Notes: generated by a model from the sequence alone, not told the origin. Shown: positions 1 to 64,000, counted from the stretch's first letter. The stretch is DNA of 64,000 nucleotides from a virus (IMGVR_UViG_3300012344_000017:41851-105850), one strand, 5' to 3'. Made by a program: numbers and translations.

Positions 1-3000
1 GAGGTGGTTTTGCTATGGGTGGTATGCATCCTATGGTGGTAATGAATATCTATCATGCTGTTAACGATATAAAGAATACAGTACAAGTAAAGGACGCTAT
101 AATGCACAGCGCTCTTCTCGACAGAGAACAAGGAAAGATGAACAGAGCTAGCAATGCCGTTATCTCAGACCAGATCTCTAGGGGAAGATATAATTAGCTG
201 ACTACTGAAATACAGCAGCTTAGAGAGGCTGATTTAAAGCGAGAAAGACCACGTTTTGGTGAACAATATTGGAACGACTTGCAGTCTAATGTAGAGCGTA
301 TTGCAGCACTTGTAAATAATAAGCAGATTGAACAACAATATCGCCTTAAAGGTATCAATAAAGGCACCGAGCAATATAATGTAGCAATAGCTGATAGAGC
401 TAATATAGAACAACAGTTGGCTGCTAATAGAAGAGCTTAGTAGGAAGCAGAGGTTAGACTACAGTAGATTTATGATCAACAAGGTTATCAAAATCAGGTG
501 GAACAAGCCGTAAATAGACAAGAGTAGTCAAGAGACCATATGTTAGCTGCTATAAATGCTGCAACAACAAAGACTAGGGCAGTTGAGTCTTACATTAACA
601 GAAAGGTAGAAGAGTATAAGAAGTCACTCGATACTGCGGCTCTACCAAAAGAAGAGGTAGAAAAATCTGTAACAGAATATAAGGAATCTATCAAAGATGA
701 GGCTAACGAATACGGCGAAAGGTTTGTAGAGAACTCTCAGAGAGAAGAACATGCTAGACACGTAAATAACTTCTAGAGAAATTCTGAGGCTCATAATAGA
801 ATGAAAGCCTTGCTTACTCTTAGAGCTAAGATGAATTCTATTGAAGATATTTTTAAGTTTGCTCACGATAAGCTTGGTTTAAAGACAGTTAGACCTGATG
901 CTAAGTTATTGTCTGCTAATATAGATAAGTAGATTGCTCGTGCAAAGCAAAACTTATCTAAAGCTTATAAGAATTTCGATGAGAAGTCTACAGATGAACA
1001 GACGTTACAATTCTTGAATAGCTTTAGCGAGTCTGTTGGATTTAATGACGACGGGATTCAAGAACTTGAGCAAGCTATGGCTATGTATACAGCTAATGAG
1101 TCGTTACTTAATTCTACATTATCTATTCATACAGAAGGTGTTACGCGTGATGCCTATGGTAATCTCGAGTACAATCCAGACGAAATTAGATATCAAAGAA
1201 AGTAGGCTGAATTAAAGTAGAAGCTTGGTAATAAATACAAGCCAGAAGAGCATAAAAGGGCAGCTGCTAAAGATGGTTCTAAGAGCAAACTTAATGAGCG
1301 TATCACAAAGATTATTGACGCAAATAAGCAGAACGAAAACATCGACTGGATGTTGTCTGACATATATGCAGGTGACGCTGTAACAAAGCTTACAGAGGGC
1401 TATTAGAATGATATGCTTAAAGCTGCCGAAGAAGACGTAAAAGACATCAATGAACAAGCTAAGTAGGCTGTAGACACTACAGAAACATAGTAGAATCATA
1501 CGGCTACTACAGGAGAGCTACAGAAGCATGCCGAAGAATACAGGCGTCGCAGAGATAAAGCTAGAGAACATTATAGGAAGAAACGCAAGGCTAGAAGAAA
1601 TAAAGCTAGAGTGTCATTCTTCCTTGGTTTCGACGAGCTTGCCATGCAGTCTTTTGACGGTCTTATGGAGAATGCCAAAGTAGGCTTCTATAAGTTCGAG
1701 TAGCTTTATAATGATATAAAGACTATCCTCCAAGAAGAGACTGGACAAGATGGTGGACCATCTGTGTTAGCTTTGGCTAAAGCGATGTACATTCGCCATT
1801 ACCTTACATCAACACGTAAAGAAAAGGAGAATATGAATACTCCTATGGATGTGTAGTTTTATGGTGCATAGGTTGCTACTCACGCTTCGCAGGATACATC
1901 TTTTGATGGATATAGGAGAGCTTTGAAGCAACAGCAAGATAGAGCTCTTATTCATTGTTTTCATACAACTATTGCATACGACGACAATAATACATTACAT
2001 GTATTTGAAAACATAGACGAAATAGATAGACTTGAAGAGCAATCACATTATCCAGAGATTGAGGAGAATGTAAATATCTCTGATAAATAGTAGATTCTCG
2101 GATATTTGGCTGATAATACAGATAGATTTGGCAGTCAGGATTACTCTAATATTATTGATTCTATATTCTCGCAATCAAACAAAGAAGAATTATTACAAGG
2201 GTTTGCTCATTATTTAGCATCAATAGATACAGCTTACTTTAATGCTCAATCTATAAGAGATGGTGAAACTATTAGAGAGATGGCTCAAGCTATAATGCTT
2301 GGAACAGATGATAGTTTTGCAGACAATCTATTGGATAACCCAAATGGTATAACTGAGGCTAAACGGTATGTTAAATCTGTTAGAGACAGAATGCTTAACG
2401 GTGGTCAATACAGAGTGCTCGACACAGATATTCCTATCTATGGTTATGACGATAAGGGTAGAGCTATACAGTCATAGGCAGATATTATACTTGTAGACAA
2501 TGATGGGCAACTTCTTGTGATAGACGTAAGGTCTTCTTTTAGACCTGATTTAAAAGCTAGAATGCTCGGCAATCAAAAGGTTAATGATCGAGCTAAAGAA
2601 ACGATGATCCAACATGAGTAGAGATAGCTTCAAAGATTAAATTAGATTCTTTATGATACATTTGGTTCTAATGTAGAAGGTACGTATGTAATGCCGTTCT
2701 ATAATGATAGAACAGCACATCTTATTGTAGCCGAACCTGTATTTAAGGTTGAGATGCTTGATTTTAATAAACCTGTAACACCTTATTACAATAAGTCTAA
2801 TGAAGATATTTCTAATGAAGTTGTTAAGCCTCTACAAGACAAAGTAAATGAATTAAAGGAAGATTATCAGTAGTTACTTGATAGTATTACAGAAGCTGGT
2901 GATAAACAATATTCTGATTCTCATGCATTTAATAATACGTACGATATATTTAAAGAAGGCTCAAATAAGGATGAATTATTGCTTCAGATAAGAGACCTCC

Positions 3001-6000
3001 ATTCTGCCATAGAATCTATCCAGAGTTTGAAAGAAGACGCTCAGATGCGCTTAAATTAGCTATTACAACCTAAATAGCATGAGAATACAGTACTGGAGTT
3101 TTATCCAGAAGATGCATTTGATCACGTTATTGTAGATGAACAATATTAGGCTGGCCTTGATACTCTTCACGAAGTTTGTAAGAAACTTGATACGCTGTTA
3201 AGCTCTATTACGAATCTTAATATCACAACAGCAGACGAACGAGCCCAAGTTAATGAACTTATCTACTCTATATACGATGCACAAACAGCTCTTGATCAAT
3301 TCTACGGTAGCGATTAGTTTAAAGTTGGCGATACTTTACCAGAACAGAAGCTTATAGCAGCAGCTATTAACAAACTTGTAAACAATAGAATGATGTATGG
3401 AGATGCTGCGAATAAGGCTTTACAGATGTGGTAGACTTAGTTTGCTTCTAATATAGGCAATCCTAGCTTTACTTATTTCAATAAGATTAAATCGTTCCTC
3501 GCTACATTTGATGGTGAGTTTATGAACAGTCTTGTTGGCAATAAGAGTTTACAAAGATTCTGGAGTACAGTAGTAAATAATTAGCTTAAGTTCTTAGCTG
3601 ACAACGCAAAGAATGTATAGAAGACTAATACAGCTCTCGATGCAGCACTTACTGATACCATTTATGACGCAGAAGACTTTATTAGGGAATACAATCAAAG
3701 ATTCCCTGTGGATCCAAACGTTGACGATGTACTTGATATAAATAATGCACAGAGCATCAACATGATCGACGATCAATGGAGAGAATTGTACAGCGATACA
3801 ACTAAACACTTCCCCGCATTTAGAGCAAAACTTGACCCACATTATTTCTCTATAGCTCTTGATCCATATTTAATTTACCCAGATGCTTCTGGCAAGTCTG
3901 GTAACGCTGAGCTTGTATGGAGAAATAATGAAGTGTAGCTTAAACTTACAGACTCTAAGGGAAAGACAATCTTTATGACATTCGATCAGGGTAACGATAC
4001 TGGTCCTAGAGGCGTAGACCCAGTATATTTTGCTAGAAAGAAAGCCGCAGATGCCGTATTCGTATAGAAAGTTAAGTATATGCTTGACTTTATGAAGACG
4101 CATCCTGGATACCATATAAGCATGAAATTAAGTCGTTCTAAGGGCTCAATTAAGAATGGTAGTGAATTGCGGCCTGTAAGTAAATTCTTATTTGCAGGAA
4201 CGCTTAATCAACACGATTTGTATAACATTACATGTGATGCTGGCAATAGAATAGGTTTTCTTAAGACCACTCAAAACGTGAATACCGGCGATGTAACGAA
4301 GATGGTGTACGGCGGCCCAGAGTTATCAACTCTAATCAACGGTTTCGATCTCGAATATGTAAAGCGTACAGCCATAACACAATCTGGTAATATTGTATAC
4401 TTCTACGATACTGGTCAGGTAGAAAAAACTGTAGATAATAGATGTATTGGTACACCGTTAATACAACCTAAGTTTACAGCTGGTCAAGGTGGCTAGGCTA
4501 ATAAACTTGCCGACCTTATCTGGTATAAGTGTTATCAAGGTTTGAATGAGTATCAAGGTTATTCTATAGACGACTTGCTTAAGCAGGTTCTTTATATTAA
4601 GGCTGACAATAAAGTCTTGAATGAGAAATACAACTCTATAGAAGGTCTTGTTACGTTAGATCCAGCCAATAAGAGAGTTATCATAGGTAATGTTATTTAC
4701 CCTACGTAGAACCCTAATGTAGATTATGCTAACATCTACAACGCTCTATGTAATATGTATATGACGAAAGATGCTGCGTTTGTTCAACAGAACATGCAAC
4801 AATATATACAATCATCACATAATAGCGTATTAACTAAGCTTAATGCACAATATGCATCAAATCCAAATCTCGATAAAGTAGAATTACCTAACGGTCTTAC
4901 ATTTACTCGAGAAGACTTTACTCATGATGGCAAAGGTACCACTGGTCTTGGGTATATGCTACGTAATGGTTATTTAATGTCATATGCTGCTAAACTTGAT
5001 CCACCTACAGTATATGTAGATAATGTAGAGCTCGTACAAGATCATCCAGATGATAGTGCTCAATAGGTATCCAAAACAGTTGCTAAACAAGATATTCAAG
5101 AGCAGTAGAAGGAGATCGAAAGTTCCTTTATAGACTTGTTTTACGAACAAGATTTGTCAGAGTTTGAAGGATAGAAAGAAAAACCTTCGTTTGCTAATGC
5201 TGTTGATGAGTGGGTTAAAAAAACTACTGGTATTACTCCACAGTGGGTAGAAAGTGAAAGATTATCTGATGTAGCTTACAAAAAGAATAGCGCCGTACTT
5301 GCTAAATGTACAGACGCTGTTATCCAGATGTCTAATTCCGTTCCTTACACCATTGGTTTCCACGAAGGATTCCATAGAGCTTTAGAATTACTTGTAGAAC
5401 CATCTGTTAGAGAACAAATGTACTCAGCATACAGAAAGTCTCACCCAGATGCTGCTACAGAAAGAGATGTAGCTGAGGGTTTGGCTGATTTATTCGTTGA
5501 TTATATGCTCGGCACAAAGGATGCTAATACAATAAATAAACAAGGTTGGATTAAGCGAAGTGTAAAGAAGGTAGCTAATAGATTAAGTATTCTGTGGCAT
5601 TACAGAAATAATGCTAAAACAATCCTCACTTTATTCAATGACATTAAGTCTGGTAAATACGCAGACAAGCAAGTAAGCAAAGAACAGCGTGATAGGTTTA
5701 AGAAACTATTTGGAGAAGATCTGCACTATGAAATAAATGGTCGTAAGTTTGATCATATAGGTTCCGCAGCTGAGAAAGAGCATATGGCTAGAGCTCTTGG
5801 TTATATCATAGTAAAGTCAGCTAAAGATGCTACAGATATATATGATGCTGTACACAACTCTTCGGAACTTCCTATTAAATATATACCAATGAGAGTTATA
5901 AATAATCTTATTGGTGAACCAGGCTCCGTTAAGCCTGTTTTGAACGGACAATATATGTCGATGAGTGCGGTTACTCCTACGCAGCAGGCGTTTAGGGAGA

Positions 6001-9000
6001 TATTCTATGCCGAGCTTAACGATAAAGGCGAGGTTGTATTTCCTAACTTCTCTGCAATATCGAAAGAAGTATAGAAGTATCTTACTGAAATAATGGACGC
6101 TTATGATGGAAAATACAAGCATGACGATGATTCCGAAACTAGTGATCAGCAAGAGAATGATTATGGTAAATCTATTGAAAGATACGATAAGTCTTCATTT
6201 GAGTTTAGTAAGCTTGATTCTGTAAGTAAACCAGTAAAGATGTTCTTTGCTACAATACCTTACTACAAATTTGACGATAACGGTAAACTAACACTTGATA
6301 CATCTAAGAATATGTACGGGGTGCCTACATTTATGCCCATTAAGTAGGTGTTTAATGTGGTGGTTAGTAAATTACATGACGTTAAAACGCCATTGGATTT
6401 ATTAAATAGATTACAAGAGTTGTCTACGTAGAACCCTATGTATATGGCTATATATCAAAAATACAGTGATCTATACAATTCTGTTTACACATTCAATGAT
6501 GACGATTAGCTTGAAAAAATAGACTTTGACAAAGAGGCGCTTATGGTACAAATCTTTACATCCATTAAAGGTCATGAGCATAACTTTATTATCGGTAGAT
6601 CTATTCGTAATAAGAATGGTGGCGTTGAGGTTAAAATATCTGATGCAAACTTTGATAGAGACGCTAGAATGTACCCTAAACTTTGGAATTCATTCTTATC
6701 GTCTGGTCAATCAGGTTTGTTACAGAGATCAGTTGGACAGAATGGGCAATTACTTCTTTCTACAAAGTACAATACAAAAAACACTTAGGTAGATATGCCT
6801 ACAACTGTAGCTAGAAACGCCTTTAGATTCATATCTCAGTTCTTCTCAGATTTGCAATCGTAGATATTGAATGATTCCGCTAGTGAGTTTAAAATAAACG
6901 GTAGAGTTAGAAATGCGGCATCTAATAGCGATATCGAAGTACTTAAGGATGATATATGTAAAGAGTTCAATATGCTTGGTATTAACTTTACTAAAGAAAT
7001 GCTCGATCATATGTTGTCTACAAAGTACAATGGTGTTGGTAGAGATGCCTTAAAGAAGTGGATTACATCTACCGGTGTGTCTAATATTAACAGCTTTATT
7101 GATGCCGTAGGAAAGGTTGTTCAAACTAATGGTTATACAACACAGAAAGCTGTAGACGAAATATTTAAGACTGGTTTTGTTAGTGAGCTTGGTAATTGGG
7201 CTGGAGCTTATATGAAGATTACTACAGACAAAATGTCTAATGGTATGGATGGCACTAAGTTGTATAATGAGTCTCAAAACAACAGCATTAGTAACACTAC
7301 TGAGAATCTTAATAGTCACGATAAGAATAATATGGTAGTAAAGACTATATTGTAGTCTAGCTATAACATAATGAACAATAACGGTGTTAATATGGGTTCT
7401 ATTGTTGCTAAGCAATTGTAGAATGGTGAAGATTTTAATATTAGCATTTACACTCCTATTGGTTTTAAATCTGATAATCGTGGCGATAATGGTTCTAAAT
7501 ATAGTAACCTTGCAGAAGCTGAAGACTATATTAATAAGTTTGCGATGCTTCAGAATGGATATTGTATATTCCCAACGCTTGCAGATAAAGGTACATATAT
7601 GGTTCTAGGTGGTATAAATATACCAGGAATGGAATTTGGTTAGGCTGAGAATGGTGTTTATACAGTATCAGGCGCCCCAAAGATGGTATTCTTGGATAGT
7701 ATACACTACTATTTGCAGCCTAGTCAGTCTGTATTAAATCAATTTATCGACTACGCTTATACAGAACGTGAAGCTATTCTTGATTGTAGAGAACAACTTG
7801 GTTTACATGTATATAATCCTAAGGGTTTACCAGTACTGAACGACGAGGATAAGATAATGAATTACCACATCGGTAAGAAAGGTAAGCAGCCTGGTGGTAT
7901 TCAGTTTAAATCACTTACAACACTTAGAGTATACGAGGATGGTTAGATTAAGCGTTACGAGATAAGTAAGATGTCTCCAGACGAATAGCTTAAGACTCTT
8001 AATGAGCAGTTCTTTGATAAATCTAGAGAAGAACAAGAATAGATAATGTCCTTAACTCTTCAAGAGCAATATGAAAACGAAGTAGATAAAGCCGTTAGCC
8101 TTGGTATTGTTTCAAAGGACGAAAAGTTTGGTTATCTTGGGCTTAACAATATAAACCTCAATTAGAGCCAAATAGACGCCGTAGAACGTACTTTGTACAC
8201 TTAGATGCATAAAGACCTTACGGATAAAGGAATAACGCCTAATACGCAAAATTTGCAGCGTACGGCACATAGTATGGCTATAGCTGCTATTCTGCAGGAT
8301 GCTACGAATAGAGCTATTATTTCTTCTGAGGAAAGCTTACGATTATATATTGGTAATCCTGGTTTCTTTAAGAATGTAGAAGATATTCAAAAGCGTATTG
8401 GTGGTCTTGTGTCTACCGGTGATGATAACGTTACATCTTTACCAAACTACGATGGTTCTGATGGAGAACTTTATAGGTGTGCTGAAATATCAGACTATGA
8501 GGTAGCTTCAAATGCTGATATTATGAGCGAACTTCAAGAAAGAATGCGCGATGGTGAGTTAAGGGAAATCTACGGAAACCGTTACGGTTTTAATGGTGTT
8601 GATGATTTAGATATTGGTGCAGTAAGAGCTAGGCTCGTAGATGATTTTGGTGAAGATGCTGTTAAAAAGATTGAATCTAGAGCCAATAACTTCTATGAAG
8701 CTTATACTGGCGGTATCAATGTAGCAGATGGTGCATCTTATATTACAGCTGATATGTGTAAGAGAATGCTTAGAGCTAGAGGTGCATTAACAAATGATGT
8801 AGCTAAAGCTATCAATATTCTCGAAAGCTCAGACAAGTATTCTTGGATGGATCAAAAAGATGCATACAAGCTCATCTATGATAAAGTAAATCTTGTTACA
8901 ACTAAATATACTGCTTACGGATTTAGAGATCATACAACGAACGGAAAGAAGGTTTCTAACCTATCTGTGCCATACTATAACAAGTTTGCATTGTTCCCTA

Positions 9001-12000
9001 TATTCGATTGTATAGCTACTGGTAAACTTAAGAATGTGTACGATAAGATGAAGGAGAATAAGATTGATAACCTCCTTATGACATCTGCGGTAAAAGTTGG
9101 TCTTCAAGGTCATTCTGAGTTCGATGGTGAAACCATTAGTAAACCTTTAAATGTTTATACACAGAGACTTTCTGCGCTTCGTAGACAGCTTAATACAGAC
9201 CCTGAGGAAGGTGATGTTGTAGCAGCTGGTACACAGATGATTAAAGTTTGTTTATCTAGTTTACGTCTTGATAGAATGTATGGCGATATGACTGGAGAAT
9301 AGCTTAGAGATAAGCTTATGGGTTCTATTAATAAACTTTCTAAACTTGGTGTAGATAAGTTTAAAGATAGATTCTATTCTAATGGTATTATAGATCAGAA
9401 GAAGCTTAGCGAATATCTTATCGAACAGCTTGGTACTAGAAATGCTAATAAGAATCTTATAGATGCTCTTACTTATAATCCAGAGACAGGATCAATGAAT
9501 GCACCTATTGCATCTACAGCTGACGCTAGTTGGATGGAGTCTATGCTTATATCTGCAGCAAATAAGGATATTATTGATATTATGACTCCTGGTAGTTCAT
9601 TTATTCAGAGATCTGTATTTGCTATTGAAGGAAAGAACGGAGAAGGTTCTATACAAGGCCAAGAGATTTATAATGGTAAAAGATTATAGATGATCAACGA
9701 AGAAGGTTCTATGGACGCCGTAATATCCATTGATTACTTCCAGGATATTCTTCCAAAGAACTTATCTTACAACGAGGCTAGACAATGGCTCTTAGATCAT
9801 AATATAATCGGTGAAAATGCTACATCTAATACGATTGGTTATCGTATCCCTACACAGGCTCAGTCATCTATACATGCTTTACGTTTTGTAGATGTTGTGC
9901 CTGCTGTTAAATCTACAGTAATACTCCCAACAGAGTTTACTAAGATAACTGGTTCGGATTTTGATATAGACCACCTTTATTTGGCACGTTATAACGTCAA
10001 TAATGAAGGTAAATATGAATTTGATCCCGAAAGCGCAGAAGGTTTACAGAATAGCATTATTGAAAGTATTCTTACTGTACTTAAGGATAAAAAGTCTCTC
10101 AACATCTTATATAAGTCTATTGATAATGATACAGAGCTTGTAACAAGTATTGCAGACGAGATTCCAGAACAAGGTAACACAAAGAGTGTAGCGTATAACT
10201 TTGGCACATTACATGAGTAGGTTACTCGTAAGAATGACTACATTACAGGTAAAACCGGTATTGGCCCATTTGCGCTGAATGTAACAAACCATATTCTTAC
10301 AACATTGTATGGTGTTAAGTTTAAAGAATCTAGCTTTACAAAGGTAACAGGTATAACTGGTTTTGATTAGATTCTTGACGAAGATAACAATCAGATTTCA
10401 TCTTGGTTATCAGCATTTATTAACGCACACGTAGATATTGTGAAAGACCCATATATCTCCAAGCTTAATGTAAACGGCTTTACGTACAATATGATTAACT
10501 TACTTGCTAGAAACGGTAAGGGCAAACAAGGACTTTATTTCTTGTGTCAACCTATTATTAGAGAGATGGCTAAAGCTGATATTGACGCCAAGTCTTAGTT
10601 CACTAGAGACCCCAAGGTGTTTAAATCTGCTTTCGAGATGAGAGATAAGAGGCTAGCTGAGATATTCCCTAGTGTAACTGGTAAAACAATAGACGACGAT
10701 TATATAAAAGGCGCTACAGAGCCAAATAAATCTAAAGGTGAGCCTGCTAGACGAGCAGAAATAGTAAACTCTGTACTTAATAATATGGATATGCTTTAGA
10801 AGATAGCCAAGAATCCAGATTTGGTCTACGCTTAGACAGAAGAAGGAGAAAGAGCTAGGGTTTTCCAGGTTAACTGCTATATAGCCTGGAAATGTCTTGA
10901 GAAGTATTCTAATGCATTAAATAGTTTGGTGTAGTATACTAAGATTGATACTCGTAAACAAGGTAAGAATTTCCTTGAAATGCAAGCTTACCTTAGGGGG
11001 TACGAGAATCTTACAAACCCAGAAACTGATTAGCTGTTTGATATGGATTCTATTAACAACCTTATATACGGTACATGGATTGAGTAGAAGACAAGAGATG
11101 CTATTCAAGAGCCTATGAGAGTTATGTCTGGGCAATCATTCCAGGGAACTCCGTAGTTTATAGAACAACTTGTCAACCTGTCTGATGATTTTAAGTATAA
11201 AACAAATGATAGAGAGTCTGATTTGCTTAGAAACGCTAAGACCATGAAGAAGATATCGCAGGCTGCCAGTAGTTAGATTAAGGCTAGATACGCTCTTAGA
11301 TTAGCCAAATCGTTAGGTATTGATGTTAAGGGTTTATTTGACGGTAACGCTACGATATTTGATAGGCTTAATTCTATACAGGCTTGCATTCAGCGCGATG
11401 CATATGGTCTTGGTAGATTAAAGGATAACTACTTATTATCTCATCTAGCTCCATACATTTAGGATTAGGATGTATTTGTAGCAGGTAAGATTACAAATAA
11501 GCCTAAGTTTATTAGCGTCATAAATAGCATGGATGAGAGTAAGATGTCTTCTGATATGTTTATAGAGTCTTGGGAAGAACTTCTTAACGACCCGCAAGCT
11601 AATGTAAGAAGATTTGCAAACGATCTCATATTATATGCAATACTTACATCTGGTGATACAAAGGGCTTTAATAAGATTGCAAAGTATATTCCTATGAGCT
11701 GGCTCGAGGCTAGGCATGATGAGAGTATAGTACCTTTCTCTGATTACATTAGAGAGCAACTTGAGGCTCCAGAAATTGATCATGATCTTATAGCTCAAAA
11801 TAACTATATGGATAGCGATTTAATTAGTAGGGCTACATTTAAAGATTACTATTACGCTTTTAATGCTCAGTATTCTCCTGCCGTAATAATTAGTAAGGAT
11901 TCTCATGAACATGATGCTTTGTATGTATCAGTTCGAAACGATGGAACAACATACAGTGATCCAACATCTTATACTTTGTATAAAAAAGTTGGAGAAGCTA

Positions 12001-13013
12001 TGGTTAATGGATCCAAACGTGCAGTATATGCGTTATTACCTAAGAGAGGTTGGTCTGACAGAGACGGTCTTAATATATATGAGGCTGGAGATATAAATCT
12101 CAACGTAAACGGTATTCCGATGAGTCAAGAGATTATTGGGAACCAGCTTAATAAACTTATGATTTATCTTAGCCAAATGAAGCCAAACATTACTGATTAG
12201 TAGCGCAACAATTGGATGACATGGTTCAACCAAATGTACTATAACGCTAATTCAGAATATCCTACAATATCTAAAGCTGTAGAACAATAGAATACATAGA
12301 GTACTGTTGGTGAAGTAAAACTTGATGGTAAAGGTCCTTCTGGACAGACTATCTATATAAGCAAACAGCTATTCTATAAAGATCAGCCTCAGCAACACAC
12401 TAATGTACAATATGTGTTTACAGATAACGCTCAGGCTTATGCTAAAGCACAGGGATTATCTATGCAAGGATTCGCTAATTAGAACCCAGTATTAAATGTA
12501 AGCTCTGGCGCTACTGGCACAAACCAAGCTTGTATTAGAACTGGTAGTGATGGTAAGGTTACTCCTAATGCATTTGGTCTTGTAGTAAAGGTTAATCAAC
12601 AAGATGCTTCTGGTAAATGGCTTGCTAAAGACGGCTGTTTCTAGGATAATCAAGGCGATATAATGGCGTTTAAGTCGTGGGTAAATCATATGCTGTCTAG
12701 AATAGATAAGAATAAACCAATAGTATTCCCTGCCTCTATAGCTCTTGGTAAAGCAGCCCTTCCTAGAGAAGCAGCAGAATGGCTTAGTGTACAATTGCTG
12801 TCTAGATTTAACATTAAGTCTACAGTTCAAGAAAACACTAGAGCTGGTTATACTGGTTATGGATTATCTATAGAAGGTGTTGTAGACGATGATTACGCTA
12901 ATACGTTAATTAAAGAAGAACAATAGAAGCAAGCTCTATCACAACTTAGGTTAACTAAAGAAGATATTGAGGAAGCTGAAAGAATTAGAAATCATTGCAA
13001 AGGAGGTAAATAA
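1..13013 (+). CDS. Giant virion-packaged RNA polymerase protein (5'-partial, >4300 aa, TAG=Gln) with degenerate PD-(D/E)xK, zincin (HExxH) and two-barrel RNAP domains
   Basis: Nineteen listed ORF fragments from 15 to 12926 share one frame; the ends I checked are TAG, and the frame closes at TAA 13011-13013. Catalytic GSDFDIDH at 9951-9974, preceded by RIPTQ; ADGASYI near 8725; HEGFH at 5361-5375; ADIILVD...IDVR near 2478-2530. DFDID is the known crAss-type vRNAP catalytic loop. Confidence 0.93.
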
Positions 13014-16000
13014 TGAAAGAAATATGCCCTAATTTACATAATAAACAAGTAGCCAAAGAGTTTGGTGAGCTAAAAGATTTGTTTGGAGAAGAGACTGCTC
13101 ATTTACTCTGGAGCAGAAATAATGGTTATAGTATAGATAAGGCGCCAAATGGCGCCGACTCTATATTATTTGGGGAACTTTTGCATGTAGCTAATGGTGA
13201 TAGAACCCAGGCTCTTATATTGAAAGCAAAAACGTATTCAAACGAATTTTTTGATTGGTTTGGAGACTGGACATCTGACGATAAAACAAATGTATCTAAG
13301 GTTGTTGATAACAATGGAGAACCATAGGTAACTTATCATACAGTTGCCGGAATATATGATCCGTCTTTTAAAAAGTTCAACACGTATATAGAAGGAAGGC
13401 GAACTGCTATATATCATACTGATAGCTACGCAATGTCTGCCAGTTATAATAGTGTGTCATAGGAAATAGAAAGAGGAAACCGTCTTGGGCATTATTATCA
13501 AGACGATCATTATAGATATACAAAAATTAACTATCTTAATATAAAAAATCCAAAAGTATTAGACGCTGAAGGAAGAGATTGGAGATACGTACAGAAGTAC
13601 GGAGATACATATCTATCAACAAGAAACGTTGAGGAAAAATATCTTCTAAAAAAAGACAAGAAAACAATAAACAGAGCTTAGAATTTATTAAAACTAATAC
13701 AATCGAATGTTTTAACATACGATAAAGTTAACAAAGAAATAAAACACGGTAAATCTGTATTTGGCCTTTCGTTTATTAGAGACAATGATATAGGGATATT
13801 CTACTAGCTCGCTAACAAAACTGGACGTTTTGTTCCATTTAAAAAACACAAAGAAGAATTCAAATAGCAACTTACTAAATTTTTAAATGAAGTTATTTCT
13901 GAATAGCAATAGATTGAAGATTCGTAGTTTGATGGAATTATTATTAACAATGTAATAGATTATGGAAGTGGTTCCGAAAACGACTCTCATACAGTGTACG
14001 AATGCATATATAACTCTTAGGTGAAGTCTGCATTCAATAATGGATAGTTTTCTAATCCAGATGATATGTATGCGTCTCCTCAAGGTGACATTAATCTTGG
14101 AGCAGCAAAAAGATTGTCAAATATTCAACAAAAAGGTGATATATCTATATTATAGTAGTATCTAAAATCTCATAGAGACGGAATGTCTAGTACGGCGCTA
14201 AAGCTTGTTATGGCAGCTGTAAACAGATACTTTAACGATAATAATACTGGTATAACATATGAGATTGTGAGTAACCTTCCTGGAGGAGAGGCTGCTCATT
14301 ACGATAGATCAAATAAAGTTATTCGTATAAATAAGAATGCTAATTTTAGAAACGAAAGTAAATCTACTACTCCGGAAGTATAGACAATTATACACGAAAT
14401 GCTTCATGCTGTCACAGAGCACGCGATTAGCAACGATTCTAGGATAAGAAAGTCTTTTACAGACATATTAAATAAAACCAAGAAAGCTCTTGGCGAAGAA
14501 GCTAAAGATTATGGCTTATCTGATGTATATGAATTTATTGCAGAACTTAGTAATGCGCAATTTGTAGAAAAGCTCAAATCCATACAATATACTCGCAAAT
14601 AGACGTTGTTTGACAAAATTAAACAAGCAATAAAGAAGATATATTCTCAAATATTCACAAGTTATAAAGATTTTATAGGTTCTAATAATGTGTACGAAGC
14701 TGCTGTTAATGATTTGTTTGCCGTAATGTCTCACAACGAGCAAAAGGAAGATAATATCGTAGACGAAGATATTAATGATAGACTGGCTTCTATACAGGCG
14801 TCTGAAGACAAAGTTAATTAGATACATCATAGAATAACAGAACTTTTTCAAGGGTTATATAAAGACTATAAGAAACAACTTAATAAGGGCGCTAATAGAC
14901 AGCGTAGAGAGGATCAAATATGGTCTACTATACAAGAACTTAAGTCCCAAGAAAAGAAAGAGTCTTCAAGAATAGCTATACAGTCTGCTTTAAAGACTAT
15001 TGGTGTATTCGCAAGAGATCCAATTAATAATACTATTTTACAAGCTCGCAGAGATACTATTTTAGGCTTCTTATAGGAATGTCAGAAGAATAATTTTGAT
15101 AGCCTTACAGCTGAACAAATACACGATATGAAGTCTAATATTATAGATTTCTATAACGATCTTGTTAAGACGTTATCCGACAATCAAATTGATCTCGATG
15201 CTAGAGATTAGGCTGATGTTGATACGCTTAATGCTACAGTAAGATAGATTAATCAATTATGGAAAGATGCTGCACAGATTGTAGCAGATAAGATAGTTGA
15301 TGAGAATGTAGATAAATACATTAATGAGTCTGAAGAAGAGAAAAACAAGATAAAAGCTGTAGCTAAAGATTGGCTTCATAAGAATGATATGTATGGAGAC
15401 GAATCCAAGCTTACGTTATTCTTTAATTATTCTAGACAAAATAGCCCTATTATACGCCAGGCGTTCTAGATGATACAAGACGCAGACTAGTAGACCAGAA
15501 AAGATTCCCTTCCTGTTATGCAATAGATAGCTAAGGCTTTTAATAAAGCTAATTCTATTATAGATGATCTAACTCCAGGAAACTGGCAGACCATGTTGAT
15601 GGAAAGATATACAGACGGTCCTAAGAAAGGAGAGTTTACTGGCTTATTTAGATCCGCTGTTAATAGAGGTTAGTTCAAACAAGACTAGGAAAACTTTAAA
15701 GAAAAACTTAATAAAGAATGGCAAGATAAGTATGGTTATTTCTACTACAAGGATCCTATTACAGGAGAAACTTTAAGAAGTGACACAGAGTCATCTGTAG
15801 AAGAAGAACAATGGATCGGAGATAAAGAACCAAGTTATGTAACATATCAAAGAAGATATGAGGAGTGGCTCTGTGACCACGCTCACAGAAGATATTCTAA
15901 GACATACTTTATGGAGCGCCTTAGTAAACCTTATGATCCAAAGACTAGAACTGGTCACGGTTTGTCTCCAAGAACACTCTCTAGACAACAATATATACAA

Positions 16001-19000
16001 GATCAACTTAATTATCTATTGCAGAAGTGCTCTGATAAATAGACCGGTTTGTCTTATCCGGAAAAGCTTAATTCTCATGACTATCAAAAGTTATAGATGT
16101 GGAAGGATGCTTTACAAGATTTAGGAAATCCATTTGATCAAGAAGGTAATCTTAAGGATGGCGACGCATTACAAACAGCCCTTGAAATACAATCTTGGAA
16201 CAACTGGCTAGCCAAACAAACTGATTATTCTACAGATTTTGAAGAGTTTGATAAAGAATATAAGAACATTGTAGACTAGATTAAAGCTGGAGAAAAGACT
16301 ACGTAGGATCTATACAAGTTTATTGATGCAAATTCTGAGTACGGCATAAACCCAGAATATCTCGAATACATTTTTGGTAAGAATAATTCTGCTAAAGAAA
16401 GTTTATAGAGAATGTTTTAGAACTCAATGAAGAAACTTATTAAGACAAAGAATGGCTTCGTTAAGGATTTTAGTAATGTAATTTTCTCTGAGCAGCCTGA
16501 TGGTACAGTAAAGATTCCAGATATGTGGTTCTACTCAAGATCTGCAGATATTAAGAACAACGAAGAGAACAATGCTACTGGTGTAGATCCAGAAGAATTT
16601 AGATCCGCCTTTGATATTATAGAAGTTCCTTATACAGATCCATCAGGAATGCAATTAGCTAAAGACGGAGTAACAAAATTTGACCCGCGTAATAATCCAA
16701 ATGGTATAGAACCTATGTCATGGTTTGAGTATATACTTAAACAATACACTGATGCAGCTCTTGATGGCAGAATGCCTAGATATATATCATTAGACGGTAA
16801 AGTTGGTATTGATTTCGCTACACTTGGTAGTAATCGTTAGGCTGTAGAGAAATGGATAGCAGAGAATATTCTTATGTACACTAAGACATGGGAAGGCAAA
16901 GATGGCACAATGAAAGCCAAGCAAGTACCTCTTACAATATTCTCTCAAATAGTTCCAAAGAGGGCTACATTTGGTGACAATTAGCCTACATCTAGATACA
17001 TACCTAAAGGTCGTTTTACAACAAAGAAAGGATCTTCTACATCTTCTATATACGACGATAAGTTCTATGATGGTGATAGAAGCGGTTTACAGCCAGACTT
17101 TGATAAGTATGGAGATAAAGACTTTGTTAAGTTTATATAGAATGGCGACGCTAGAGCATAGTATTACAATCTCCTTGTACAAACTATGGAGTAGCAATGG
17201 GATAAACTAGGGTTAGATCCATCGTATAACAGATTTAAACTTCCTCAAATAGAAGGGACTTCTAATATTAAGACATCTAGAGCATTAGGTAGTCCTGGAA
17301 AATTTGTTAAAAACTTACTTTAGAATGCTACTGGTGCTACATCTGACGATACAAGTATGAGAGATGAAGGAGATTTTGTACAGCGCAATGGTAAATGGGT
17401 TCTTAAAACCGCGCCAACACGCTTTATAAACGAAATGGAAGATCCTTCAATGATTAGTTCGGACTTAGCTTACACTGTAGGCATGTTTGTAAATATGACT
17501 AACAACTTTGTAAATAAATCTAAAGTGCAAGCCAAACTTGAAACGCTAGGTTATAATTTGTCTGACGAGACAAGGGATTCTGAACACCAAGGAACTGGCA
17601 CAAGGTAGTAGGAGCGTTACGCAAAGATGTTAAAACAGTTATTTTACGAGTCTAGGGAAACAAATGACGATCCTGGAGAAAAGCCTTCAAAGAAAGCTAT
17701 TGCAGCAGCAAAACTTGTAAATAAAACTAGGGGTATTTCTGCTTATCTTATGCTTGCAGCCAATATACCATCAATGCTTGTAGGCGTATGGGATTCTTTT
17801 ACACAGATGCCAGCATAGGCTGCTAGAAATGACCAATTTGGTTTTAGAGACCTTATGAAAGCATATCTTTATACAGGATTTGATCTTATGAAAGTTTTAG
17901 CCAACATTGGCAATCCTATAGCTAACTGTAAAGCTGTAGCCATGATGCAGAAAGATGGTCTTGTTAGAACAAACGACGAAACGTTTAAAGATGCTTACCG
18001 CAATAGAATCACGAAGGCTTTAAAACAATCTGCTACAGGCGGTTATACAATGGGCGATTATATGATGAATATGCTTGCTTAGAGAGCCACGTATAATGCA
18101 AAGAAGTACTATCCAGGTAATTCTATTGTTAAAGAAGGGTTTTATACAAAGGCAGAATTCAATAGACTAATGGTTAACAGTGGTCTTACATAGAAAGAGA
18201 TTAATAGAGACTGGAAAGATAATCACGGAGAATCTATGTGGGATGCATACTATTTTGATCATGGTATAGCTAAAATAAAACCATCGTATGCTAATGTTTA
18301 GACATAGGATAGTAAGTTGTCTGCTACTATATAGCAAACTATGGCGTTACTTAATGGTAATTCACCAAAGAATGATCAATCGGCTGTTAGTAACAATGTC
18401 TTGCATAAGTTCTTTTTCTTAATGCGTAACTTCTTTATACGTAGAGCAGAGCACTGGTTTGCTGGATATACATCAGATAATGTCGTAAGAGAATTAGAAT
18501 AGGTTAAAGAAAATGTATAGAGAGGCGGTACTACAACTATTAAAGCTAGAACTGTTCGCAAGCCTTTAACAAACGAGTAGAAAGCGCAGAGATGTATGTA
18601 CGACTATAGTACAGGAGAAGCTAATCCTGCTGTACTTGTAAACCTTATGAGAGGCGCTCACACTTAGCTTAGATGGTTTAATTAGTAGATGTTTAATCGT
18701 TAGGCTATACTTGTAGATCCTGTTAAATTTAATAAGAACGAAGTTAAGTCTCTTAGAGAATTTTTAACATGGGGTCTTTGTCTTGCGTTACTTTCTGTAG
18801 GATGGATGGCATTCCATAGATATGTACAGAGTGATACAAAAGATCTTAAACCTAAAACTTACGAAGAGTCTTTGCCTACATTAAAAAACTTTGTAGATTA
18901 GAAGGTTTACCTTAGACTTATAGATTAGTGCATGTTTAGAACTATCGACTCACAATTTTAGTTATACAACGTCTATTAGTTTGTAGATATGGTTAAGTCT

Positions 19001-19381
19001 GCCACAACTGTAACATCTGCTGTAGAGAAATTTACAGAAGTACCTACAGCTATTGCTGATGCTGTTGGATTAACAGGAAATAATCCGACTGACATTATTT
19101 CGTCTGACTCGAAGTACAAATACTTCCCACGTTGGTAGAGATCGTTAATGACAGCCTCTGGGGTCCTCAACAATATACAAACATGGGGATCCAGTAGAGG
19201 TAATGACAAAGTAGGTAGATGGTACTTTGATAACACCGTAACTGGTACTGTATTCAAGATGGGAGGATATACATGGAAAGGTGACGAAGAAAAGAAACGT
19301 AGTTCAGGTAATATGCTTGAAATGGCTCCAATGTAGCCAATGCCAAAAATGGCGCCTATGGCACCAATGCCTGGATTTTAA
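13013..19381 (+). CDS. Large polyvalent virion (ejected) protein, 2122 aa, TAG=Gln; N-terminal ART-PolyVal-like domain and zincin metallopeptidase
   Basis: TAATG overlap with the upstream gene; fragments 13013-19336 share a frame; TAA at 19379-19381. Motifs FDWFGDW-SKVVDNNGEP-YH...YLNIKNP...FDGIII...QVKSAFNNGQFS and IHEMLH...EFIAE (14393-14407). Confidence 0.88.
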
Positions 19382-19421
19382 ACGCGTACTAAGACATTTC
19401 ACATAAACTAAACCAAACAAA

Positions 19422-19458
19422 ATAGGGGAGCAATACCGATAAGGTACTGTTCCCCTAT
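19422..19458. terminator. Hairpin between convergent late and replication operons (probably bidirectional terminator)
   Basis: ATAGGGGAGCAATACC-GATAA-GGTACTGTTCCCCTAT inverted repeat with an A-rich left flank (U-rich on the - strand). Confidence 0.75.
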
Positions 19459-19462
19459 GTTG

Positions 19463-19927
19463 TTATATAAGGCTTTCTAAAAAGAGTGGAGCCTCGTCTG
19501 CTAACGGCATAGCGTAATCCGTTTCTACAGACAAGGTGCTATTACATAGCAACAATCTCCCTATATCTGAAGTAAGACCCCAAAACTGCAAAATTCGAGT
19601 CCTTTCTTCTAGCGTTGGAGAGATTACTCCATCTTTCATCTTATATATTGATGGCGTCATACCGAATTTATACACCATATATGGTATATTATTGCATCGC
19701 TTAGTATAAACGCCCTTTAAACTAGCTGATTTAATAAAACGTCGTGCTCTATCTATTGATAAAGCATTTCGTACATCGTCATTTACAACGAAGTAGATAC
19801 TACGATAATCTCCTGGTTTGTCAGGATCTTCCGTATAGACGTCTATAAACCCTGACTCGGCAGAGAAATCATCTAGCTTTAAATTCTTTTCAATCAGAGG
19901 CATTACTACCTCTGCAAATCTACTCAT
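19463..19927 (-). CDS. Hypothetical protein
   Basis: 154-aa ORF with ATGA overlap to the upstream gene. Confidence 0.75.
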   Translation of the reverse strand: MSRFAEVVMPLIEKNLKLDDFSAESGFIDVYTEDPDKPGDYRSIYFVVNDDVRNALSIDRARRFIKSASLKGVYTKRCNNIPYMVYKFGMTPSIYKMKDGVISPTLEERTRILQFWGLTSDIGRLLLCNSTLSVETDYAMPLADEAPLFLESLI

Positions 19928-20964
19928 AGGTTTAAGGTTTCGCTACCATCTCCTTCATAATATATTCTAGTATGATCCCAGTTTCCTGTTCCCATATGCC
20001 AAAGTATATCACTCATCGCATTATCTATATCTACTCCTCTAGCAGAAACTTGAGCCATGTCAAATTTAAAGACACGTATATCATTGCTACCTGTTGTGTC
20101 AATAGCAATAATATAAAACTCAAATCTCCAAAGGCTGGGAGCAAGATTAAGATTATCAAGATACCAATATACTGCTTCTTGGTAAAAACATAATTGACGA
20201 CAGTAATCAAATTCTTTCATACTATCTTCAAAATGCCAAAGCTTTCCAGTAGTCTTAATATCCATTATAGTACATACTTTATTATCCCAATCAAATGTAC
20301 AACTATCTAATAGTGATTTGCAAGCTATCGGAGTAAGTGCATTGTGATTTAAAACGTCTGGTATACTATATTCCCAGTTTATCTGAAACTCATGGTATAT
20401 ATGTACACTGCCATGATCTCCTGCTCGACGTAAGAGCTGTCTAGCCAACTTATGTTCTCCAACATTATGTTGAATAGCTGTAAGTTGGTCTAGATTATAT
20501 TGGGATATAAGTATCTTATTTGTCTTTAGAGCTTCAATATAATCCTTATACTCTACGCTCATTTTAAGCGCCTCTGAGAGGATTTTGTCTTCACTCTTAC
20601 CAACTATACTATAAGACTTACGATAAGCGTCTGAAAGCTGTTTATTTAGCTCTATTTCGACGGTATTTATTAAGTTTTCACAGAACTTTTGTGCTTGTGC
20701 ACTTTTAGGTTTTTCTCCTTCAAATAATACGTAATCATCCCAGAACTGTTCTGGTTGAAGTAGAAATTCATGAATCATGGTTCCTCTACGTAATTGAGGG
20801 AGGTCAAGTCCCTTTTCTTCACCATCTAACATTCTACGAAAAAAGGCTGGACCCTTATTTAAGAACCAGCCTATAGCACTATTGCTAACGCGTGTGTTAT
20901 CTTCGTAATACGGAATGTCATATGACAGTATTTTGTACTCTGGGTAATTCATTAGCAACCGCAA
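19924..20964 (-). CDS. PD-(D/E)xK exonuclease, RecE/exonuclease VIII-like
   Basis: SNSAI, GTMIHEFLL, KSLLD, IMDIKTT and YCRQLCFY motifs. Confidence 0.8.
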   Translation of the reverse strand: MRLLMNYPEYKILSYDIPYYEDNTRVSNSAIGWFLNKGPAFFRRMLDGEEKGLDLPQLRRGTMIHEFLLQPEQFWDDYVLFEGEKPKSAQAQKFCENLINTVEIELNKQLSDAYRKSYSIVGKSEDKILSEALKMSVEYKDYIEALKTNKILISQYNLDQLTAIQHNVGEHKLARQLLRRAGDHGSVHIYHEFQINWEYSIPDVLNHNALTPIACKSLLDSCTFDWDNKVCTIMDIKTTGKLWHFEDSMKEFDYCRQLCFYQEAVYWYLDNLNLAPSLWRFEFYIIAIDTTGSNDIRVFKFDMAQVSARGVDIDNAMSDILWHMGTGNWDHTRIYYEGDGSETLNL

Positions 20965-21851
20965 TCACAACATGTGTCAACATTCTTTAACTTCAAACCT
21001 TTTAGTTTGTTGTTCGGACGCGTATGAGGTTTAATAGTACCTCCCTTTGGAGAAAGGTTCATATCCTCAAACAATTCCTCAAATGTAACAGTAGGATAAT
21101 CATTAGCTTCCTTTACGAAAGAAATGATGTTATCAAAACTACATACCTGGAAATTGTCCTTAATAAAGTCTGTCAAGAACTTCGCCTCATTCTTGTTATC
21201 AAGACGGTCTTCGAGTACCTCCATAATCAACGATGGTGACATCTCTTCAAACTCACGCCAATAACGAATACGAGAACAACGATCAATCAGATATTCAGAT
21301 ATTTCATCTGTGTCATTACAAGTAAACAAAATCATATGCTTACCCTTTGTGTCAGTGCCGTCAAGAATCTGCAATAAAGCAGAATCGTCGTAATCATCGA
21401 GGAGTTTATCAAGTTCATCAAACAAGAAACATACACTTGTATCACCAAGCTTCTCTACTAGAGTCTTTAGAATCCAAGGGCGAATATTCTTATCAATGTT
21501 AATGATTGGAAGACCACTCTTATTAGCTATGACTTTCATCATAACTGTCTTACCAGAACCTTTCAACCCTGCAAGCATTACACCAGTAAAGCCACTATCA
21601 GCCAAATTGTAGCTGTTAATAACCTTATTTACGAATCGATTGTCGCGATCTGTACAATATACCTTAGAAGGTAAAGAAAGAGCTTCTGTTTCTTCAAGTG
21701 TGATCTGATCCGTATAGCGGTCTACTTTAATATTGTAAACTACTCCTGGAGCTAAATCACACTCAAGACCTTCTGTGTTAAACTTAAAACTTATATTCTT
21801 ACCTACTTTCAAAAATTTCTTTTCCATATTTACTGATATTAAAATACTCAA
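20952..21851 (-). CDS. AAA+ ATPase
   Basis: Walker A GLKGSGKT, Walker B FLFDELDK, sensor FTCN, arginine finger DRCSRI. Confidence 0.88.
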   Translation of the reverse strand: MSILISVNMEKKFLKVGKNISFKFNTEGLECDLAPGVVYNIKVDRYTDQITLEETEALSLPSKVYCTDRDNRFVNKVINSYNLADSGFTGVMLAGLKGSGKTVMMKVIANKSGLPIINIDKNIRPWILKTLVEKLGDTSVCFLFDELDKLLDDYDDSALLQILDGTDTKGKHMILFTCNDTDEISEYLIDRCSRIRYWREFEEMSPSLIMEVLEDRLDNKNEAKFLTDFIKDNFQVCSFDNIISFVKEANDYPTVTFEELFEDMNLSPKGGTIKPHTRPNNKLKGLKLKNVDTCCDCGC

Positions 21852-22234
21852 ATATTGGCTTTAATCTCTTCAATCATCTCATCTACTTGTTTGTGGTTTC
21901 TAACAAGATAACACTTCATTTTACTTCTGTGTCGTTTGAGATAATACTTGAAGAGTTTCCACCGAAGTGGAAAGGAGTCCCCCATAAGACCTTTACATTC
22001 TACCATGAATCCTTTTCCGAGGAAATCTGGCAGATATGTAATTGGTCTTATTTTTTCTCCTAGATACTCGAATTTGTTTAATAAAGTAAAATGCTTTGGC
22101 TCATACTTAACAGGTATACCTGCCTTCATAAAAGCTTCATAAGTATAGCATTCGAGCTTACTCCTAAAATGGATACCATACTTATCGACTGCTGTCGCAT
22201 TTTTTACCTTACCTTTACCACTCTTGCCTATCAT
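21848..22234 (-). CDS. PD-(D/E)xK endonuclease (T7 endonuclease I / DUF1064-like resolvase)
   Basis: FRSKLE, YLPDF and VECKG motifs. Confidence 0.78.
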   Translation of the reverse strand: MIGKSGKGKVKNATAVDKYGIHFRSKLECYTYEAFMKAGIPVKYEPKHFTLLNKFEYLGEKIRPITYLPDFLGKGFMVECKGLMGDSFPLRWKLFKYYLKRHRSKMKCYLVRNHKQVDEMIEEIKANI

Positions 22235-22529
22235 AAGAAAACTTCTTACCTCTTATCTTAGAGACAATATTTCCTTCAAAATAGACAATATCACCGTCTG
22301 TTACTTTAGTAGAATCACCATGATGAACACATGCACATATATTACCTTCGTCGCTGTAACTATCCCAGATAGTCATACGCATTTTATTTGGTAAATATAT
22401 ACGCAAGAATCCACCTTTCTGTAATGAGATTCGTTTCGTCAGCTTTTTCGTCAGCCACTTATGCAATAGAGGAGACATTACTGCACCTCCTAGCACTCCA
22501 AGCAGGCATGCTATTACTATATCAATCAT
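22215..22529 (-). CDS. Membrane-anchored hypothetical protein
   Basis: 104-aa ORF with hydrophobic N-terminus; overlaps both neighbours. Confidence 0.7.
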   Translation of the reverse strand: MIDIVIACLLGVLGGAVMSPLLHKWLTKKLTKRISLQKGGFLRIYLPNKMRMTIWDSYSDEGNICACVHHGDSTKVTDGDIVYFEGNIVSKIRGKKFSYDRQEW

Positions 22530-23493
22530 ACTTCTGTAACGTTTTATGTAACCAGTCTTTCATGGTGCTAAATCCGTTGTCACGAACAGCATCTGATAGA
22601 TCTTTGGCTTTGAATTTTTTGTTAATGAAAAAGGCATCTAATTTGTACTGTTTGCTATACATCCTTGACTTATGAACTCCTGTAGCATCTCTGTCATATA
22701 ATATGACAATATGTTTCCATTTAGAACGTAAATACTTGAGTATATCGTCAGGAATGAATACTGTTTCACTAGCTGCGGCTATAGCGTTAAATCCCATTTC
22801 GTAACATACCATGACATCTTTCAATGACTTGGTTATTATGAGTAGATTGCCACCCTCTTTAGGTAATTCGGCTAATCCCTGTACGTGCCGATTAGTCAGA
22901 TTGGTACGCCATTTAGTATACTTAGAGGCAAGTGGGCGATAAATCTTAAACTTATCATACACCTTGTATGCATACATAGGACTAGTTTCTTTGTAGATAC
23001 TTCGGACGATACTATTACAAAGAAAGTATTTAATGCTGAATACATTGAATTTCTTTAACGTATCTATATGAATGCCAAACTGTTTCCAGTACTGTTTGTC
23101 TACATTGGTAAACGACTGCCGAACTATTCCGATATCAGTTTCACCTTTCGGCTTATCGTACGTATTTGCCCTGCACGATGTGTTAGGGTTTATTCTGCGT
23201 ACGATACGCAATAATTCTCGTTCTAGCTCTTCTCTTGTCGTTATACCTTTGTATTCTTTTAGGAACTTTATCGCGTTTCCACAATCACCAGTTCCAAGGT
23301 CTTTCCATAGCAGTCCTCCGGTTTTGGATTGAAATATTCCAAATGACGGGTTTTTGTCTCCAGACCTTAATGGGCTATTCATTAGTTTTCCAACTTTGAA
23401 TTGTCCAATACAATACGTATAGATGTCTAAATCAGTTAACTTGTCTAATATGTCTCTTAATGAAACTGTTATTGCTGTTCTAGTACTATACAT
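22522..23493 (-). CDS. dnaG: crAss-type DNA primase (TOPRIM)
   Basis: SPLR..DKNPSF N-terminal motif; IITKSLKDVM and LYDRD TOPRIM motifs; replication-block context. Confidence 0.8.
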   Translation of the reverse strand: MYSTRTAITVSLRDILDKLTDLDIYTYCIGQFKVGKLMNSPLRSGDKNPSFGIFQSKTGGLLWKDLGTGDCGNAIKFLKEYKGITTREELERELLRIVRRINPNTSCRANTYDKPKGETDIGIVRQSFTNVDKQYWKQFGIHIDTLKKFNVFSIKYFLCNSIVRSIYKETSPMYAYKVYDKFKIYRPLASKYTKWRTNLTNRHVQGLAELPKEGGNLLIITKSLKDVMVCYEMGFNAIAAASETVFIPDDILKYLRSKWKHIVILYDRDATGVHKSRMYSKQYKLDAFFINKKFKAKDLSDAVRDNGFSTMKDWLHKTLQKYD

Positions 23494-23506
23494 AACTTAT
23501 AAGTTA

Positions 23507-23555
23507 GGGCTAGTTGCGGAATCGAACCGCTTCCGTGCACGGATCCAATCTAGCC
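23507..23555 (-). ncRNA. Minimal tRNA-like element (acceptor stem plus T-arm, no anticodon loop) just upstream of primase
   Basis: GGCTAG...CCGT-GC-ACGG..GCGG-TTCGATT-CCGC..CTAGCC. Confidence 0.6.
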
Positions 23556-23786
23556 ATATAAAATGAGCAGTTTAATGACATGCTCAGGTCTACGTTGACG
23601 GACGTATAGCAGTTTACGGAGATGCTAAGCTCGGGGACTACATTTATACATCCCAGATCCAATTTAGGTATGGTTCACCATGAGATTTGACAACTCCAGG
23701 AGAACTGGAGTATGCTAATAACTAAGTGATAGCCTATCCTCTCGGACCGGAGTTTTCTGCACATATTTGTATAAATGAAAATTTTG

Positions 23787-23887
23787 TGACTATGCCAGGA
23801 ATCGAACCTGGCGGAATGGAAAGAAAAGCAACATGCGCGTAAAACAAAACCATTCCTGTCTTGTGTCTCACGACACCCCGACTAGTC
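23787..23887 (-). ncRNA. tRNA-like element with canonical T-arm and aberrant D and anticodon arms
   Basis: GACTA..., GTGTC-GTGA-GACAC, GGAATGG-(long U-rich loop)-CCATTCC, CCAGG-TTCGATT-CCTGG, ...TAGTC-A. Confidence 0.55.
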
Positions 23888-24085
23888 TTGTTGGGAGCGT
23901 TTCACTCCCAGGGGTAACTGAATTACCTATACTCCACCAACACCTGTTCATGGCGATATTACCCTCCCAGGTGTAACCACTTGTCATACAGTTTGACACT
24001 CCTGCTATATAAACGGTATAAAAACCATTTACCGGATTTCATACAATCAAGTAGTATTTCTTTTTCTTCTGATGTATAATCTCCC

Positions 24086-24691
24086 TTAAAACGGAAGGCC
24101 TGATGCACCAGAAATATTCTCAGTCTCCGGAGTAACGGTTGGTGGCACGTTAAGCGGATCGTTGTCCTCCTTGTCAGCGACAACTGGGCGCTCCATAAGA
24201 TCATTCTTAAAGAGCTTAATCTGAGAATTTGTATTAGACATGTCTTCAACGAAGATTCCAAGCTTACTTACTTGAGTATAGCCCTTCTTGTCGTAAATGA
24301 CCTTCAAACGAAGCTTCTTCTTAGTAGCGATCATAGGGTCAAGCATCTGCTTTGTCCAGTCGATCATCTCCTTAAATGTAGAAAGCTCTGCATCTGGTCG
24401 TTGTGGATAAAAACAATCGAGAATCTGGCAAACTCGTCCAAACTGAGCGTTATCACGCTTCTGCAAGTCCTCGTCTGTTTTGATATACATTCCCTTTGTA
24501 TTCTTCCACTCTGTCATAGTAGCTATTTGACCATCCTCGTTCTCAAATACAATCTCTAGGAAATCGAGACCCTGAGGAGACTTGTTGCAGTTTACCTCTT
24601 TAAGAGTGATATTCTGATTAATGCCTACTGGCATATAACTACTATTATTAAATTCTTCGTTACTTGTTGTGGCTGTCTTTGTACTAAACAT
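24086..24691 (-). CDS. Putative single-stranded DNA-binding protein
   Basis: Follows the Sak4-like ATPase; flexible acidic tail ending GLPF. Confidence 0.6.
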   Translation of the reverse strand: MFSTKTATTSNEEFNNSSYMPVGINQNITLKEVNCNKSPQGLDFLEIVFENEDGQIATMTEWKNTKGMYIKTDEDLQKRDNAQFGRVCQILDCFYPQRPDAELSTFKEMIDWTKQMLDPMIATKKKLRLKVIYDKKGYTQVSKLGIFVEDMSNTNSQIKLFKNDLMERPVVADKEDNDPLNVPPTVTPETENISGASGLPF

Positions 24692-24780
24692 AATTTCTTT
24701 ATTTTAATATACGTAATGCTAACATATCCATCTTACTCTCAGCGTAATGCGCTGTGGACCGAATGAATTTATATAACAAT

Positions 24781-26364
24781 TTACTTAAATATTCTATCCC
24801 AATGTGTTGTAATCGTTCCATCTTCGTTGCCTTCTGCAATAACTATATCCTTACCAGCTATATGTCTAGCACGAGCTTCCATGATGGTATCAGATGTACC
24901 ACCCTTAAAGGATATGTGGGTTTCATTGCCTTTGCGATAGACGTAGCCTACCGCATCGGCTAATCCACATACAATCTTACTTAATTTTCCAACTAAGTCT
25001 AGTTCTTTTGCAGACGCCTCAACACCATCCTTTTCGGTTATTGTATCTTTAACGTGGCCAACGAGAATAAATTCGTCACACAAATCTCGGAACATATCAA
25101 TCACCTTCTTTACTGCATCTCTTAAATACTTGTAGCCTGCACCGTTAGGTAAAGTTGTAACGTCGGTACCTTCCCACTTTTTCCCCATAGGGGTTTGGCG
25201 ATCTTTTGCATTCTATATAGTTCGCAAAGCTATATACGTTCTTTTATAAACTGCTGTACGTCACCGTACAGAATAGACTATATCATCTCCTTTTACCTTA
25301 TGCGGCAGTCAGGAGTTCCGTACTTCCATCACCATTAGCTTGTGATGTACTCCCTTTCGGGATAGTCGTTGAACACCTATCAACGTGAGTTTTATAAATT
25401 TCTCCAATTTTAGAAAACCATTTATCTATATCAAATTTATTTTTCATAATATTACACATCCCGCAACAAGGAACACAATTATCCAAAGTGTAATCTTTAG
25501 ATGAATCTATCCTATCTATTCCCATTGCGTTTTCTTTTCCGCAATAAAAACATTTCGAAGTTAACATTTTTTCTGCTTCTTCTTTAGATAGAAAAGATTT
25601 AACAGTCTTTCCTTTTCTGTTACTATTGTGTGTATATTTTGATATTTGCATATTTAGCAATCTTTTTTCTTTCGGATACTTTTTATTAGCTGTTTCAACT
25701 TGCAAATCACCTACACAGTTAGTGCATGATTTTGGTATATATTTCTTGTTAAAAAATCTATCACTTCTAACTACGGATTCAGATCCACATCTCGAACATC
25801 TTACCTTAAAATATGTCCTTTTTGATTGCTTTTCTTTATCATAGTCTTCATGATCTATACCAATACAAGTTAAGACTCCCCACGTTTTCCCAATATACTT
25901 TTCTAAAGTCTCTTGTTTCATAATAAATGCTGCTGATTTTCTTTCCTATTATGTTTTATATTGCTATAACGATACAAATGGGAAAGAGGTTTCAGCAATT
26001 CACGGAATTTTCTGTAGATATTTCTATCTATAGCTCCATTTTCACAGAGGGTACAAGCATAGCTCATACAAATATCTTCAAGACGTGTAGCATTGTCGAT
26101 AGTGATATGTTTGTAGAAATTATGACCTACTTCTTTATTCTTGGCACGAATGGCACTAGCAGCTTCTCCTAAGTCATTGATCGTACGACACTGGATGGCC
26201 ATCGCATCAATAAACGTTGAACCTCCCTCGAGATCAATAATAAGATTATTGTCTAGCTGTGCAAGACATGAGGTCTTACCAGCTTTAGGAAGTCCATACA
26301 AGATTAAATATCTTGGATTTTCAGAGAGTGCTGGAATTTTACTTGTAGGTAATGTTAAACTCAT
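24781..26364 (-). CDS. Sak4-like AAA ATPase/recombinase, spliced (exon 1 26364-26046, exon 2 25202-24781; 246 aa)
   Basis: Walker A YGLPKAGKTS, IDLEGG, ITIDN, ILVGH and ADAVGY; the junction CTC T|AT CGC restores ACTLYRQTPMG; joined exons total 741 nt. Confidence 0.88.
25203..26045 (-). mobile_element. Group I intron (IA2-like), 843 nt
   Basis: 5' exon ends in U with P1 CTCT/GGAG (U-G pair); terminal G; core elements GAATTGCTGAAA, R GTTCAACGACTA followed by a CCCGAAAGGG hairpin, and S GATGATATAGTCT. Confidence 0.9.
25298..25921 (-). CDS. Intron-encoded HNH (His-Me finger) homing endonuclease
   Basis: CFYCG...GIDRIDS..DYTLDNCVPCCGMCN..K; N-terminal Cys pairs; AT-rich. Confidence 0.88.
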   Translation of the reverse strand: MKQETLEKYIGKTWGVLTCIGIDHEDYDKEKQSKRTYFKVRCSRCGSESVVRSDRFFNKKYIPKSCTNCVGDLQVETANKKYPKEKRLLNMQISKYTHNSNRKGKTVKSFLSKEEAEKMLTSKCFYCGKENAMGIDRIDSSKDYTLDNCVPCCGMCNIMKNKFDIDKWFSKIGEIYKTHVDRCSTTIPKGSTSQANGDGSTELLTAA

Positions 26365-26392
26365 GATACTGTGATACTTAAGTTATGTTTTA

Positions 26393-26848
26393 TTAAAGCT
26401 TAATGTTAATCTCAATAATAATCTTCTTCTTCTCTGGTGCAAGACTAGAGATAAAGTCGAAATTATCGAAATCTGAATAGCTATAGAGGTCTGTACCAAT
26501 TTGGATCTCATCATCGTAGAAGATGATTGCTGTACCATCAGAAAGACGATAGAGCTTACCCAAGGTGATACCCTTAGCCTTCTTCTTGTTGTAACCAGCA
26601 AGAATCTTGCAAGCCTTAGTGAACAAATCGTCACCCTTCAGAGACTTGCAGATATAAGTATTATCAATGTCTGCAAACATAGCGTCAATCAAATTTGCCT
26701 CCTTCTCCTTCTTTGTCTTAGTAAACAAATAAGAGTTATTCTTCATTACAGTATCAAGAATAATATTATCAAGCATCTTTGAATAAATGTTACCATTGTT
26801 AGTAGTGTTAGCAGTATTGTTGTTAAACTTAATATCAAATGTTGTCAT
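26393..26848 (-). CDS. Hypothetical protein
   Basis: 151-aa ORF in the operon with biased codon usage. Confidence 0.75.
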   Translation of the reverse strand: MTTFDIKFNNNTANTTNNGNIYSKMLDNIILDTVMKNNSYLFTKTKKEKEANLIDAMFADIDNTYICKSLKGDDLFTKACKILAGYNKKKAKGITLGKLYRLSDGTAIIFYDDEIQIGTDLYSYSDFDNFDFISSLAPEKKKIIIEINIKL

Positions 26849-26873
26849 AATTCAGCCTATATATTTTAAATGC

Positions 26874-27800
26874 TTAGCATTCAATCAAGTTGTTATACGC
26901 AAGGTCATTCTGGAATTCAAGTATACAGGGCTTTCCTGCATCTCTATTCTTAAGCATATGTAAATATACTTTGTTTTGAGTCGGCAAATGACTGGGACCA
27001 TATTCTTGTATACCAAGTATTTCTGGTCTATGAATAACTATTACGTAGTCGCTGGCTTGAAATAGTGCGTCAGCGGATGAAATGTCGCTTCTCATCGGAT
27101 AATGCGACAATGGGTTATTAATTCTTTCTGGAGATTCAATATTTCTATTCATTTGCGCTAATTGCACAATGGATGTCATAGGATACTTTTTCGCACTGAT
27201 AAAAACTCTTTCGAGCTCTTGCATTGTCTCGATCACAGAGCCAATAGGTTTGGTTAAAAGGGCGTGATCATACATAATGACAAAGTGTTTATTAGTACCT
27301 TTAACGTAGGTATGATAGAAATACCTAATAATATCTTCTGCTTCCTTGGGAGTAGTTGGATTATCTACAAAGTAGATAGGATACTCCTTTAGTTGATTAG
27401 ATACTTGTACGACTTTTCTGAAGGTATCGTCGTCAAGGTCCGTTTCCGAACTATACAAAGTCGAAGTCGTTTTCCTAAGCTTACTAGAAAGCGTTCTTCC
27501 AACTTGCCTAAATCCAACCATTTCTAATGAAAAAACCAGAATTACTATTTCTTCCTCCGGGTTCAGATCAATAATATCGGTACTTATCTCGTTTGCAAAA
27601 CTCGATTTACCACTTCCTGAAATACCAGCTATGGTGTAAACGGTATTTGGTTCAATACCTCCCATACATTGCTTATTAAACTTCTTCCATCTAGTCTTAA
27701 GAGATACTATAGAGTGATCTCTACGACCAGATATATACGTAATAGCTTCTTGAGCTACTACGGACATTGGTCGTATAAGATTAGATAAGTTCTGTTCCAT
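26874..27800 (-). CDS. dnaB: Replicative DnaB-family helicase (motor domain only)
   Basis: AGISGSGKS, FSLEM, QLAQMNR, ASDYVIVIHRP and KNRD motifs. Confidence 0.9.
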   Translation of the reverse strand: MEQNLSNLIRPMSVVAQEAITYISGRRDHSIVSLKTRWKKFNKQCMGGIEPNTVYTIAGISGSGKSSFANEISTDIIDLNPEEEIVILVFSLEMVGFRQVGRTLSSKLRKTTSTLYSSETDLDDDTFRKVVQVSNQLKEYPIYFVDNPTTPKEAEDIIRYFYHTYVKGTNKHFVIMYDHALLTKPIGSVIETMQELERVFISAKKYPMTSIVQLAQMNRNIESPERINNPLSHYPMRSDISSADALFQASDYVIVIHRPEILGIQEYGPSHLPTQNKVYLHMLKNRDAGKPCILEFQNDLAYNNLIEC

Positions 27801-28347
27801 AAGTTGATTCCTCCTGTTTAGAGTTGTCTTGCATTTCTTCCTCAGATTCTTCCCACTGATGATCTACTAGCCATCGCCACATCGTCTTCATATAACTCAG
27901 TTTACCTTCGTTAGTCTTTTTCTTCATTTCAAAGTCAAGACACTGAATAAGATGTTGAGCCATAGCTTCGCTTTGTCCAGCGTAAACATTGAACAGATGT
28001 CTGCACTTATTCACATTGGCTCTTAGATAGTTTTTAGTACCATCTGGTCGTAGAACATAAATTGGGTACATCTCGTAGAACAGATCGAAATAGTCCTTTT
28101 TAGGGCGAACTATATTATTAAGCGTTTCTGTTGCATGATATGTAATTGACTTACCTCTCTCTATCGAGGTAATAAGTCCCTGAGAAATTAAGCTTGATAC
28201 GTCTTCGTCGCTAACTAGGCTGACAATTTTGCGGACGTCTTGATTGTAAGTTTTTTGATTCTTATCCAGTACCAAGCTTAGGAATATTAATTGATTTGAG
28301 TTTATTCCTGGAATATCCAGGAGTTTTGTGTTTAGTTCAATAATCAT
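27781..28347 (-). CDS. Putative replication initiator/helicase loader (wHTH-like)
   Basis: Lies between PolB and DnaB; LISQGLI wHTH-like segment; FDLFYEMYP and RWL...QWE motifs. Confidence 0.5.
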   Translation of the reverse strand: MIIELNTKLLDIPGINSNQLIFLSLVLDKNQKTYNQDVRKIVSLVSDEDVSSLISQGLITSIERGKSITYHATETLNNIVRPKKDYFDLFYEMYPIYVLRPDGTKNYLRANVNKCRHLFNVYAGQSEAMAQHLIQCLDFEMKKKTNEGKLSYMKTMWRWLVDHQWEESEEEMQDNSKQEESTYGTELI

Positions 28348-28368
28348 CTTATATACGTAGATAAACGA

Positions 28369-30279
28369 TTAATCATCGAATAATGTTAACTGACGATTGA
28401 TGAACTCACTAACAATCTTGTTAGCTTTACCAATATAATATTGATAGTTTATCCATTTGCCAGCTGTATCGCTGTTAATAATGTTGTTAATAATACGAAC
28501 TCCACAGTCAGTTATTTTTGCTTCTTTGCGAGGTTCGTATTCTTTTTCTTTAACACGCATTAGGTAACAGCCGCTATTTGACGCGTAATATCTGTTAATC
28601 CTTTGAACAGGTTTACCGCCATGTTCAACTTTAAACTCCCTGTTTACGCCTTGAGACATTAGGAAGTCACGGATATCTCTATCCTCCTTAACAAATTTGT
28701 CTATCGGTTGTTTTGCCAAAAAATAGTTTATCACAGCTTTTGGAATAACAACTGGTGTCATACTATTGTTAAGACCTATTTCTGTGATAAACCTGCCTTT
28801 CTTTTCTATCAGTCCTGGGTCTCTAGATTGAGAGTATCCCTTGCGAATTCCAAAGTAATTATTCACGTCGTACTGATAAAACGACTCATAGTCATCGGAT
28901 TCAAAGGTAAGCTGAGTTAGTTGCTCAACGCTCCTAATTGCATCGACTATAGCGAAGCGGGCGGACTCGTCAGCAATATAAACGACACCATCTGTGTTGA
29001 CTTGTACAATCTCACAATTCAACGCAATAAGCTTATCTACTAGCATTAATAGTATAAGTTGTCCATTTATACGTATTTTGTATATGCTAAGCGGATCATA
29101 CGCCCAGCTACCTTCTTGTTGCATCTTTCCGGTAAGAGCATTGAGAGCCTGTTTAAACGCCTTAGACTTCAATTTCTCTCCACTATGTTTGGCAGTAATC
29201 CTCTCTTCGTATAGAGATTTATACACATTCCAAAAATCTTCTCCCAAGTGGGCAGGCAGCCATTTGTGTATGAGTGCCAATGACGGATACATTGAAGTAA
29301 CGTCTGAGTGTCCTATAAATTGTCCATCTTTGGGTTTGTATATTCTAGGTTCGTTAATAGTGTGTATGCCACCCTCACCTATAGAATAGCAATTGTTCGA
29401 GAGAACAAACTTCTTCTCGTAGTTTTCTTGTTTCTTGTCGGACTTACATGGATTGCATGTAGCGTTCTTTACATCCACCAAGACTTCTTTCAACTTTGGA
29501 TTAGAATATTGTATAAATGGAAGTATAATGTCTTTTAAATGAATATCCCCGACCTTTCGAGTAATTGCTTTAAGCTCGTCTTTAGACGCTTTGTTGTACT
29601 TTCTGTACTCTTTAAGCAATATCTCCTCTCCAAATCGTACTCCACTCATAGAAAGAGCGTCAAACCCCCATTCTGTTTCTACAGTCAATCGTAGTTCTAC
29701 TTCGTCTTTTACCTTATTAAGTAAAGCTTCAGTAGCTTCTACGTCGTTGACATTGTATGCTATCATGTCGTCAATCTCCTCATTGAGGAGTCTAGAGTCG
29801 AAGTCTCCATTAAACTCTTGTACATTTGGCATATTTAACAAGATTTCAATTTCCTTAAGACTCTTCTGTTGTTTAGAACTATATAGCATAGTCATAAGGT
29901 CGAAAGAATAAAAGTAATTCGCATACTTATATTCTTTAATCCTATCAATTTTTTCTGTTCTCTCTGAACTTATAATTTCTTTACTCAAAAAGTATAAAGA
30001 ATTACAAATACGAAGATAACCTAACCGCTTCATAGTACCACAAAATCGTATCATGTAGTTTATTATTATGTCATCATAATGCTTATTGTTATATCCACAT
30101 ATGACGTGTTCTACTCTTTTGCAGTAAAAGAAGTCAACTAGCTCTTCTAGTTGATTTTTTCGGTTAGATATCTCGAATTTATATAGTTTATGACTTTCGG
30201 AATCTTTACAAGTACAATGAAAACAGTTAGGAAAAACCTCTATGTCATACAGAACTACTGGTCTATCCTTTACTATCAT
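28369..30279 (-). CDS. polB: Family B DNA polymerase
   Basis: Exonuclease motifs YDIE, GYNNKHYD, YNVND; polymerase motifs DVTSMYPS, KQALNALTG, NTDG. ATG at 30279 preferred over the listed 30327 start. Confidence 0.92.
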   Translation of the reverse strand: MIVKDRPVVLYDIEVFPNCFHCTCKDSESHKLYKFEISNRKNQLEELVDFFYCKRVEHVICGYNNKHYDDIIINYMIRFCGTMKRLGYLRICNSLYFLSKEIISSERTEKIDRIKEYKYANYFYSFDLMTMLYSSKQQKSLKEIEILLNMPNVQEFNGDFDSRLLNEEIDDMIAYNVNDVEATEALLNKVKDEVELRLTVETEWGFDALSMSGVRFGEEILLKEYRKYNKASKDELKAITRKVGDIHLKDIILPFIQYSNPKLKEVLVDVKNATCNPCKSDKKQENYEKKFVLSNNCYSIGEGGIHTINEPRIYKPKDGQFIGHSDVTSMYPSLALIHKWLPAHLGEDFWNVYKSLYEERITAKHSGEKLKSKAFKQALNALTGKMQQEGSWAYDPLSIYKIRINGQLILLMLVDKLIALNCEIVQVNTDGVVYIADESARFAIVDAIRSVEQLTQLTFESDDYESFYQYDVNNYFGIRKGYSQSRDPGLIEKKGRFITEIGLNNSMTPVVIPKAVINYFLAKQPIDKFVKEDRDIRDFLMSQGVNREFKVEHGGKPVQRINRYYASNSGCYLMRVKEKEYEPRKEAKITDCGVRIINNIINSDTAGKWINYQYYIGKANKIVSEFINRQLTLFDD

Positions 30280-30281
30280 AG

Positions 30282-30334
30282 TCCCTAGTGAGGGTTTGCA
30301 CCTCGCAGTCATATCCTTTTGGAGCACACTAGGG
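30282..30334 (-). ncRNA. Minimal tRNA-like element abutting the polB start codon
   Basis: CCCTAGT...GAGG-TGCAAAC-CCTC-ACTAGGG-A, ending 2 nt before the ATG. Confidence 0.5.
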
Positions 30335-30373
30335 TAACCACTGGTGTCGTGGTCGATTTTTTAAAAGACTAGA

Positions 30374-31036
30374 TTATGCTGCTATTCGCATTTGTTTATC
30401 TGCATTTGGCAGCAGTATTCGTCCAGTCTTTCTGCGATGGTCTCGCAAGTTTGTACAAACAAGATTTCCACGTTTTGCTTTTACCTTATTTGTTTCCTTG
30501 CGAGCCATTTTAATGACTTTACTGTGTTCTGGAAGATTGTTTACTCCTCCATACTTTACAGTATCACCATTGTCTTTTATCTGAGCAATTTCTTGCTCTT
30601 GAAACTTCTCCTCGGATGATTTAAATCGTCCAATGAGATGTAGTTTGTCATACTTAGCGACGATCAGGTCTCTAATATGTTCCTCTGCCGTATTCTTTTG
30701 CTCTTCCCATACTGGGAATTGCTGCGCGTAGAAGAGGTCATCTTTCTGTACAGGACACGGGTGTTTATGTTCCCACTTTTGCAACTTGTGTTGCACATAT
30801 CCTTCCATAAGCTCAATCCGGTTAAGCTTCTTACTCTTTGTGCGAGATTCAATTGTGTTTGAATCACGTTTGAGCAATAAGAACCAAGGTCTCTTACGCT
30901 TAAGGCCATGTATATTATGTTCTTTACAGAACTTGTGAGTTGTACCATGATGCTTATCAAATTCATCAAGCCATGCCCATTTGATTTTACGGTACTCGCT
31001 AACATAGTCTTCCAAATATTGATTATCTGTTTTCAT
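30374..31036 (-). CDS. Hypothetical basic protein
   Basis: 220-aa ORF with AT-rich leader. Confidence 0.75.
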   Translation of the reverse strand: MKTDNQYLEDYVSEYRKIKWAWLDEFDKHHGTTHKFCKEHNIHGLKRKRPWFLLLKRDSNTIESRTKSKKLNRIELMEGYVQHKLQKWEHKHPCPVQKDDLFYAQQFPVWEEQKNTAEEHIRDLIVAKYDKLHLIGRFKSSEEKFQEQEIAQIKDNGDTVKYGGVNNLPEHSKVIKMARKETNKVKAKRGNLVCTNLRDHRRKTGRILLPNADKQMRIAA

Positions 31037-31053
31037 AACGTATATTTTTTAAA

Positions 31054-32040
31054 TTAAGCTGCTTGTTTAACTGACTTTGGTTTAATTTCCTTTACTTGCG
31101 TAGGCTTCTTGTTTACAGGTTTGGCTGCATGCTTAAGAGCTCTACGAGCCTTTCGCCCAGCAGCTTTACTACCATGGCGGAATTCATGCGTAGCTTCTTC
31201 TTCTTTCTTCTTAGCGGTCTGCTTTGCACGACGAAGATTATAGAAGTTTACATTACGAACCTTAGAGCATTCTACGCTATGGGGAGATCCACCTTTCTTA
31301 GGCTTCTTTGTTTTAATTGACTCAATGGGCACGCCAGCAGCATCAAATGGATTTACTCCATCTGTACGATACTGATAAAACGTAGCGTTACCTATGAGCT
31401 CACGAAGCTTCTCTATTGCACTCTTAGGAACACCTTTAAAGAATGCTGTAGAGTTTGTAATACTTGCAGCCTTAATACCACAATCCTTTACGATCTTCTC
31501 AATCTCCTTACGTTTCTTGAGAGCTGCGTCACAGACTACAACGACATCATAGACTGTAGCTGAGTTCCACTGTTTCTTAGCAGCGTCTACAACCTTCTTA
31601 GTTGTAGCCTCATCAAGTTTCATTCGAGAACAACGACGTGTAATAGAAGCAATGTGACGAGCTTCTGCTGTCTTACGACGCTCCTCCTGCTTCTTCTTAC
31701 GCTCCTCTAGAGTCATTTTAACGACTGCTGGAGCCTTTGTCTTCTTGGAGTCGATCAACTTATCCATAATGCTCTTTTTACGAGCTTTACGGGTCTCTAT
31801 GCGAGCCTTAGAGGCTGCGTATTTTTTCTCCTCCTTGAGCTTCTTAGCTTCTTTCTTAGCAGCTTTAAGCTCAGCGTTCTTCTTGGCTTTCTCTTTGTCA
31901 GCCTCGCGACGCTTCTGAATGTTCTCTACTGTATTGTTAGCAGACTTAGACTCTTCCTTCTTAGCTGCCTCAGCCTTTGCTGGTGTATTATTTATCTTAG
32001 CTTGAACCTTCTTCTGGTTCTTCTTATTCTTCTTTGACAT
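31054..32040 (-). CDS. Very Lys/Ala/Arg-rich protein (putative nucleic-acid binding)
   Basis: 328 aa; histone-H1-like composition around a small globular core. Confidence 0.75.
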   Translation of the reverse strand: MSKKNKKNQKKVQAKINNTPAKAEAAKKEESKSANNTVENIQKRREADKEKAKKNAELKAAKKEAKKLKEEKKYAASKARIETRKARKKSIMDKLIDSKKTKAPAVVKMTLEERKKKQEERRKTAEARHIASITRRCSRMKLDEATTKKVVDAAKKQWNSATVYDVVVVCDAALKKRKEIEKIVKDCGIKAASITNSTAFFKGVPKSAIEKLRELIGNATFYQYRTDGVNPFDAAGVPIESIKTKKPKKGGSPHSVECSKVRNVNFYNLRRAKQTAKKKEEEATHEFRHGSKAAGRKARRALKHAAKPVNKKPTQVKEIKPKSVKQAA

Positions 32041-32161
32041 AATTTTGATAATTAAATGTGTTAATAATGTTATTTTTAAGGCAAGGGATTCCTTATTGTA
32101 GTTCGTGTAAGTCTCGATCTTACTCCTCTCGGCGACCCAAATGTCTCGAACTTATTGTAGT

Positions 32162-32710
32162 TTATATAGCCATATCCTGCTCGAACTTACTTACAATATC
32201 ACCAGTAATCTCAATAGAAGTCTCGTTATTAAACTTCTCAAGATTAGCGTCGTACTTATTTGCTAGTAGTTGATGCTCATGGATAAGCTGCGCAATCTTT
32301 GCTGATGAGAAAATCTCACGCTTAGGCATCGCCTTTAATCCCTTCTTTGCCTTAGTTGATGGATCAAGTGTCTTGATCATCTTAAGTTGAGCGATAGCCT
32401 CCTTAGCCTCACAGGCTGCAAAGATACTATAATTATTTGTCTTCTTAAAGCCCTCATAAGAGAACGTTGTAGTACCTGTATTAAGAGCCAACAAAATACC
32501 CTTAATTATAATACGCTTCTCACTAAGCTGGATAATCTGATTATACAAGCTCTTGAGATCTAAGCCAGAACCCTGTTTAGCTGCTACGGCCTTCTTTGCC
32601 ATAAGGTTCTCTGCTCGAATAATTCGCCAATACTTGTTAATAGTTGTGTCAAGATTCTTGCGAATAGTAATAATATTTGCTGAGTTCAATTTAATTGATT
32701 TCTTATTCAT
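32162..32710 (-). CDS. Hypothetical helical protein
   Basis: 182-aa ORF. Confidence 0.75.
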   Translation of the reverse strand: MNKKSIKLNSANIITIRKNLDTTINKYWRIIRAENLMAKKAVAAKQGSGLDLKSLYNQIIQLSEKRIIIKGILLALNTGTTTFSYEGFKKTNNYSIFAACEAKEAIAQLKMIKTLDPSTKAKKGLKAMPKREIFSSAKIAQLIHEHQLLANKYDANLEKFNNETSIEITGDIVSKFEQDMAI

Positions 32711-32804
32711 ATAGTTTGATTAAAATTAAACAATTACTTGAATCCAGCCATTTGCCTAGTTCTACAGTTATAAGTTAATATAAAAGTAGATAAAGTGATC
32801 CCTT

Positions 32805-33171
32805 GGTAGTCAAACCCCTCGGGGTTCGACCACCTATTCCCCTCGGGGAATGTTTTAGAGATGCACTTTAAAAATGATTCTTTATGATTTTTAATACACT
32901 GTTGTATGTTCTATACAAGTCTACCCATTCATGAAATGCATAATTGTCGGCGCACCGATTCATATACCATTCCCTCGGGAATGTTTCTGTTTATGGATAA
33001 ACTCGTTTAGCTCCTACAATACCATACTCAATCTCAATAAGAGGATCACCTACACAGTCCTTAAAAGAAAGGACTTTCTTTTTACTTCCGTTGATGTTGA
33101 TCACAAGATTCTCTGGATAATTACGTTCTGCGTTAAGCCTTGGCCCTTGCACCCGGGACCCCTCGGGGTCC
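32805..33171. repeat. Four hairpins sharing a CTCG (CGAG on - strand) tetraloop
   Basis: 32805-32834, 32836-32851, 32968-32983 and 33156-33171; different stems, same loop. Confidence 0.65.
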
Positions 33172-33578
33172 GCTCCTACGCCATCAGTAATTTTAGATTT
33201 CTGAGCAACCTTGGTAGCAACATCATACAGACGTCCTACGACCCAGTCATAAGATTTCTCCTTGACTGCTTTCATCACGATTTCTCGTGATAATCCTTCG
33301 ATAATAGCGGTTTGGTTTACGCCAGTCGAAAGATTCACTAGTGCTTCCCATACCTTGAGAGCAAAGTCTACAAATGATACGGTTCGCTGACAACCAATAA
33401 GTTTGTTCCACCATTGAACTTTGGTTTCGCCAAGAATGACGTCACCATTGTCCATAATAGTGTACATTTTATACTTATCAATGTGATCGAGTTTCTCGAA
33501 CACTGTTGCCTTAATCTGAGGTTCTAAGAGCAACATACCTACCAGCTTCTTGCTCTTTTCAGACAAGATAGCTTCCAT
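32991..33578 (-). CDS. Hypothetical protein
   Basis: 195-aa ORF. Confidence 0.75.
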   Translation of the reverse strand: MEAILSEKSKKLVGMLLLEPQIKATVFEKLDHIDKYKMYTIMDNGDVILGETKVQWWNKLIGCQRTVSFVDFALKVWEALVNLSTGVNQTAIIEGLSREIVMKAVKEKSYDWVVGRLYDVATKVAQKSKITDGVGADPEGSRVQGPRLNAERNYPENLVININGSKKKVLSFKDCVGDPLIEIEYGIVGAKRVYP

Positions 33579-33582
33579 AGGT

Positions 33583-34188
33583 CTATGCTGTTACATTAAC
33601 CTTAACGGATACCTCAGCCTGTGGCTTAGACTTCTCCTTCTCGTCGAAGTATGTAGCTACCTTGTTTTCGTTTGCGCTAATGGCAGAAACACACTGAGCT
33701 TTTGCCTTGTTACACATCTCGATAATTGCATCGAGACGGGCAATCTCTGCACGATTGAGCTGGTTCATCAACAAGCCCATCTTCTTAGGATCAGAGAAGA
33801 CCATCTTCTTCTCAGGGTTCTTCATAGCCTCACGTACAGCCTCTTCAGTTGTCTTACCGAAGCTGCTAAGTGTTGCTGCTGGAACCTCGATCTCAAGATC
33901 TGTCTCTGGATTAATCTTAAGCACAACTTCACCTGCGATATTCTCAGTCACTCGCATGTCTGTCACTGTTGTAGAGAAGACACTGAAGCGACGAGGAGAA
34001 CGATTGAGACATAAGTCTGCATCTCCACTTGCATGAATGTTAGCTATGATCTTCTCATAGTCCTGGTTGAATACACGGGTCTGAGGAGTAAATACATCCT
34101 GACCGAAAAGATTACCACCGATCTGACTCAGTGGGGTACGATTTGCTTTAACTGTTGTTTCCACGATGTTTACATTAACGTTTTCCAT
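33583..34188 (-). CDS. Hypothetical protein (TAG stop)
   Basis: 201-aa ORF ending TAG, 4 nt before the next ATG. Confidence 0.78.
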   Translation of the reverse strand: MENVNVNIVETTVKANRTPLSQIGGNLFGQDVFTPQTRVFNQDYEKIIANIHASGDADLCLNRSPRRFSVFSTTVTDMRVTENIAGEVVLKINPETDLEIEVPAATLSSFGKTTEEAVREAMKNPEKKMVFSDPKKMGLLMNQLNRAEIARLDAIIEMCNKAKAQCVSAISANENKVATYFDEKEKSKPQAEVSVKVNVTA

Positions 34189-36336
34189 ATTAAATCATAT
34201 CCTTTTTGATATCGTTATTGATTAACTAACGATATGATTATTAACTATGACGTATTCTTTGGCCACGTCTTTGCCGTTGTTATTGATTAAGCAACGCTGA
34301 TACGTAGATACTCGATGCTTGGTATTGTTTTCACAAAGACAGTTCTACTATTGTAGACGCTTTAATACAGACTTAGTTACACTCTTCCTATCCCAACAAT
34401 TGGAGGATAGGCTTGTAACGGGAACTACATACGTATGATGTAGTTAGCATTTACTGGATTCATCCAGGCCCATCGTCTAAAGCTTTGAATGCTGTCTTGA
34501 CATAATCAAATGTCATATGTATGTTTGTTTTGCAGTACTTCTGCTTATAGATTTTTCTAACTATAATATCCCTAACCTCGTTGGCAGAATTTCCTTTCGG
34601 ACTAGTGTTCGTAGAAATTAGAGAATATAAACCAACAAAAAGAGATGTAGTATTTTCGGTCGTATTTCCCTTACTATACAACGAATATAAACTACAGGTT
34701 GTCGATTAAACGCAGATTTCCTCAGCTAATAAGTTTTAAAAGCGCCTAACTTATCGAAATGACTCCTCTCTGCGGTACTCGGCTTTTGACATGTACCCAG
34801 TGGTTGGTTATCGGAATGTCTCAGGATCAAACCCTTCTCAGACTTTACGGCTTTTTACATCTTTGCTGATGTTTGTAATTTTATTGTACCGGTATTACTA
34901 CCTCCTATTTATAGTGCACGAATATTAGGAATTCAACCCATACATTTCATCTTGTCACCCACTTATAAACGTAATATATATGTATAGAGACAGTATACAC
35001 ATATAATATACACAGTCGTTTTTACAACATTGAATATAAGCTGCCCATCAATTTCTTGTATTGCTTTGAACCTTTGTGTTTACATATACTGTTGCGCAGT
35101 ATATTTTAGCATGGTTTAGCATATCGGTTGGCACTCGAACTTTCCAGGAGGGGCCTTCAATACAACAGAAGCGTAGTTCCCATCTGGAGGACATCAATTT
35201 TTATTAAACATGTTTGTTTTGGATACTACTAAATTTCCATAATTTATATCTCTATGTATATACTATATGCATACATAATATGCCAGTTTACTACCCTGTA
35301 GAGACTATGTAATATTATATAATAACATACAAATAAACTATTAGTTTAGTTTCTCTCTGGATCAAGTGGAGGTCAAATGGCTCTGGATGAGCATATCTCG
35401 AATCGACTTAAACCTAATTCTTTTACCATTTCTTATTCTAGGATAGTTCTCCATCAATTTTCTTTGGCTATAACGAAGCCATCGATCATAACCTCGTAAG
35501 TTATTTAGTTCTTACGGGATACATACTTTTCATCATCGCTTACCATGATTATTATATGTTGAAATAGACTTTCACCGCGGTCTTCATCCGCGTACGATAC
35601 TTCTAATAAAGCTTCGATTAAGGGGTTGCCCTACCCTTGCGCTTGTTTTACTTTTATATACCGCATAAATAAGCAAAGCCTGGCGGTCACAATCAGACAC
35701 TTCTACCCCATCCCTGGCACCCCTTCAACGGAGTTGTACTGAATCGAACAGTAAGGTTTTGGTATAGTCAGCAAACTCATTTAGTTTACTCTGTGTGGTA
35801 TTATCCCCACAGTATAGATGCATTACTTCGGCCCTTGTATTACCCTTGGACAGGTAAAAGCACTACCTACAGCTATTGATACTACTATTCGCTTTGGAGT
35901 CCTCGGTTCTTCCAGTATCATGCACCATACCATGTATGCAATTCTGTTCACCTACTGGGGACGCAAATAGTTGTTTCTCGTGTAACGTTCGTGTATATTT
36001 AGTATCATCACATACAATTCCGATACGGTTCATTATGCCCTTCTTGGGACTTATGCGTTTTTGAACTTTATAACTTCACCCTGCTTATCTCCAATACGGT
36101 TCTCATAAGTCCAGTTATATATTCCTAGGAGTTGATACAACGCTTCTCCTACTTGTAGCAAACTTTTCAATGCTTGATACATTTCATCCTACCTTTTGAG
36201 TAATCTTGCTCTGCAAGACAGAGTTAACATATTCTCGGATCAAGTTCTTTTCGTACACAGGCTAATGAGACCTGCTATATGTACTTAGCTGAGTTAAGTA
36301 TGGTAGGTTCTTATGTTTACTACCATACCTCAGAGG
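34189..36336 (-). ncRNA. Candidate large structured non-coding RNA region (about 2.1 kb)
   Basis: No credible ORF; many short hairpins; T-loop TACTG-TTCGATT-CAGTA (35737-35753); recurrent GAACCG, AAATTGATG and GTATC words. Strand inferred from flanking genes. Confidence 0.5.
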
Positions 36337-36693
36337 TTATTCACTTACTTTGTGCACATTGTAAGCGTAATCTACACTGTCTCCCTCAACAGGTGTAGCA
36401 ATGTAAAGAAGTGGTAAAGACGAGATACCATTCTTCTCTACAATTTTAGTTTTAATTACAGTCTTTACAGTCTGCGATTGATGGTTACAAGGTACAGGTA
36501 CTGTGTCATGTACTGTATCAGGATTAGCTCTATTCATATTATTGTTGAGTATTGAACTCAACGGTAGTTGCGGAACGGTAGATGCTGCTACCGTTTGCAG
36601 ATTCGTTGGAGGCATATAACCTGCCATGTTAGCTATATTGGAACCAACAATGACAAACGCTATCGCCAACAATGATGTAACTAAATTTTTCAT
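36337..36693 (-). CDS. Secreted or membrane-anchored hypothetical protein
   Basis: MKNLVTSLLAIAFVIVG signal-like N-terminus. Confidence 0.7.
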   Translation of the reverse strand: MKNLVTSLLAIAFVIVGSNIANMAGYMPPTNLQTVAASTVPQLPLSSILNNNMNRANPDTVHDTVPVPCNHQSQTVKTVIKTKIVEKNGISSLPLLYIATPVEGDSVDYAYNVHKVSE

Positions 36694-36796
36694 ACTTTGA
36701 TAGTTATTACTTAGTTTTGTTCACTTTGCCACTTGATATCAAGTACTTTTTTTACTCGACCAACTAGTCGTGAACCAGCTTTCTTAATTGGTCGAA

Positions 36797-38332
36797 TTAT
36801 TTTTTTTCGACCTTAGACTTAGCCTTGCCCTTAGCAGCTTTCTTGGCATCCTCCTTAGCCTTCTTCTCGGCAGCCTTCTTAGCCTCCTCAGCAGCGGCAT
36901 CGTTCTCAGCCTTGATCTCCTCATCAGTCTTGAACTCAAGATCAATGATGTTGCTCTTAGCAACTCCGGCGATAGGGTCTGAAGGATTACGGAAAAGATT
37001 AGAGATTACACCAGCATACTGAGTACAGTTAGCAAGCATAGAATCAATCTTAACCTTAGCCATCATTTCAGGTGTTACGTCGTTATAGAATGCGCGTTTG
37101 ATAGAGATGACAGTCTTCTTAGCGAAATTATCACCAGCCTTGAACTTTTCGCTCAAGTTAGAAACAAAGTCAGAAGGAGCATTGGAAATGCAAGCGAGTA
37201 CACGCTCAGCATACTTAATGTTCTTCTCACCAGTCTCAATGTGAGGCTTAACGCGATCTTTCTCAGGAAGCTTATTTTCCTCATCAATGAGCATCTTACC
37301 CTTAGCGTATACCTCATCAGCAGCGATTGACACGATGCACTTAATTACATCAGCAATCTCATCTTCAGAATACTTGCACTTACCGGTCTTCTTATCTGTA
37401 CTATGTGCATAAAGCTCACAGAATGCAGATACTGGAGATCCGGACGCAGCGGTAACGTTGAATAAGTGAGCGCCAAGACCGTACACAAGTGTGCCGGTAC
37501 GACCTGTAAGGCTAACAATCTTGCGAAAGGTTTCAGCCTTAGTCATATTCTTAATAGACTCAAGTTCGGCTTTTGCGTTATCCAAAGCTTGTTCGGCCTT
37601 AGCCTTGTATTCCTTATCACTAGTATTCTTCAGGGTTTCTTCTGCAGCATCAATCTTACGATTAGCTGAGACCTGAGCCCATGCACTATAGAAAGAAATA
37701 CACTTACTAACGCTATCCATCAGCTTAGAATCATTGTTAAGAGCTAAGAAGCTAGAAAGAGCTGTCTTCAATTCCTCCTCGTCCTTGATCTTTGTAGGAT
37801 CATAGATTTTGCCAGCTGTTTTATTCAACGTCTCAGCATCCTTTGTGAGACTATCCTTCGTCTCTTCGGATACCTCAACTGCGGTTGCAGGTACAGACAC
37901 GGCCTCGTCACCATTTTCAGCAGGAGATGCTGTAAGAAGCTTAGTTTCGTCAAGAGTAATACCAAGCTCTGTACAAGCTTCCTTGAATTCTGGAAGTGCA
38001 GCCTTACGCAGTGTAATAGCGAAGTCGCTATTACCAGAATTAATCTCATTAGCGTAGACTGTAACCATACCGAGGAAGTTAATATGATTCATTTTGTCAA
38101 CACTCTCAGGAGAGAGTCCTGTATGTTCAGCTGCGTTAGGATCAAGGAAACAGCGCTCGTGAACCATCTTCAAGAGATCTACTTGATGATTACGATCCAT
38201 TGAGCTTTTACCCAATGTTGTGCTCATCATTGCATCTAGAGCAGACTGGTTTGCATTTACCTGAACCTGCATATTCTCTTGATTATTTACCTGTGCAGGC
38301 TTAACCTGCGCATTTTTATTCTTTTTAGCCAT
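36797..38332 (-). CDS. Hypothetical protein, 511 aa, with basic tail
   Basis: Long ORF with strongly biased codons. Confidence 0.82.
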   Translation of the reverse strand: MAKKNKNAQVKPAQVNNQENMQVQVNANQSALDAMMSTTLGKSSMDRNHQVDLLKMVHERCFLDPNAAEHTGLSPESVDKMNHINFLGMVTVYANEINSGNSDFAITLRKAALPEFKEACTELGITLDETKLLTASPAENGDEAVSVPATAVEVSEETKDSLTKDAETLNKTAGKIYDPTKIKDEEELKTALSSFLALNNDSKLMDSVSKCISFYSAWAQVSANRKIDAAEETLKNTSDKEYKAKAEQALDNAKAELESIKNMTKAETFRKIVSLTGRTGTLVYGLGAHLFNVTAASGSPVSAFCELYAHSTDKKTGKCKYSEDEIADVIKCIVSIAADEVYAKGKMLIDEENKLPEKDRVKPHIETGEKNIKYAERVLACISNAPSDFVSNLSEKFKAGDNFAKKTVISIKRAFYNDVTPEMMAKVKIDSMLANCTQYAGVISNLFRNPSDPIAGVAKSNIIDLEFKTDEEIKAENDAAAEEAKKAAEKKAKEDAKKAAKGKAKSKVEKK

Positions 38333-38410
38333 TTTGATAATGTTTTAAATTGTTTGTTACTTGTGGATTACCCACGTTAATAAATACTTTCTTGGACAAC
38401 TAAAATAAGT

Positions 38411-38809
38411 TCAACTTGTGTCGAACATAAAATTCGTTTTTAATCCTTCAAGTTGTGGTGGCTGCGTGAGCACAGATATATGCTCATCTTCACCAAAGTT
38501 AATACTAGCGGTAGTATCTACAGCTACTGAATCCTTACCTGCTGGTTTTGTCTCAACAGATGTACCAGCGCCCTCTGAGGGTTCCAAAGCCTGAAATGAG
38601 CACGTTGGTGCCAGCATGGGAGCAGGAGTAGAATCAATAACGCTAGATTCACTTTTATGGTCAGCAAAGGCAGAGCTGACCATTTTGCAACCAGTAAAAC
38701 CTCCAAGAAGGCTTACAAGAAGGATCCAGAATAGCTTATTGCTCTTATTGTATCGGGCAAAACCCAATGCGCAAGCAATACATCCGAAGATCATTAAAAG
38801 TGAAGTCAT
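38411..38809 (-). CDS. Membrane protein with two N-terminal hydrophobic segments
   Basis: 132-aa ORF. Confidence 0.7.
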   Translation of the reverse strand: MTSLLMIFGCIACALGFARYNKSNKLFWILLVSLLGGFTGCKMVSSAFADHKSESSVIDSTPAPMLAPTCSFQALEPSEGAGTSVETKPAGKDSVAVDTTASINFGEDEHISVLTQPPQLEGLKTNFMFDTS

Positions 38810-38811
38810 TG

Positions 38812-39369
38812 TTAAACGTTTAAATTATTTTTAATTTTCCTACGAGTGCGACTTAACGCAGCTTTTATAGTGCCAGTAGGAGTTTTTAGCACTTTACTAA
38901 TCTCATCAACTGTTAGATCTTCTACATAAAACAAATTAAAGATTTTCTGTGTCTTCTTTGGGAGCTTTTTAAACTCCTTTAAAAGAGATTCGTACTCAAG
39001 AAGATTGACAAGATCTCCTTCTTCTGAAGAATTAGTTAATTCCTCTGGTAGTCGGCCAGTGTTATCTCCTAATTCCATAGACCTTTCTTTTATTTTGCGT
39101 AGATAATCTATAGCTGTTCGATTAGCTATAATTCTCAGCCATCCGCCAAAAGACGAATAATCTGTGAATGTCGAGAGTTTCTGATGAACCTTTAGAAATA
39201 CTACATTAGTAAGATCTTTGGCTTCATCCATGTCGTTCACGTAACTAAAGAGCACGTTGTCAACGAACTCTTTGTAACGGTTAAACAGTTTGTTAAACGC
39301 AAGTTCATTTCCCTTTTGCGCTTCTTTTATGGTCTCAATCTCAGATTGGGTGATACGTTGATACTCCAT
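38812..39369 (-). CDS. ECF-type sigma-70 factor
   Basis: Region 2 AKDLTNVVFLKV..FGGWLRIIANRTAIDYLRK; region 4 LTVDEISKVLKTPTGTIKAALSRTR. Confidence 0.92.
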   Translation of the reverse strand: MEYQRITQSEIETIKEAQKGNELAFNKLFNRYKEFVDNVLFSYVNDMDEAKDLTNVVFLKVHQKLSTFTDYSSFGGWLRIIANRTAIDYLRKIKERSMELGDNTGRLPEELTNSSEEGDLVNLLEYESLLKEFKKLPKKTQKIFNLFYVEDLTVDEISKVLKTPTGTIKAALSRTRRKIKNNLNV

Positions 39370-39412
39370 AATTGGAGCGTAGGGGAGATTCCTCTCGCCC
39401 TACGCCTTGTCT

Positions 39413-39817
39413 CTAGAATGGCAAATCGTATGCGAACTTTTGCTGAAACACACTTTGTACATTATGTACAAAGTTATATTGGAGTTGGATTTTTAAATTA
39501 TCCCCGCCTGTTTTGAGGTCTGTTTTATTTAAGACACCCGTTGCTATACGTAGGCGAACTCCAACTGTTCTCATTTCAAGAGGTTCGAGGACGATTCTGT
39601 TCATAATCCATTTTCCGATTTCTCTTAACTTTGGATTTAAACATACTTCATCTAAACACTTGTCATCTAGGTAATCGCCATGACAAAAGATGTGAGGTTC
39701 GTTCCAGATTTCCAAATCGGAATTCTTTAACTTGTTTATAACCTCCTCAATTGTATCGGCGGAATCGTGACAGGATAATTTTAACCTGTTTCTTAGTATT
39801 AAAGGGAAATACTCCAT
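39413..39817 (-). CDS. Hypothetical protein ending DLPF (TAG stop)
   Basis: 134-aa ORF followed by a GC-rich hairpin at 39377-39405. Confidence 0.72.
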   Translation of the reverse strand: MEYFPLILRNRLKLSCHDSADTIEEVINKLKNSDLEIWNEPHIFCHGDYLDDKCLDEVCLNPKLREIGKWIMNRIVLEPLEMRTVGVRLRIATGVLNKTDLKTGGDNLKIQLQYNFVHNVQSVFQQKFAYDLPF

Positions 39818-39823
39818 TGTTTG

Positions 39824-40321
39824 TTATTTTTGGTTGAACGTTCTTTCGATGTACTTTATAAAGCCATCCAAATATTCGTCAACGTCTACATGATTACGAA
39901 TGTAATTCTTACAATTCTCATCAAAGACGCCAGAGACTTGATAAATACATTCTATGTACTTATAGTGCTTCTGAAACCATTGCACCCAAGTTTGTACCCA
40001 TTTCCAAAAAGATAGTTCTCCTTGTTCAAACTTAGGATTAATGCTTTCCATATTTATAGAATAAGCAAAATTAAATTCTTGCTTACCTTTATGTATACCA
40101 AGAGCCTTCCTTACTGATGAATTTTTTTCATCTTTTGTAATATATATCGCCACATTCTCTTTGTATACTCTATCTATCCATCGTTCCTTAACTTTGTACG
40201 AAACACGATCTTTTGGATCGAGCTGGAGGTTTACTAATCTTCCAAATTCAGTACACCATTTAAGTGCGAGGTTGACGACATAAGGACATCTGTCCCGGAT
40301 CATCGCTTTATAACCCTTCAT
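39824..40321 (-). CDS. Hypothetical protein
   Basis: 165-aa ORF. Confidence 0.72.
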   Translation of the reverse strand: MKGYKAMIRDRCPYVVNLALKWCTEFGRLVNLQLDPKDRVSYKVKERWIDRVYKENVAIYITKDEKNSSVRKALGIHKGKQEFNFAYSINMESINPKFEQGELSFWKWVQTWVQWFQKHYKYIECIYQVSGVFDENCKNYIRNHVDVDEYLDGFIKYIERTFNQK

Positions 40322-40328
40322 AACTAAT

Positions 40329-40397
40329 TGGAGAAGAGCAAGGAATCGAACCTTGCGAATCTAGCAAAGCTAGTATATACCAGATCTTCTCTCTCCA
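40329..40397 (-). ncRNA. tRNA-like element without a functional anticodon loop, directly 3' of the tmRNA coding piece
   Basis: GAGAAGA...CTAGC-TTT-GCTAG..GCAAGG-TTCGATT-CCTTGC-TCTTCTC-CA. Confidence 0.6.
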
Positions 40398-40690
40398 CTT
40401 AGGTAGGAAACACCTAGACTATACTTACGCTACGCAAGTATAGTCTACAATGTTGTTTACATTGTCGTTTGTATTTAGTATAGTGCTTAATGTATTTACT
40501 TCCTCTGTCTGTCAAAAGCCAAAACACGCCCGTATAGGTAGTTTTACAACATGCCCAGGTTGCCCAAACGGAGTCTAAACGTAGAAGAGATACCTCTAAT
40601 AGACTTATCGTAGGGGGAAGAAGAACGTGGACGTGAGGGGAATCGAACCCCTGTCCAAACAGATTAACTCATACACACTTTACTTTCTTT
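40398..40690 (-). ncRNA. ssrA: Circularly permuted (two-piece) tmRNA: acceptor piece about 40690-40628, intervening segment 40627-40532, coding piece 40531 to about 40400
   Basis: T-arm AGGGG-TTCGATT-CCCCT plus CACGTCC-A precedes the 5' strand GGGCGTG (G3-U70 wobble, A73); D-loop TTTTGGCTTTTGAC; helix CAGACAGA/TCTGTTTG; tag frame DNVNNIVDYTCVA-TAA with the stop in a hairpin. Outer boundaries approximate. Confidence 0.85.
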
Positions 40691-40742
40691 GTAAATGTTC
40701 TAATGATCAGTTAGAACATTTGATTTAAGCCATATAGGAGTC

Positions 40743-40808
40743 GTTCTAAGACACTTTTGACAGCATCATGGGTAATTACTCCACTTATCTCCTAGAATGT
40801 CTTAGAAC
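40743..40808. other. Long-loop inverted repeat containing TGGGTAATT
   Basis: CGTTCTAAGACA...TGTCTTAGAACG arms (12 bp). Confidence 0.55.
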
Positions 40809-40842
40809 GCATTTAAACATGACTAGAAATATATATAGTGAC

Positions 40843-41146
40843 CCTCATGATACGAAGATACTTAGAGGACTATATTCAGCATTTTTGATATTCCATGCAG
40901 GGTTCGCTAGTTGATGTTATCTCAAGTAAGTGCTCCCCGATACAAAGATACACACACGGTCTATTGTTTGATCTACTGGCTCCAATTATGCATGTGGAGT
41001 TCATGTCATTCTTTCCCTATCTTGATACGAAGATACTACGATAGGAATGTTAGCTCATTCTTTTACCCATTGAGTGTCCTGATCGCCCACTGGCATCTGC
41101 GCTGTAGTCTATTAGGGTTATGGGCGTGATACGAAGATACTTGCCC
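40843..41146. repeat. Four spaced copies of (T)GATACRAAGATAC(T), three clearly in hairpin loops
   Basis: Copies at 40848, 40939, 41023 and 41127; flanking stems CCTC/GAGG, CCTATC/GATAGG, GGGC/GCCC. Confidence 0.8.
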
Positions 41147-41157
41147 TGGAAAGAATA

Positions 41158-41649
41158 CTAGTCGCGAAAGTTGTAACGCTCATAGTACCAGTAACCTGGA
41201 TACTTTGACTGGAGTTCGTTAATATGCTTATCGAACTCAAGGTTGAGATCGTTCATCTGCTTACGCTGATCGTCATCGATCTTCTTAGAAAGATCCTTGA
41301 ACTCGTTAGGTGTAATTCGCTGGTCATCAGCGACTGTGGTACCGTCGTCGTTCTTACCAACGAGTCGAGCTAAGAGCTCCTGGCGCTTCTTCAGAATATC
41401 GAGAGTAATCTTGGACTTCGCACGGTCCTTACGGACATTGAGCAACTCACGAATACGAAGATAATCAGCGCACTTGATAACTGCCTTGAGCTCTTCAATC
41501 TTGCGTTTCTCTTCGTCCTGCTTGATTGACTCTGCAGCCTTATCTGCTACATCTGTAACAAGGTTGCCCTTCTTCAACTGCTCTACAACGTTATCAATAG
41601 TTGTGCCGTTCTGCTGCTGTGTAGCAGCCTTTTCATCTTTCTTTGCCAT
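41158..41649 (-). CDS. Hypothetical coiled-coil protein (TAG stop)
   Basis: 163-aa ORF. Confidence 0.78.
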   Translation of the reverse strand: MAKKDEKAATQQQNGTTIDNVVEQLKKGNLVTDVADKAAESIKQDEEKRKIEELKAVIKCADYLRIRELLNVRKDRAKSKITLDILKKRQELLARLVGKNDDGTTVADDQRITPNEFKDLSKKIDDDQRKQMNDLNLEFDKHINELQSKYPGYWYYERYNFRD

Positions 41650-41690
41650 AAATTTAATTGATTTAAATTGTTTATAAATGTTAATTAACT

Positions 41691-41912
41691 CTATTTGTCT
41701 TTTTCTTCAACGATTTCGCCAATACTCCACTCTGGGTTTTGTACTAACTTTTCACCGCTGTTATCAATTTCACTGTCTATTGGCACCAAGTGCGCGCAAT
41801 TTGCCATTTGGATTAAAGCAAATCTTGCGTGTCTGGCCTGTTTTTCTGTAACGTATTTAGCGTCACAGATTTTCTTTTTACCATTAGACCTCGTTATCGG
41901 GATCACGAACAT
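41691..41912 (-). CDS. Hypothetical protein (TAG stop)
   Basis: 73-aa ORF. Confidence 0.65.
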   Translation of the reverse strand: MFVIPITRSNGKKKICDAKYVTEKQARHARFALIQMANCAHLVPIDSEIDNSGEKLVQNPEWSIGEIVEEKDK

Positions 41913-42013
41913 AATCCAATGGATTTAAATGGTTACTAAACTTGTCACGCTTATAGGCCTTTTGTTTGGCTTCTGCATGACGTGGACGATACACTTTTTT
42001 TGTTCGTACAGTT

Positions 42014-42442
42014 CTACACATCTTTTAAGTTCTGGTTAATTTGTTTGAACACTAAAATGTCCTCGTTTGTAAGTCCATATTGTGTACGCATCTTAGTGCT
42101 TACACCTTTTGCCAAAGTCTTAATTGCCTGAATTAAAGCCTCATCATGTGGATGATTAATCACATCCTCACTAACGGCTAATGTAAGCTTAAGACTCTGA
42201 CCAAAGAACTTACCAAATCTACGCTGAACATAGATGCAAGAACTTTCAACTATGGATAATTCTACTGGCGATTGGGCGGTAGCATTCTTTACAAGAATAG
42301 AGCATACTTCGGATTCATCCATGCAAATGCCACGTACCTGCCCTGTTGCAATACCACTAGTTTGTAGAACGTCGCCAAGTGTAGAAATTGTACCAACTGT
42401 TATATTGGCTCCATCGTACGATAATAAAATATACCTCTTCAT
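42014..42442 (-). CDS. Hypothetical protein (TAG stop)
   Basis: 142-aa ORF. Confidence 0.72.
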   Translation of the reverse strand: MKRYILLSYDGANITVGTISTLGDVLQTSGIATGQVRGICMDESEVCSILVKNATAQSPVELSIVESSCIYVQRRFGKFFGQSLKLTLAVSEDVINHPHDEALIQAIKTLAKGVSTKMRTQYGLTNEDILVFKQINQNLKDV

Positions 42443-42444
42443 AG

Positions 42445-42951
42445 TTAATCCTCTGCAGAATGAGTTATTGTAATTTTAGAATCAGGAGACTCAGATTCTA
42501 GAATCTGAACCTTCTTTCCATCAATAATTGTATCTACCACCTTTGTGTTTGGTATATCCGGCGGAGTCATAACCTGATACATATCGGGCTTGTCTGGCAG
42601 ATTGAGGTAGACACGTTTATTGTTCATAAACTCATTAGCAATTCCCATCTTCGTTACAGGGTCTCCATTTTTTTGGAGTACCGATACGATGTTCGGCATT
42701 ACTTTCTCAGGAATAGAGAAAAAAACAGAATCCTGTTTGCGATACTGATTCTCGCTACGCTGATACTCAATAACGTCTTTAACCCCGACAAACTCAGGAT
42801 TATCAATAGCGGTCATCATTTTAACGACCATAGCAGAGTCTGCTTCAAGAATTTCTTTCTTGAAGTTCTCCTTAGCATCACATGACCCAAAGGTCAATAA
42901 TGCGATAAGCGCAATAAGGGATGCACTCATAACCGTAAATAATCTCTTCAT
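42445..42951 (-). CDS. Putative lipoprotein
   Basis: Signal peptide ending LLTFGSC followed by D. Confidence 0.7.
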   Translation of the reverse strand: MKRLFTVMSASLIALIALLTFGSCDAKENFKKEILEADSAMVVKMMTAIDNPEFVGVKDVIEYQRSENQYRKQDSVFFSIPEKVMPNIVSVLQKNGDPVTKMGIANEFMNNKRVYLNLPDKPDMYQVMTPPDIPNTKVVDTIIDGKKVQILESESPDSKITITHSAED

Positions 42952-43023
42952 TTTGATAATGTTTTTAGAGATTTGACAATTTAGTTAATTATCCGGGATT
43001 TATAGATACACGGAATCATCTAT

Positions 43024-43089
43024 TGTGATCTTACGTGGACTTGCACCACTTTAGTAGGCGTTTAACCTAATAAATCTTGGGGATGTCAC
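43024..43089 (-). ncRNA. Degenerate tRNA-like element
   Basis: GTGA(C)ATC...TAGG-TTAAACG-CCTA...GTGG-TGCAAGT-CCAC...GATCAC-A. Confidence 0.4.
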
Positions 43090-43115
43090 TAGGACACCCC
43101 CTTGAAATGCAACTG

Positions 43116-43313
43116 CTAATTATCCAACAAATCTTGCCACACTGCCCAGAAGAATACGCATCCTACTAGCAGTGCTAAAATTAACCATATTAAGATAAAC
43201 CCAAAAGCGAATATACTAATATTCTCTATTCCTTTTTGAATAATCTCAAACAATGGTTCTGCTGATAGTATGATTACAACCATACTAATCACTAAGTTCG
43301 TCAGCTTCTTCAT
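43116..43313 (-). CDS. Small two-TM membrane protein (TAG stop)
   Basis: Hydrophobic ORF; likely start MKKLTNLV. Confidence 0.6.
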   Translation of the reverse strand: MKKLTNLVISMVVIILSAEPLFEIIQKGIENISIFAFGFILIWLILALLVGCVFFWAVWQDLLDN

Positions 43314-43576
43314 GGTCAAGCAATTGTTGAATTTTACTAAAGTCTGAACTATGTACAAAATAACATTCTAAGCCTTCGCTTGTATATTCTTTTGTAGCAC
43401 CGATTTCGTACTCACTATAAGACAAAATACATACATCATCATTGAGCGCTTCTTCATACTCTAACAATGTAATATTATTATCTCGACACACTTTTGAGCG
43501 CTCTTACATCTTTGTGGAATCGACGTAAGTCTAACTCTGATTCGGACATTTGTCCATTTCTTTTTCTTTTTGCCAT
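43285..43576 (-). pseudogene. Small gene apparently split by a 1-nt frameshift near 43492-43505
   Basis: MAKRKRNGQ...RFHKDV from ATG 43576 and CRDNNITLLEY... lie in adjacent frames. Confidence 0.4.
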
Positions 43577-43578
43577 AA

Positions 43579-43773
43579 TTAAGGACGTATAAAGATTATT
43601 CCGTCTTCAATGCAAGAGATATTCTCTTTGTCATCTGAGCTTCTTACGTCTCGTACACGAGGACAAGAAAACAGGTTGTCAAATATACACCCCTTGCAAT
43701 TGAATTGACGTTTAGCCCTAACAATGACATTTTTGATTTTGTAAATCCTGCCAGGACTAAGTTTTTTACTCAT
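43579..43773 (-). CDS. Small Cys-containing hypothetical protein
   Basis: CKGCIF..C..C..IIF pattern common in Bacteroidota phage proteins. Confidence 0.68.
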   Translation of the reverse strand: MSKKLSPGRIYKIKNVIVRAKRQFNCKGCIFDNLFSCPRVRDVRSSDDKENISCIEDGIIFIRP

Positions 43774-44240
43774 GATATATCACCAATAAATGTTAGTTTT
43801 ACCATCGGATACCCAACTCTTTGTTGTTGGTAATTTCCATTATGCTCATAGCCAATAGTTTTTATAACTTTTTCAGCTTTAGCCAAATGATAAATTAACC
43901 TTTTTCCAGTAGGTGTGTGAATAAACACAATCCATTTTGGCTTTTTGTCATATATTCTATCATATGTTTTTGATAGATTATGATAAAACACCCCAATTCC
44001 ATGCATTTTTTCAAGAGTTGTTAGATCTTGGTCTTTTATTATTACCTTAATCGTAGGCTCTTTCACTAAGGATTTAGACGAATACATCATTGCTTTTCGA
44101 CTAATTCCTCCAACACACACTACTCTGTTTTCTCCGTGGTTATAGCTGTGTATATACCCCTTAACAATCATTGGTTCCCCAACTTCTGTATTACTAGGTA
44201 GCAATCTTCTAACTACATCGCACATTACAAATTTACTCAT
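43770..44240 (-). CDS. Hypothetical protein
   Basis: 156-aa ORF with ATGA overlaps. Confidence 0.7.
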   Translation of the reverse strand: MSKFVMCDVVRRLLPSNTEVGEPMIVKGYIHSYNHGENRVVCVGGISRKAMMYSSKSLVKEPTIKVIIKDQDLTTLEKMHGIGVFYHNLSKTYDRIYDKKPKWIVFIHTPTGKRLIYHLAKAEKVIKTIGYEHNGNYQQQRVGYPMVKLTFIGDIS

Positions 44241-44614
44241 TTTGGAACGAATTTAATTTTATAACGTACAATTGATGAAATAACACCATTTCTCAGCTTA
44301 ATACCGAGTGTTGGTTTAACAGAGAATTGCTTGCACATATTGATATACTCAACAACATTCTTTGAGACTGGAATAATCTCTGAGAACCCTGCCTTTGGAT
44401 CATTGTACACAGCATAGAACTTAGTAGATTTACCATTAGATGTTGGTGTTTCAACAATCTTTTTGATACATTCTACCTTGCAAACCATAGTGTCAACTCT
44501 AACTGGGTCTGCTGCATGACACTTTGCAGTAACAAATAGCATCATTGCTATAATAACAAGAGCTATGACCCAACCAGCCCAGTGATTGTCTGGCTTTTCG
44601 TACAACTTAATCAT
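44237..44614 (-). CDS. Secreted/membrane hypothetical protein
   Basis: Hydrophobic helix followed by CHA-A; likely start MIKLYEK. Confidence 0.68.
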   Translation of the reverse strand: MIKLYEKPDNHWAGWVIALVIIAMMLFVTAKCHAADPVRVDTMVCKVECIKKIVETPTSNGKSTKFYAVYNDPKAGFSEIIPVSKNVVEYINMCKQFSVKPTLGIKLRNGVISSIVRYKIKFVPK

Positions 44615-44616
44615 AA

Positions 44617-44748
44617 CTATTTGCTCACAAACGATCCACAACCTGTTACAGGGTATTTACCACTGCAACTTTTCACACACTTGGTACAAATAGATTTGAT
44701 AGTAGGAAGAACATCTTTCTCCCACTTTGTTTTGTGATAATTTGCCAT
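44617..44748 (-). CDS. 43-aa Cys-rich peptide (TAG stop)
   Basis: Fills the gap between neighbours; CTKC..C..C. Confidence 0.5.
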   Translation of the reverse strand: MANYHKTKWEKDVLPTIKSICTKCVKSCSGKYPVTGCGSFVSK

Positions 44749-44750
44749 AA

Positions 44751-45029
44751 TTAATGAATAACTATAAATTTAACATTTGTCTTGCCTGCTCCTGGAACAT
44801 CCTTATGCTTGTTGTTAACAAAACTATTAAGTTTGTTGTAAAGAGACATTGCGTTAACCTTACTTAACCCTGAAGAGAGGATCATTGTAGACCCTCCCTC
44901 CTTTGCTACAACCTTGTAGTTTACGTACTCAGCATCTGTTTTACCTTTTGCTGATTGCGGTTTAACTACTTGGTTATGCGTCTGTGTATTGTGCTTCTTC
45001 ATCGAACCATGGTTTACAATCCTCACCAA
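44751..45029 (-). CDS. Hypothetical protein
   Basis: 92-aa ORF; start uncertain. Confidence 0.65.
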   Translation of the reverse strand: MVRIVNHGSMKKHNTQTHNQVVKPQSAKGKTDAEYVNYKVVAKEGGSTMILSSGLSKVNAMSLYNKLNSFVNNKHKDVPGAGKTNVKFIVIH

Positions 45030-45381
45030 TGTTTTTAATCACTTCTGGCTCACTGAGCCTATCTTCTGCGATACTAGCAATAGATACAGCCATCTTCTCT
45101 AAGGATTTAATATCTGATACCTTGTTGTGGTTACCATTAATGTCCATTGAGACAATAATTGACTGTTCGCCCGTCTCTTCGTTGTGAGATGTACCAATTG
45201 ACTCAAGTGCAGGAATTTTCTTTCTCCACTTGCTCTCAATGTAATTTGGACTGTCAAAATCCACATGATCTGGATCAAAGGTAACTGTTGCTACTACCTT
45301 TGTTGCAATGCCATCTGCATATACAGACGAGTTTACTTTTGGGTATTTTCCACCCATCATTCTAGCTAAAATACATTTCAT
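44974..45381 (-). CDS. Hypothetical protein
   Basis: 135-aa ORF. Confidence 0.72.
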   Translation of the reverse strand: MKCILARMMGGKYPKVNSSVYADGIATKVVATVTFDPDHVDFDSPNYIESKWRKKIPALESIGTSHNEETGEQSIIVSMDINGNHNKVSDIKSLEKMAVSIASIAEDRLSEPEVIKNIGEDCKPWFDEEAQYTDA

Positions 45382-45459
45382 AATTTTGATAATTTAATGA
45401 ATGTTGTTTACTTGTATAAGACTTACCGCTTATACTCGGTTTAAGAATACCAAATATCA

Positions 45460-45693
45460 TTAATGATTTCGTATTTCATGATTACGTTGTTTTAAATCAC
45501 CTAATATAATGAGAAACCCTATTGTTGTACACAATAATAGTATGTATAATATTAATATCCACAATGCTATTGTAAATAACCAATATCCTATCATTGTCAA
45601 AATTCCAAACGCACCTATTATAAATAGTATGTAACCACATCCTGTAATCGGACATGGCTCAGGAATACCTGTTACATCAATATCTTCGTGCAT
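45460..45693 (-). CDS. Small membrane protein
   Basis: Long hydrophobic stretch; TAATG overlap. Confidence 0.65.
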   Translation of the reverse strand: MHEDIDVTGIPEPCPITGCGYILFIIGAFGILTMIGYWLFTIALWILILYILLLCTTIGFLIILGDLKQRNHEIRNH

Positions 45694-45986
45694 TACTTAG
45701 AGTTTAACGAATCAACAACTGATTTAGCATTCAAATAGTCGGTACCCCAATCTGTGGCTAAATCTGTATCCATAAGATCTAAACCACGTGTACCATCGAG
45801 AGAGTCAAGCAAAGTTTCAGTACTTCTGTAGTACTCATCGTATGCTTCTAACTTAGCTTGTGCTTTACGGTTAAAACCATTTACATAGTTTGTTGCAAAA
45901 CACGCACCAACAATTAAGCCAACTACACCTCCGACTATAAAGAGGTTAAGCTGCTCCATAAAAGAATTAGCTTTATTTTCTTTCAT
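45693..45986 (-). CDS. Membrane-anchored early protein
   Basis: N-terminal TM segment followed by an acidic helix. Confidence 0.7.
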   Translation of the reverse strand: MKENKANSFMEQLNLFIVGGVVGLIVGACFATNYVNGFNRKAQAKLEAYDEYYRSTETLLDSLDGTRGLDLMDTDLATDWGTDYLNAKSVVDSLNSK

Positions 45987-46136
45987 ATTTATATGTATTT
46001 ATTGATTAATTTACATAATAAAAACACACCTATTCTCGCGAACCAGTGTGTTATGAGCATCAAATAAAACAATGGCTCCTAAAGTATTTCGGAAGTGATT
46101 ACTCAAGCATAAAGTCTCCCGAAGGAGACAATATGC

Positions 46137-46865
46137 TTAATACGCTGAAGTTGTACCTGGTGCTACTGGAGCTGGTTGACCTGTTGGAGGTAACGGAGAC
46201 TGTGCTTGCTGTTGACCTGTAGGTTGTGCTGGTGCACCTTGGGCAGCACCTGCCATAAGACTTGTTGGGTCGAATGCATTTTGTTCTGCCTTAGATGTGG
46301 CCTGAACAGGATTACGGAAGAAGTGTTGTTCCATACGAGCACCTTGTGCATTCTTTGAGTATGGCTCAATGTAGTGAGTTGTTCCGTTGGCATCAATGAA
46401 GTCTATCTGTACGAAGACTGCGATACTGTTACGGATAACTCGCTGATTGTTGCCATCAAGCGTAGGTGAACCGTCAATCTGATTTGCATAGCAAGGGCCT
46501 TTTGCAAATTCGTATTCCTCAAAACAGCCGCCAGGGAACTCGAGTAGCTGACCCCAAGTTTCTGGGTCAGATGTGTATTCTGGAGATGTTTTGAAGTTTG
46601 CTAGATTTACGTCAAAGCCATCTTGATGTGTAGGATCAGCTGATGGTGTAGCATACTTCTGAAGAACCTCGAATATCTCTGGACTTAGATCGTCATCAAA
46701 GAGGACGACATTCTGTTTTTTGCCCAGAAGAGACTTTTTGTTCTTCATGCCGATTACCAAGAATTTACTGATTTTACCGTCTCTGTTCGCTTTCTTGGCT
46801 TGACCGATTGAGAGACTGATTGTTCTGAATGCGCCAATCTGTGCGCCTGGAATGATACCGTTCAT
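46137..46865 (-). CDS. Early protein with Gln/Pro/Ala-rich tail
   Basis: 242 aa; many Gln, none encoded by TAG. Confidence 0.8.
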   Translation of the reverse strand: MNGIIPGAQIGAFRTISLSIGQAKKANRDGKISKFLVIGMKNKKSLLGKKQNVVLFDDDLSPEIFEVLQKYATPSADPTHQDGFDVNLANFKTSPEYTSDPETWGQLLEFPGGCFEEYEFAKGPCYANQIDGSPTLDGNNQRVIRNSIAVFVQIDFIDANGTTHYIEPYSKNAQGARMEQHFFRNPVQATSKAEQNAFDPTSLMAGAAQGAPAQPTGQQQAQSPLPPTGQPAPVAPGTTSAY

Positions 46866-47465
46866 AATTCTGCAGTTTTATGTTATTTACGCTATTTATT
46901 AATGAGGCATAAACAAAAGAAGATGAGTGAAAGGTTCGATAGACAGGAGAGAGATAGATTCTCACCCTTATGTCTTCCAATAAGCCATTCTCAACTTAAT
47001 TTGTTTAATCTCGTCTTTTAGGAGAATTTGTTTATTAGTTGCTAAGCAAGAATGCCAAGTAAGCAAGGTTGTGTATTGATGGAGGGTGGAAGTGTCCTGC
47101 ATAATAGTCGTATTTTCTTTCTACCTTCTTGTAGGTATGGAGTATATTTATATACGAAATACCTTTCTTAGTTCTTTCTTTTCAGAGAGAAACACAGAAA
47201 GAGAATATATAAGAGAAAGATATAAAGAGAGAGTTCATCTCTCTTATTACCGTTTTTAAGGAGCAGATGTTTATTAGATGCTCAGCAGCAGCGTGAATAC
47301 ACCCACGTACAAGCAAGAATGTGAATGTTGCCAGCAGTGAGTGTACTAAAATATGCTCTCAGACGCATTTTAAGGCACCTACAAGCGCGTATCTCAATCC
47401 TACTGAACAATTACCCAGCGTGTACATTTTAATGCCTTAGAGAGCAAATTAGACACAAGGCCCGC

Positions 47466-47705
47466 TTATTTAGCGAGCTTTGCATCCAACTGTGATGATA
47501 CGTAAAGGTAAGAACTCATCTGGTCCCCGCCATCCATGTCATAAACATTATTGCGATCCATAATAGAATCAGCAAGCCGTCCTTTAAGGATAGCAAGTTT
47601 GTATGTTGCTCTGTATCTGGATTTGCATCCATGCCAACCACACTGAACGCCAAGAACAAATGATACAACACACACTAAAGTTGAGATAATGATAGTCTTT
47701 TTCAT
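47466..47705 (-). CDS. Membrane-anchored early protein (resembles 45693-45986)
   Basis: N-terminal TM segment; L.DS...D.D..D....YL....D pattern. Confidence 0.68.
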   Translation of the reverse strand: MKKTIIISTLVCVVSFVLGVQCGWHGCKSRYRATYKLAILKGRLADSIMDRNNVYDMDGGDQMSSYLYVSSQLDAKLAK

Positions 47706-47808
47706 ATTGATTATGTTTTAATTATTAATATTAACAAACTTTCTAAGTTTGCTGTGTCGTTTGATAGATGAAGTTTTTTCTTAGTTGCTAAGAGGATAAG
47801 ACCCCAGA

Positions 47809-47982
47809 TTACTCTGGGATCATTACCTGCTCTTGGTAGAAACGGACATTGATGTTCTTGCATGTAGCAAGCCAAGGACCAAAGTCCTTCATTAAGTCCT
47901 CAAATGAGTCGTAAGGCTTGCTGTGTTGCCAATAGTTCCTGTTTGTCTCTGCTGCGATTTTATAAACTGTCTTTGTATTCAT
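47809..47982 (-). CDS. 57-aa early protein
   Basis: MNTKTVYKIAAETNRNYW...; AT-rich leader downstream of a motif copy. Confidence 0.6.
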   Translation of the reverse strand: MNTKTVYKIAAETNRNYWQHSKPYDSFEDLMKDFGPWLATCKNINVRFYQEQVMIPE

Positions 47983-48059
47983 AATTATAAGTGTTAAACT
48001 GTTAATATTATCGCAAGAGTGAAGAATGTGTTTATTAGTTGTTAAGGGAGAAAGCAGAG

Positions 48060-48254
48060 CTATTTAGCCCTGCAATCCCAGATTATATACCCAATGACAG
48101 ATAGGAAGATGATAAACATCACATTGAGTAGAATGCGACCAAAGACCCCCAATAGCATAGTTGGAGAAGTATATGATACATATGAGCCCCAAGCAAACAA
48201 GCACTCAAGCGCAATAAGGAGAACGATAACGATAATGCATGAAATCTTAGTCAT
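48060..48254 (-). CDS. Small two-TM early protein (TAG stop)
   Basis: 64-aa hydrophobic ORF downstream of a motif copy. Confidence 0.65.
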   Translation of the reverse strand: MTKISCIIVIVLLIALECLFAWGSYVSYTSPTMLLGVFGRILLNVMFIIFLSVIGYIIWDCRAK

Positions 48255-48469
48255 AGTTGTAAATGTTTAAATGTTAATATCATAAGAAAGATGAAGATGA
48301 TTTATTAGATGCTCAGCAGAACAAAGGCGGGGGTATCCCGGATCGCGTACTTGGGGAGGGGGTCGCTATTATACTGTTTCACGTTTTTATACATGCATTA
48401 CCACTTTAAAATTAGAAAAAATATTTTTGTTCTCCCCTTTATACGCTCACTGTAACTTTTAAATTATAA

Positions 48470-48508
48470 AAAATAAAACAAAAAAAAGCCGAGGCGTTAA
48501 CCTCGGCT
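48470..48508 (-). terminator. Rho-independent terminator of the leftward 50289-48497 operon
   Basis: AGCCGAGG-TTAACG-CCTCGGCT followed by a long T run on the - strand. Confidence 0.85.
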
Positions 48509-48664
48509 AGCTTCTTTAAATTTTCTAAAGAAATCATTTATTTCTCTCATGTATATATGATTATCTCTTTCATACATAATAGAATCTATCCATTCTCCTG
48601 TACTATCTTTAAATCTTCCAACTCCAAGATAATTATAACAGTGTCCTTTGTACTCGTATACCAT
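48497..48664 (-). CDS. 55-aa protein, DUF1653-like
   Basis: YEYKG..Y.YLG...IMY......YMRE..DF..KF. Confidence 0.55.
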   Translation of the reverse strand: MVYEYKGHCYNYLGVGRFKDSTGEWIDSIMYERDNHIYMREINDFFRKFKEASRG

Positions 48665-48665
48665 T

Positions 48666-48938
48666 TTAGAACCTCCACCATCTAGTTGTTTCTTTCTTTA
48701 ACTCTTCGAGACACGCGTCATATTTCTCTTTCCAATACTTCTCCATGCCTCTACTCCATTCTAAATCATATTTTAGTTGCGCTATAACTGATTGTAGCGA
48801 TTCTATTACGCTACCATTATTTGTGTCAGATTTGCTATTCTGCACAAGCTTCTCGTAGTCCTTCTTATCAAGGATAACATAGTCCTTAAGCTGTCTAATT
48901 TGCTGTACTAAATCTGTTTCTTTCGTCTCCATCTCCAA
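48666..48938 (-). CDS. Coiled-coil hypothetical protein
   Basis: 90-aa ORF. Confidence 0.65.
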   Translation of the reverse strand: MEMETKETDLVQQIRQLKDYVILDKKDYEKLVQNSKSDTNNGSVIESLQSVIAQLKYDLEWSRGMEKYWKEKYDACLEELKKETTRWWRF

Positions 48939-49095
48939 AAACCTCCTTAAACTTCCAAAATTCTCCTTTTTCGTCCATCTGAAATGCCAGATCTATTATC
49001 TGTCTAATATGCTCAGAATCAGGCACTTCTCGCAGATCGTCATATAGTCTCAGCATCGCTTCCTTGAACTCCGGGTTCATGTGTGACTCCTTCAT
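48895..49095 (-). CDS. Hypothetical protein
   Basis: 66-aa ORF ending TAG, with a TAA three codons later. Confidence 0.58.
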   Translation of the reverse strand: MKESHMNPEFKEAMLRLYDDLREVPDSEHIRQIIDLAFQMDEKGEFWKFKEVFGDGDERNRFSTAN

Positions 49096-49261
49096 CTTTT
49101 ACTTCTTTAAGGGCTTTTATAACCTCTTCTTTAGTTGTTTCTATCTTACTCTGTTCAGCTTGTTCTACAAGCTCTCTTATCTGCTTTACTGTAGTACCAG
49201 CTTTAAGGATAAGATCACCGTCTTTATCGTATAAATTGCTATACTTACTAATCTTTCCCAT
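49040..49261 (-). CDS. Hypothetical protein
   Basis: 73-aa ORF. Confidence 0.62.
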   Translation of the reverse strand: MGKISKYSNLYDKDGDLILKAGTTVKQIRELVEQAEQSKIETTKEEVIKALKEVKDEGVTHEPGVQGSDAETI

Positions 49262-49349
49262 ATCTATTACATAATATCCAGGCTAACAATACCGCTGATC
49301 CCGGAAGAATTAAAAACATAAAAATTAAATCAAATGGATTCATCGTCAT
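49245..49349 (-). CDS. Small single-TM peptide
   Basis: MTMNPFDLIFMFLILPGSAVLLAWILCNRYGKD-TAG-TAA. Confidence 0.45.
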
Positions 49350-49452
49350 TATGTATATCGTAAAAACCTAATTGCCTTCCCCTTTTCTCTGCTCTTTCTA
49401 TTATCTGAGCCGCTTTAAGGAAGTTTTCATCCTAAGCTATTCTACTCAGCAT
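49330..49452 (-). CDS. 40-aa peptide (TAG=Gln at codon 7)
   Basis: MLSRIAQDENFLKAAQIIERAEKRGRQLGFYDIHNDDESI; overlaps its neighbours. Confidence 0.45.
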
Positions 49453-49897
49453 GGGCTACGTATTTCGTGCACTCTTCCTCTATAATTTCACCATCGTCGT
49501 TACGTGTTATATGTGTGTATTTTTTCTTTGATCTATTGTATTTAAATGCTCTGAAAGCCTTATCTCGCTCCTGTTTATCATCATAACGATGTATGTATTT
49601 CATCATCTATGTAGCATTTACAGAGCCTGCAACACCTAAATTACAGAGGTTTTTAACAAAACTCTAAGCCCCATCTTCACCAAACTTATGTTTTAGCATA
49701 CTGTACTCTTTAAGGCTTTTCTAGAACCACTAATTCTCTACATCATACGTAGGCTCCTAGTCTATTATGTAGGCTATGTTTATAGGGAAGCCGTGTACGA
49801 AGAAATATTTACACTATTCCGTACAAGGTCTGTCCTAATACTGTAGAGATAAAAAGTCGGCATAATAGAGTACAGCGCTCATTTCTACATAATTCAT
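49427..49897 (-). CDS. Hidden 156-aa protein with 8 in-frame TAG
   Basis: ATGA overlap with the upstream stop; open to TGA if TAG=Gln. Confidence 0.75.
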
Positions 49898-50289
49898 GCC
49901 TTCTTAGCTGTTTTTTGTACACACTGAGTAAAGTATCCAACTAGATAAGCAAATACTTCATTTGTATCGTCTGTGAGCTTTATATGGCATGCATCCAATA
50001 TATCCACAGCTGCATGAAATGATTCATGAGCAAATGTGTTAGCATTCTCTATATCGTCCTCAAGCTTGTTTATCACAATAACTTCACAATCTTTGTTGTT
50101 CTCTTTATCATACGCCCCTCTAACTGTATATGCTGTAAAATCAGACCATTCGTCATCAAGGATAGATGTATCATCTTCTCTAAATGAGAACCTCTTATCT
50201 ACTACAGTCTTATCTGGATTAAGTATGACATACAAATCAAAGCAGTATACTGTGTTGTATTTATCTATTATACACTTCTTTTTATCCAT
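49894..50289 (-). CDS. Small zincin-like metalloprotein
   Basis: AHESFH...NEVFAYL motifs. Confidence 0.75.
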   Translation of the reverse strand: MDKKKCIIDKYNTVYCFDLYVILNPDKTVVDKRFSFREDDTSILDDEWSDFTAYTVRGAYDKENNKDCEVIVINKLEDDIENANTFAHESFHAAVDILDACHIKLTDDTNEVFAYLVGYFTQCVQKTAKKA

Positions 50290-50580
50290 ACTATTTATTA
50301 TTAGTCTTACTATTCTTACTAAGCTTATATATTACACTCTACAATATCTGTATAGCTTATATAGTCTTATATAGCTGTACTACTAAAGTAGATCTCCTAA
50401 AGAGAATATATAAGAGAAAGGGTTCTTAATCTGTCAACCCCCCCTACTATCCCCCTAACGTAAAAAATGCAAAAAAGTTGCATATCGTACAGAAAAGTAC
50501 AGTTTGTACAAAATTTTTATACCGTTTGCAACCATTTTAAAAATTTGTTCGTTATGGCAGCGTAAAACAATTAAAATTTA
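50290..50580. promoter_or_regulatory. Divergent intergenic control region (possible origin)
   Basis: Strand switch, AT-rich, C-tracts, 22-nt sequence shared with 47198-47219. Confidence 0.45.
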
Positions 50581-51006
50581 ATGGATATGACAAAGATTTT
50601 AAAGGTTATTAAGCCATTCTTTGTAATGGAAGTTGGCGATACATTCGAGTACAACGAGAAGACAAAGGAGTATAAGAGTGTGTATAACGAAGAGCATAAT
50701 AGCTCAAACGAAGAGAATTCTACGGTTGTTTCCTCATATAATTCAGTTTATACAATTTCTGAAGACTATGCAAAGATGCTTGTTGAGAACGACTATCTCG
50801 AAGAGGTTATGCCAAACACAGCTAGAGACAAGCAGTTCGTTAATATCTTCGACGAGATTGAGCACCTGCTTATTCAGTATAACACTGATCTGAATACCCT
50901 TTTGAACTCTAAGGACGATACTCCTCAGTGTTTAAAGGTTGAGAAGGAGACAGTTCTTCGTAATATGATTAAGTTACTCCAGCACCTTAAATCGTTGAAG
51001 AAGTAA
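50581..51006 (+). CDS. Hypothetical protein
   Basis: 141-aa ORF, TAG-free. Confidence 0.78.
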   Translation: MDMTKILKVIKPFFVMEVGDTFEYNEKTKEYKSVYNEEHNSSNEENSTVVSSYNSVYTISEDYAKMLVENDYLEEVMPNTARDKQFVNIFDEIEHLLIQYNTDLNTLLNSKDDTPQCLKVEKETVLRNMIKLLQHLKSLKK

Positions 51007-51007
51007 T

Positions 51008-51436
51008 ATGGAAGACGAGAAGATGATTGACCAGACTCAGTTGGCTGAGGATTTGTCAGCAAAGATTAAATACGACTTTGTTAAGCAATTCCTTGTTAAA
51101 CCACTGGAGCCTGTAATGGTAAAGAAGAAGGTCTCCGAACCTGTGGCAAAAGATACTAAGCCAAAGAAGGATAAGGATGGGATCGAAGCTGTTGATTATG
51201 ATGACGTAAAGGAAGAGATTAAAGAGGTTGAGTCAGACTATAGAAGGGGCGTAGTTCTTAAACTTCCGTTTAATTATACTCATCCATACGACGATGATAA
51301 GATTAAACAAATGCCTATCAAGGTTGGCGATGTAATTATATACAAGCCATTTAGAACTACTTATTTCGATCTACTTAAGGACTCTCAATTGGTAGAGATT
51401 TACGACATCGTTGCAGTTGAAGAAGTTACTAAGTGA
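51008..51436 (+). CDS. GroES/Cpn10-like co-chaperonin
   Basis: FLVKP...RGVVL...IKVGDVIIY...DIVAV pattern. Confidence 0.6.
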   Translation: MEDEKMIDQTQLAEDLSAKIKYDFVKQFLVKPLEPVMVKKKVSEPVAKDTKPKKDKDGIEAVDYDDVKEEIKEVESDYRRGVVLKLPFNYTHPYDDDKIKQMPIKVGDVIIYKPFRTTYFDLLKDSQLVEIYDIVAVEEVTK

Positions 51437-51660
51437 TGAATATTGATAAAGTTTGCAGAGAGATCGGACATAAGCTCAACGAAGATCCAGAGTTGGTAAA
51501 GCAGATAGTTATGCACCAGTTTAAATTTGTTGTAGATGTTATGAAAGACCCGGATGACACTAGAGATGTGCTGATAAACAAACTTTTCAGATTTAAGCTT
51601 AAGGGAAGATTTAAAGATAATAAAACAAAAGATTACAGTCCATATGAAAAAGATAGTTAA
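51433..51660 (+). CDS. HU/IHF-like small DNA-binding protein
   Basis: Two helices followed by DVLINKLFRFKLK strands. Confidence 0.5.
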   Translation: MMNIDKVCREIGHKLNEDPELVKQIVMHQFKFVVDVMKDPDDTRDVLINKLFRFKLKGRFKDNKTKDYSPYEKDS

Positions 51661-52036
51661 TATAGTCCGTACTCCAATTATGATCGACACTGATACACTC
51701 GAGGTAAGTACACTTGACAAAGGTCCTAGATCAATTGATGAGATTTATGTAATTCCCGAGGATGCTACAATCATTTGGAAGAAGGTAAACGCCGAAGCCG
51801 AAGATAGGACAGTGGATGTTAAGAAAGGCGATATCATGATTACATTCTACGATCGAGATTACAAAAAAGATTTCGTTATCGTTAATGGTGCAGATGAATG
51901 GAAGGATGCAATCAATAACTACAAGACCGCTACGCAGAAGCGAAAGGAAGAGTGGGCTGCTAAACAGAAGTCGCAAGAGCTGTGTTGCGAAGATTGTTCA
52001 AACTGTCCAGATTGTGAAGTAAAAGGGTCAATTTAA
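51644..52036 (+). CDS. Hypothetical protein with Cys-rich tail
   Basis: 130-aa ORF. Confidence 0.72.
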   Translation: MKKIVNIVRTPIMIDTDTLEVSTLDKGPRSIDEIYVIPEDATIIWKKVNAEAEDRTVDVKKGDIMITFYDRDYKKDFVIVNGADEWKDAINNYKTATQKRKEEWAAKQKSQELCCEDCSNCPDCEVKGSI

Positions 52037-52047
52037 ATGTTTAAATT

Positions 52048-52368
52048 ATGAAGAAGGTTACTAAAACAACAAAGAATACAAAGAAGTCTGCATTGGTAGT
52101 GGATTTCACGGATGAGTTCAATATTAATCATCCACGATTTGCATTCATTGAAGCAAAGTTGAAGCAAGGTGTACCATTCACACAGAACGACTTTGACTGT
52201 ATATGTGATTTGATGAGAGATTATATTCTAAGAGAAATGTTTAGAGAATATAATTCTGTAATTAATGTTAACGGGATGCTTATTCATCGTAATGCATTCG
52301 AGATTAATATTAAGACAAAGCAGCCTTGGTACAAGAGATTATGGAATTGGATTACTCATAAGAAGTAA
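52048..52368 (+). CDS. Hypothetical protein
   Basis: 106-aa ORF ending PWYKRLWNW. Confidence 0.72.
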   Translation: MKKVTKTTKNTKKSALVVDFTDEFNINHPRFAFIEAKLKQGVPFTQNDFDCICDLMRDYILREMFREYNSVINVNGMLIHRNAFEINIKTKQPWYKRLWNWITHKK

Positions 52369-52378
52369 TCGACCTTTA

Positions 52379-52454
52379 GAGTCTATTAGTCAAACGGTAA
52401 AGACAGCCCGATATAAAGGGAATAGTTAGCAGGTTCGACTCCTGCATAGACTCC
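52379..52454 (+). tRNA. tRNA-like gene with degenerate anticodon arm (identity undetermined)
   Basis: GAGTCTAT/ATAGACTC acceptor, D-loop with GG, GCAGG-TTCGACT-CCTGC; anticodon stem has only CCC/GGG. Confidence 0.6.
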
Positions 52455-52608
52455 GATCATTGTTTCATAATTAAAAATTTGAATTTTTATAAAATTATCT
52501 AAGTGGCTTGGTCGTCAGTACACTATAAATAAAAGCTGTATGTATATACATGTGAGGCGGCCCCTAATACTGGTTCAACGTAACTCCAGTTAAAAGTTAC
52601 GTGTTTAT

Positions 52609-52679
52609 CGCGAGATGATGAAAAGGTATCATACGAGGCTCATAACCTCGATTTGCTAGTTCGACTCTAGCTCTCGCAA
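52609..52679 (+). tRNA. tRNA-Met (CAT), initiator-like
   Basis: Full cloverleaf; C1:A72 mismatch; CGAGG-CTCATAA-CCTCG. Confidence 0.85.
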
Positions 52680-52685
52680 CTATAT

Positions 52686-52757
52686 TGCCCTATCGTATAT
52701 TGACTATTACCTCTGTCTCTAAAACAGAAGAAGTGGGTTTGATTCCTACTAGGGCGA
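52686..52757 (+). tRNA. Amber suppressor tRNA (anticodon CTA), presumed Gln
   Basis: TGCCCTA/TAGGGCG acceptor with a weak 1-72 pair; TCTGT-CTCTAAA-ACAGA; anticodon at 52719-52721. Confidence 0.9.
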
Positions 52758-52776
52758 CTAATAAATAATAATAAAT

Positions 52777-53562
52777 ATGGTAGTAAGATACAGAAATTAC
52801 AAAGGGATCCCTGGTATATACAAATGGGAAAACCGAATAAACCATAAATGCTACATAGGACAATCTATTGATTTAAACAAAAGGTTGGCGCATCACTTTA
52901 GTAGCATAAAGAATAATAGATACAACAATCCGCTTTATAGAGCTATAAAGAAATATGGTTTAGAAAATTTCGATGTAACTATCATAGAGGTGTTAGAGAC
53001 TTCTGATGATTTAAAATCGAAGTTAGACGAAAGAGAGAAATATTATATACAAAAATACAACTCGTTTGGTAAGGGTGGTTATAATCAAACGCTTGGTGGC
53101 GATGATGGAATATTAGGATATAAGTTTACAGATGAACAAAGAGAACATGTGTCTAAAAATTCTACGAAAGTTGCCGCAGAAAAAAGTCGACGGGTTTATA
53201 TGTATAATATAAAAACAAATTGTATTCAAATATGGATTGATATAAAGCATACTGCAGGGTATCTTAAAATGAATGGAGCTACAATTCGCAGAGCTTGCCT
53301 TGACCAAATTCATTTAATAAAAGGCGAATGGGTGTTAGGGTATTCTGAAGAAGATGTTAAAATGAGAGCTAAAGATGTTTTAAGGTACAAAAACACTGGG
53401 CGCTTTAAACAGCAATATTGTGGTACATTTATTTATAAAGGTAATAAGTTTGTAGGAAATATAAAAGAAGCTGCAGAGTGCTTTAAAGTTAGTAAATCTT
53501 ATTTATATGGAGTTTGTAATAAATCTAGGAAGAGTAACGTTTTATTATTTATACCGAATTAA
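52777..53562 (+). CDS. Free-standing GIY-YIG homing endonuclease
   Basis: GIYKW..YIGQS..R..H, LDEREKYYI, GYN; NUMOD-like C-terminal repeats; AT-rich. Confidence 0.9.
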   Translation: MVVRYRNYKGIPGIYKWENRINHKCYIGQSIDLNKRLAHHFSSIKNNRYNNPLYRAIKKYGLENFDVTIIEVLETSDDLKSKLDEREKYYIQKYNSFGKGGYNQTLGGDDGILGYKFTDEQREHVSKNSTKVAAEKSRRVYMYNIKTNCIQIWIDIKHTAGYLKMNGATIRRACLDQIHLIKGEWVLGYSEEDVKMRAKDVLRYKNTGRFKQQYCGTFIYKGNKFVGNIKEAAECFKVSKSYLYGVCNKSRKSNVLLFIPN

Positions 53563-53580
53563 ACAATATTAAAGAATACT

Positions 53581-54126
53581 ATGGAGTTAAAATTTAAGAG
53601 ACTTGAGGACGATGCCGTCCTCCCTATTCGTGGCACAAAAGGTGCTGCAGGAATTGATTTGACTTGCATTAAGATTGAAACAGCGCTTAACGAAGCAAAT
53701 CAGCTAATGTTGGTTTACCATACAGGATTGGCAGTTGAAATTCCTGCCGGATATGTTGGTTTACTTATACCACGCTCTAGTATTTGGAAGAAGTCATTGT
53801 GGCTTACTGATAATGTCGGTGTTATCGACAGTGATTACAGAGGCGAACTTATAGCTTACATGAAGGCTACTACCGATGTAGTTCCTGCTATTTATAAGCA
53901 GGGTGAGCGCTTCTGTCAGTTGGTCATTGTTCCAGTACCAGAGTTTACAATTACCGAAGCATCAGAGCTCTCGAACACAGAGCGCAATGAGGACGGTTTT
54001 GGTTCAACAGGTACTGATAATAAGAAAGTTAGCGCAGCTACGGGAACTGAGGCACAGGCTAGCGAACAGCCACAGTCCGTACCAGAGCCAGCGGCGGTAC
54101 AAGAAGGTGCTGAGGCAGGTGAGTGA
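53581..54126 (+). CDS. dut: Trimeric dUTPase
   Basis: AGIDL, PRSS, GVIDSDYRGE, QLV and R..GFGSTG motifs. Confidence 0.96.
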   Translation: MELKFKRLEDDAVLPIRGTKGAAGIDLTCIKIETALNEANQLMLVYHTGLAVEIPAGYVGLLIPRSSIWKKSLWLTDNVGVIDSDYRGELIAYMKATTDVVPAIYKQGERFCQLVIVPVPEFTITEASELSNTERNEDGFGSTGTDNKKVSAATGTEAQASEQPQSVPEPAAVQEGAEAGE

Positions 54127-54146
54127 CAAGCTTGACAAGCCTGCAT

Positions 54147-54181
54147 AAAGGGAACTACCGAAAGGTGGCTCCCTTTTACTG
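54147..54181 (+). terminator. Rho-independent terminator
   Basis: AAAGGGAACTACC-GAAA-GGTGGCTCCCTTTT. Confidence 0.75.
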
Positions 54182-54207
54182 TTTAAACACATATCAAACA
54201 TTATATA

Positions 54208-55536
54208 ATGAAGAAAAGATTTATTAAGACACCTTTGGTTGGTGTACAAGTACATGGGGCAAAAGATGTCGGCTCAAGAACAGTTAACCTCTTAATGGGT
54301 GAGCATGCCGGCGAATATGTTCGTGGTGATATCATGGACGCAAACGCTGTTATCCAGGCATTTGATGAACTTAAGGATGGTGTAGACGAAGGTCACGATA
54401 CACTTAAAGAACTTAACGAAGAGATTAAAACTAACTCTACAGTAATTTCTGGTACGATTGTTAAGCTCACAAAGGTTGAGCAGGAGTCTAAGGATCGTGA
54501 CGAAGTAGAGAAGGAAGCGCGAATCAATAGCGATAATGCAAACAAGCAGGCTATCGATGAGGAGAAGCATAGAGCAGAGGCAGCTGAGACTAATATTAAG
54601 GACAGTCTTACAGCTGAAGTAAATCGTGCCACAGCAGCAGAGAATACACTTGATGCAGCTATTAAAGCCGAAGCGGCTAAGCGTGAGTCCAATGATTCTA
54701 CAATCAAGGATAGTGTAGCAGCAGAAGTAGCTAGAGCTACAGCTAAGGAAGGTGAGATTCAAGCTAAGGTAAATGTTATTGATGGAGATTCTACAACAGA
54801 TGGTTCTTTCCGTAAGGCTATCGCAGATGTAGTTGGTGCAGCTCCTGAAGCATACGATACGTTGAAGGAGATTGCTGATAAGCTTAATGAGAACGATGAT
54901 CTTCACGCAGCTATTAACGACGCTATTGCTACCAAGGCTAAGGCTACAGACCTTACAGCAGAGATTGAGCGCGCTAAGGCAGCAGAAGCTGCTAATACTG
55001 CAGCTATTGAAGCAGAGGCAGCTAGAGCTAAGGACGTTGAGTCTGACAATGCGCAGGCTATTACAGCAGAAGAGGCACGTGCTACAAACGTGGAATCAGC
55101 TTTGAATACAGCAGTTGAGACTGAGGTGCAGCGTGCTAAGGATTAGGAGGCTTATTTACAACAGCTTATTGATGCTAAAGCCGACAAGAGCGCACTCAAT
55201 GACTATGTGCCTACTACAACTCTTACAGAATAGGTTAAGTCTATAAACGACGTTATCAATACAAAGCAAAGTGTCGAAGACGCTAATAAGATTAAAGCTG
55301 AGCTCACTTAGTAGATTTCAACTAAAGCTGACACTGATACGGTTGAATCTTACAAAGAGGCTCTTGCTACACAGATTGAGAATGAGGTAACAGATAGAGG
55401 GCAAGCAATCGTTAATCTTACTAATGACACCAATACTAATTCTGCAGCGATTACAGCTTTGGAGAAGAAGGTCGCAGCTCTTGAGACTCGTATCGCGGCT
55501 CTTGAATCTGGTGGCGATACTGAACAAACAGCATAA
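54208..55536 (+). CDS. Coiled-coil fibre protein, 442 aa (TAG=Gln)
   Basis: E..RA.AAE repeats and the APEAYDTLKEIAD motif; four TAG from 55144 on; TAA at 55534-55536. Confidence 0.82.
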
Positions 55537-55537
55537 A

Positions 55538-55584
55538 GCTAGGTCTTAATGAAAGCATGACGGGGTTCGCTGCCCCGCCTAGCA
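55538..55584 (+). ncRNA. Minimal tRNA-like element followed by three hairpins (to about 55670)
   Basis: GCTAGG...CGGGG-TTCGCTG-CCCCG-CCTAGC-A. Confidence 0.5.
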
Positions 55585-55699
55585 CAAACCCCTAGATGGA
55601 AGACACTAGGGCTAAGTGTAGCAATACACTTTATAATTCACGGGACTAGGATTTATCCAGTCCTAGTTCCATATTGTTTTACTTTTAAAACTTTAAATT

Positions 55700-56509
55700 A
55701 TGGATACAATCGAGAAAGTTTATTGTACAGGTCACGACAATAACGACGCTTTGGTAGCCGCTTTGGCTAGCAAGAATAACTGTGATCCAATGGCAATGGC
55801 AGCCATGATGAACTAGAATGACTATATGAATAACCCATTCGCTTACTTGATCTGGATGATCTTCGCAATGCGTATGTGGAACAACAACGGTGAGAATCAG
55901 GGCAACGCAATTCAAGGTCAACTCGACGCTATGCGTACTCAGATCTCAGATAACCAGAATAGCACTTTGGTAATGGATGCCATTAGAGGTAACGGTAATG
56001 CTATCACTCAGCTCGCTTCTAACTTGAACTGCGATTTCAATGCTTTGAATAACGCAATCTGCAATGTTAGAGCTGGTATTCAGGAGGTAGCTGGTAGCGT
56101 AAACTTCTCAGCAGAACGAGTAATTAACGCTATTAATCTTGGCGACGCCAACTTAACAGCTGCATTGCAGAACTGCTGCTGCCAGACGCAATAGAACATT
56201 ATCAAGATGGGCTACGAGAATCAACTTGGGCAGAAGGATATTATAAACCAGATGCAAACAGGTTTCAGCTACACAAACACCGGTTTGGAGAGAGCTGCAA
56301 GTAACCTTGGTTTCCAGATGAGTTAGATGGCTTGCGATCTTAAGACGAACGCAAATGCTAATACTCAGCGTATTGTAGATGTGTTAAACAACCATTGGCA
56401 GTCTGATTTACAGCAACGCTATAATGATGCTCGCCTTGAGTTGTCACAGTAGAGACAGAATGCTACTCTTATTGCAGCACTCAAGACTACTACAACTACT
56501 ACCGCATAA
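55700..56509 (+). CDS. Asn/Gln-rich protein with QNCCC motif, 269 aa (TAG=Gln)
   Basis: Single frame through four TAG; TM-like segment followed by coiled coil. Confidence 0.8.
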
Positions 56510-56524
56510 AAGTTTTAAAATGAC

Positions 56525-56556
56525 GTGTGAGGGCTCCTTCGGGAGCCTTTACATAC
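56525..56556 (+). terminator. Hairpin/terminator
   Basis: GGCTCC-TTCG-GGAGCC core with extended pairing. Confidence 0.6.
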
Positions 56557-56570
56557 TAAAGTGACACACT

Positions 56571-57074
56571 ATGGCATTTAAAGATGTAAAACAAAATTAT
56601 TCAGTTTATATACTGAACAAATAGGATATATCTATTACCGACGGTAAAGTTATATCAGTTGGATTCCCGCATATGGATTTAAACAACAAACCTACAATGG
56701 GCTAGTCTCAAATGGTTGTAGATGTAACTATTGAATCTAATGGTAAGACAGCTACATATACAATTCCCGAGAATCTCTCAGTTACTTATGCTGGAGACAT
56801 TGTGTTATCTACAGATAAGCAAGGTCTTGCTGCAGAAGTAGAATCTATGAAGAGTACTGCTGAGAAGATATTAGAATCAGTTCCTAAATAGCAAGAAGTG
56901 GTAGAAAAGGCCACAACTTTGCTGGCAGATCTTAATCCTATATATAAGGAGAAAAAGGAAACTGAACAAAGATTCGCTAAATTAGAGTAGTCTATTAGTA
57001 GAATGGAGTCAACTGTTACAAACTTTATAAATTCATTTAACCATGGGCAAGGTAATAGTAATACGGCACAGTGA
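56571..57074 (+). CDS. Hypothetical protein, 167 aa (TAG=Gln)
   Basis: Not in the ORF track; open from ATG to TGA with TAG read-through; C-terminal coiled coil. Confidence 0.75.
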
Positions 57075-57525
57075 TGAGGAGCCTAGTACAAAGTATATGG
57101 CTAACCTCAAAAAGAATGAAGATGGTAGTTATACTGCTAGCGTTGATGTTGTAAAGGGTGATGACTATAAGGATTATATAAAGAAGAACGGTCCTCATTT
57201 TACAGAAGCTCTTGCAGAATATGCTAGCAAGTAGATGGTAAATTCAAACGGCTTAGAACACACTTGGACGGCAGGGTAGGTTAAGAATATATGTGATGTA
57301 CTTAACTTGCAGATCCCAGCATCGTCTACATTGTATGATGTAACATATACAGCCAATATGGCTTATGCGGATTTCTTCCCAGAGTTATTAACAGAACATC
57401 AGTGTATAAAGTATGCTATAGCTGTAGCTGCTGATCCTGATGGCTATGAAGGCATACAATTATGTAGATGGATCGCAGATATAATGAGCAAGAAAGAAAG
57501 TGTAGACTGGAGCGAGTTTGAATAA
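57043..57525 (+). CDS. Hypothetical protein, 160 aa (TAG=Gln)
   Basis: Joins 57043-57234 and 57307-57525; NMAYADF...DPDGY motif. Confidence 0.78.
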
Positions 57526-57603
57526 TCTTTAACTGTGGCGTTTTAGACGTGGTCTTCAATGACACCACAGTACTATAATTGTTAACAATTTAAACGAATT
57601 AAT

Positions 57604-60600
57604 ATGGTTGATTTTCACAAAGAACCAGAACAGCATCACCATCACAATCCTATTGGTGAGCTGGACATGAAGATAGATTAGTATTATTCATCAATCTATT
57701 CCAAGCTGTACAATCATATACACGATGACGTTGTACACATAACACAAGAGGAGAGAGAAGCTTGGAATAACAAGGCAAGCAAGGATGCCTTGAAAGATCT
57801 TCAAGATCAATTGGATTCGATTGCTGGAGAAGATGGATCTTTTAAGAAAGAACTCCTTATTGAAGTAACAAAGCAAATTACTGAGGCTATAGCAGATTTG
57901 AATCTTGGCGAGTATGCAAAGAAGAAATACGTAGATGACGCCATTAAGGGTATAAATGTATCAAACTTTATTACAAAGAGCGACGCTGATTCTACGTATT
58001 TGAAGATTGTAGACTACACAAGATTTGATTCCGATAGCTATTATACAAAGGCTGAGGTAAACAACCTCCTTAAGAACTCTGGTATTTCTACAGATTATTC
58101 GATCACAGAGTTTACGATAAAAAACAATAAGCTTGTTCTCACACAAAAGAATGGAGGTCAGTTTGAGGTTTCTATTCCTGGTGGCGGAAGCAGTGGCGGA
58201 AGTGGTATTACAGAAGAATATCTGAGACAAGAGTTGGCAAACTATATAATGAAGGGATCTCTCGCAAAGCTTGAGATAAACAATACGGTTGTATCTCTCG
58301 AAGCTGGTGGAACTATTAAAATCCCTACTGGTGGTTCCAGCTCTAATGTTGATCCAACTAAGTTTGGTTATTACAAGTCTTACTTTAAGCAGTGGACTAG
58401 CAGTGTTAATGCACCTTCTTTGCCAGAGGACCACAAAGCTCCATCTGAATCATCAGGTTGGCTTGAGAACGCACCTAACTCTTCTTCAGGTTATTATATC
58501 TGGATGACGTAGGTATTCATTAATGGCAATGGAGATTATGGATCTTACATGAATCCTATATGCCTTACAGGCGAATCGTCAAGCTCTGCAGGAGAAGATG
58601 GTAACAGCATCAACTTTATATTTAAGACTAGTATTTTAGGGGAAAGTGTAGAAAACCCTGGCTCTGTAGAAGTATCGGAAGACGGTGTCCCTGTTGTTCC
58701 TTCTGGATGGACAGACCATCCTAGCGGTGTAACAAAAGATGTTCCTTATGAGTATTGCTCAATTGCTACAAGCGTAAAAGGATAGTGGTGCTCTCAGTGG
58801 AGCGAGCCATTTGTCTGGTCTCATTTTGGGCAGAACGGTATGGATGGCGATGGCGTAGAATATATCTTCTATGCTAGCACTTTAGCTCCATCTAACAACC
58901 TGCCTTCATCTTGGACGCTTGACAGTAATTTTTAGGATAGAGAATATATTAGAAACAGCTCAGGATGGACAGATGATCCTGTAGACTTAGAAGAACTTGG
59001 CCCAGGCTATAAGCAGTGGGTGTGTACAAGAAAGAAGTATGCAGATGAAGGTGAAGAAGCTGCTTATTGGCATGCTTATTCAGAACCTGCATTGTGGGGA
59101 TATTATGCTAGAGACGGTGTAGCAAGTAGTCTTATCATCGACGTAAACGGAGAGAACAAATACGTCTATGTAGACAATGATGGTAATAACCTAGAATACT
59201 CTGGTGAATCTACCATTCATATGTACAACGATGGTGCGACCGTATCTTTTAGCTTAGTTGTAGACAAAGTTGTAAGCTCATCTGGTGATTATCTTAGTGA
59301 TCAGGATATCCAAGATTACTTTACAATCTCGGGGAATGATTCGTACAAAGATGTAAGTATCAATATACCTGCAAATAAACTTTCTTTCGCAGATGGTAAA
59401 TACTATATCGTATACCTTATTGGTACGCCAGAGTCTTCAAATATCAATTCGTAGAGCAGAGGTGCTTAGATTTAGTTGTTCGGAATCAAACAAGGAGAAA
59501 GCGGCGAAGATGGTGTATCTTACGACTTAAAGGTATCTGCTGCGGCTATTAACAAACAAGATGGCACTTTATACCCAAATACGGTTACAGTATCAATACT
59601 TAAGAGTAAGGGTGCAGAGATAACTAATATAGCCCCTGGTAACTACGAAAGCTGGGAGTTCCACTATAGTGTCGATAATGGCGCAACATATAATGCTATA
59701 GAATCAAATCCTGTTACTACAGAAGGCGATGATGGCATGCTGTTTAGAGCTAGATATACTGGCGATCCTGACAATCTCGTGTTGACAGAATATGTACCAA
59801 TCGTTAAAGCTTCTCAAATCGAAGGTATAAATGGTGTGTCGTATTCTTTACAGTTGTCCGACATTGTGCTTAACTATACGCAGAACAGCGATGGAACCTG
59901 TCCATTTAAGATGACCGGAACAGTGGACCTTTATAGACTTGAAGCAGATGGTTCGTCAGAGAAGCTTGACAATTCATCAGCGTATATTCAGTATAAGATG
60001 ACCGGTGAAGATTCTAAGACGGATTTGACTTATTCATCTGGCTCGTGGAGCTTATCTATAGAGAAGACGTTGTCAGCTAGTTCTACATCTGTATCGTTGT
60101 ATGCATATAATATGAACGGCGCATACTTTACATCTATGTCTGTTCCTGTTTCCGCAGCTGGTAAAAAGGGCGAAAAAGGCGAGCAGGGCGAAAAAGGAGA
60201 TCCAGGCTCAAGTAGCGGCCCTACAGGCCAAACATTTAAAGGTTCTCCTTTAAGAATGCTTGGCGCATGGGTAGAAGGCAAGAAGTACTATGATGGTAAG
60301 CGCGATGCGGAAGACGGCGTGTTCTATCAGGATGTTGTACTATATAACAATATGTATTATGCTTGTATTAATACAGAAACTGGCGACACGAACAATTGGT
60401 AGACCCCACCAGATTCAGCAGGATGGTTCTCAGCGTTTACTATATCTCCAGACATTGTCGCAAACTTAGTTATAGCCAATAAAGCGTTTATAAAAGAATT
60501 ATCGTCTAACGAGCTCGTTATATTTGATGATAATGTTATTGTAGCTGGTATGACGTCTAGTAAAGCAATTGATGATTCTTCTGCGTTAAAAGGCAATGTT

Positions 60601-61341
60601 ACGTCGAAAGGGGATGTTAGAATATGGGCCGGCGGTATTTCTAACGGAGATTTGACTACAGCTCCATTTGCTGTTACTAGCTCTGGCGACATGATAGCAC
60701 ATGAGGCAACCTTGTATGACGCCACGTTCTATGCGACTAATGCTACAGTTAAAATAAGTAACAAATTAACGACAGATTCCATTTTTTCTTATGAGCGTGC
60801 AGGATTATTCGTTTCTGGAGACACATCGGAATATGGAAAGGCCGAGATGTTTTTCGGTATAGTTGCTTAGTAGCAAACTCTTGGGGGTACTACCAAAGCT
60901 AATATACCTCAGGTCTATTTAAGCGGAGACAATAATAAAAAAGTTTCTATTAGTCCTGGATATCTTAATGTTACAGGCGACACATATTTAGATGGAACTG
61001 CAAGCTTACTCGGCAATACAACTATATACAGTTTATATCATCTTATAAGAAAATAGTCTTCAGATCTTATTGATGGCAGTTTGTATGTATCTGGTACCGG
61101 GGCTAATAATAGCTCTGGATCAAGATATAATAATTTCACTTTGCCAAATATCGCATAGGGCACAGATGCAATTTTGATAAATTGGTCAAGTGATTATGTT
61201 ATAGTAAGTGCGTCATCTGGGTGTAAATTATATAGAACTGGTTATAACGGCGAGGTTGAAAGTGTCACACTTGGAAAATTTAGTATGGCACACGCGATTA
61301 AGGTTAGCGATACTTCGTGGTTTTTGGGAATAATGTCGTGA
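57604..61341 (+). CDS. Tail fibre/spike protein, 1245 aa (TAG=Gln), with collagen-like repeat
   Basis: Five listed fragments in one frame; HITQEEREAWNNK motif; GKKGEKGEQGEKGDPG at about 60160-60207; TGA at 61339-61341. Confidence 0.85.
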
Positions 61342-61661
61342 TGAAAATAATAAGATAGAATATATTGCCTCCAAAAGGATTCTTGGCAATTAATTTGTTT
61401 GGTTATTTATTCTGTAAACCAAATGCTAAGATAAATGATGTGGTAATCAACCACGAGTCTATACATACGGCATAGATGAAGGAAATGGGATATATACCTT
61501 TTTATGTATGGTACTTTATAGAATGGCTTATAAAGCTGTTCTGTAAAGGAAATGCATATAGGAATATATCGTTTGAAAGAGAGGCATACGATAATTAGTA
61601 TGACCTCAACTACTTAAAGAATAGAAAACATTACAGTTGGTTTAAAAGACTATTTAAATAA
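61341..61661 (+). CDS. Small membrane-associated zincin-like protein, 106 aa (TAG=Gln)
   Basis: NHESIHTA(Q)MKE...YRNISFEREAY; coupled to both neighbours. Confidence 0.8.
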
Positions 61662-62170
61662 TGTTTGACATAGTACAAAATAAAGTTTAGTTAAGTACTG
61701 AAGATTTAGCAATACCTCCATTTAAGAATTTCTACAATAACGCCAAAGATAAGCAAGAAGCTCTTAAAAAGATAGAGTTTGTAATATGGCGATATAAATG
61801 GAATAGCCCATATGAGGCCTATCCAGAGAAAGAAAGGACGTGGAGAGTAGCTAAGGATGTACTTAACGATGAGAATTATGTACCTGATGACACTGTAAAA
61901 GAATTAGCAAAAAGGTTCCAGGAGTTCCAAGAGACTCCTGCCACCAGATTGCTCAAGTCTTCTAAAAGTGCAGCAGAGGGAATAATGAATACAATGGATA
62001 TGTACGCCGAAGAAGAGCTTGATATAGATACGGCTAAGAAACTTTCAGCTATACTGAAGGATGTTAGTGGCATTATCAAGTCGTTAGACCTTGCTTCAAA
62101 GCAAGCGAAAGCTGAACAAGCAGAAGCTGGTAGAGTCAAAGGTGGTGGCGTTATTGGCATGTACGAATAA
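61661..62170 (+). CDS. Protein preceding TerL (putative terminase small subunit), 169 aa (TAG=Gln)
   Basis: One TAG at codon 10; function inferred from position only. Confidence 0.62.
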
Positions 62171-62175
62171 TTATT

Positions 62176-64000
62176 ATGGTAGATTTTAATTAGAAGCTCC
62201 ATAACACCGACAAGTTTAGATAGGCAGCTATCTTCTTTGAGGAACATGGATGTTATACCCTAGCTCCCATGGGTACTACTGATTATAACAAATATTGGGA
62301 GCAAGAAACAGATAGATGTCTTAATGGTTATACGGCTCCGGATGGAGAAGGTATAACAGGCTTTAATTATTTCTATCTCAACTACAGCCCTATCATGGCT
62401 CTTAAAGAAACAGAGTATACTGATAGAGAAGGTAATCTTAGAAAACGAAGAGAACGTATTCTTAAGTTCCCTAGTTTCTGGGACTACGATTACTATTACT
62501 TCTGTGCTATAGAGCAAGCGGAAATAGAAGGAAAACATATGGCTGTACTCAAATGCAGATAGCGTGGATATTCGTTTAAAGGAGCATCGATGCTAGTGCG
62601 AAATTACATGCTTATTCCTGGTTCTAAGAACTTCGCTGTAGCTTCAGAGTAGAAATTCCTTATTGGCGATGGTCTTCTTACCAAAGCTTGGCAGATAATG
62701 GACTTTCTTGATAAACATACAGCATGGGCCAAACAAAGACTTGTATCAACACGTATGGAAAGGGTGTCAGGTTATAAAATAACCGATGAGTTTGGTAAAT
62801 AGACCGAGTAGGGATATCTTTCTAGTATAGTAGGCATCACCCTTAAGAATGACCCAGAACGCATTCGTGGTACTCGTGGTAAACTTGTACTATGGGAGGA
62901 GGGTGGTAAATTCCCTAGCCTCCTTGACGCGTGGCGTATTGAGTAGCCATCTGTAGAAACCGACGATGGTGTAGCATTCGGAACAATGATAGCCTTTGGT
63001 ACAGGTGGTACAGAAGGAGCTTCATTCGATGGTTTGAAAGAGTTATTCTACAAACCTAAGGCTTATAACGTACTTAGTTTTCCCAACAAATGGGATGAAG
63101 GTAGAGAAAATACAGAATGTGGATTCTTTGTACCAGCTTACTCGAACCTAGAATCGTTTGGAGATGATGGTAAGCAGATGTATATGGATAGCGACGGTAA
63201 TAGCTACAAAGAGAAAGCTATCGAGAATCTCCTTGAACAACGAAATAAGATTAAAGAAGGTGGAGCGAGCCAGTAGTCTATAGACCGCTTTATATCGGAG
63301 CGTCCTATTAGACCAGCAGAGGCTGTACTTGAGCTTGGTAAAAACATCTTCCCTAGAAAGCTTTTAATGGATCAATTAACTCGTATACGTACGAATAAGA
63401 AGCTTCAAAGCATGAAGCATATAGTTGATCTAGAATGGGATGGAAATGGTCAGGTAAAGGCTACAGAGAAGCCTGGTGGAGATATAACTAATTACCCTTT
63501 AAAGAAGGGTGATAAACCACATGGTTCTGTAGTAATATGGGAGTATCCAGTTAAAGATCCACCTTTGGGTTTATATATAGCAGGATGTGATCCTTATGAT
63601 CACGATGATTCCTTTACAAACTCATTAGGCTCTACGTTTATATTTAAGCGTGTACGAGCCGGGGAAGCCTGGAACGATGTAATAGTGGCAGAGTATTCTG
63701 GTCGCCCTGATACAGCAGAAGAGTACTACGAGAATGTGCGTAAGCTGCTTACATTCTATAATGCCAGATTACTGTTTGAGAATGAAAGAAAAGGTATCTA
63801 CCCTTACTTTACGAATAAACACTGCGATTACCTCTTGGCTGATTAGCCGGATAAGATTATATCTGAGGTATTTAAAGATAGTAAGGTGTAGAGAAGAAAA
63901 GGATGTCATATGACAAAGCAGATCAGAGCATATGGCGAAGGGTTAATATTAGAGTGGTTACTGGACGAATATGAACCAGGCCACCCTAATGTAGAAAGAG
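62176..64000 (+). CDS. terL: Terminase large subunit (3'-partial, TAG=Gln)
   Basis: Walker A LKCR(TAG)RGYS = KxRQxG; Walker B LVLWEEGG; nuclease motifs YIAGCDPY and LFENE. Confidence 0.93.

Follow-up and report, generated by a model that had tools for sequence, protein, structure and literature searches.

A 2.1-kb non-coding region with conserved, covarying base-paired structure in crAss-like phages of the subfamily Oafivirinae

The locus and its genes

The window, a stretch of 64,000 nucleotides (IMGVR_UViG_3300012344_000017:41851-105850) analysed at full length, derives from a crAss-like phage of the Suoliviridae, subfamily Oafivirinae, whose closest annotated relatives are Burzaovirus cr124_1 and cr7_1 (81-83% identity across 34189-36336). 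Crassvirales are the most abundant human gut viruses, and few of their early and middle functions are known. In the window, the gene block from 19.4 to 50.3 kb is located on the - strand and uses the standard code, and a region free of ORFs sits within this block. The late genes (3-19381, +), which include ORFs of 4336 and 2122 codons, form open frames only if TAG codes for a residue; a suppressor tRNA with a CUA anticodon is located at 52686-52758 (+). The region and the genes around it are as follows.

34189-36336, - strand: the whole ORF-free structured region (no ORF, no codon periodicity; synteny, conservation and covariation)
36337-36693, - strand: upstream gene, 118 aa
33583-34188, - strand: downstream gene, 201 aa, with its ATG at 34188
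32991-33578, - strand: 195-aa gene, the second gene downstream of the region

The same operon contains a permuted (two-piece) tmRNA at 40334-40717 (-), 4 kb upstream of the region, which is identified by both Rfam (RF04321, 56 bits) and ARAGORN; the genome of cr115_1 carries an annotated tmRNA at the matching place. Two contigs of approximately 101 kb that carry a conserved block of the region (JAJWOH010000001.1 and JAJXAL010000002.1) are binned in Segatella copri MAGs, giving a hint, and no more, of Segatella/Prevotella as the host.

The proteins neighbouring the region show no recognisable family or solved fold. For the 201-aa protein, no PHROG family, Pfam family or Atlas match was found; its AlphaFold model (pLDDT 75) comprises a beta sheet and a C-terminal helix of 50 residues. 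The predicted fold has no match in the PDB and matches uncharacterised proteins of cr115_1, cr118_1, cr50_1, cr10_1, cr53_1 and cr56_1 at 15-21% identity. The protein appears to be Suoliviridae-wide and always located 3' of the gap.

Coding capacity

The longest ORF in 34189-36336 measures 73 aa with table 11 and 102 aa if TAG is taken as Q, the frames of both strands contain 25 to 65 stop codons each, and the longest stop-free run in the standard code is 81 codons. Furthermore, neither a single nor a double stop reassignment opens a frame between these positions, so that the ORF-free character claimed in an earlier sequence-only reading holds under table 11, under TAG=Q and under any stop reassignment. 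In an alignment of 20 close relatives, the variable columns are distributed over the codon phases as 267, 239 and 267, a 3-periodicity of substitutions is absent in every 300-nt window (smallest p 0.31), and only 11% of the indels have a length divisible by three. In the same genomes, the coding DNA next to the region shows periodicity at p ~1e-18. A conserved coding signal, which that reading had named as evidence against an RNA, is thus missing (p at least 0.31 throughout), and a protein-coding gene under a variant code was rejected, as stop reassignment yields no open frame and codon periodicity is lacking. The region 34189-36336 is non-coding.

Conservation and spread

A profile of the flanking 201-aa protein retrieved 61 IMG/VR loci, of which 59 have enough upstream DNA. 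All 59 possess a syntenic ORF-free gap of 2103-2320 nt, while the identity of the flanking protein falls to 30% across the loci with the gap, and region and gene always co-occur. Across six clades, 538 of the 2148 columns are at least 90% conserved; they form blocks of 10-40 nt alternating with variable hairpin-sized segments, which are often replaced wholesale. Such conservation indicates that the region is under strong selection. Its nucleotide identity to Burzaovirus is 80-82%, compared with 74% for the next 2.15 kb of genes. The region is not the most conserved element nearby, since the protein of an ECF-type sigma factor (38812-39369, -) is 94% identical to that of Burzaovirus; the 201-aa protein, encoded 5 kb from the sigma-factor gene, is only 53% identical, and these two values point to a strongly mosaic divergence along the operon.

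The same gap, mostly unannotated, is present in seven GenBank phages of five further genera (Burzaovirus, Cacepaovirus, Chuhaivirus, Bohxovirus and Buhlduvirus), and a lemur virus carries a full-length copy (nhmmer E 3e-135). The wider search used one degenerate pattern of 41 nt, taken from a single conserved block, and matched 72 contigs of viruses and at least 119 from metagenomes, as well as 4 contigs in a species-genome set, among them the two binned with Segatella copri. Altogether, the region is known from six or more genera and from human, macaque, pig and lemur samples. One close relative (L006), whose flanking protein is 100% identical, differs from the window by wholesale replacement at 36126-36060, 35736-35700 and 35189-35140; the replaced segments are hairpin-sized, one with a 31-nt insertion, and the intervening sequence is nearly identical. 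This pattern looks like the swapping of modules by recombination.

Outside the subfamily, cr115_1 (Suoliviridae, Uncouvirinae; locus L263, 10262-12466) shows the same gene order around a gap of 2205 nt that lacks annotated genes as well as sense ORFs of at least 75 aa. Conservation of this gap extends over its full length in cr125_1 and cr114_1 (79%) and is limited to short blocks in cr6_1, cr1_1 and cr55_1. A comparison of the gap with the RNA of the window gave nothing significant, either by nhmmer or by two covariance models, also with filters off. Another giant RNA, specific to that subfamily, may occupy the slot in these phages.

Evidence for base pairing

For a covariation scan blind to structure, 63 non-redundant sequences were cut at invariant anchors and each piece was realigned; across all column pairs, runs of four consecutive pairs were counted, with each pair at least 88% standard and with changes on both sides. 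Parallel runs, which are unable to form helices, served as an internal control. At a score of at least 4, 37 antiparallel stacks stand against 3 parallel ones, and at a score of at least 6, 14 against 1. The same scan over an equal length of flanking coding DNA (2.15 kb) gives 5 antiparallel and 0 parallel stacks. The covariation whose lack the sequence-only reading had said would count against it is therefore present (37 versus 3 stacks). Approximately 20 local helices are supported along the region, and as they span 36275 to 34195, the whole region is involved. For the structures that were written out explicitly (D1, D2, helix B and hairpin A, described below), 92-94% of cells are paired, compared with 14-61% when the partners are slid, and no shuffle reaches the observed score. 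The region carries base-paired structure, including pseudoknots and a T-arm.

Local folding energies of the region do not lie below those of shuffles (mean z -0.27), so the case for structure rests on covariation. The many hairpins pointed out from sequence are accordingly upheld in one respect only: the structure is backed by covariation, but hairpin density is not above chance and local energies are no lower than those of shuffles. In the flanking coding DNA (31000-34188 and 36337-39500, -), the local folding z of the sense strand is unusually negative, with a mean of -1.32 that marks these genes as more stable than the region, and a third of the 120-nt windows fall below -2. Covarying hairpins are also located there, at 33171-33156 and 32150-32102, the former accounting for two overlapping stacks of the five in the coding control. 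RNA structure seems pervasive in the operon.

Three other approaches were set aside. A global RNAalifold fold of 20 close sequences (615 pairs, -812 kcal/mol) was dropped as evidence, because the method overfits: for the coding control it returned 66 'compensatory' pairs at -883 kcal/mol. Over all clades, APC-corrected mutual information yielded a weak signal dominated by phylogeny, and branch-wise co-substitution counts on a FastTree tree were noisy owing to the swapping of whole hairpins on short branches.

When the supported helices are extended by a strand-neutral rule, G-U occurs in 719 cells and A-C in 185, approximately two thirds of the A-C cells coming from two over-extended terminal pairs; several positions show conserved or frequent G-U. 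The excess of G-U over A-C indicates that the folding strand is the - strand of the window, which is the sense of the surrounding genes.

Structural parts of the region

From the 5' end to the 3' end of the - strand, the region comprises the following parts.

36290-36331, - strand: 5' boundary hairpin with a 14-bp stem, right after the stop codon of the upstream gene, z -3.5
36275-36287, - strand: 13-nt word after the boundary hairpin, conserved across clades
36257-36275, - strand: covarying hairpin of 6-7 bp, double-sided covariation score 8
36186-36240, - strand: 54-nt domain closed by helix 36240-36237/36189-36186, with 100% standard pairs, 3 of 4 covarying
35992-36016, - strand: covarying 7-bp hairpin from the covariation scan
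35715-35830, - strand: domain D2, supported by covariation, with four hairpins: 35814-35791 (conserved 7-nt loop), 35790-35770 (7-nt loop), the T-arm 35753-35737, and 35734-35719
35555-35725, - strand: domain D1, supported by covariation, with helices 35686-83/35664-61, 35674-69/35646-41, 35638-33/35625-20, 35592-89/35579-76 and 35583-80/35569-66
35222-35356, - strand: long A+U-rich extended hairpin, in which 35324-17/35268-61 and 35311-04/35279-72 are supported across clades (scores 9 and 7)
35140-35189, - strand: variable hairpin, swapped wholesale between near-identical genomes, in which 35171-67/35159-55 covaries
34961-35041, - strand: domain closed by 35041-36/34966-61 with inner hairpin 34999-94/34986-81, 2-3 types per pair
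34376-34513, - strand: hairpins 34513-10/34503-00, 34442-38/34430-26 and 34419-14/34381-76 (scores 6, 5 and 8)
34205-34320, - strand: 3' regulatory-looking part, with hairpins 34296-34270 and 34231-34205 bearing the same conserved loop
34194-34238, - strand: bistable 3' element, with helix B (34238-31/34201-34194) and hairpin A (34235-28/34216-09)

The 5' boundary hairpin is without a U-tract. Of the seven relatives folded, three (L043, L053 and, less markedly, L061) have strong hairpins at the same position, and most of the distant relatives possess a hairpin with the same pentaloop at this boundary. The word at 36275-36287, located just after the hairpin, is a candidate 5' signal, either a promoter or a processing site.

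Domain D2 (35830-35715) has 93.5% of its cells paired, compared with 24-52% when slid, and 14 of its pairs change on both sides; its covariation is 0.649 against 0.18 for the best slid version, and none of 500 shuffles reaches the observed score. A covariance model of this domain (R1) has one match in the window, at 108.6 bits. Within D2, the T-arm 35753-35737 (-) is formed by a 5-bp stem (35753-49/35741-37) and a conserved 7-nt loop, TTCGATT; the stem covaries, with 4-6 pair types per position, so that the tRNA-type T-loop noticed earlier at 35737-35753 is confirmed.

In domain D1 (35725-35555), 94.2% of cells are paired versus 30-44% when slid, 13 pairs change on both sides, the covariation of 0.336 compares with 0.114 for the best slid version, and again 0 of 500 shuffles reach the observed score; the covariance model (R2) finds a single copy, at 177.6 bits. 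Four loop bases of the 35592-35576 hairpin (35583-80) pair with 35569-35566 to form an H-type pseudoknot, in which 100% of the pairs are standard and 3 of 4 covary. A second pseudoknot in D1 arises where helix 35674-69/35646-41 crosses 35686-83/35664-61.

Farther towards the 3' end, support for the outer stems of the 35222-35356 hairpin is limited to the close clade, and the domain 34961-35041 is 93-100% paired in close and distant clades. In the hairpins of 34376-34513, triple compensatory change is directly observed.

Recurring words are also concentrated here. The word AAATTGATG occurs 3 times in the 64-kb window, always in the region and on the - strand (expected 1.2 for the whole window), GAACCGTAT occurs 3 times, twice in the region (expected 0.29), and GATGAAATGTAT occurs twice (expected 0.02), which bears out the repeated words of the sequence-only reading as clustered beyond chance. 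The two copies of GAACCGTAT in the region, at 36102-36094 and 36031-36023, are located near the 35992-36016 hairpin; the third exact copy is situated at 33377-33385 (-), within the 195-aa gene and on the same strand as the two RNA copies.

Two exclusive helices at the 3' end

The 3' part includes a 27-nt direct repeat with 78% identity, and at its extremity two alternative, mutually exclusive helices are found. Helix B and hairpin A compete for five bases (34235-34231), and helix B covers positions -6 to -13 relative to the ATG (34188) of the 201-aa gene. Helix B is 92% paired, compared with 27-53% when slid, with five pairs changing on both sides, and hairpin A is 93% paired, compared with 15-61% when slid, and also covaries. 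Column 34234 covaries with both of its alternative partners, which is the mark of a two-state switch that is kept up over the start of translation. In the MFE fold of the window, helix B is chosen. The conserved loop of hairpin A recurs in the sister hairpin 65 nt upstream, an arrangement that would suit a protein as trigger.

The element resembles translational operators and riboswitch expression platforms, which also have exclusive helices, both kept by compensatory change, with one of them over the bases upstream of a start codon. Unlike riboswitches, it has no ligand-binding aptamer and belongs to no riboswitch family known to Rfam; unlike the operators of short leaders, it is located at the end of a 2-kb RNA. 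What characterises a translational operator, namely two exclusive helices under selection with one covering the initiation region, is found here from sequence alone.

Relation to known RNA families

A cmscan search against Rfam 15 identified no family in the region, with the whole window searched at gathering thresholds and 33900-36700 at E<=10. The absence of a match at E<=10 excludes GOLLD, ROOL, introns, riboswitches, tRNA and tmRNA, and agrees with the earlier observation that no intron core or ribozyme consensus is visible. A group I/II intron was rejected for lack of an Rfam match and because the flanks are separate genes: a stop codon of its own ends the upstream gene, and in all clades the downstream gene keeps its start and N-terminus.

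GOLLD (RF01998) and ROOL (RF03087) are large ornate ncRNAs of phages and prophages, usually located beside tRNA genes. The region shares with them the character of a large conserved phage ncRNA with covarying helices, pseudoknots and invariant unpaired blocks, but there are significant differences. It has no match to their covariance models even at E<10, is approximately 2.5 times longer than GOLLD, and is not beside tRNA genes, the nearest tRNAs being at 52609-52758 and the tmRNA-like gene 4 kb off. In addition, neither multi-stem junctions nor long-range closing helices are supported, and the region is part of an operon, where no separate ends were detected for it. Assembly into a homo-oligomeric RNA-only cage is a further feature described for such RNAs (PMC12286853).

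The 5-bp covarying stem and T-loop consensus at 35753-35737 are shared with tRNA (RF00005); unlike tRNA, the domain has no acceptor stem, anticodon arm or cloverleaf, and neither ARAGORN nor RF00005 makes a call. A cloverleaf around the T-arm was rejected, because the closing stem appears when a single sequence is folded, whereas covariation supports a local hairpin instead.

In the literature searched, there is no description of an RNA at this locus. The nearest is a remark by Yutin et al. 2021 on stretches of crAss-like genomes without a recognisable protein and with only short ORFs of mixed polarity (PMC7886860). Those ORF-poor stretches are mainly in the Zeta group and were treated as an annotation problem, with no RNA proposed or tested; the words "non-coding" and "ncRNA" are absent from the main text of that paper (PMC7886860).

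Architecture and interpretation

Support for helices ends at a span of approximately 135 nt. In distant clades, pairing drops to 36-56% in the long-range helices that alifold suggested, and a candidate pairing over 820 nt was rejected, as it rests on few variants with mismatches and is unsupported in those clades. Furthermore, long-range complementarity between the invariant blocks does not exceed the parallel control. A compact giant fold is thus not demonstrated, although the RNA may adopt one through contacts, tertiary or loop-loop, that involve too few and too invariant pairs for these tests to pick up. An ancient threefold tandem duplication, considered for the repeat spacings of 580-690 nt, was rejected when the thirds, profile-searched against each other, gave nothing at E<10. 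Within the region, no sigma-70 promoters or intrinsic terminators stand above chance, and no terminator is found between the region and the 201-aa gene. Logan assembled contigs of relatives that come from RNA libraries (a share of ~0.11; compared against 32500-38500) cover the flanks too and carry no strand or end information. The picture suggested by these data is one of beads on a string, with short covarying stems, constant loops, and invariant single-stranded linkers that contain the recurring words.

The sequence-only reading had proposed either a single, very large ncRNA or several structured RNAs in a cluster; non-coding status, conservation, and covariation across 2.1 kb jointly support a structured RNA in either form. 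The region is probably a long untranslated structured RNA that serves as a multivalent scaffold or decoy, with a switch acting in cis at its 3' end. It would be read from the - strand within the early/middle operon and would work as RNA, and it is presumably transcribed and accumulates, and may stay intact as one piece. Some 20 or more short stem-loops and small domains, each folding independently and including the T-arm and two H-type pseudoknots, would be separated by the nearly invariant single-stranded blocks with their recurring words. These blocks, together with the constant loops, might constitute multiple docking sites for one or a few proteins of the phage or the host, a conjecture that would make the RNA a multivalent scaffold or decoy. 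In the variable stems only shape and spacing would have to be preserved, and this would account for the constancy of the total length. Meanwhile, the last 45 nt would act in cis, with two helices competing for five bases: helix B would hide an A/U-rich stretch upstream of the start codon (off), and the other helix would free it (on).

The main alternative is a cluster of separate small structured RNAs, cut from the operon transcript at, for example, the T-arm or the long hairpins. Such a cluster would agree with the local nature of all supported helices (maximum span ~135 nt), with the absence of long-range complementarity, with the tRNA-like T-arm in the middle of the region, and with the independent swapping of hairpin-sized segments between near-identical genomes. 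It is nevertheless rather unlikely, given that the total length stays within 10% and the order of the blocks is kept in all clades, that no internal promoters or terminators stand out, that ARAGORN and the Rfam tRNA model detect no cloverleaf on which RNase P or Z could act, and that partial versions were not found.

The other two readings are less probable than a cluster. A giant leader (5' untranslated or intercistronic) acting purely in cis, which controls the stability, processing or translation of the downstream genes, would account for the lack of a terminator before the 201-aa gene, for the overlap of the bistable 3' element with the initiation region of this gene, and for the constant company of RNA and gene. 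This is very unlikely, since 2 kb, 538 near-invariant columns and two pseudoknots far exceed the needs of known leaders, and conserved blocks extend up to 2 kb from the start codon. Least credible is an element acting at the level of DNA, for instance an origin of replication, a site for packaging or clustered protein-binding sites, with hairpins in single-stranded DNA. An A+T-rich inverted repeat of 135 nt in the middle of the region and the repeated words would fit such an element, and the transcription required by an RNA is itself presumed. Pseudoknots, however, are features of RNA, as is a T-arm whose loop fits the tRNA consensus; the helices are evenly spread over 2.1 kb, and cumulative GC skew changes direction near 19 kb and 50 kb of the window and not at the region. 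The strand asymmetry of wobble pairs also agrees with the direction of transcription, although it does not formally exclude a DNA hairpin, as G-T wobble is tolerated in single-stranded DNA too.

Significance

A long structured RNA at this locus would place 2% of the genome under strong selection as RNA, not protein, in every sampled member of the subfamily, across human, macaque, pig and lemur samples. As a single molecule, it would be more than twice the size of GOLLD and would add to the short list of very large RNAs of bacteria and phages. Experimental handles are provided by the putative bistable switch before a conserved gene and by the constant loops and words as candidate docking sites; more than 150 natural sequence variants are usable for structure modelling, and the hint of a Segatella copri host may guide the way to a culturable system.

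A bolder version, which is possible but more doubtful than not, is that one stable RNA of ~2.1 kb, the largest structured ncRNA known from a phage, builds a defined particle during Oafivirinae infection, either by self-assembly or together with proteins, and that counterparts too diverged to be recognised occupy the corresponding slot in other subfamilies of the Suoliviridae, for example in cr115_1. If this is true, possession of a giant RNA at this site would characterise the whole family, one of the most abundant groups of human gut viruses.
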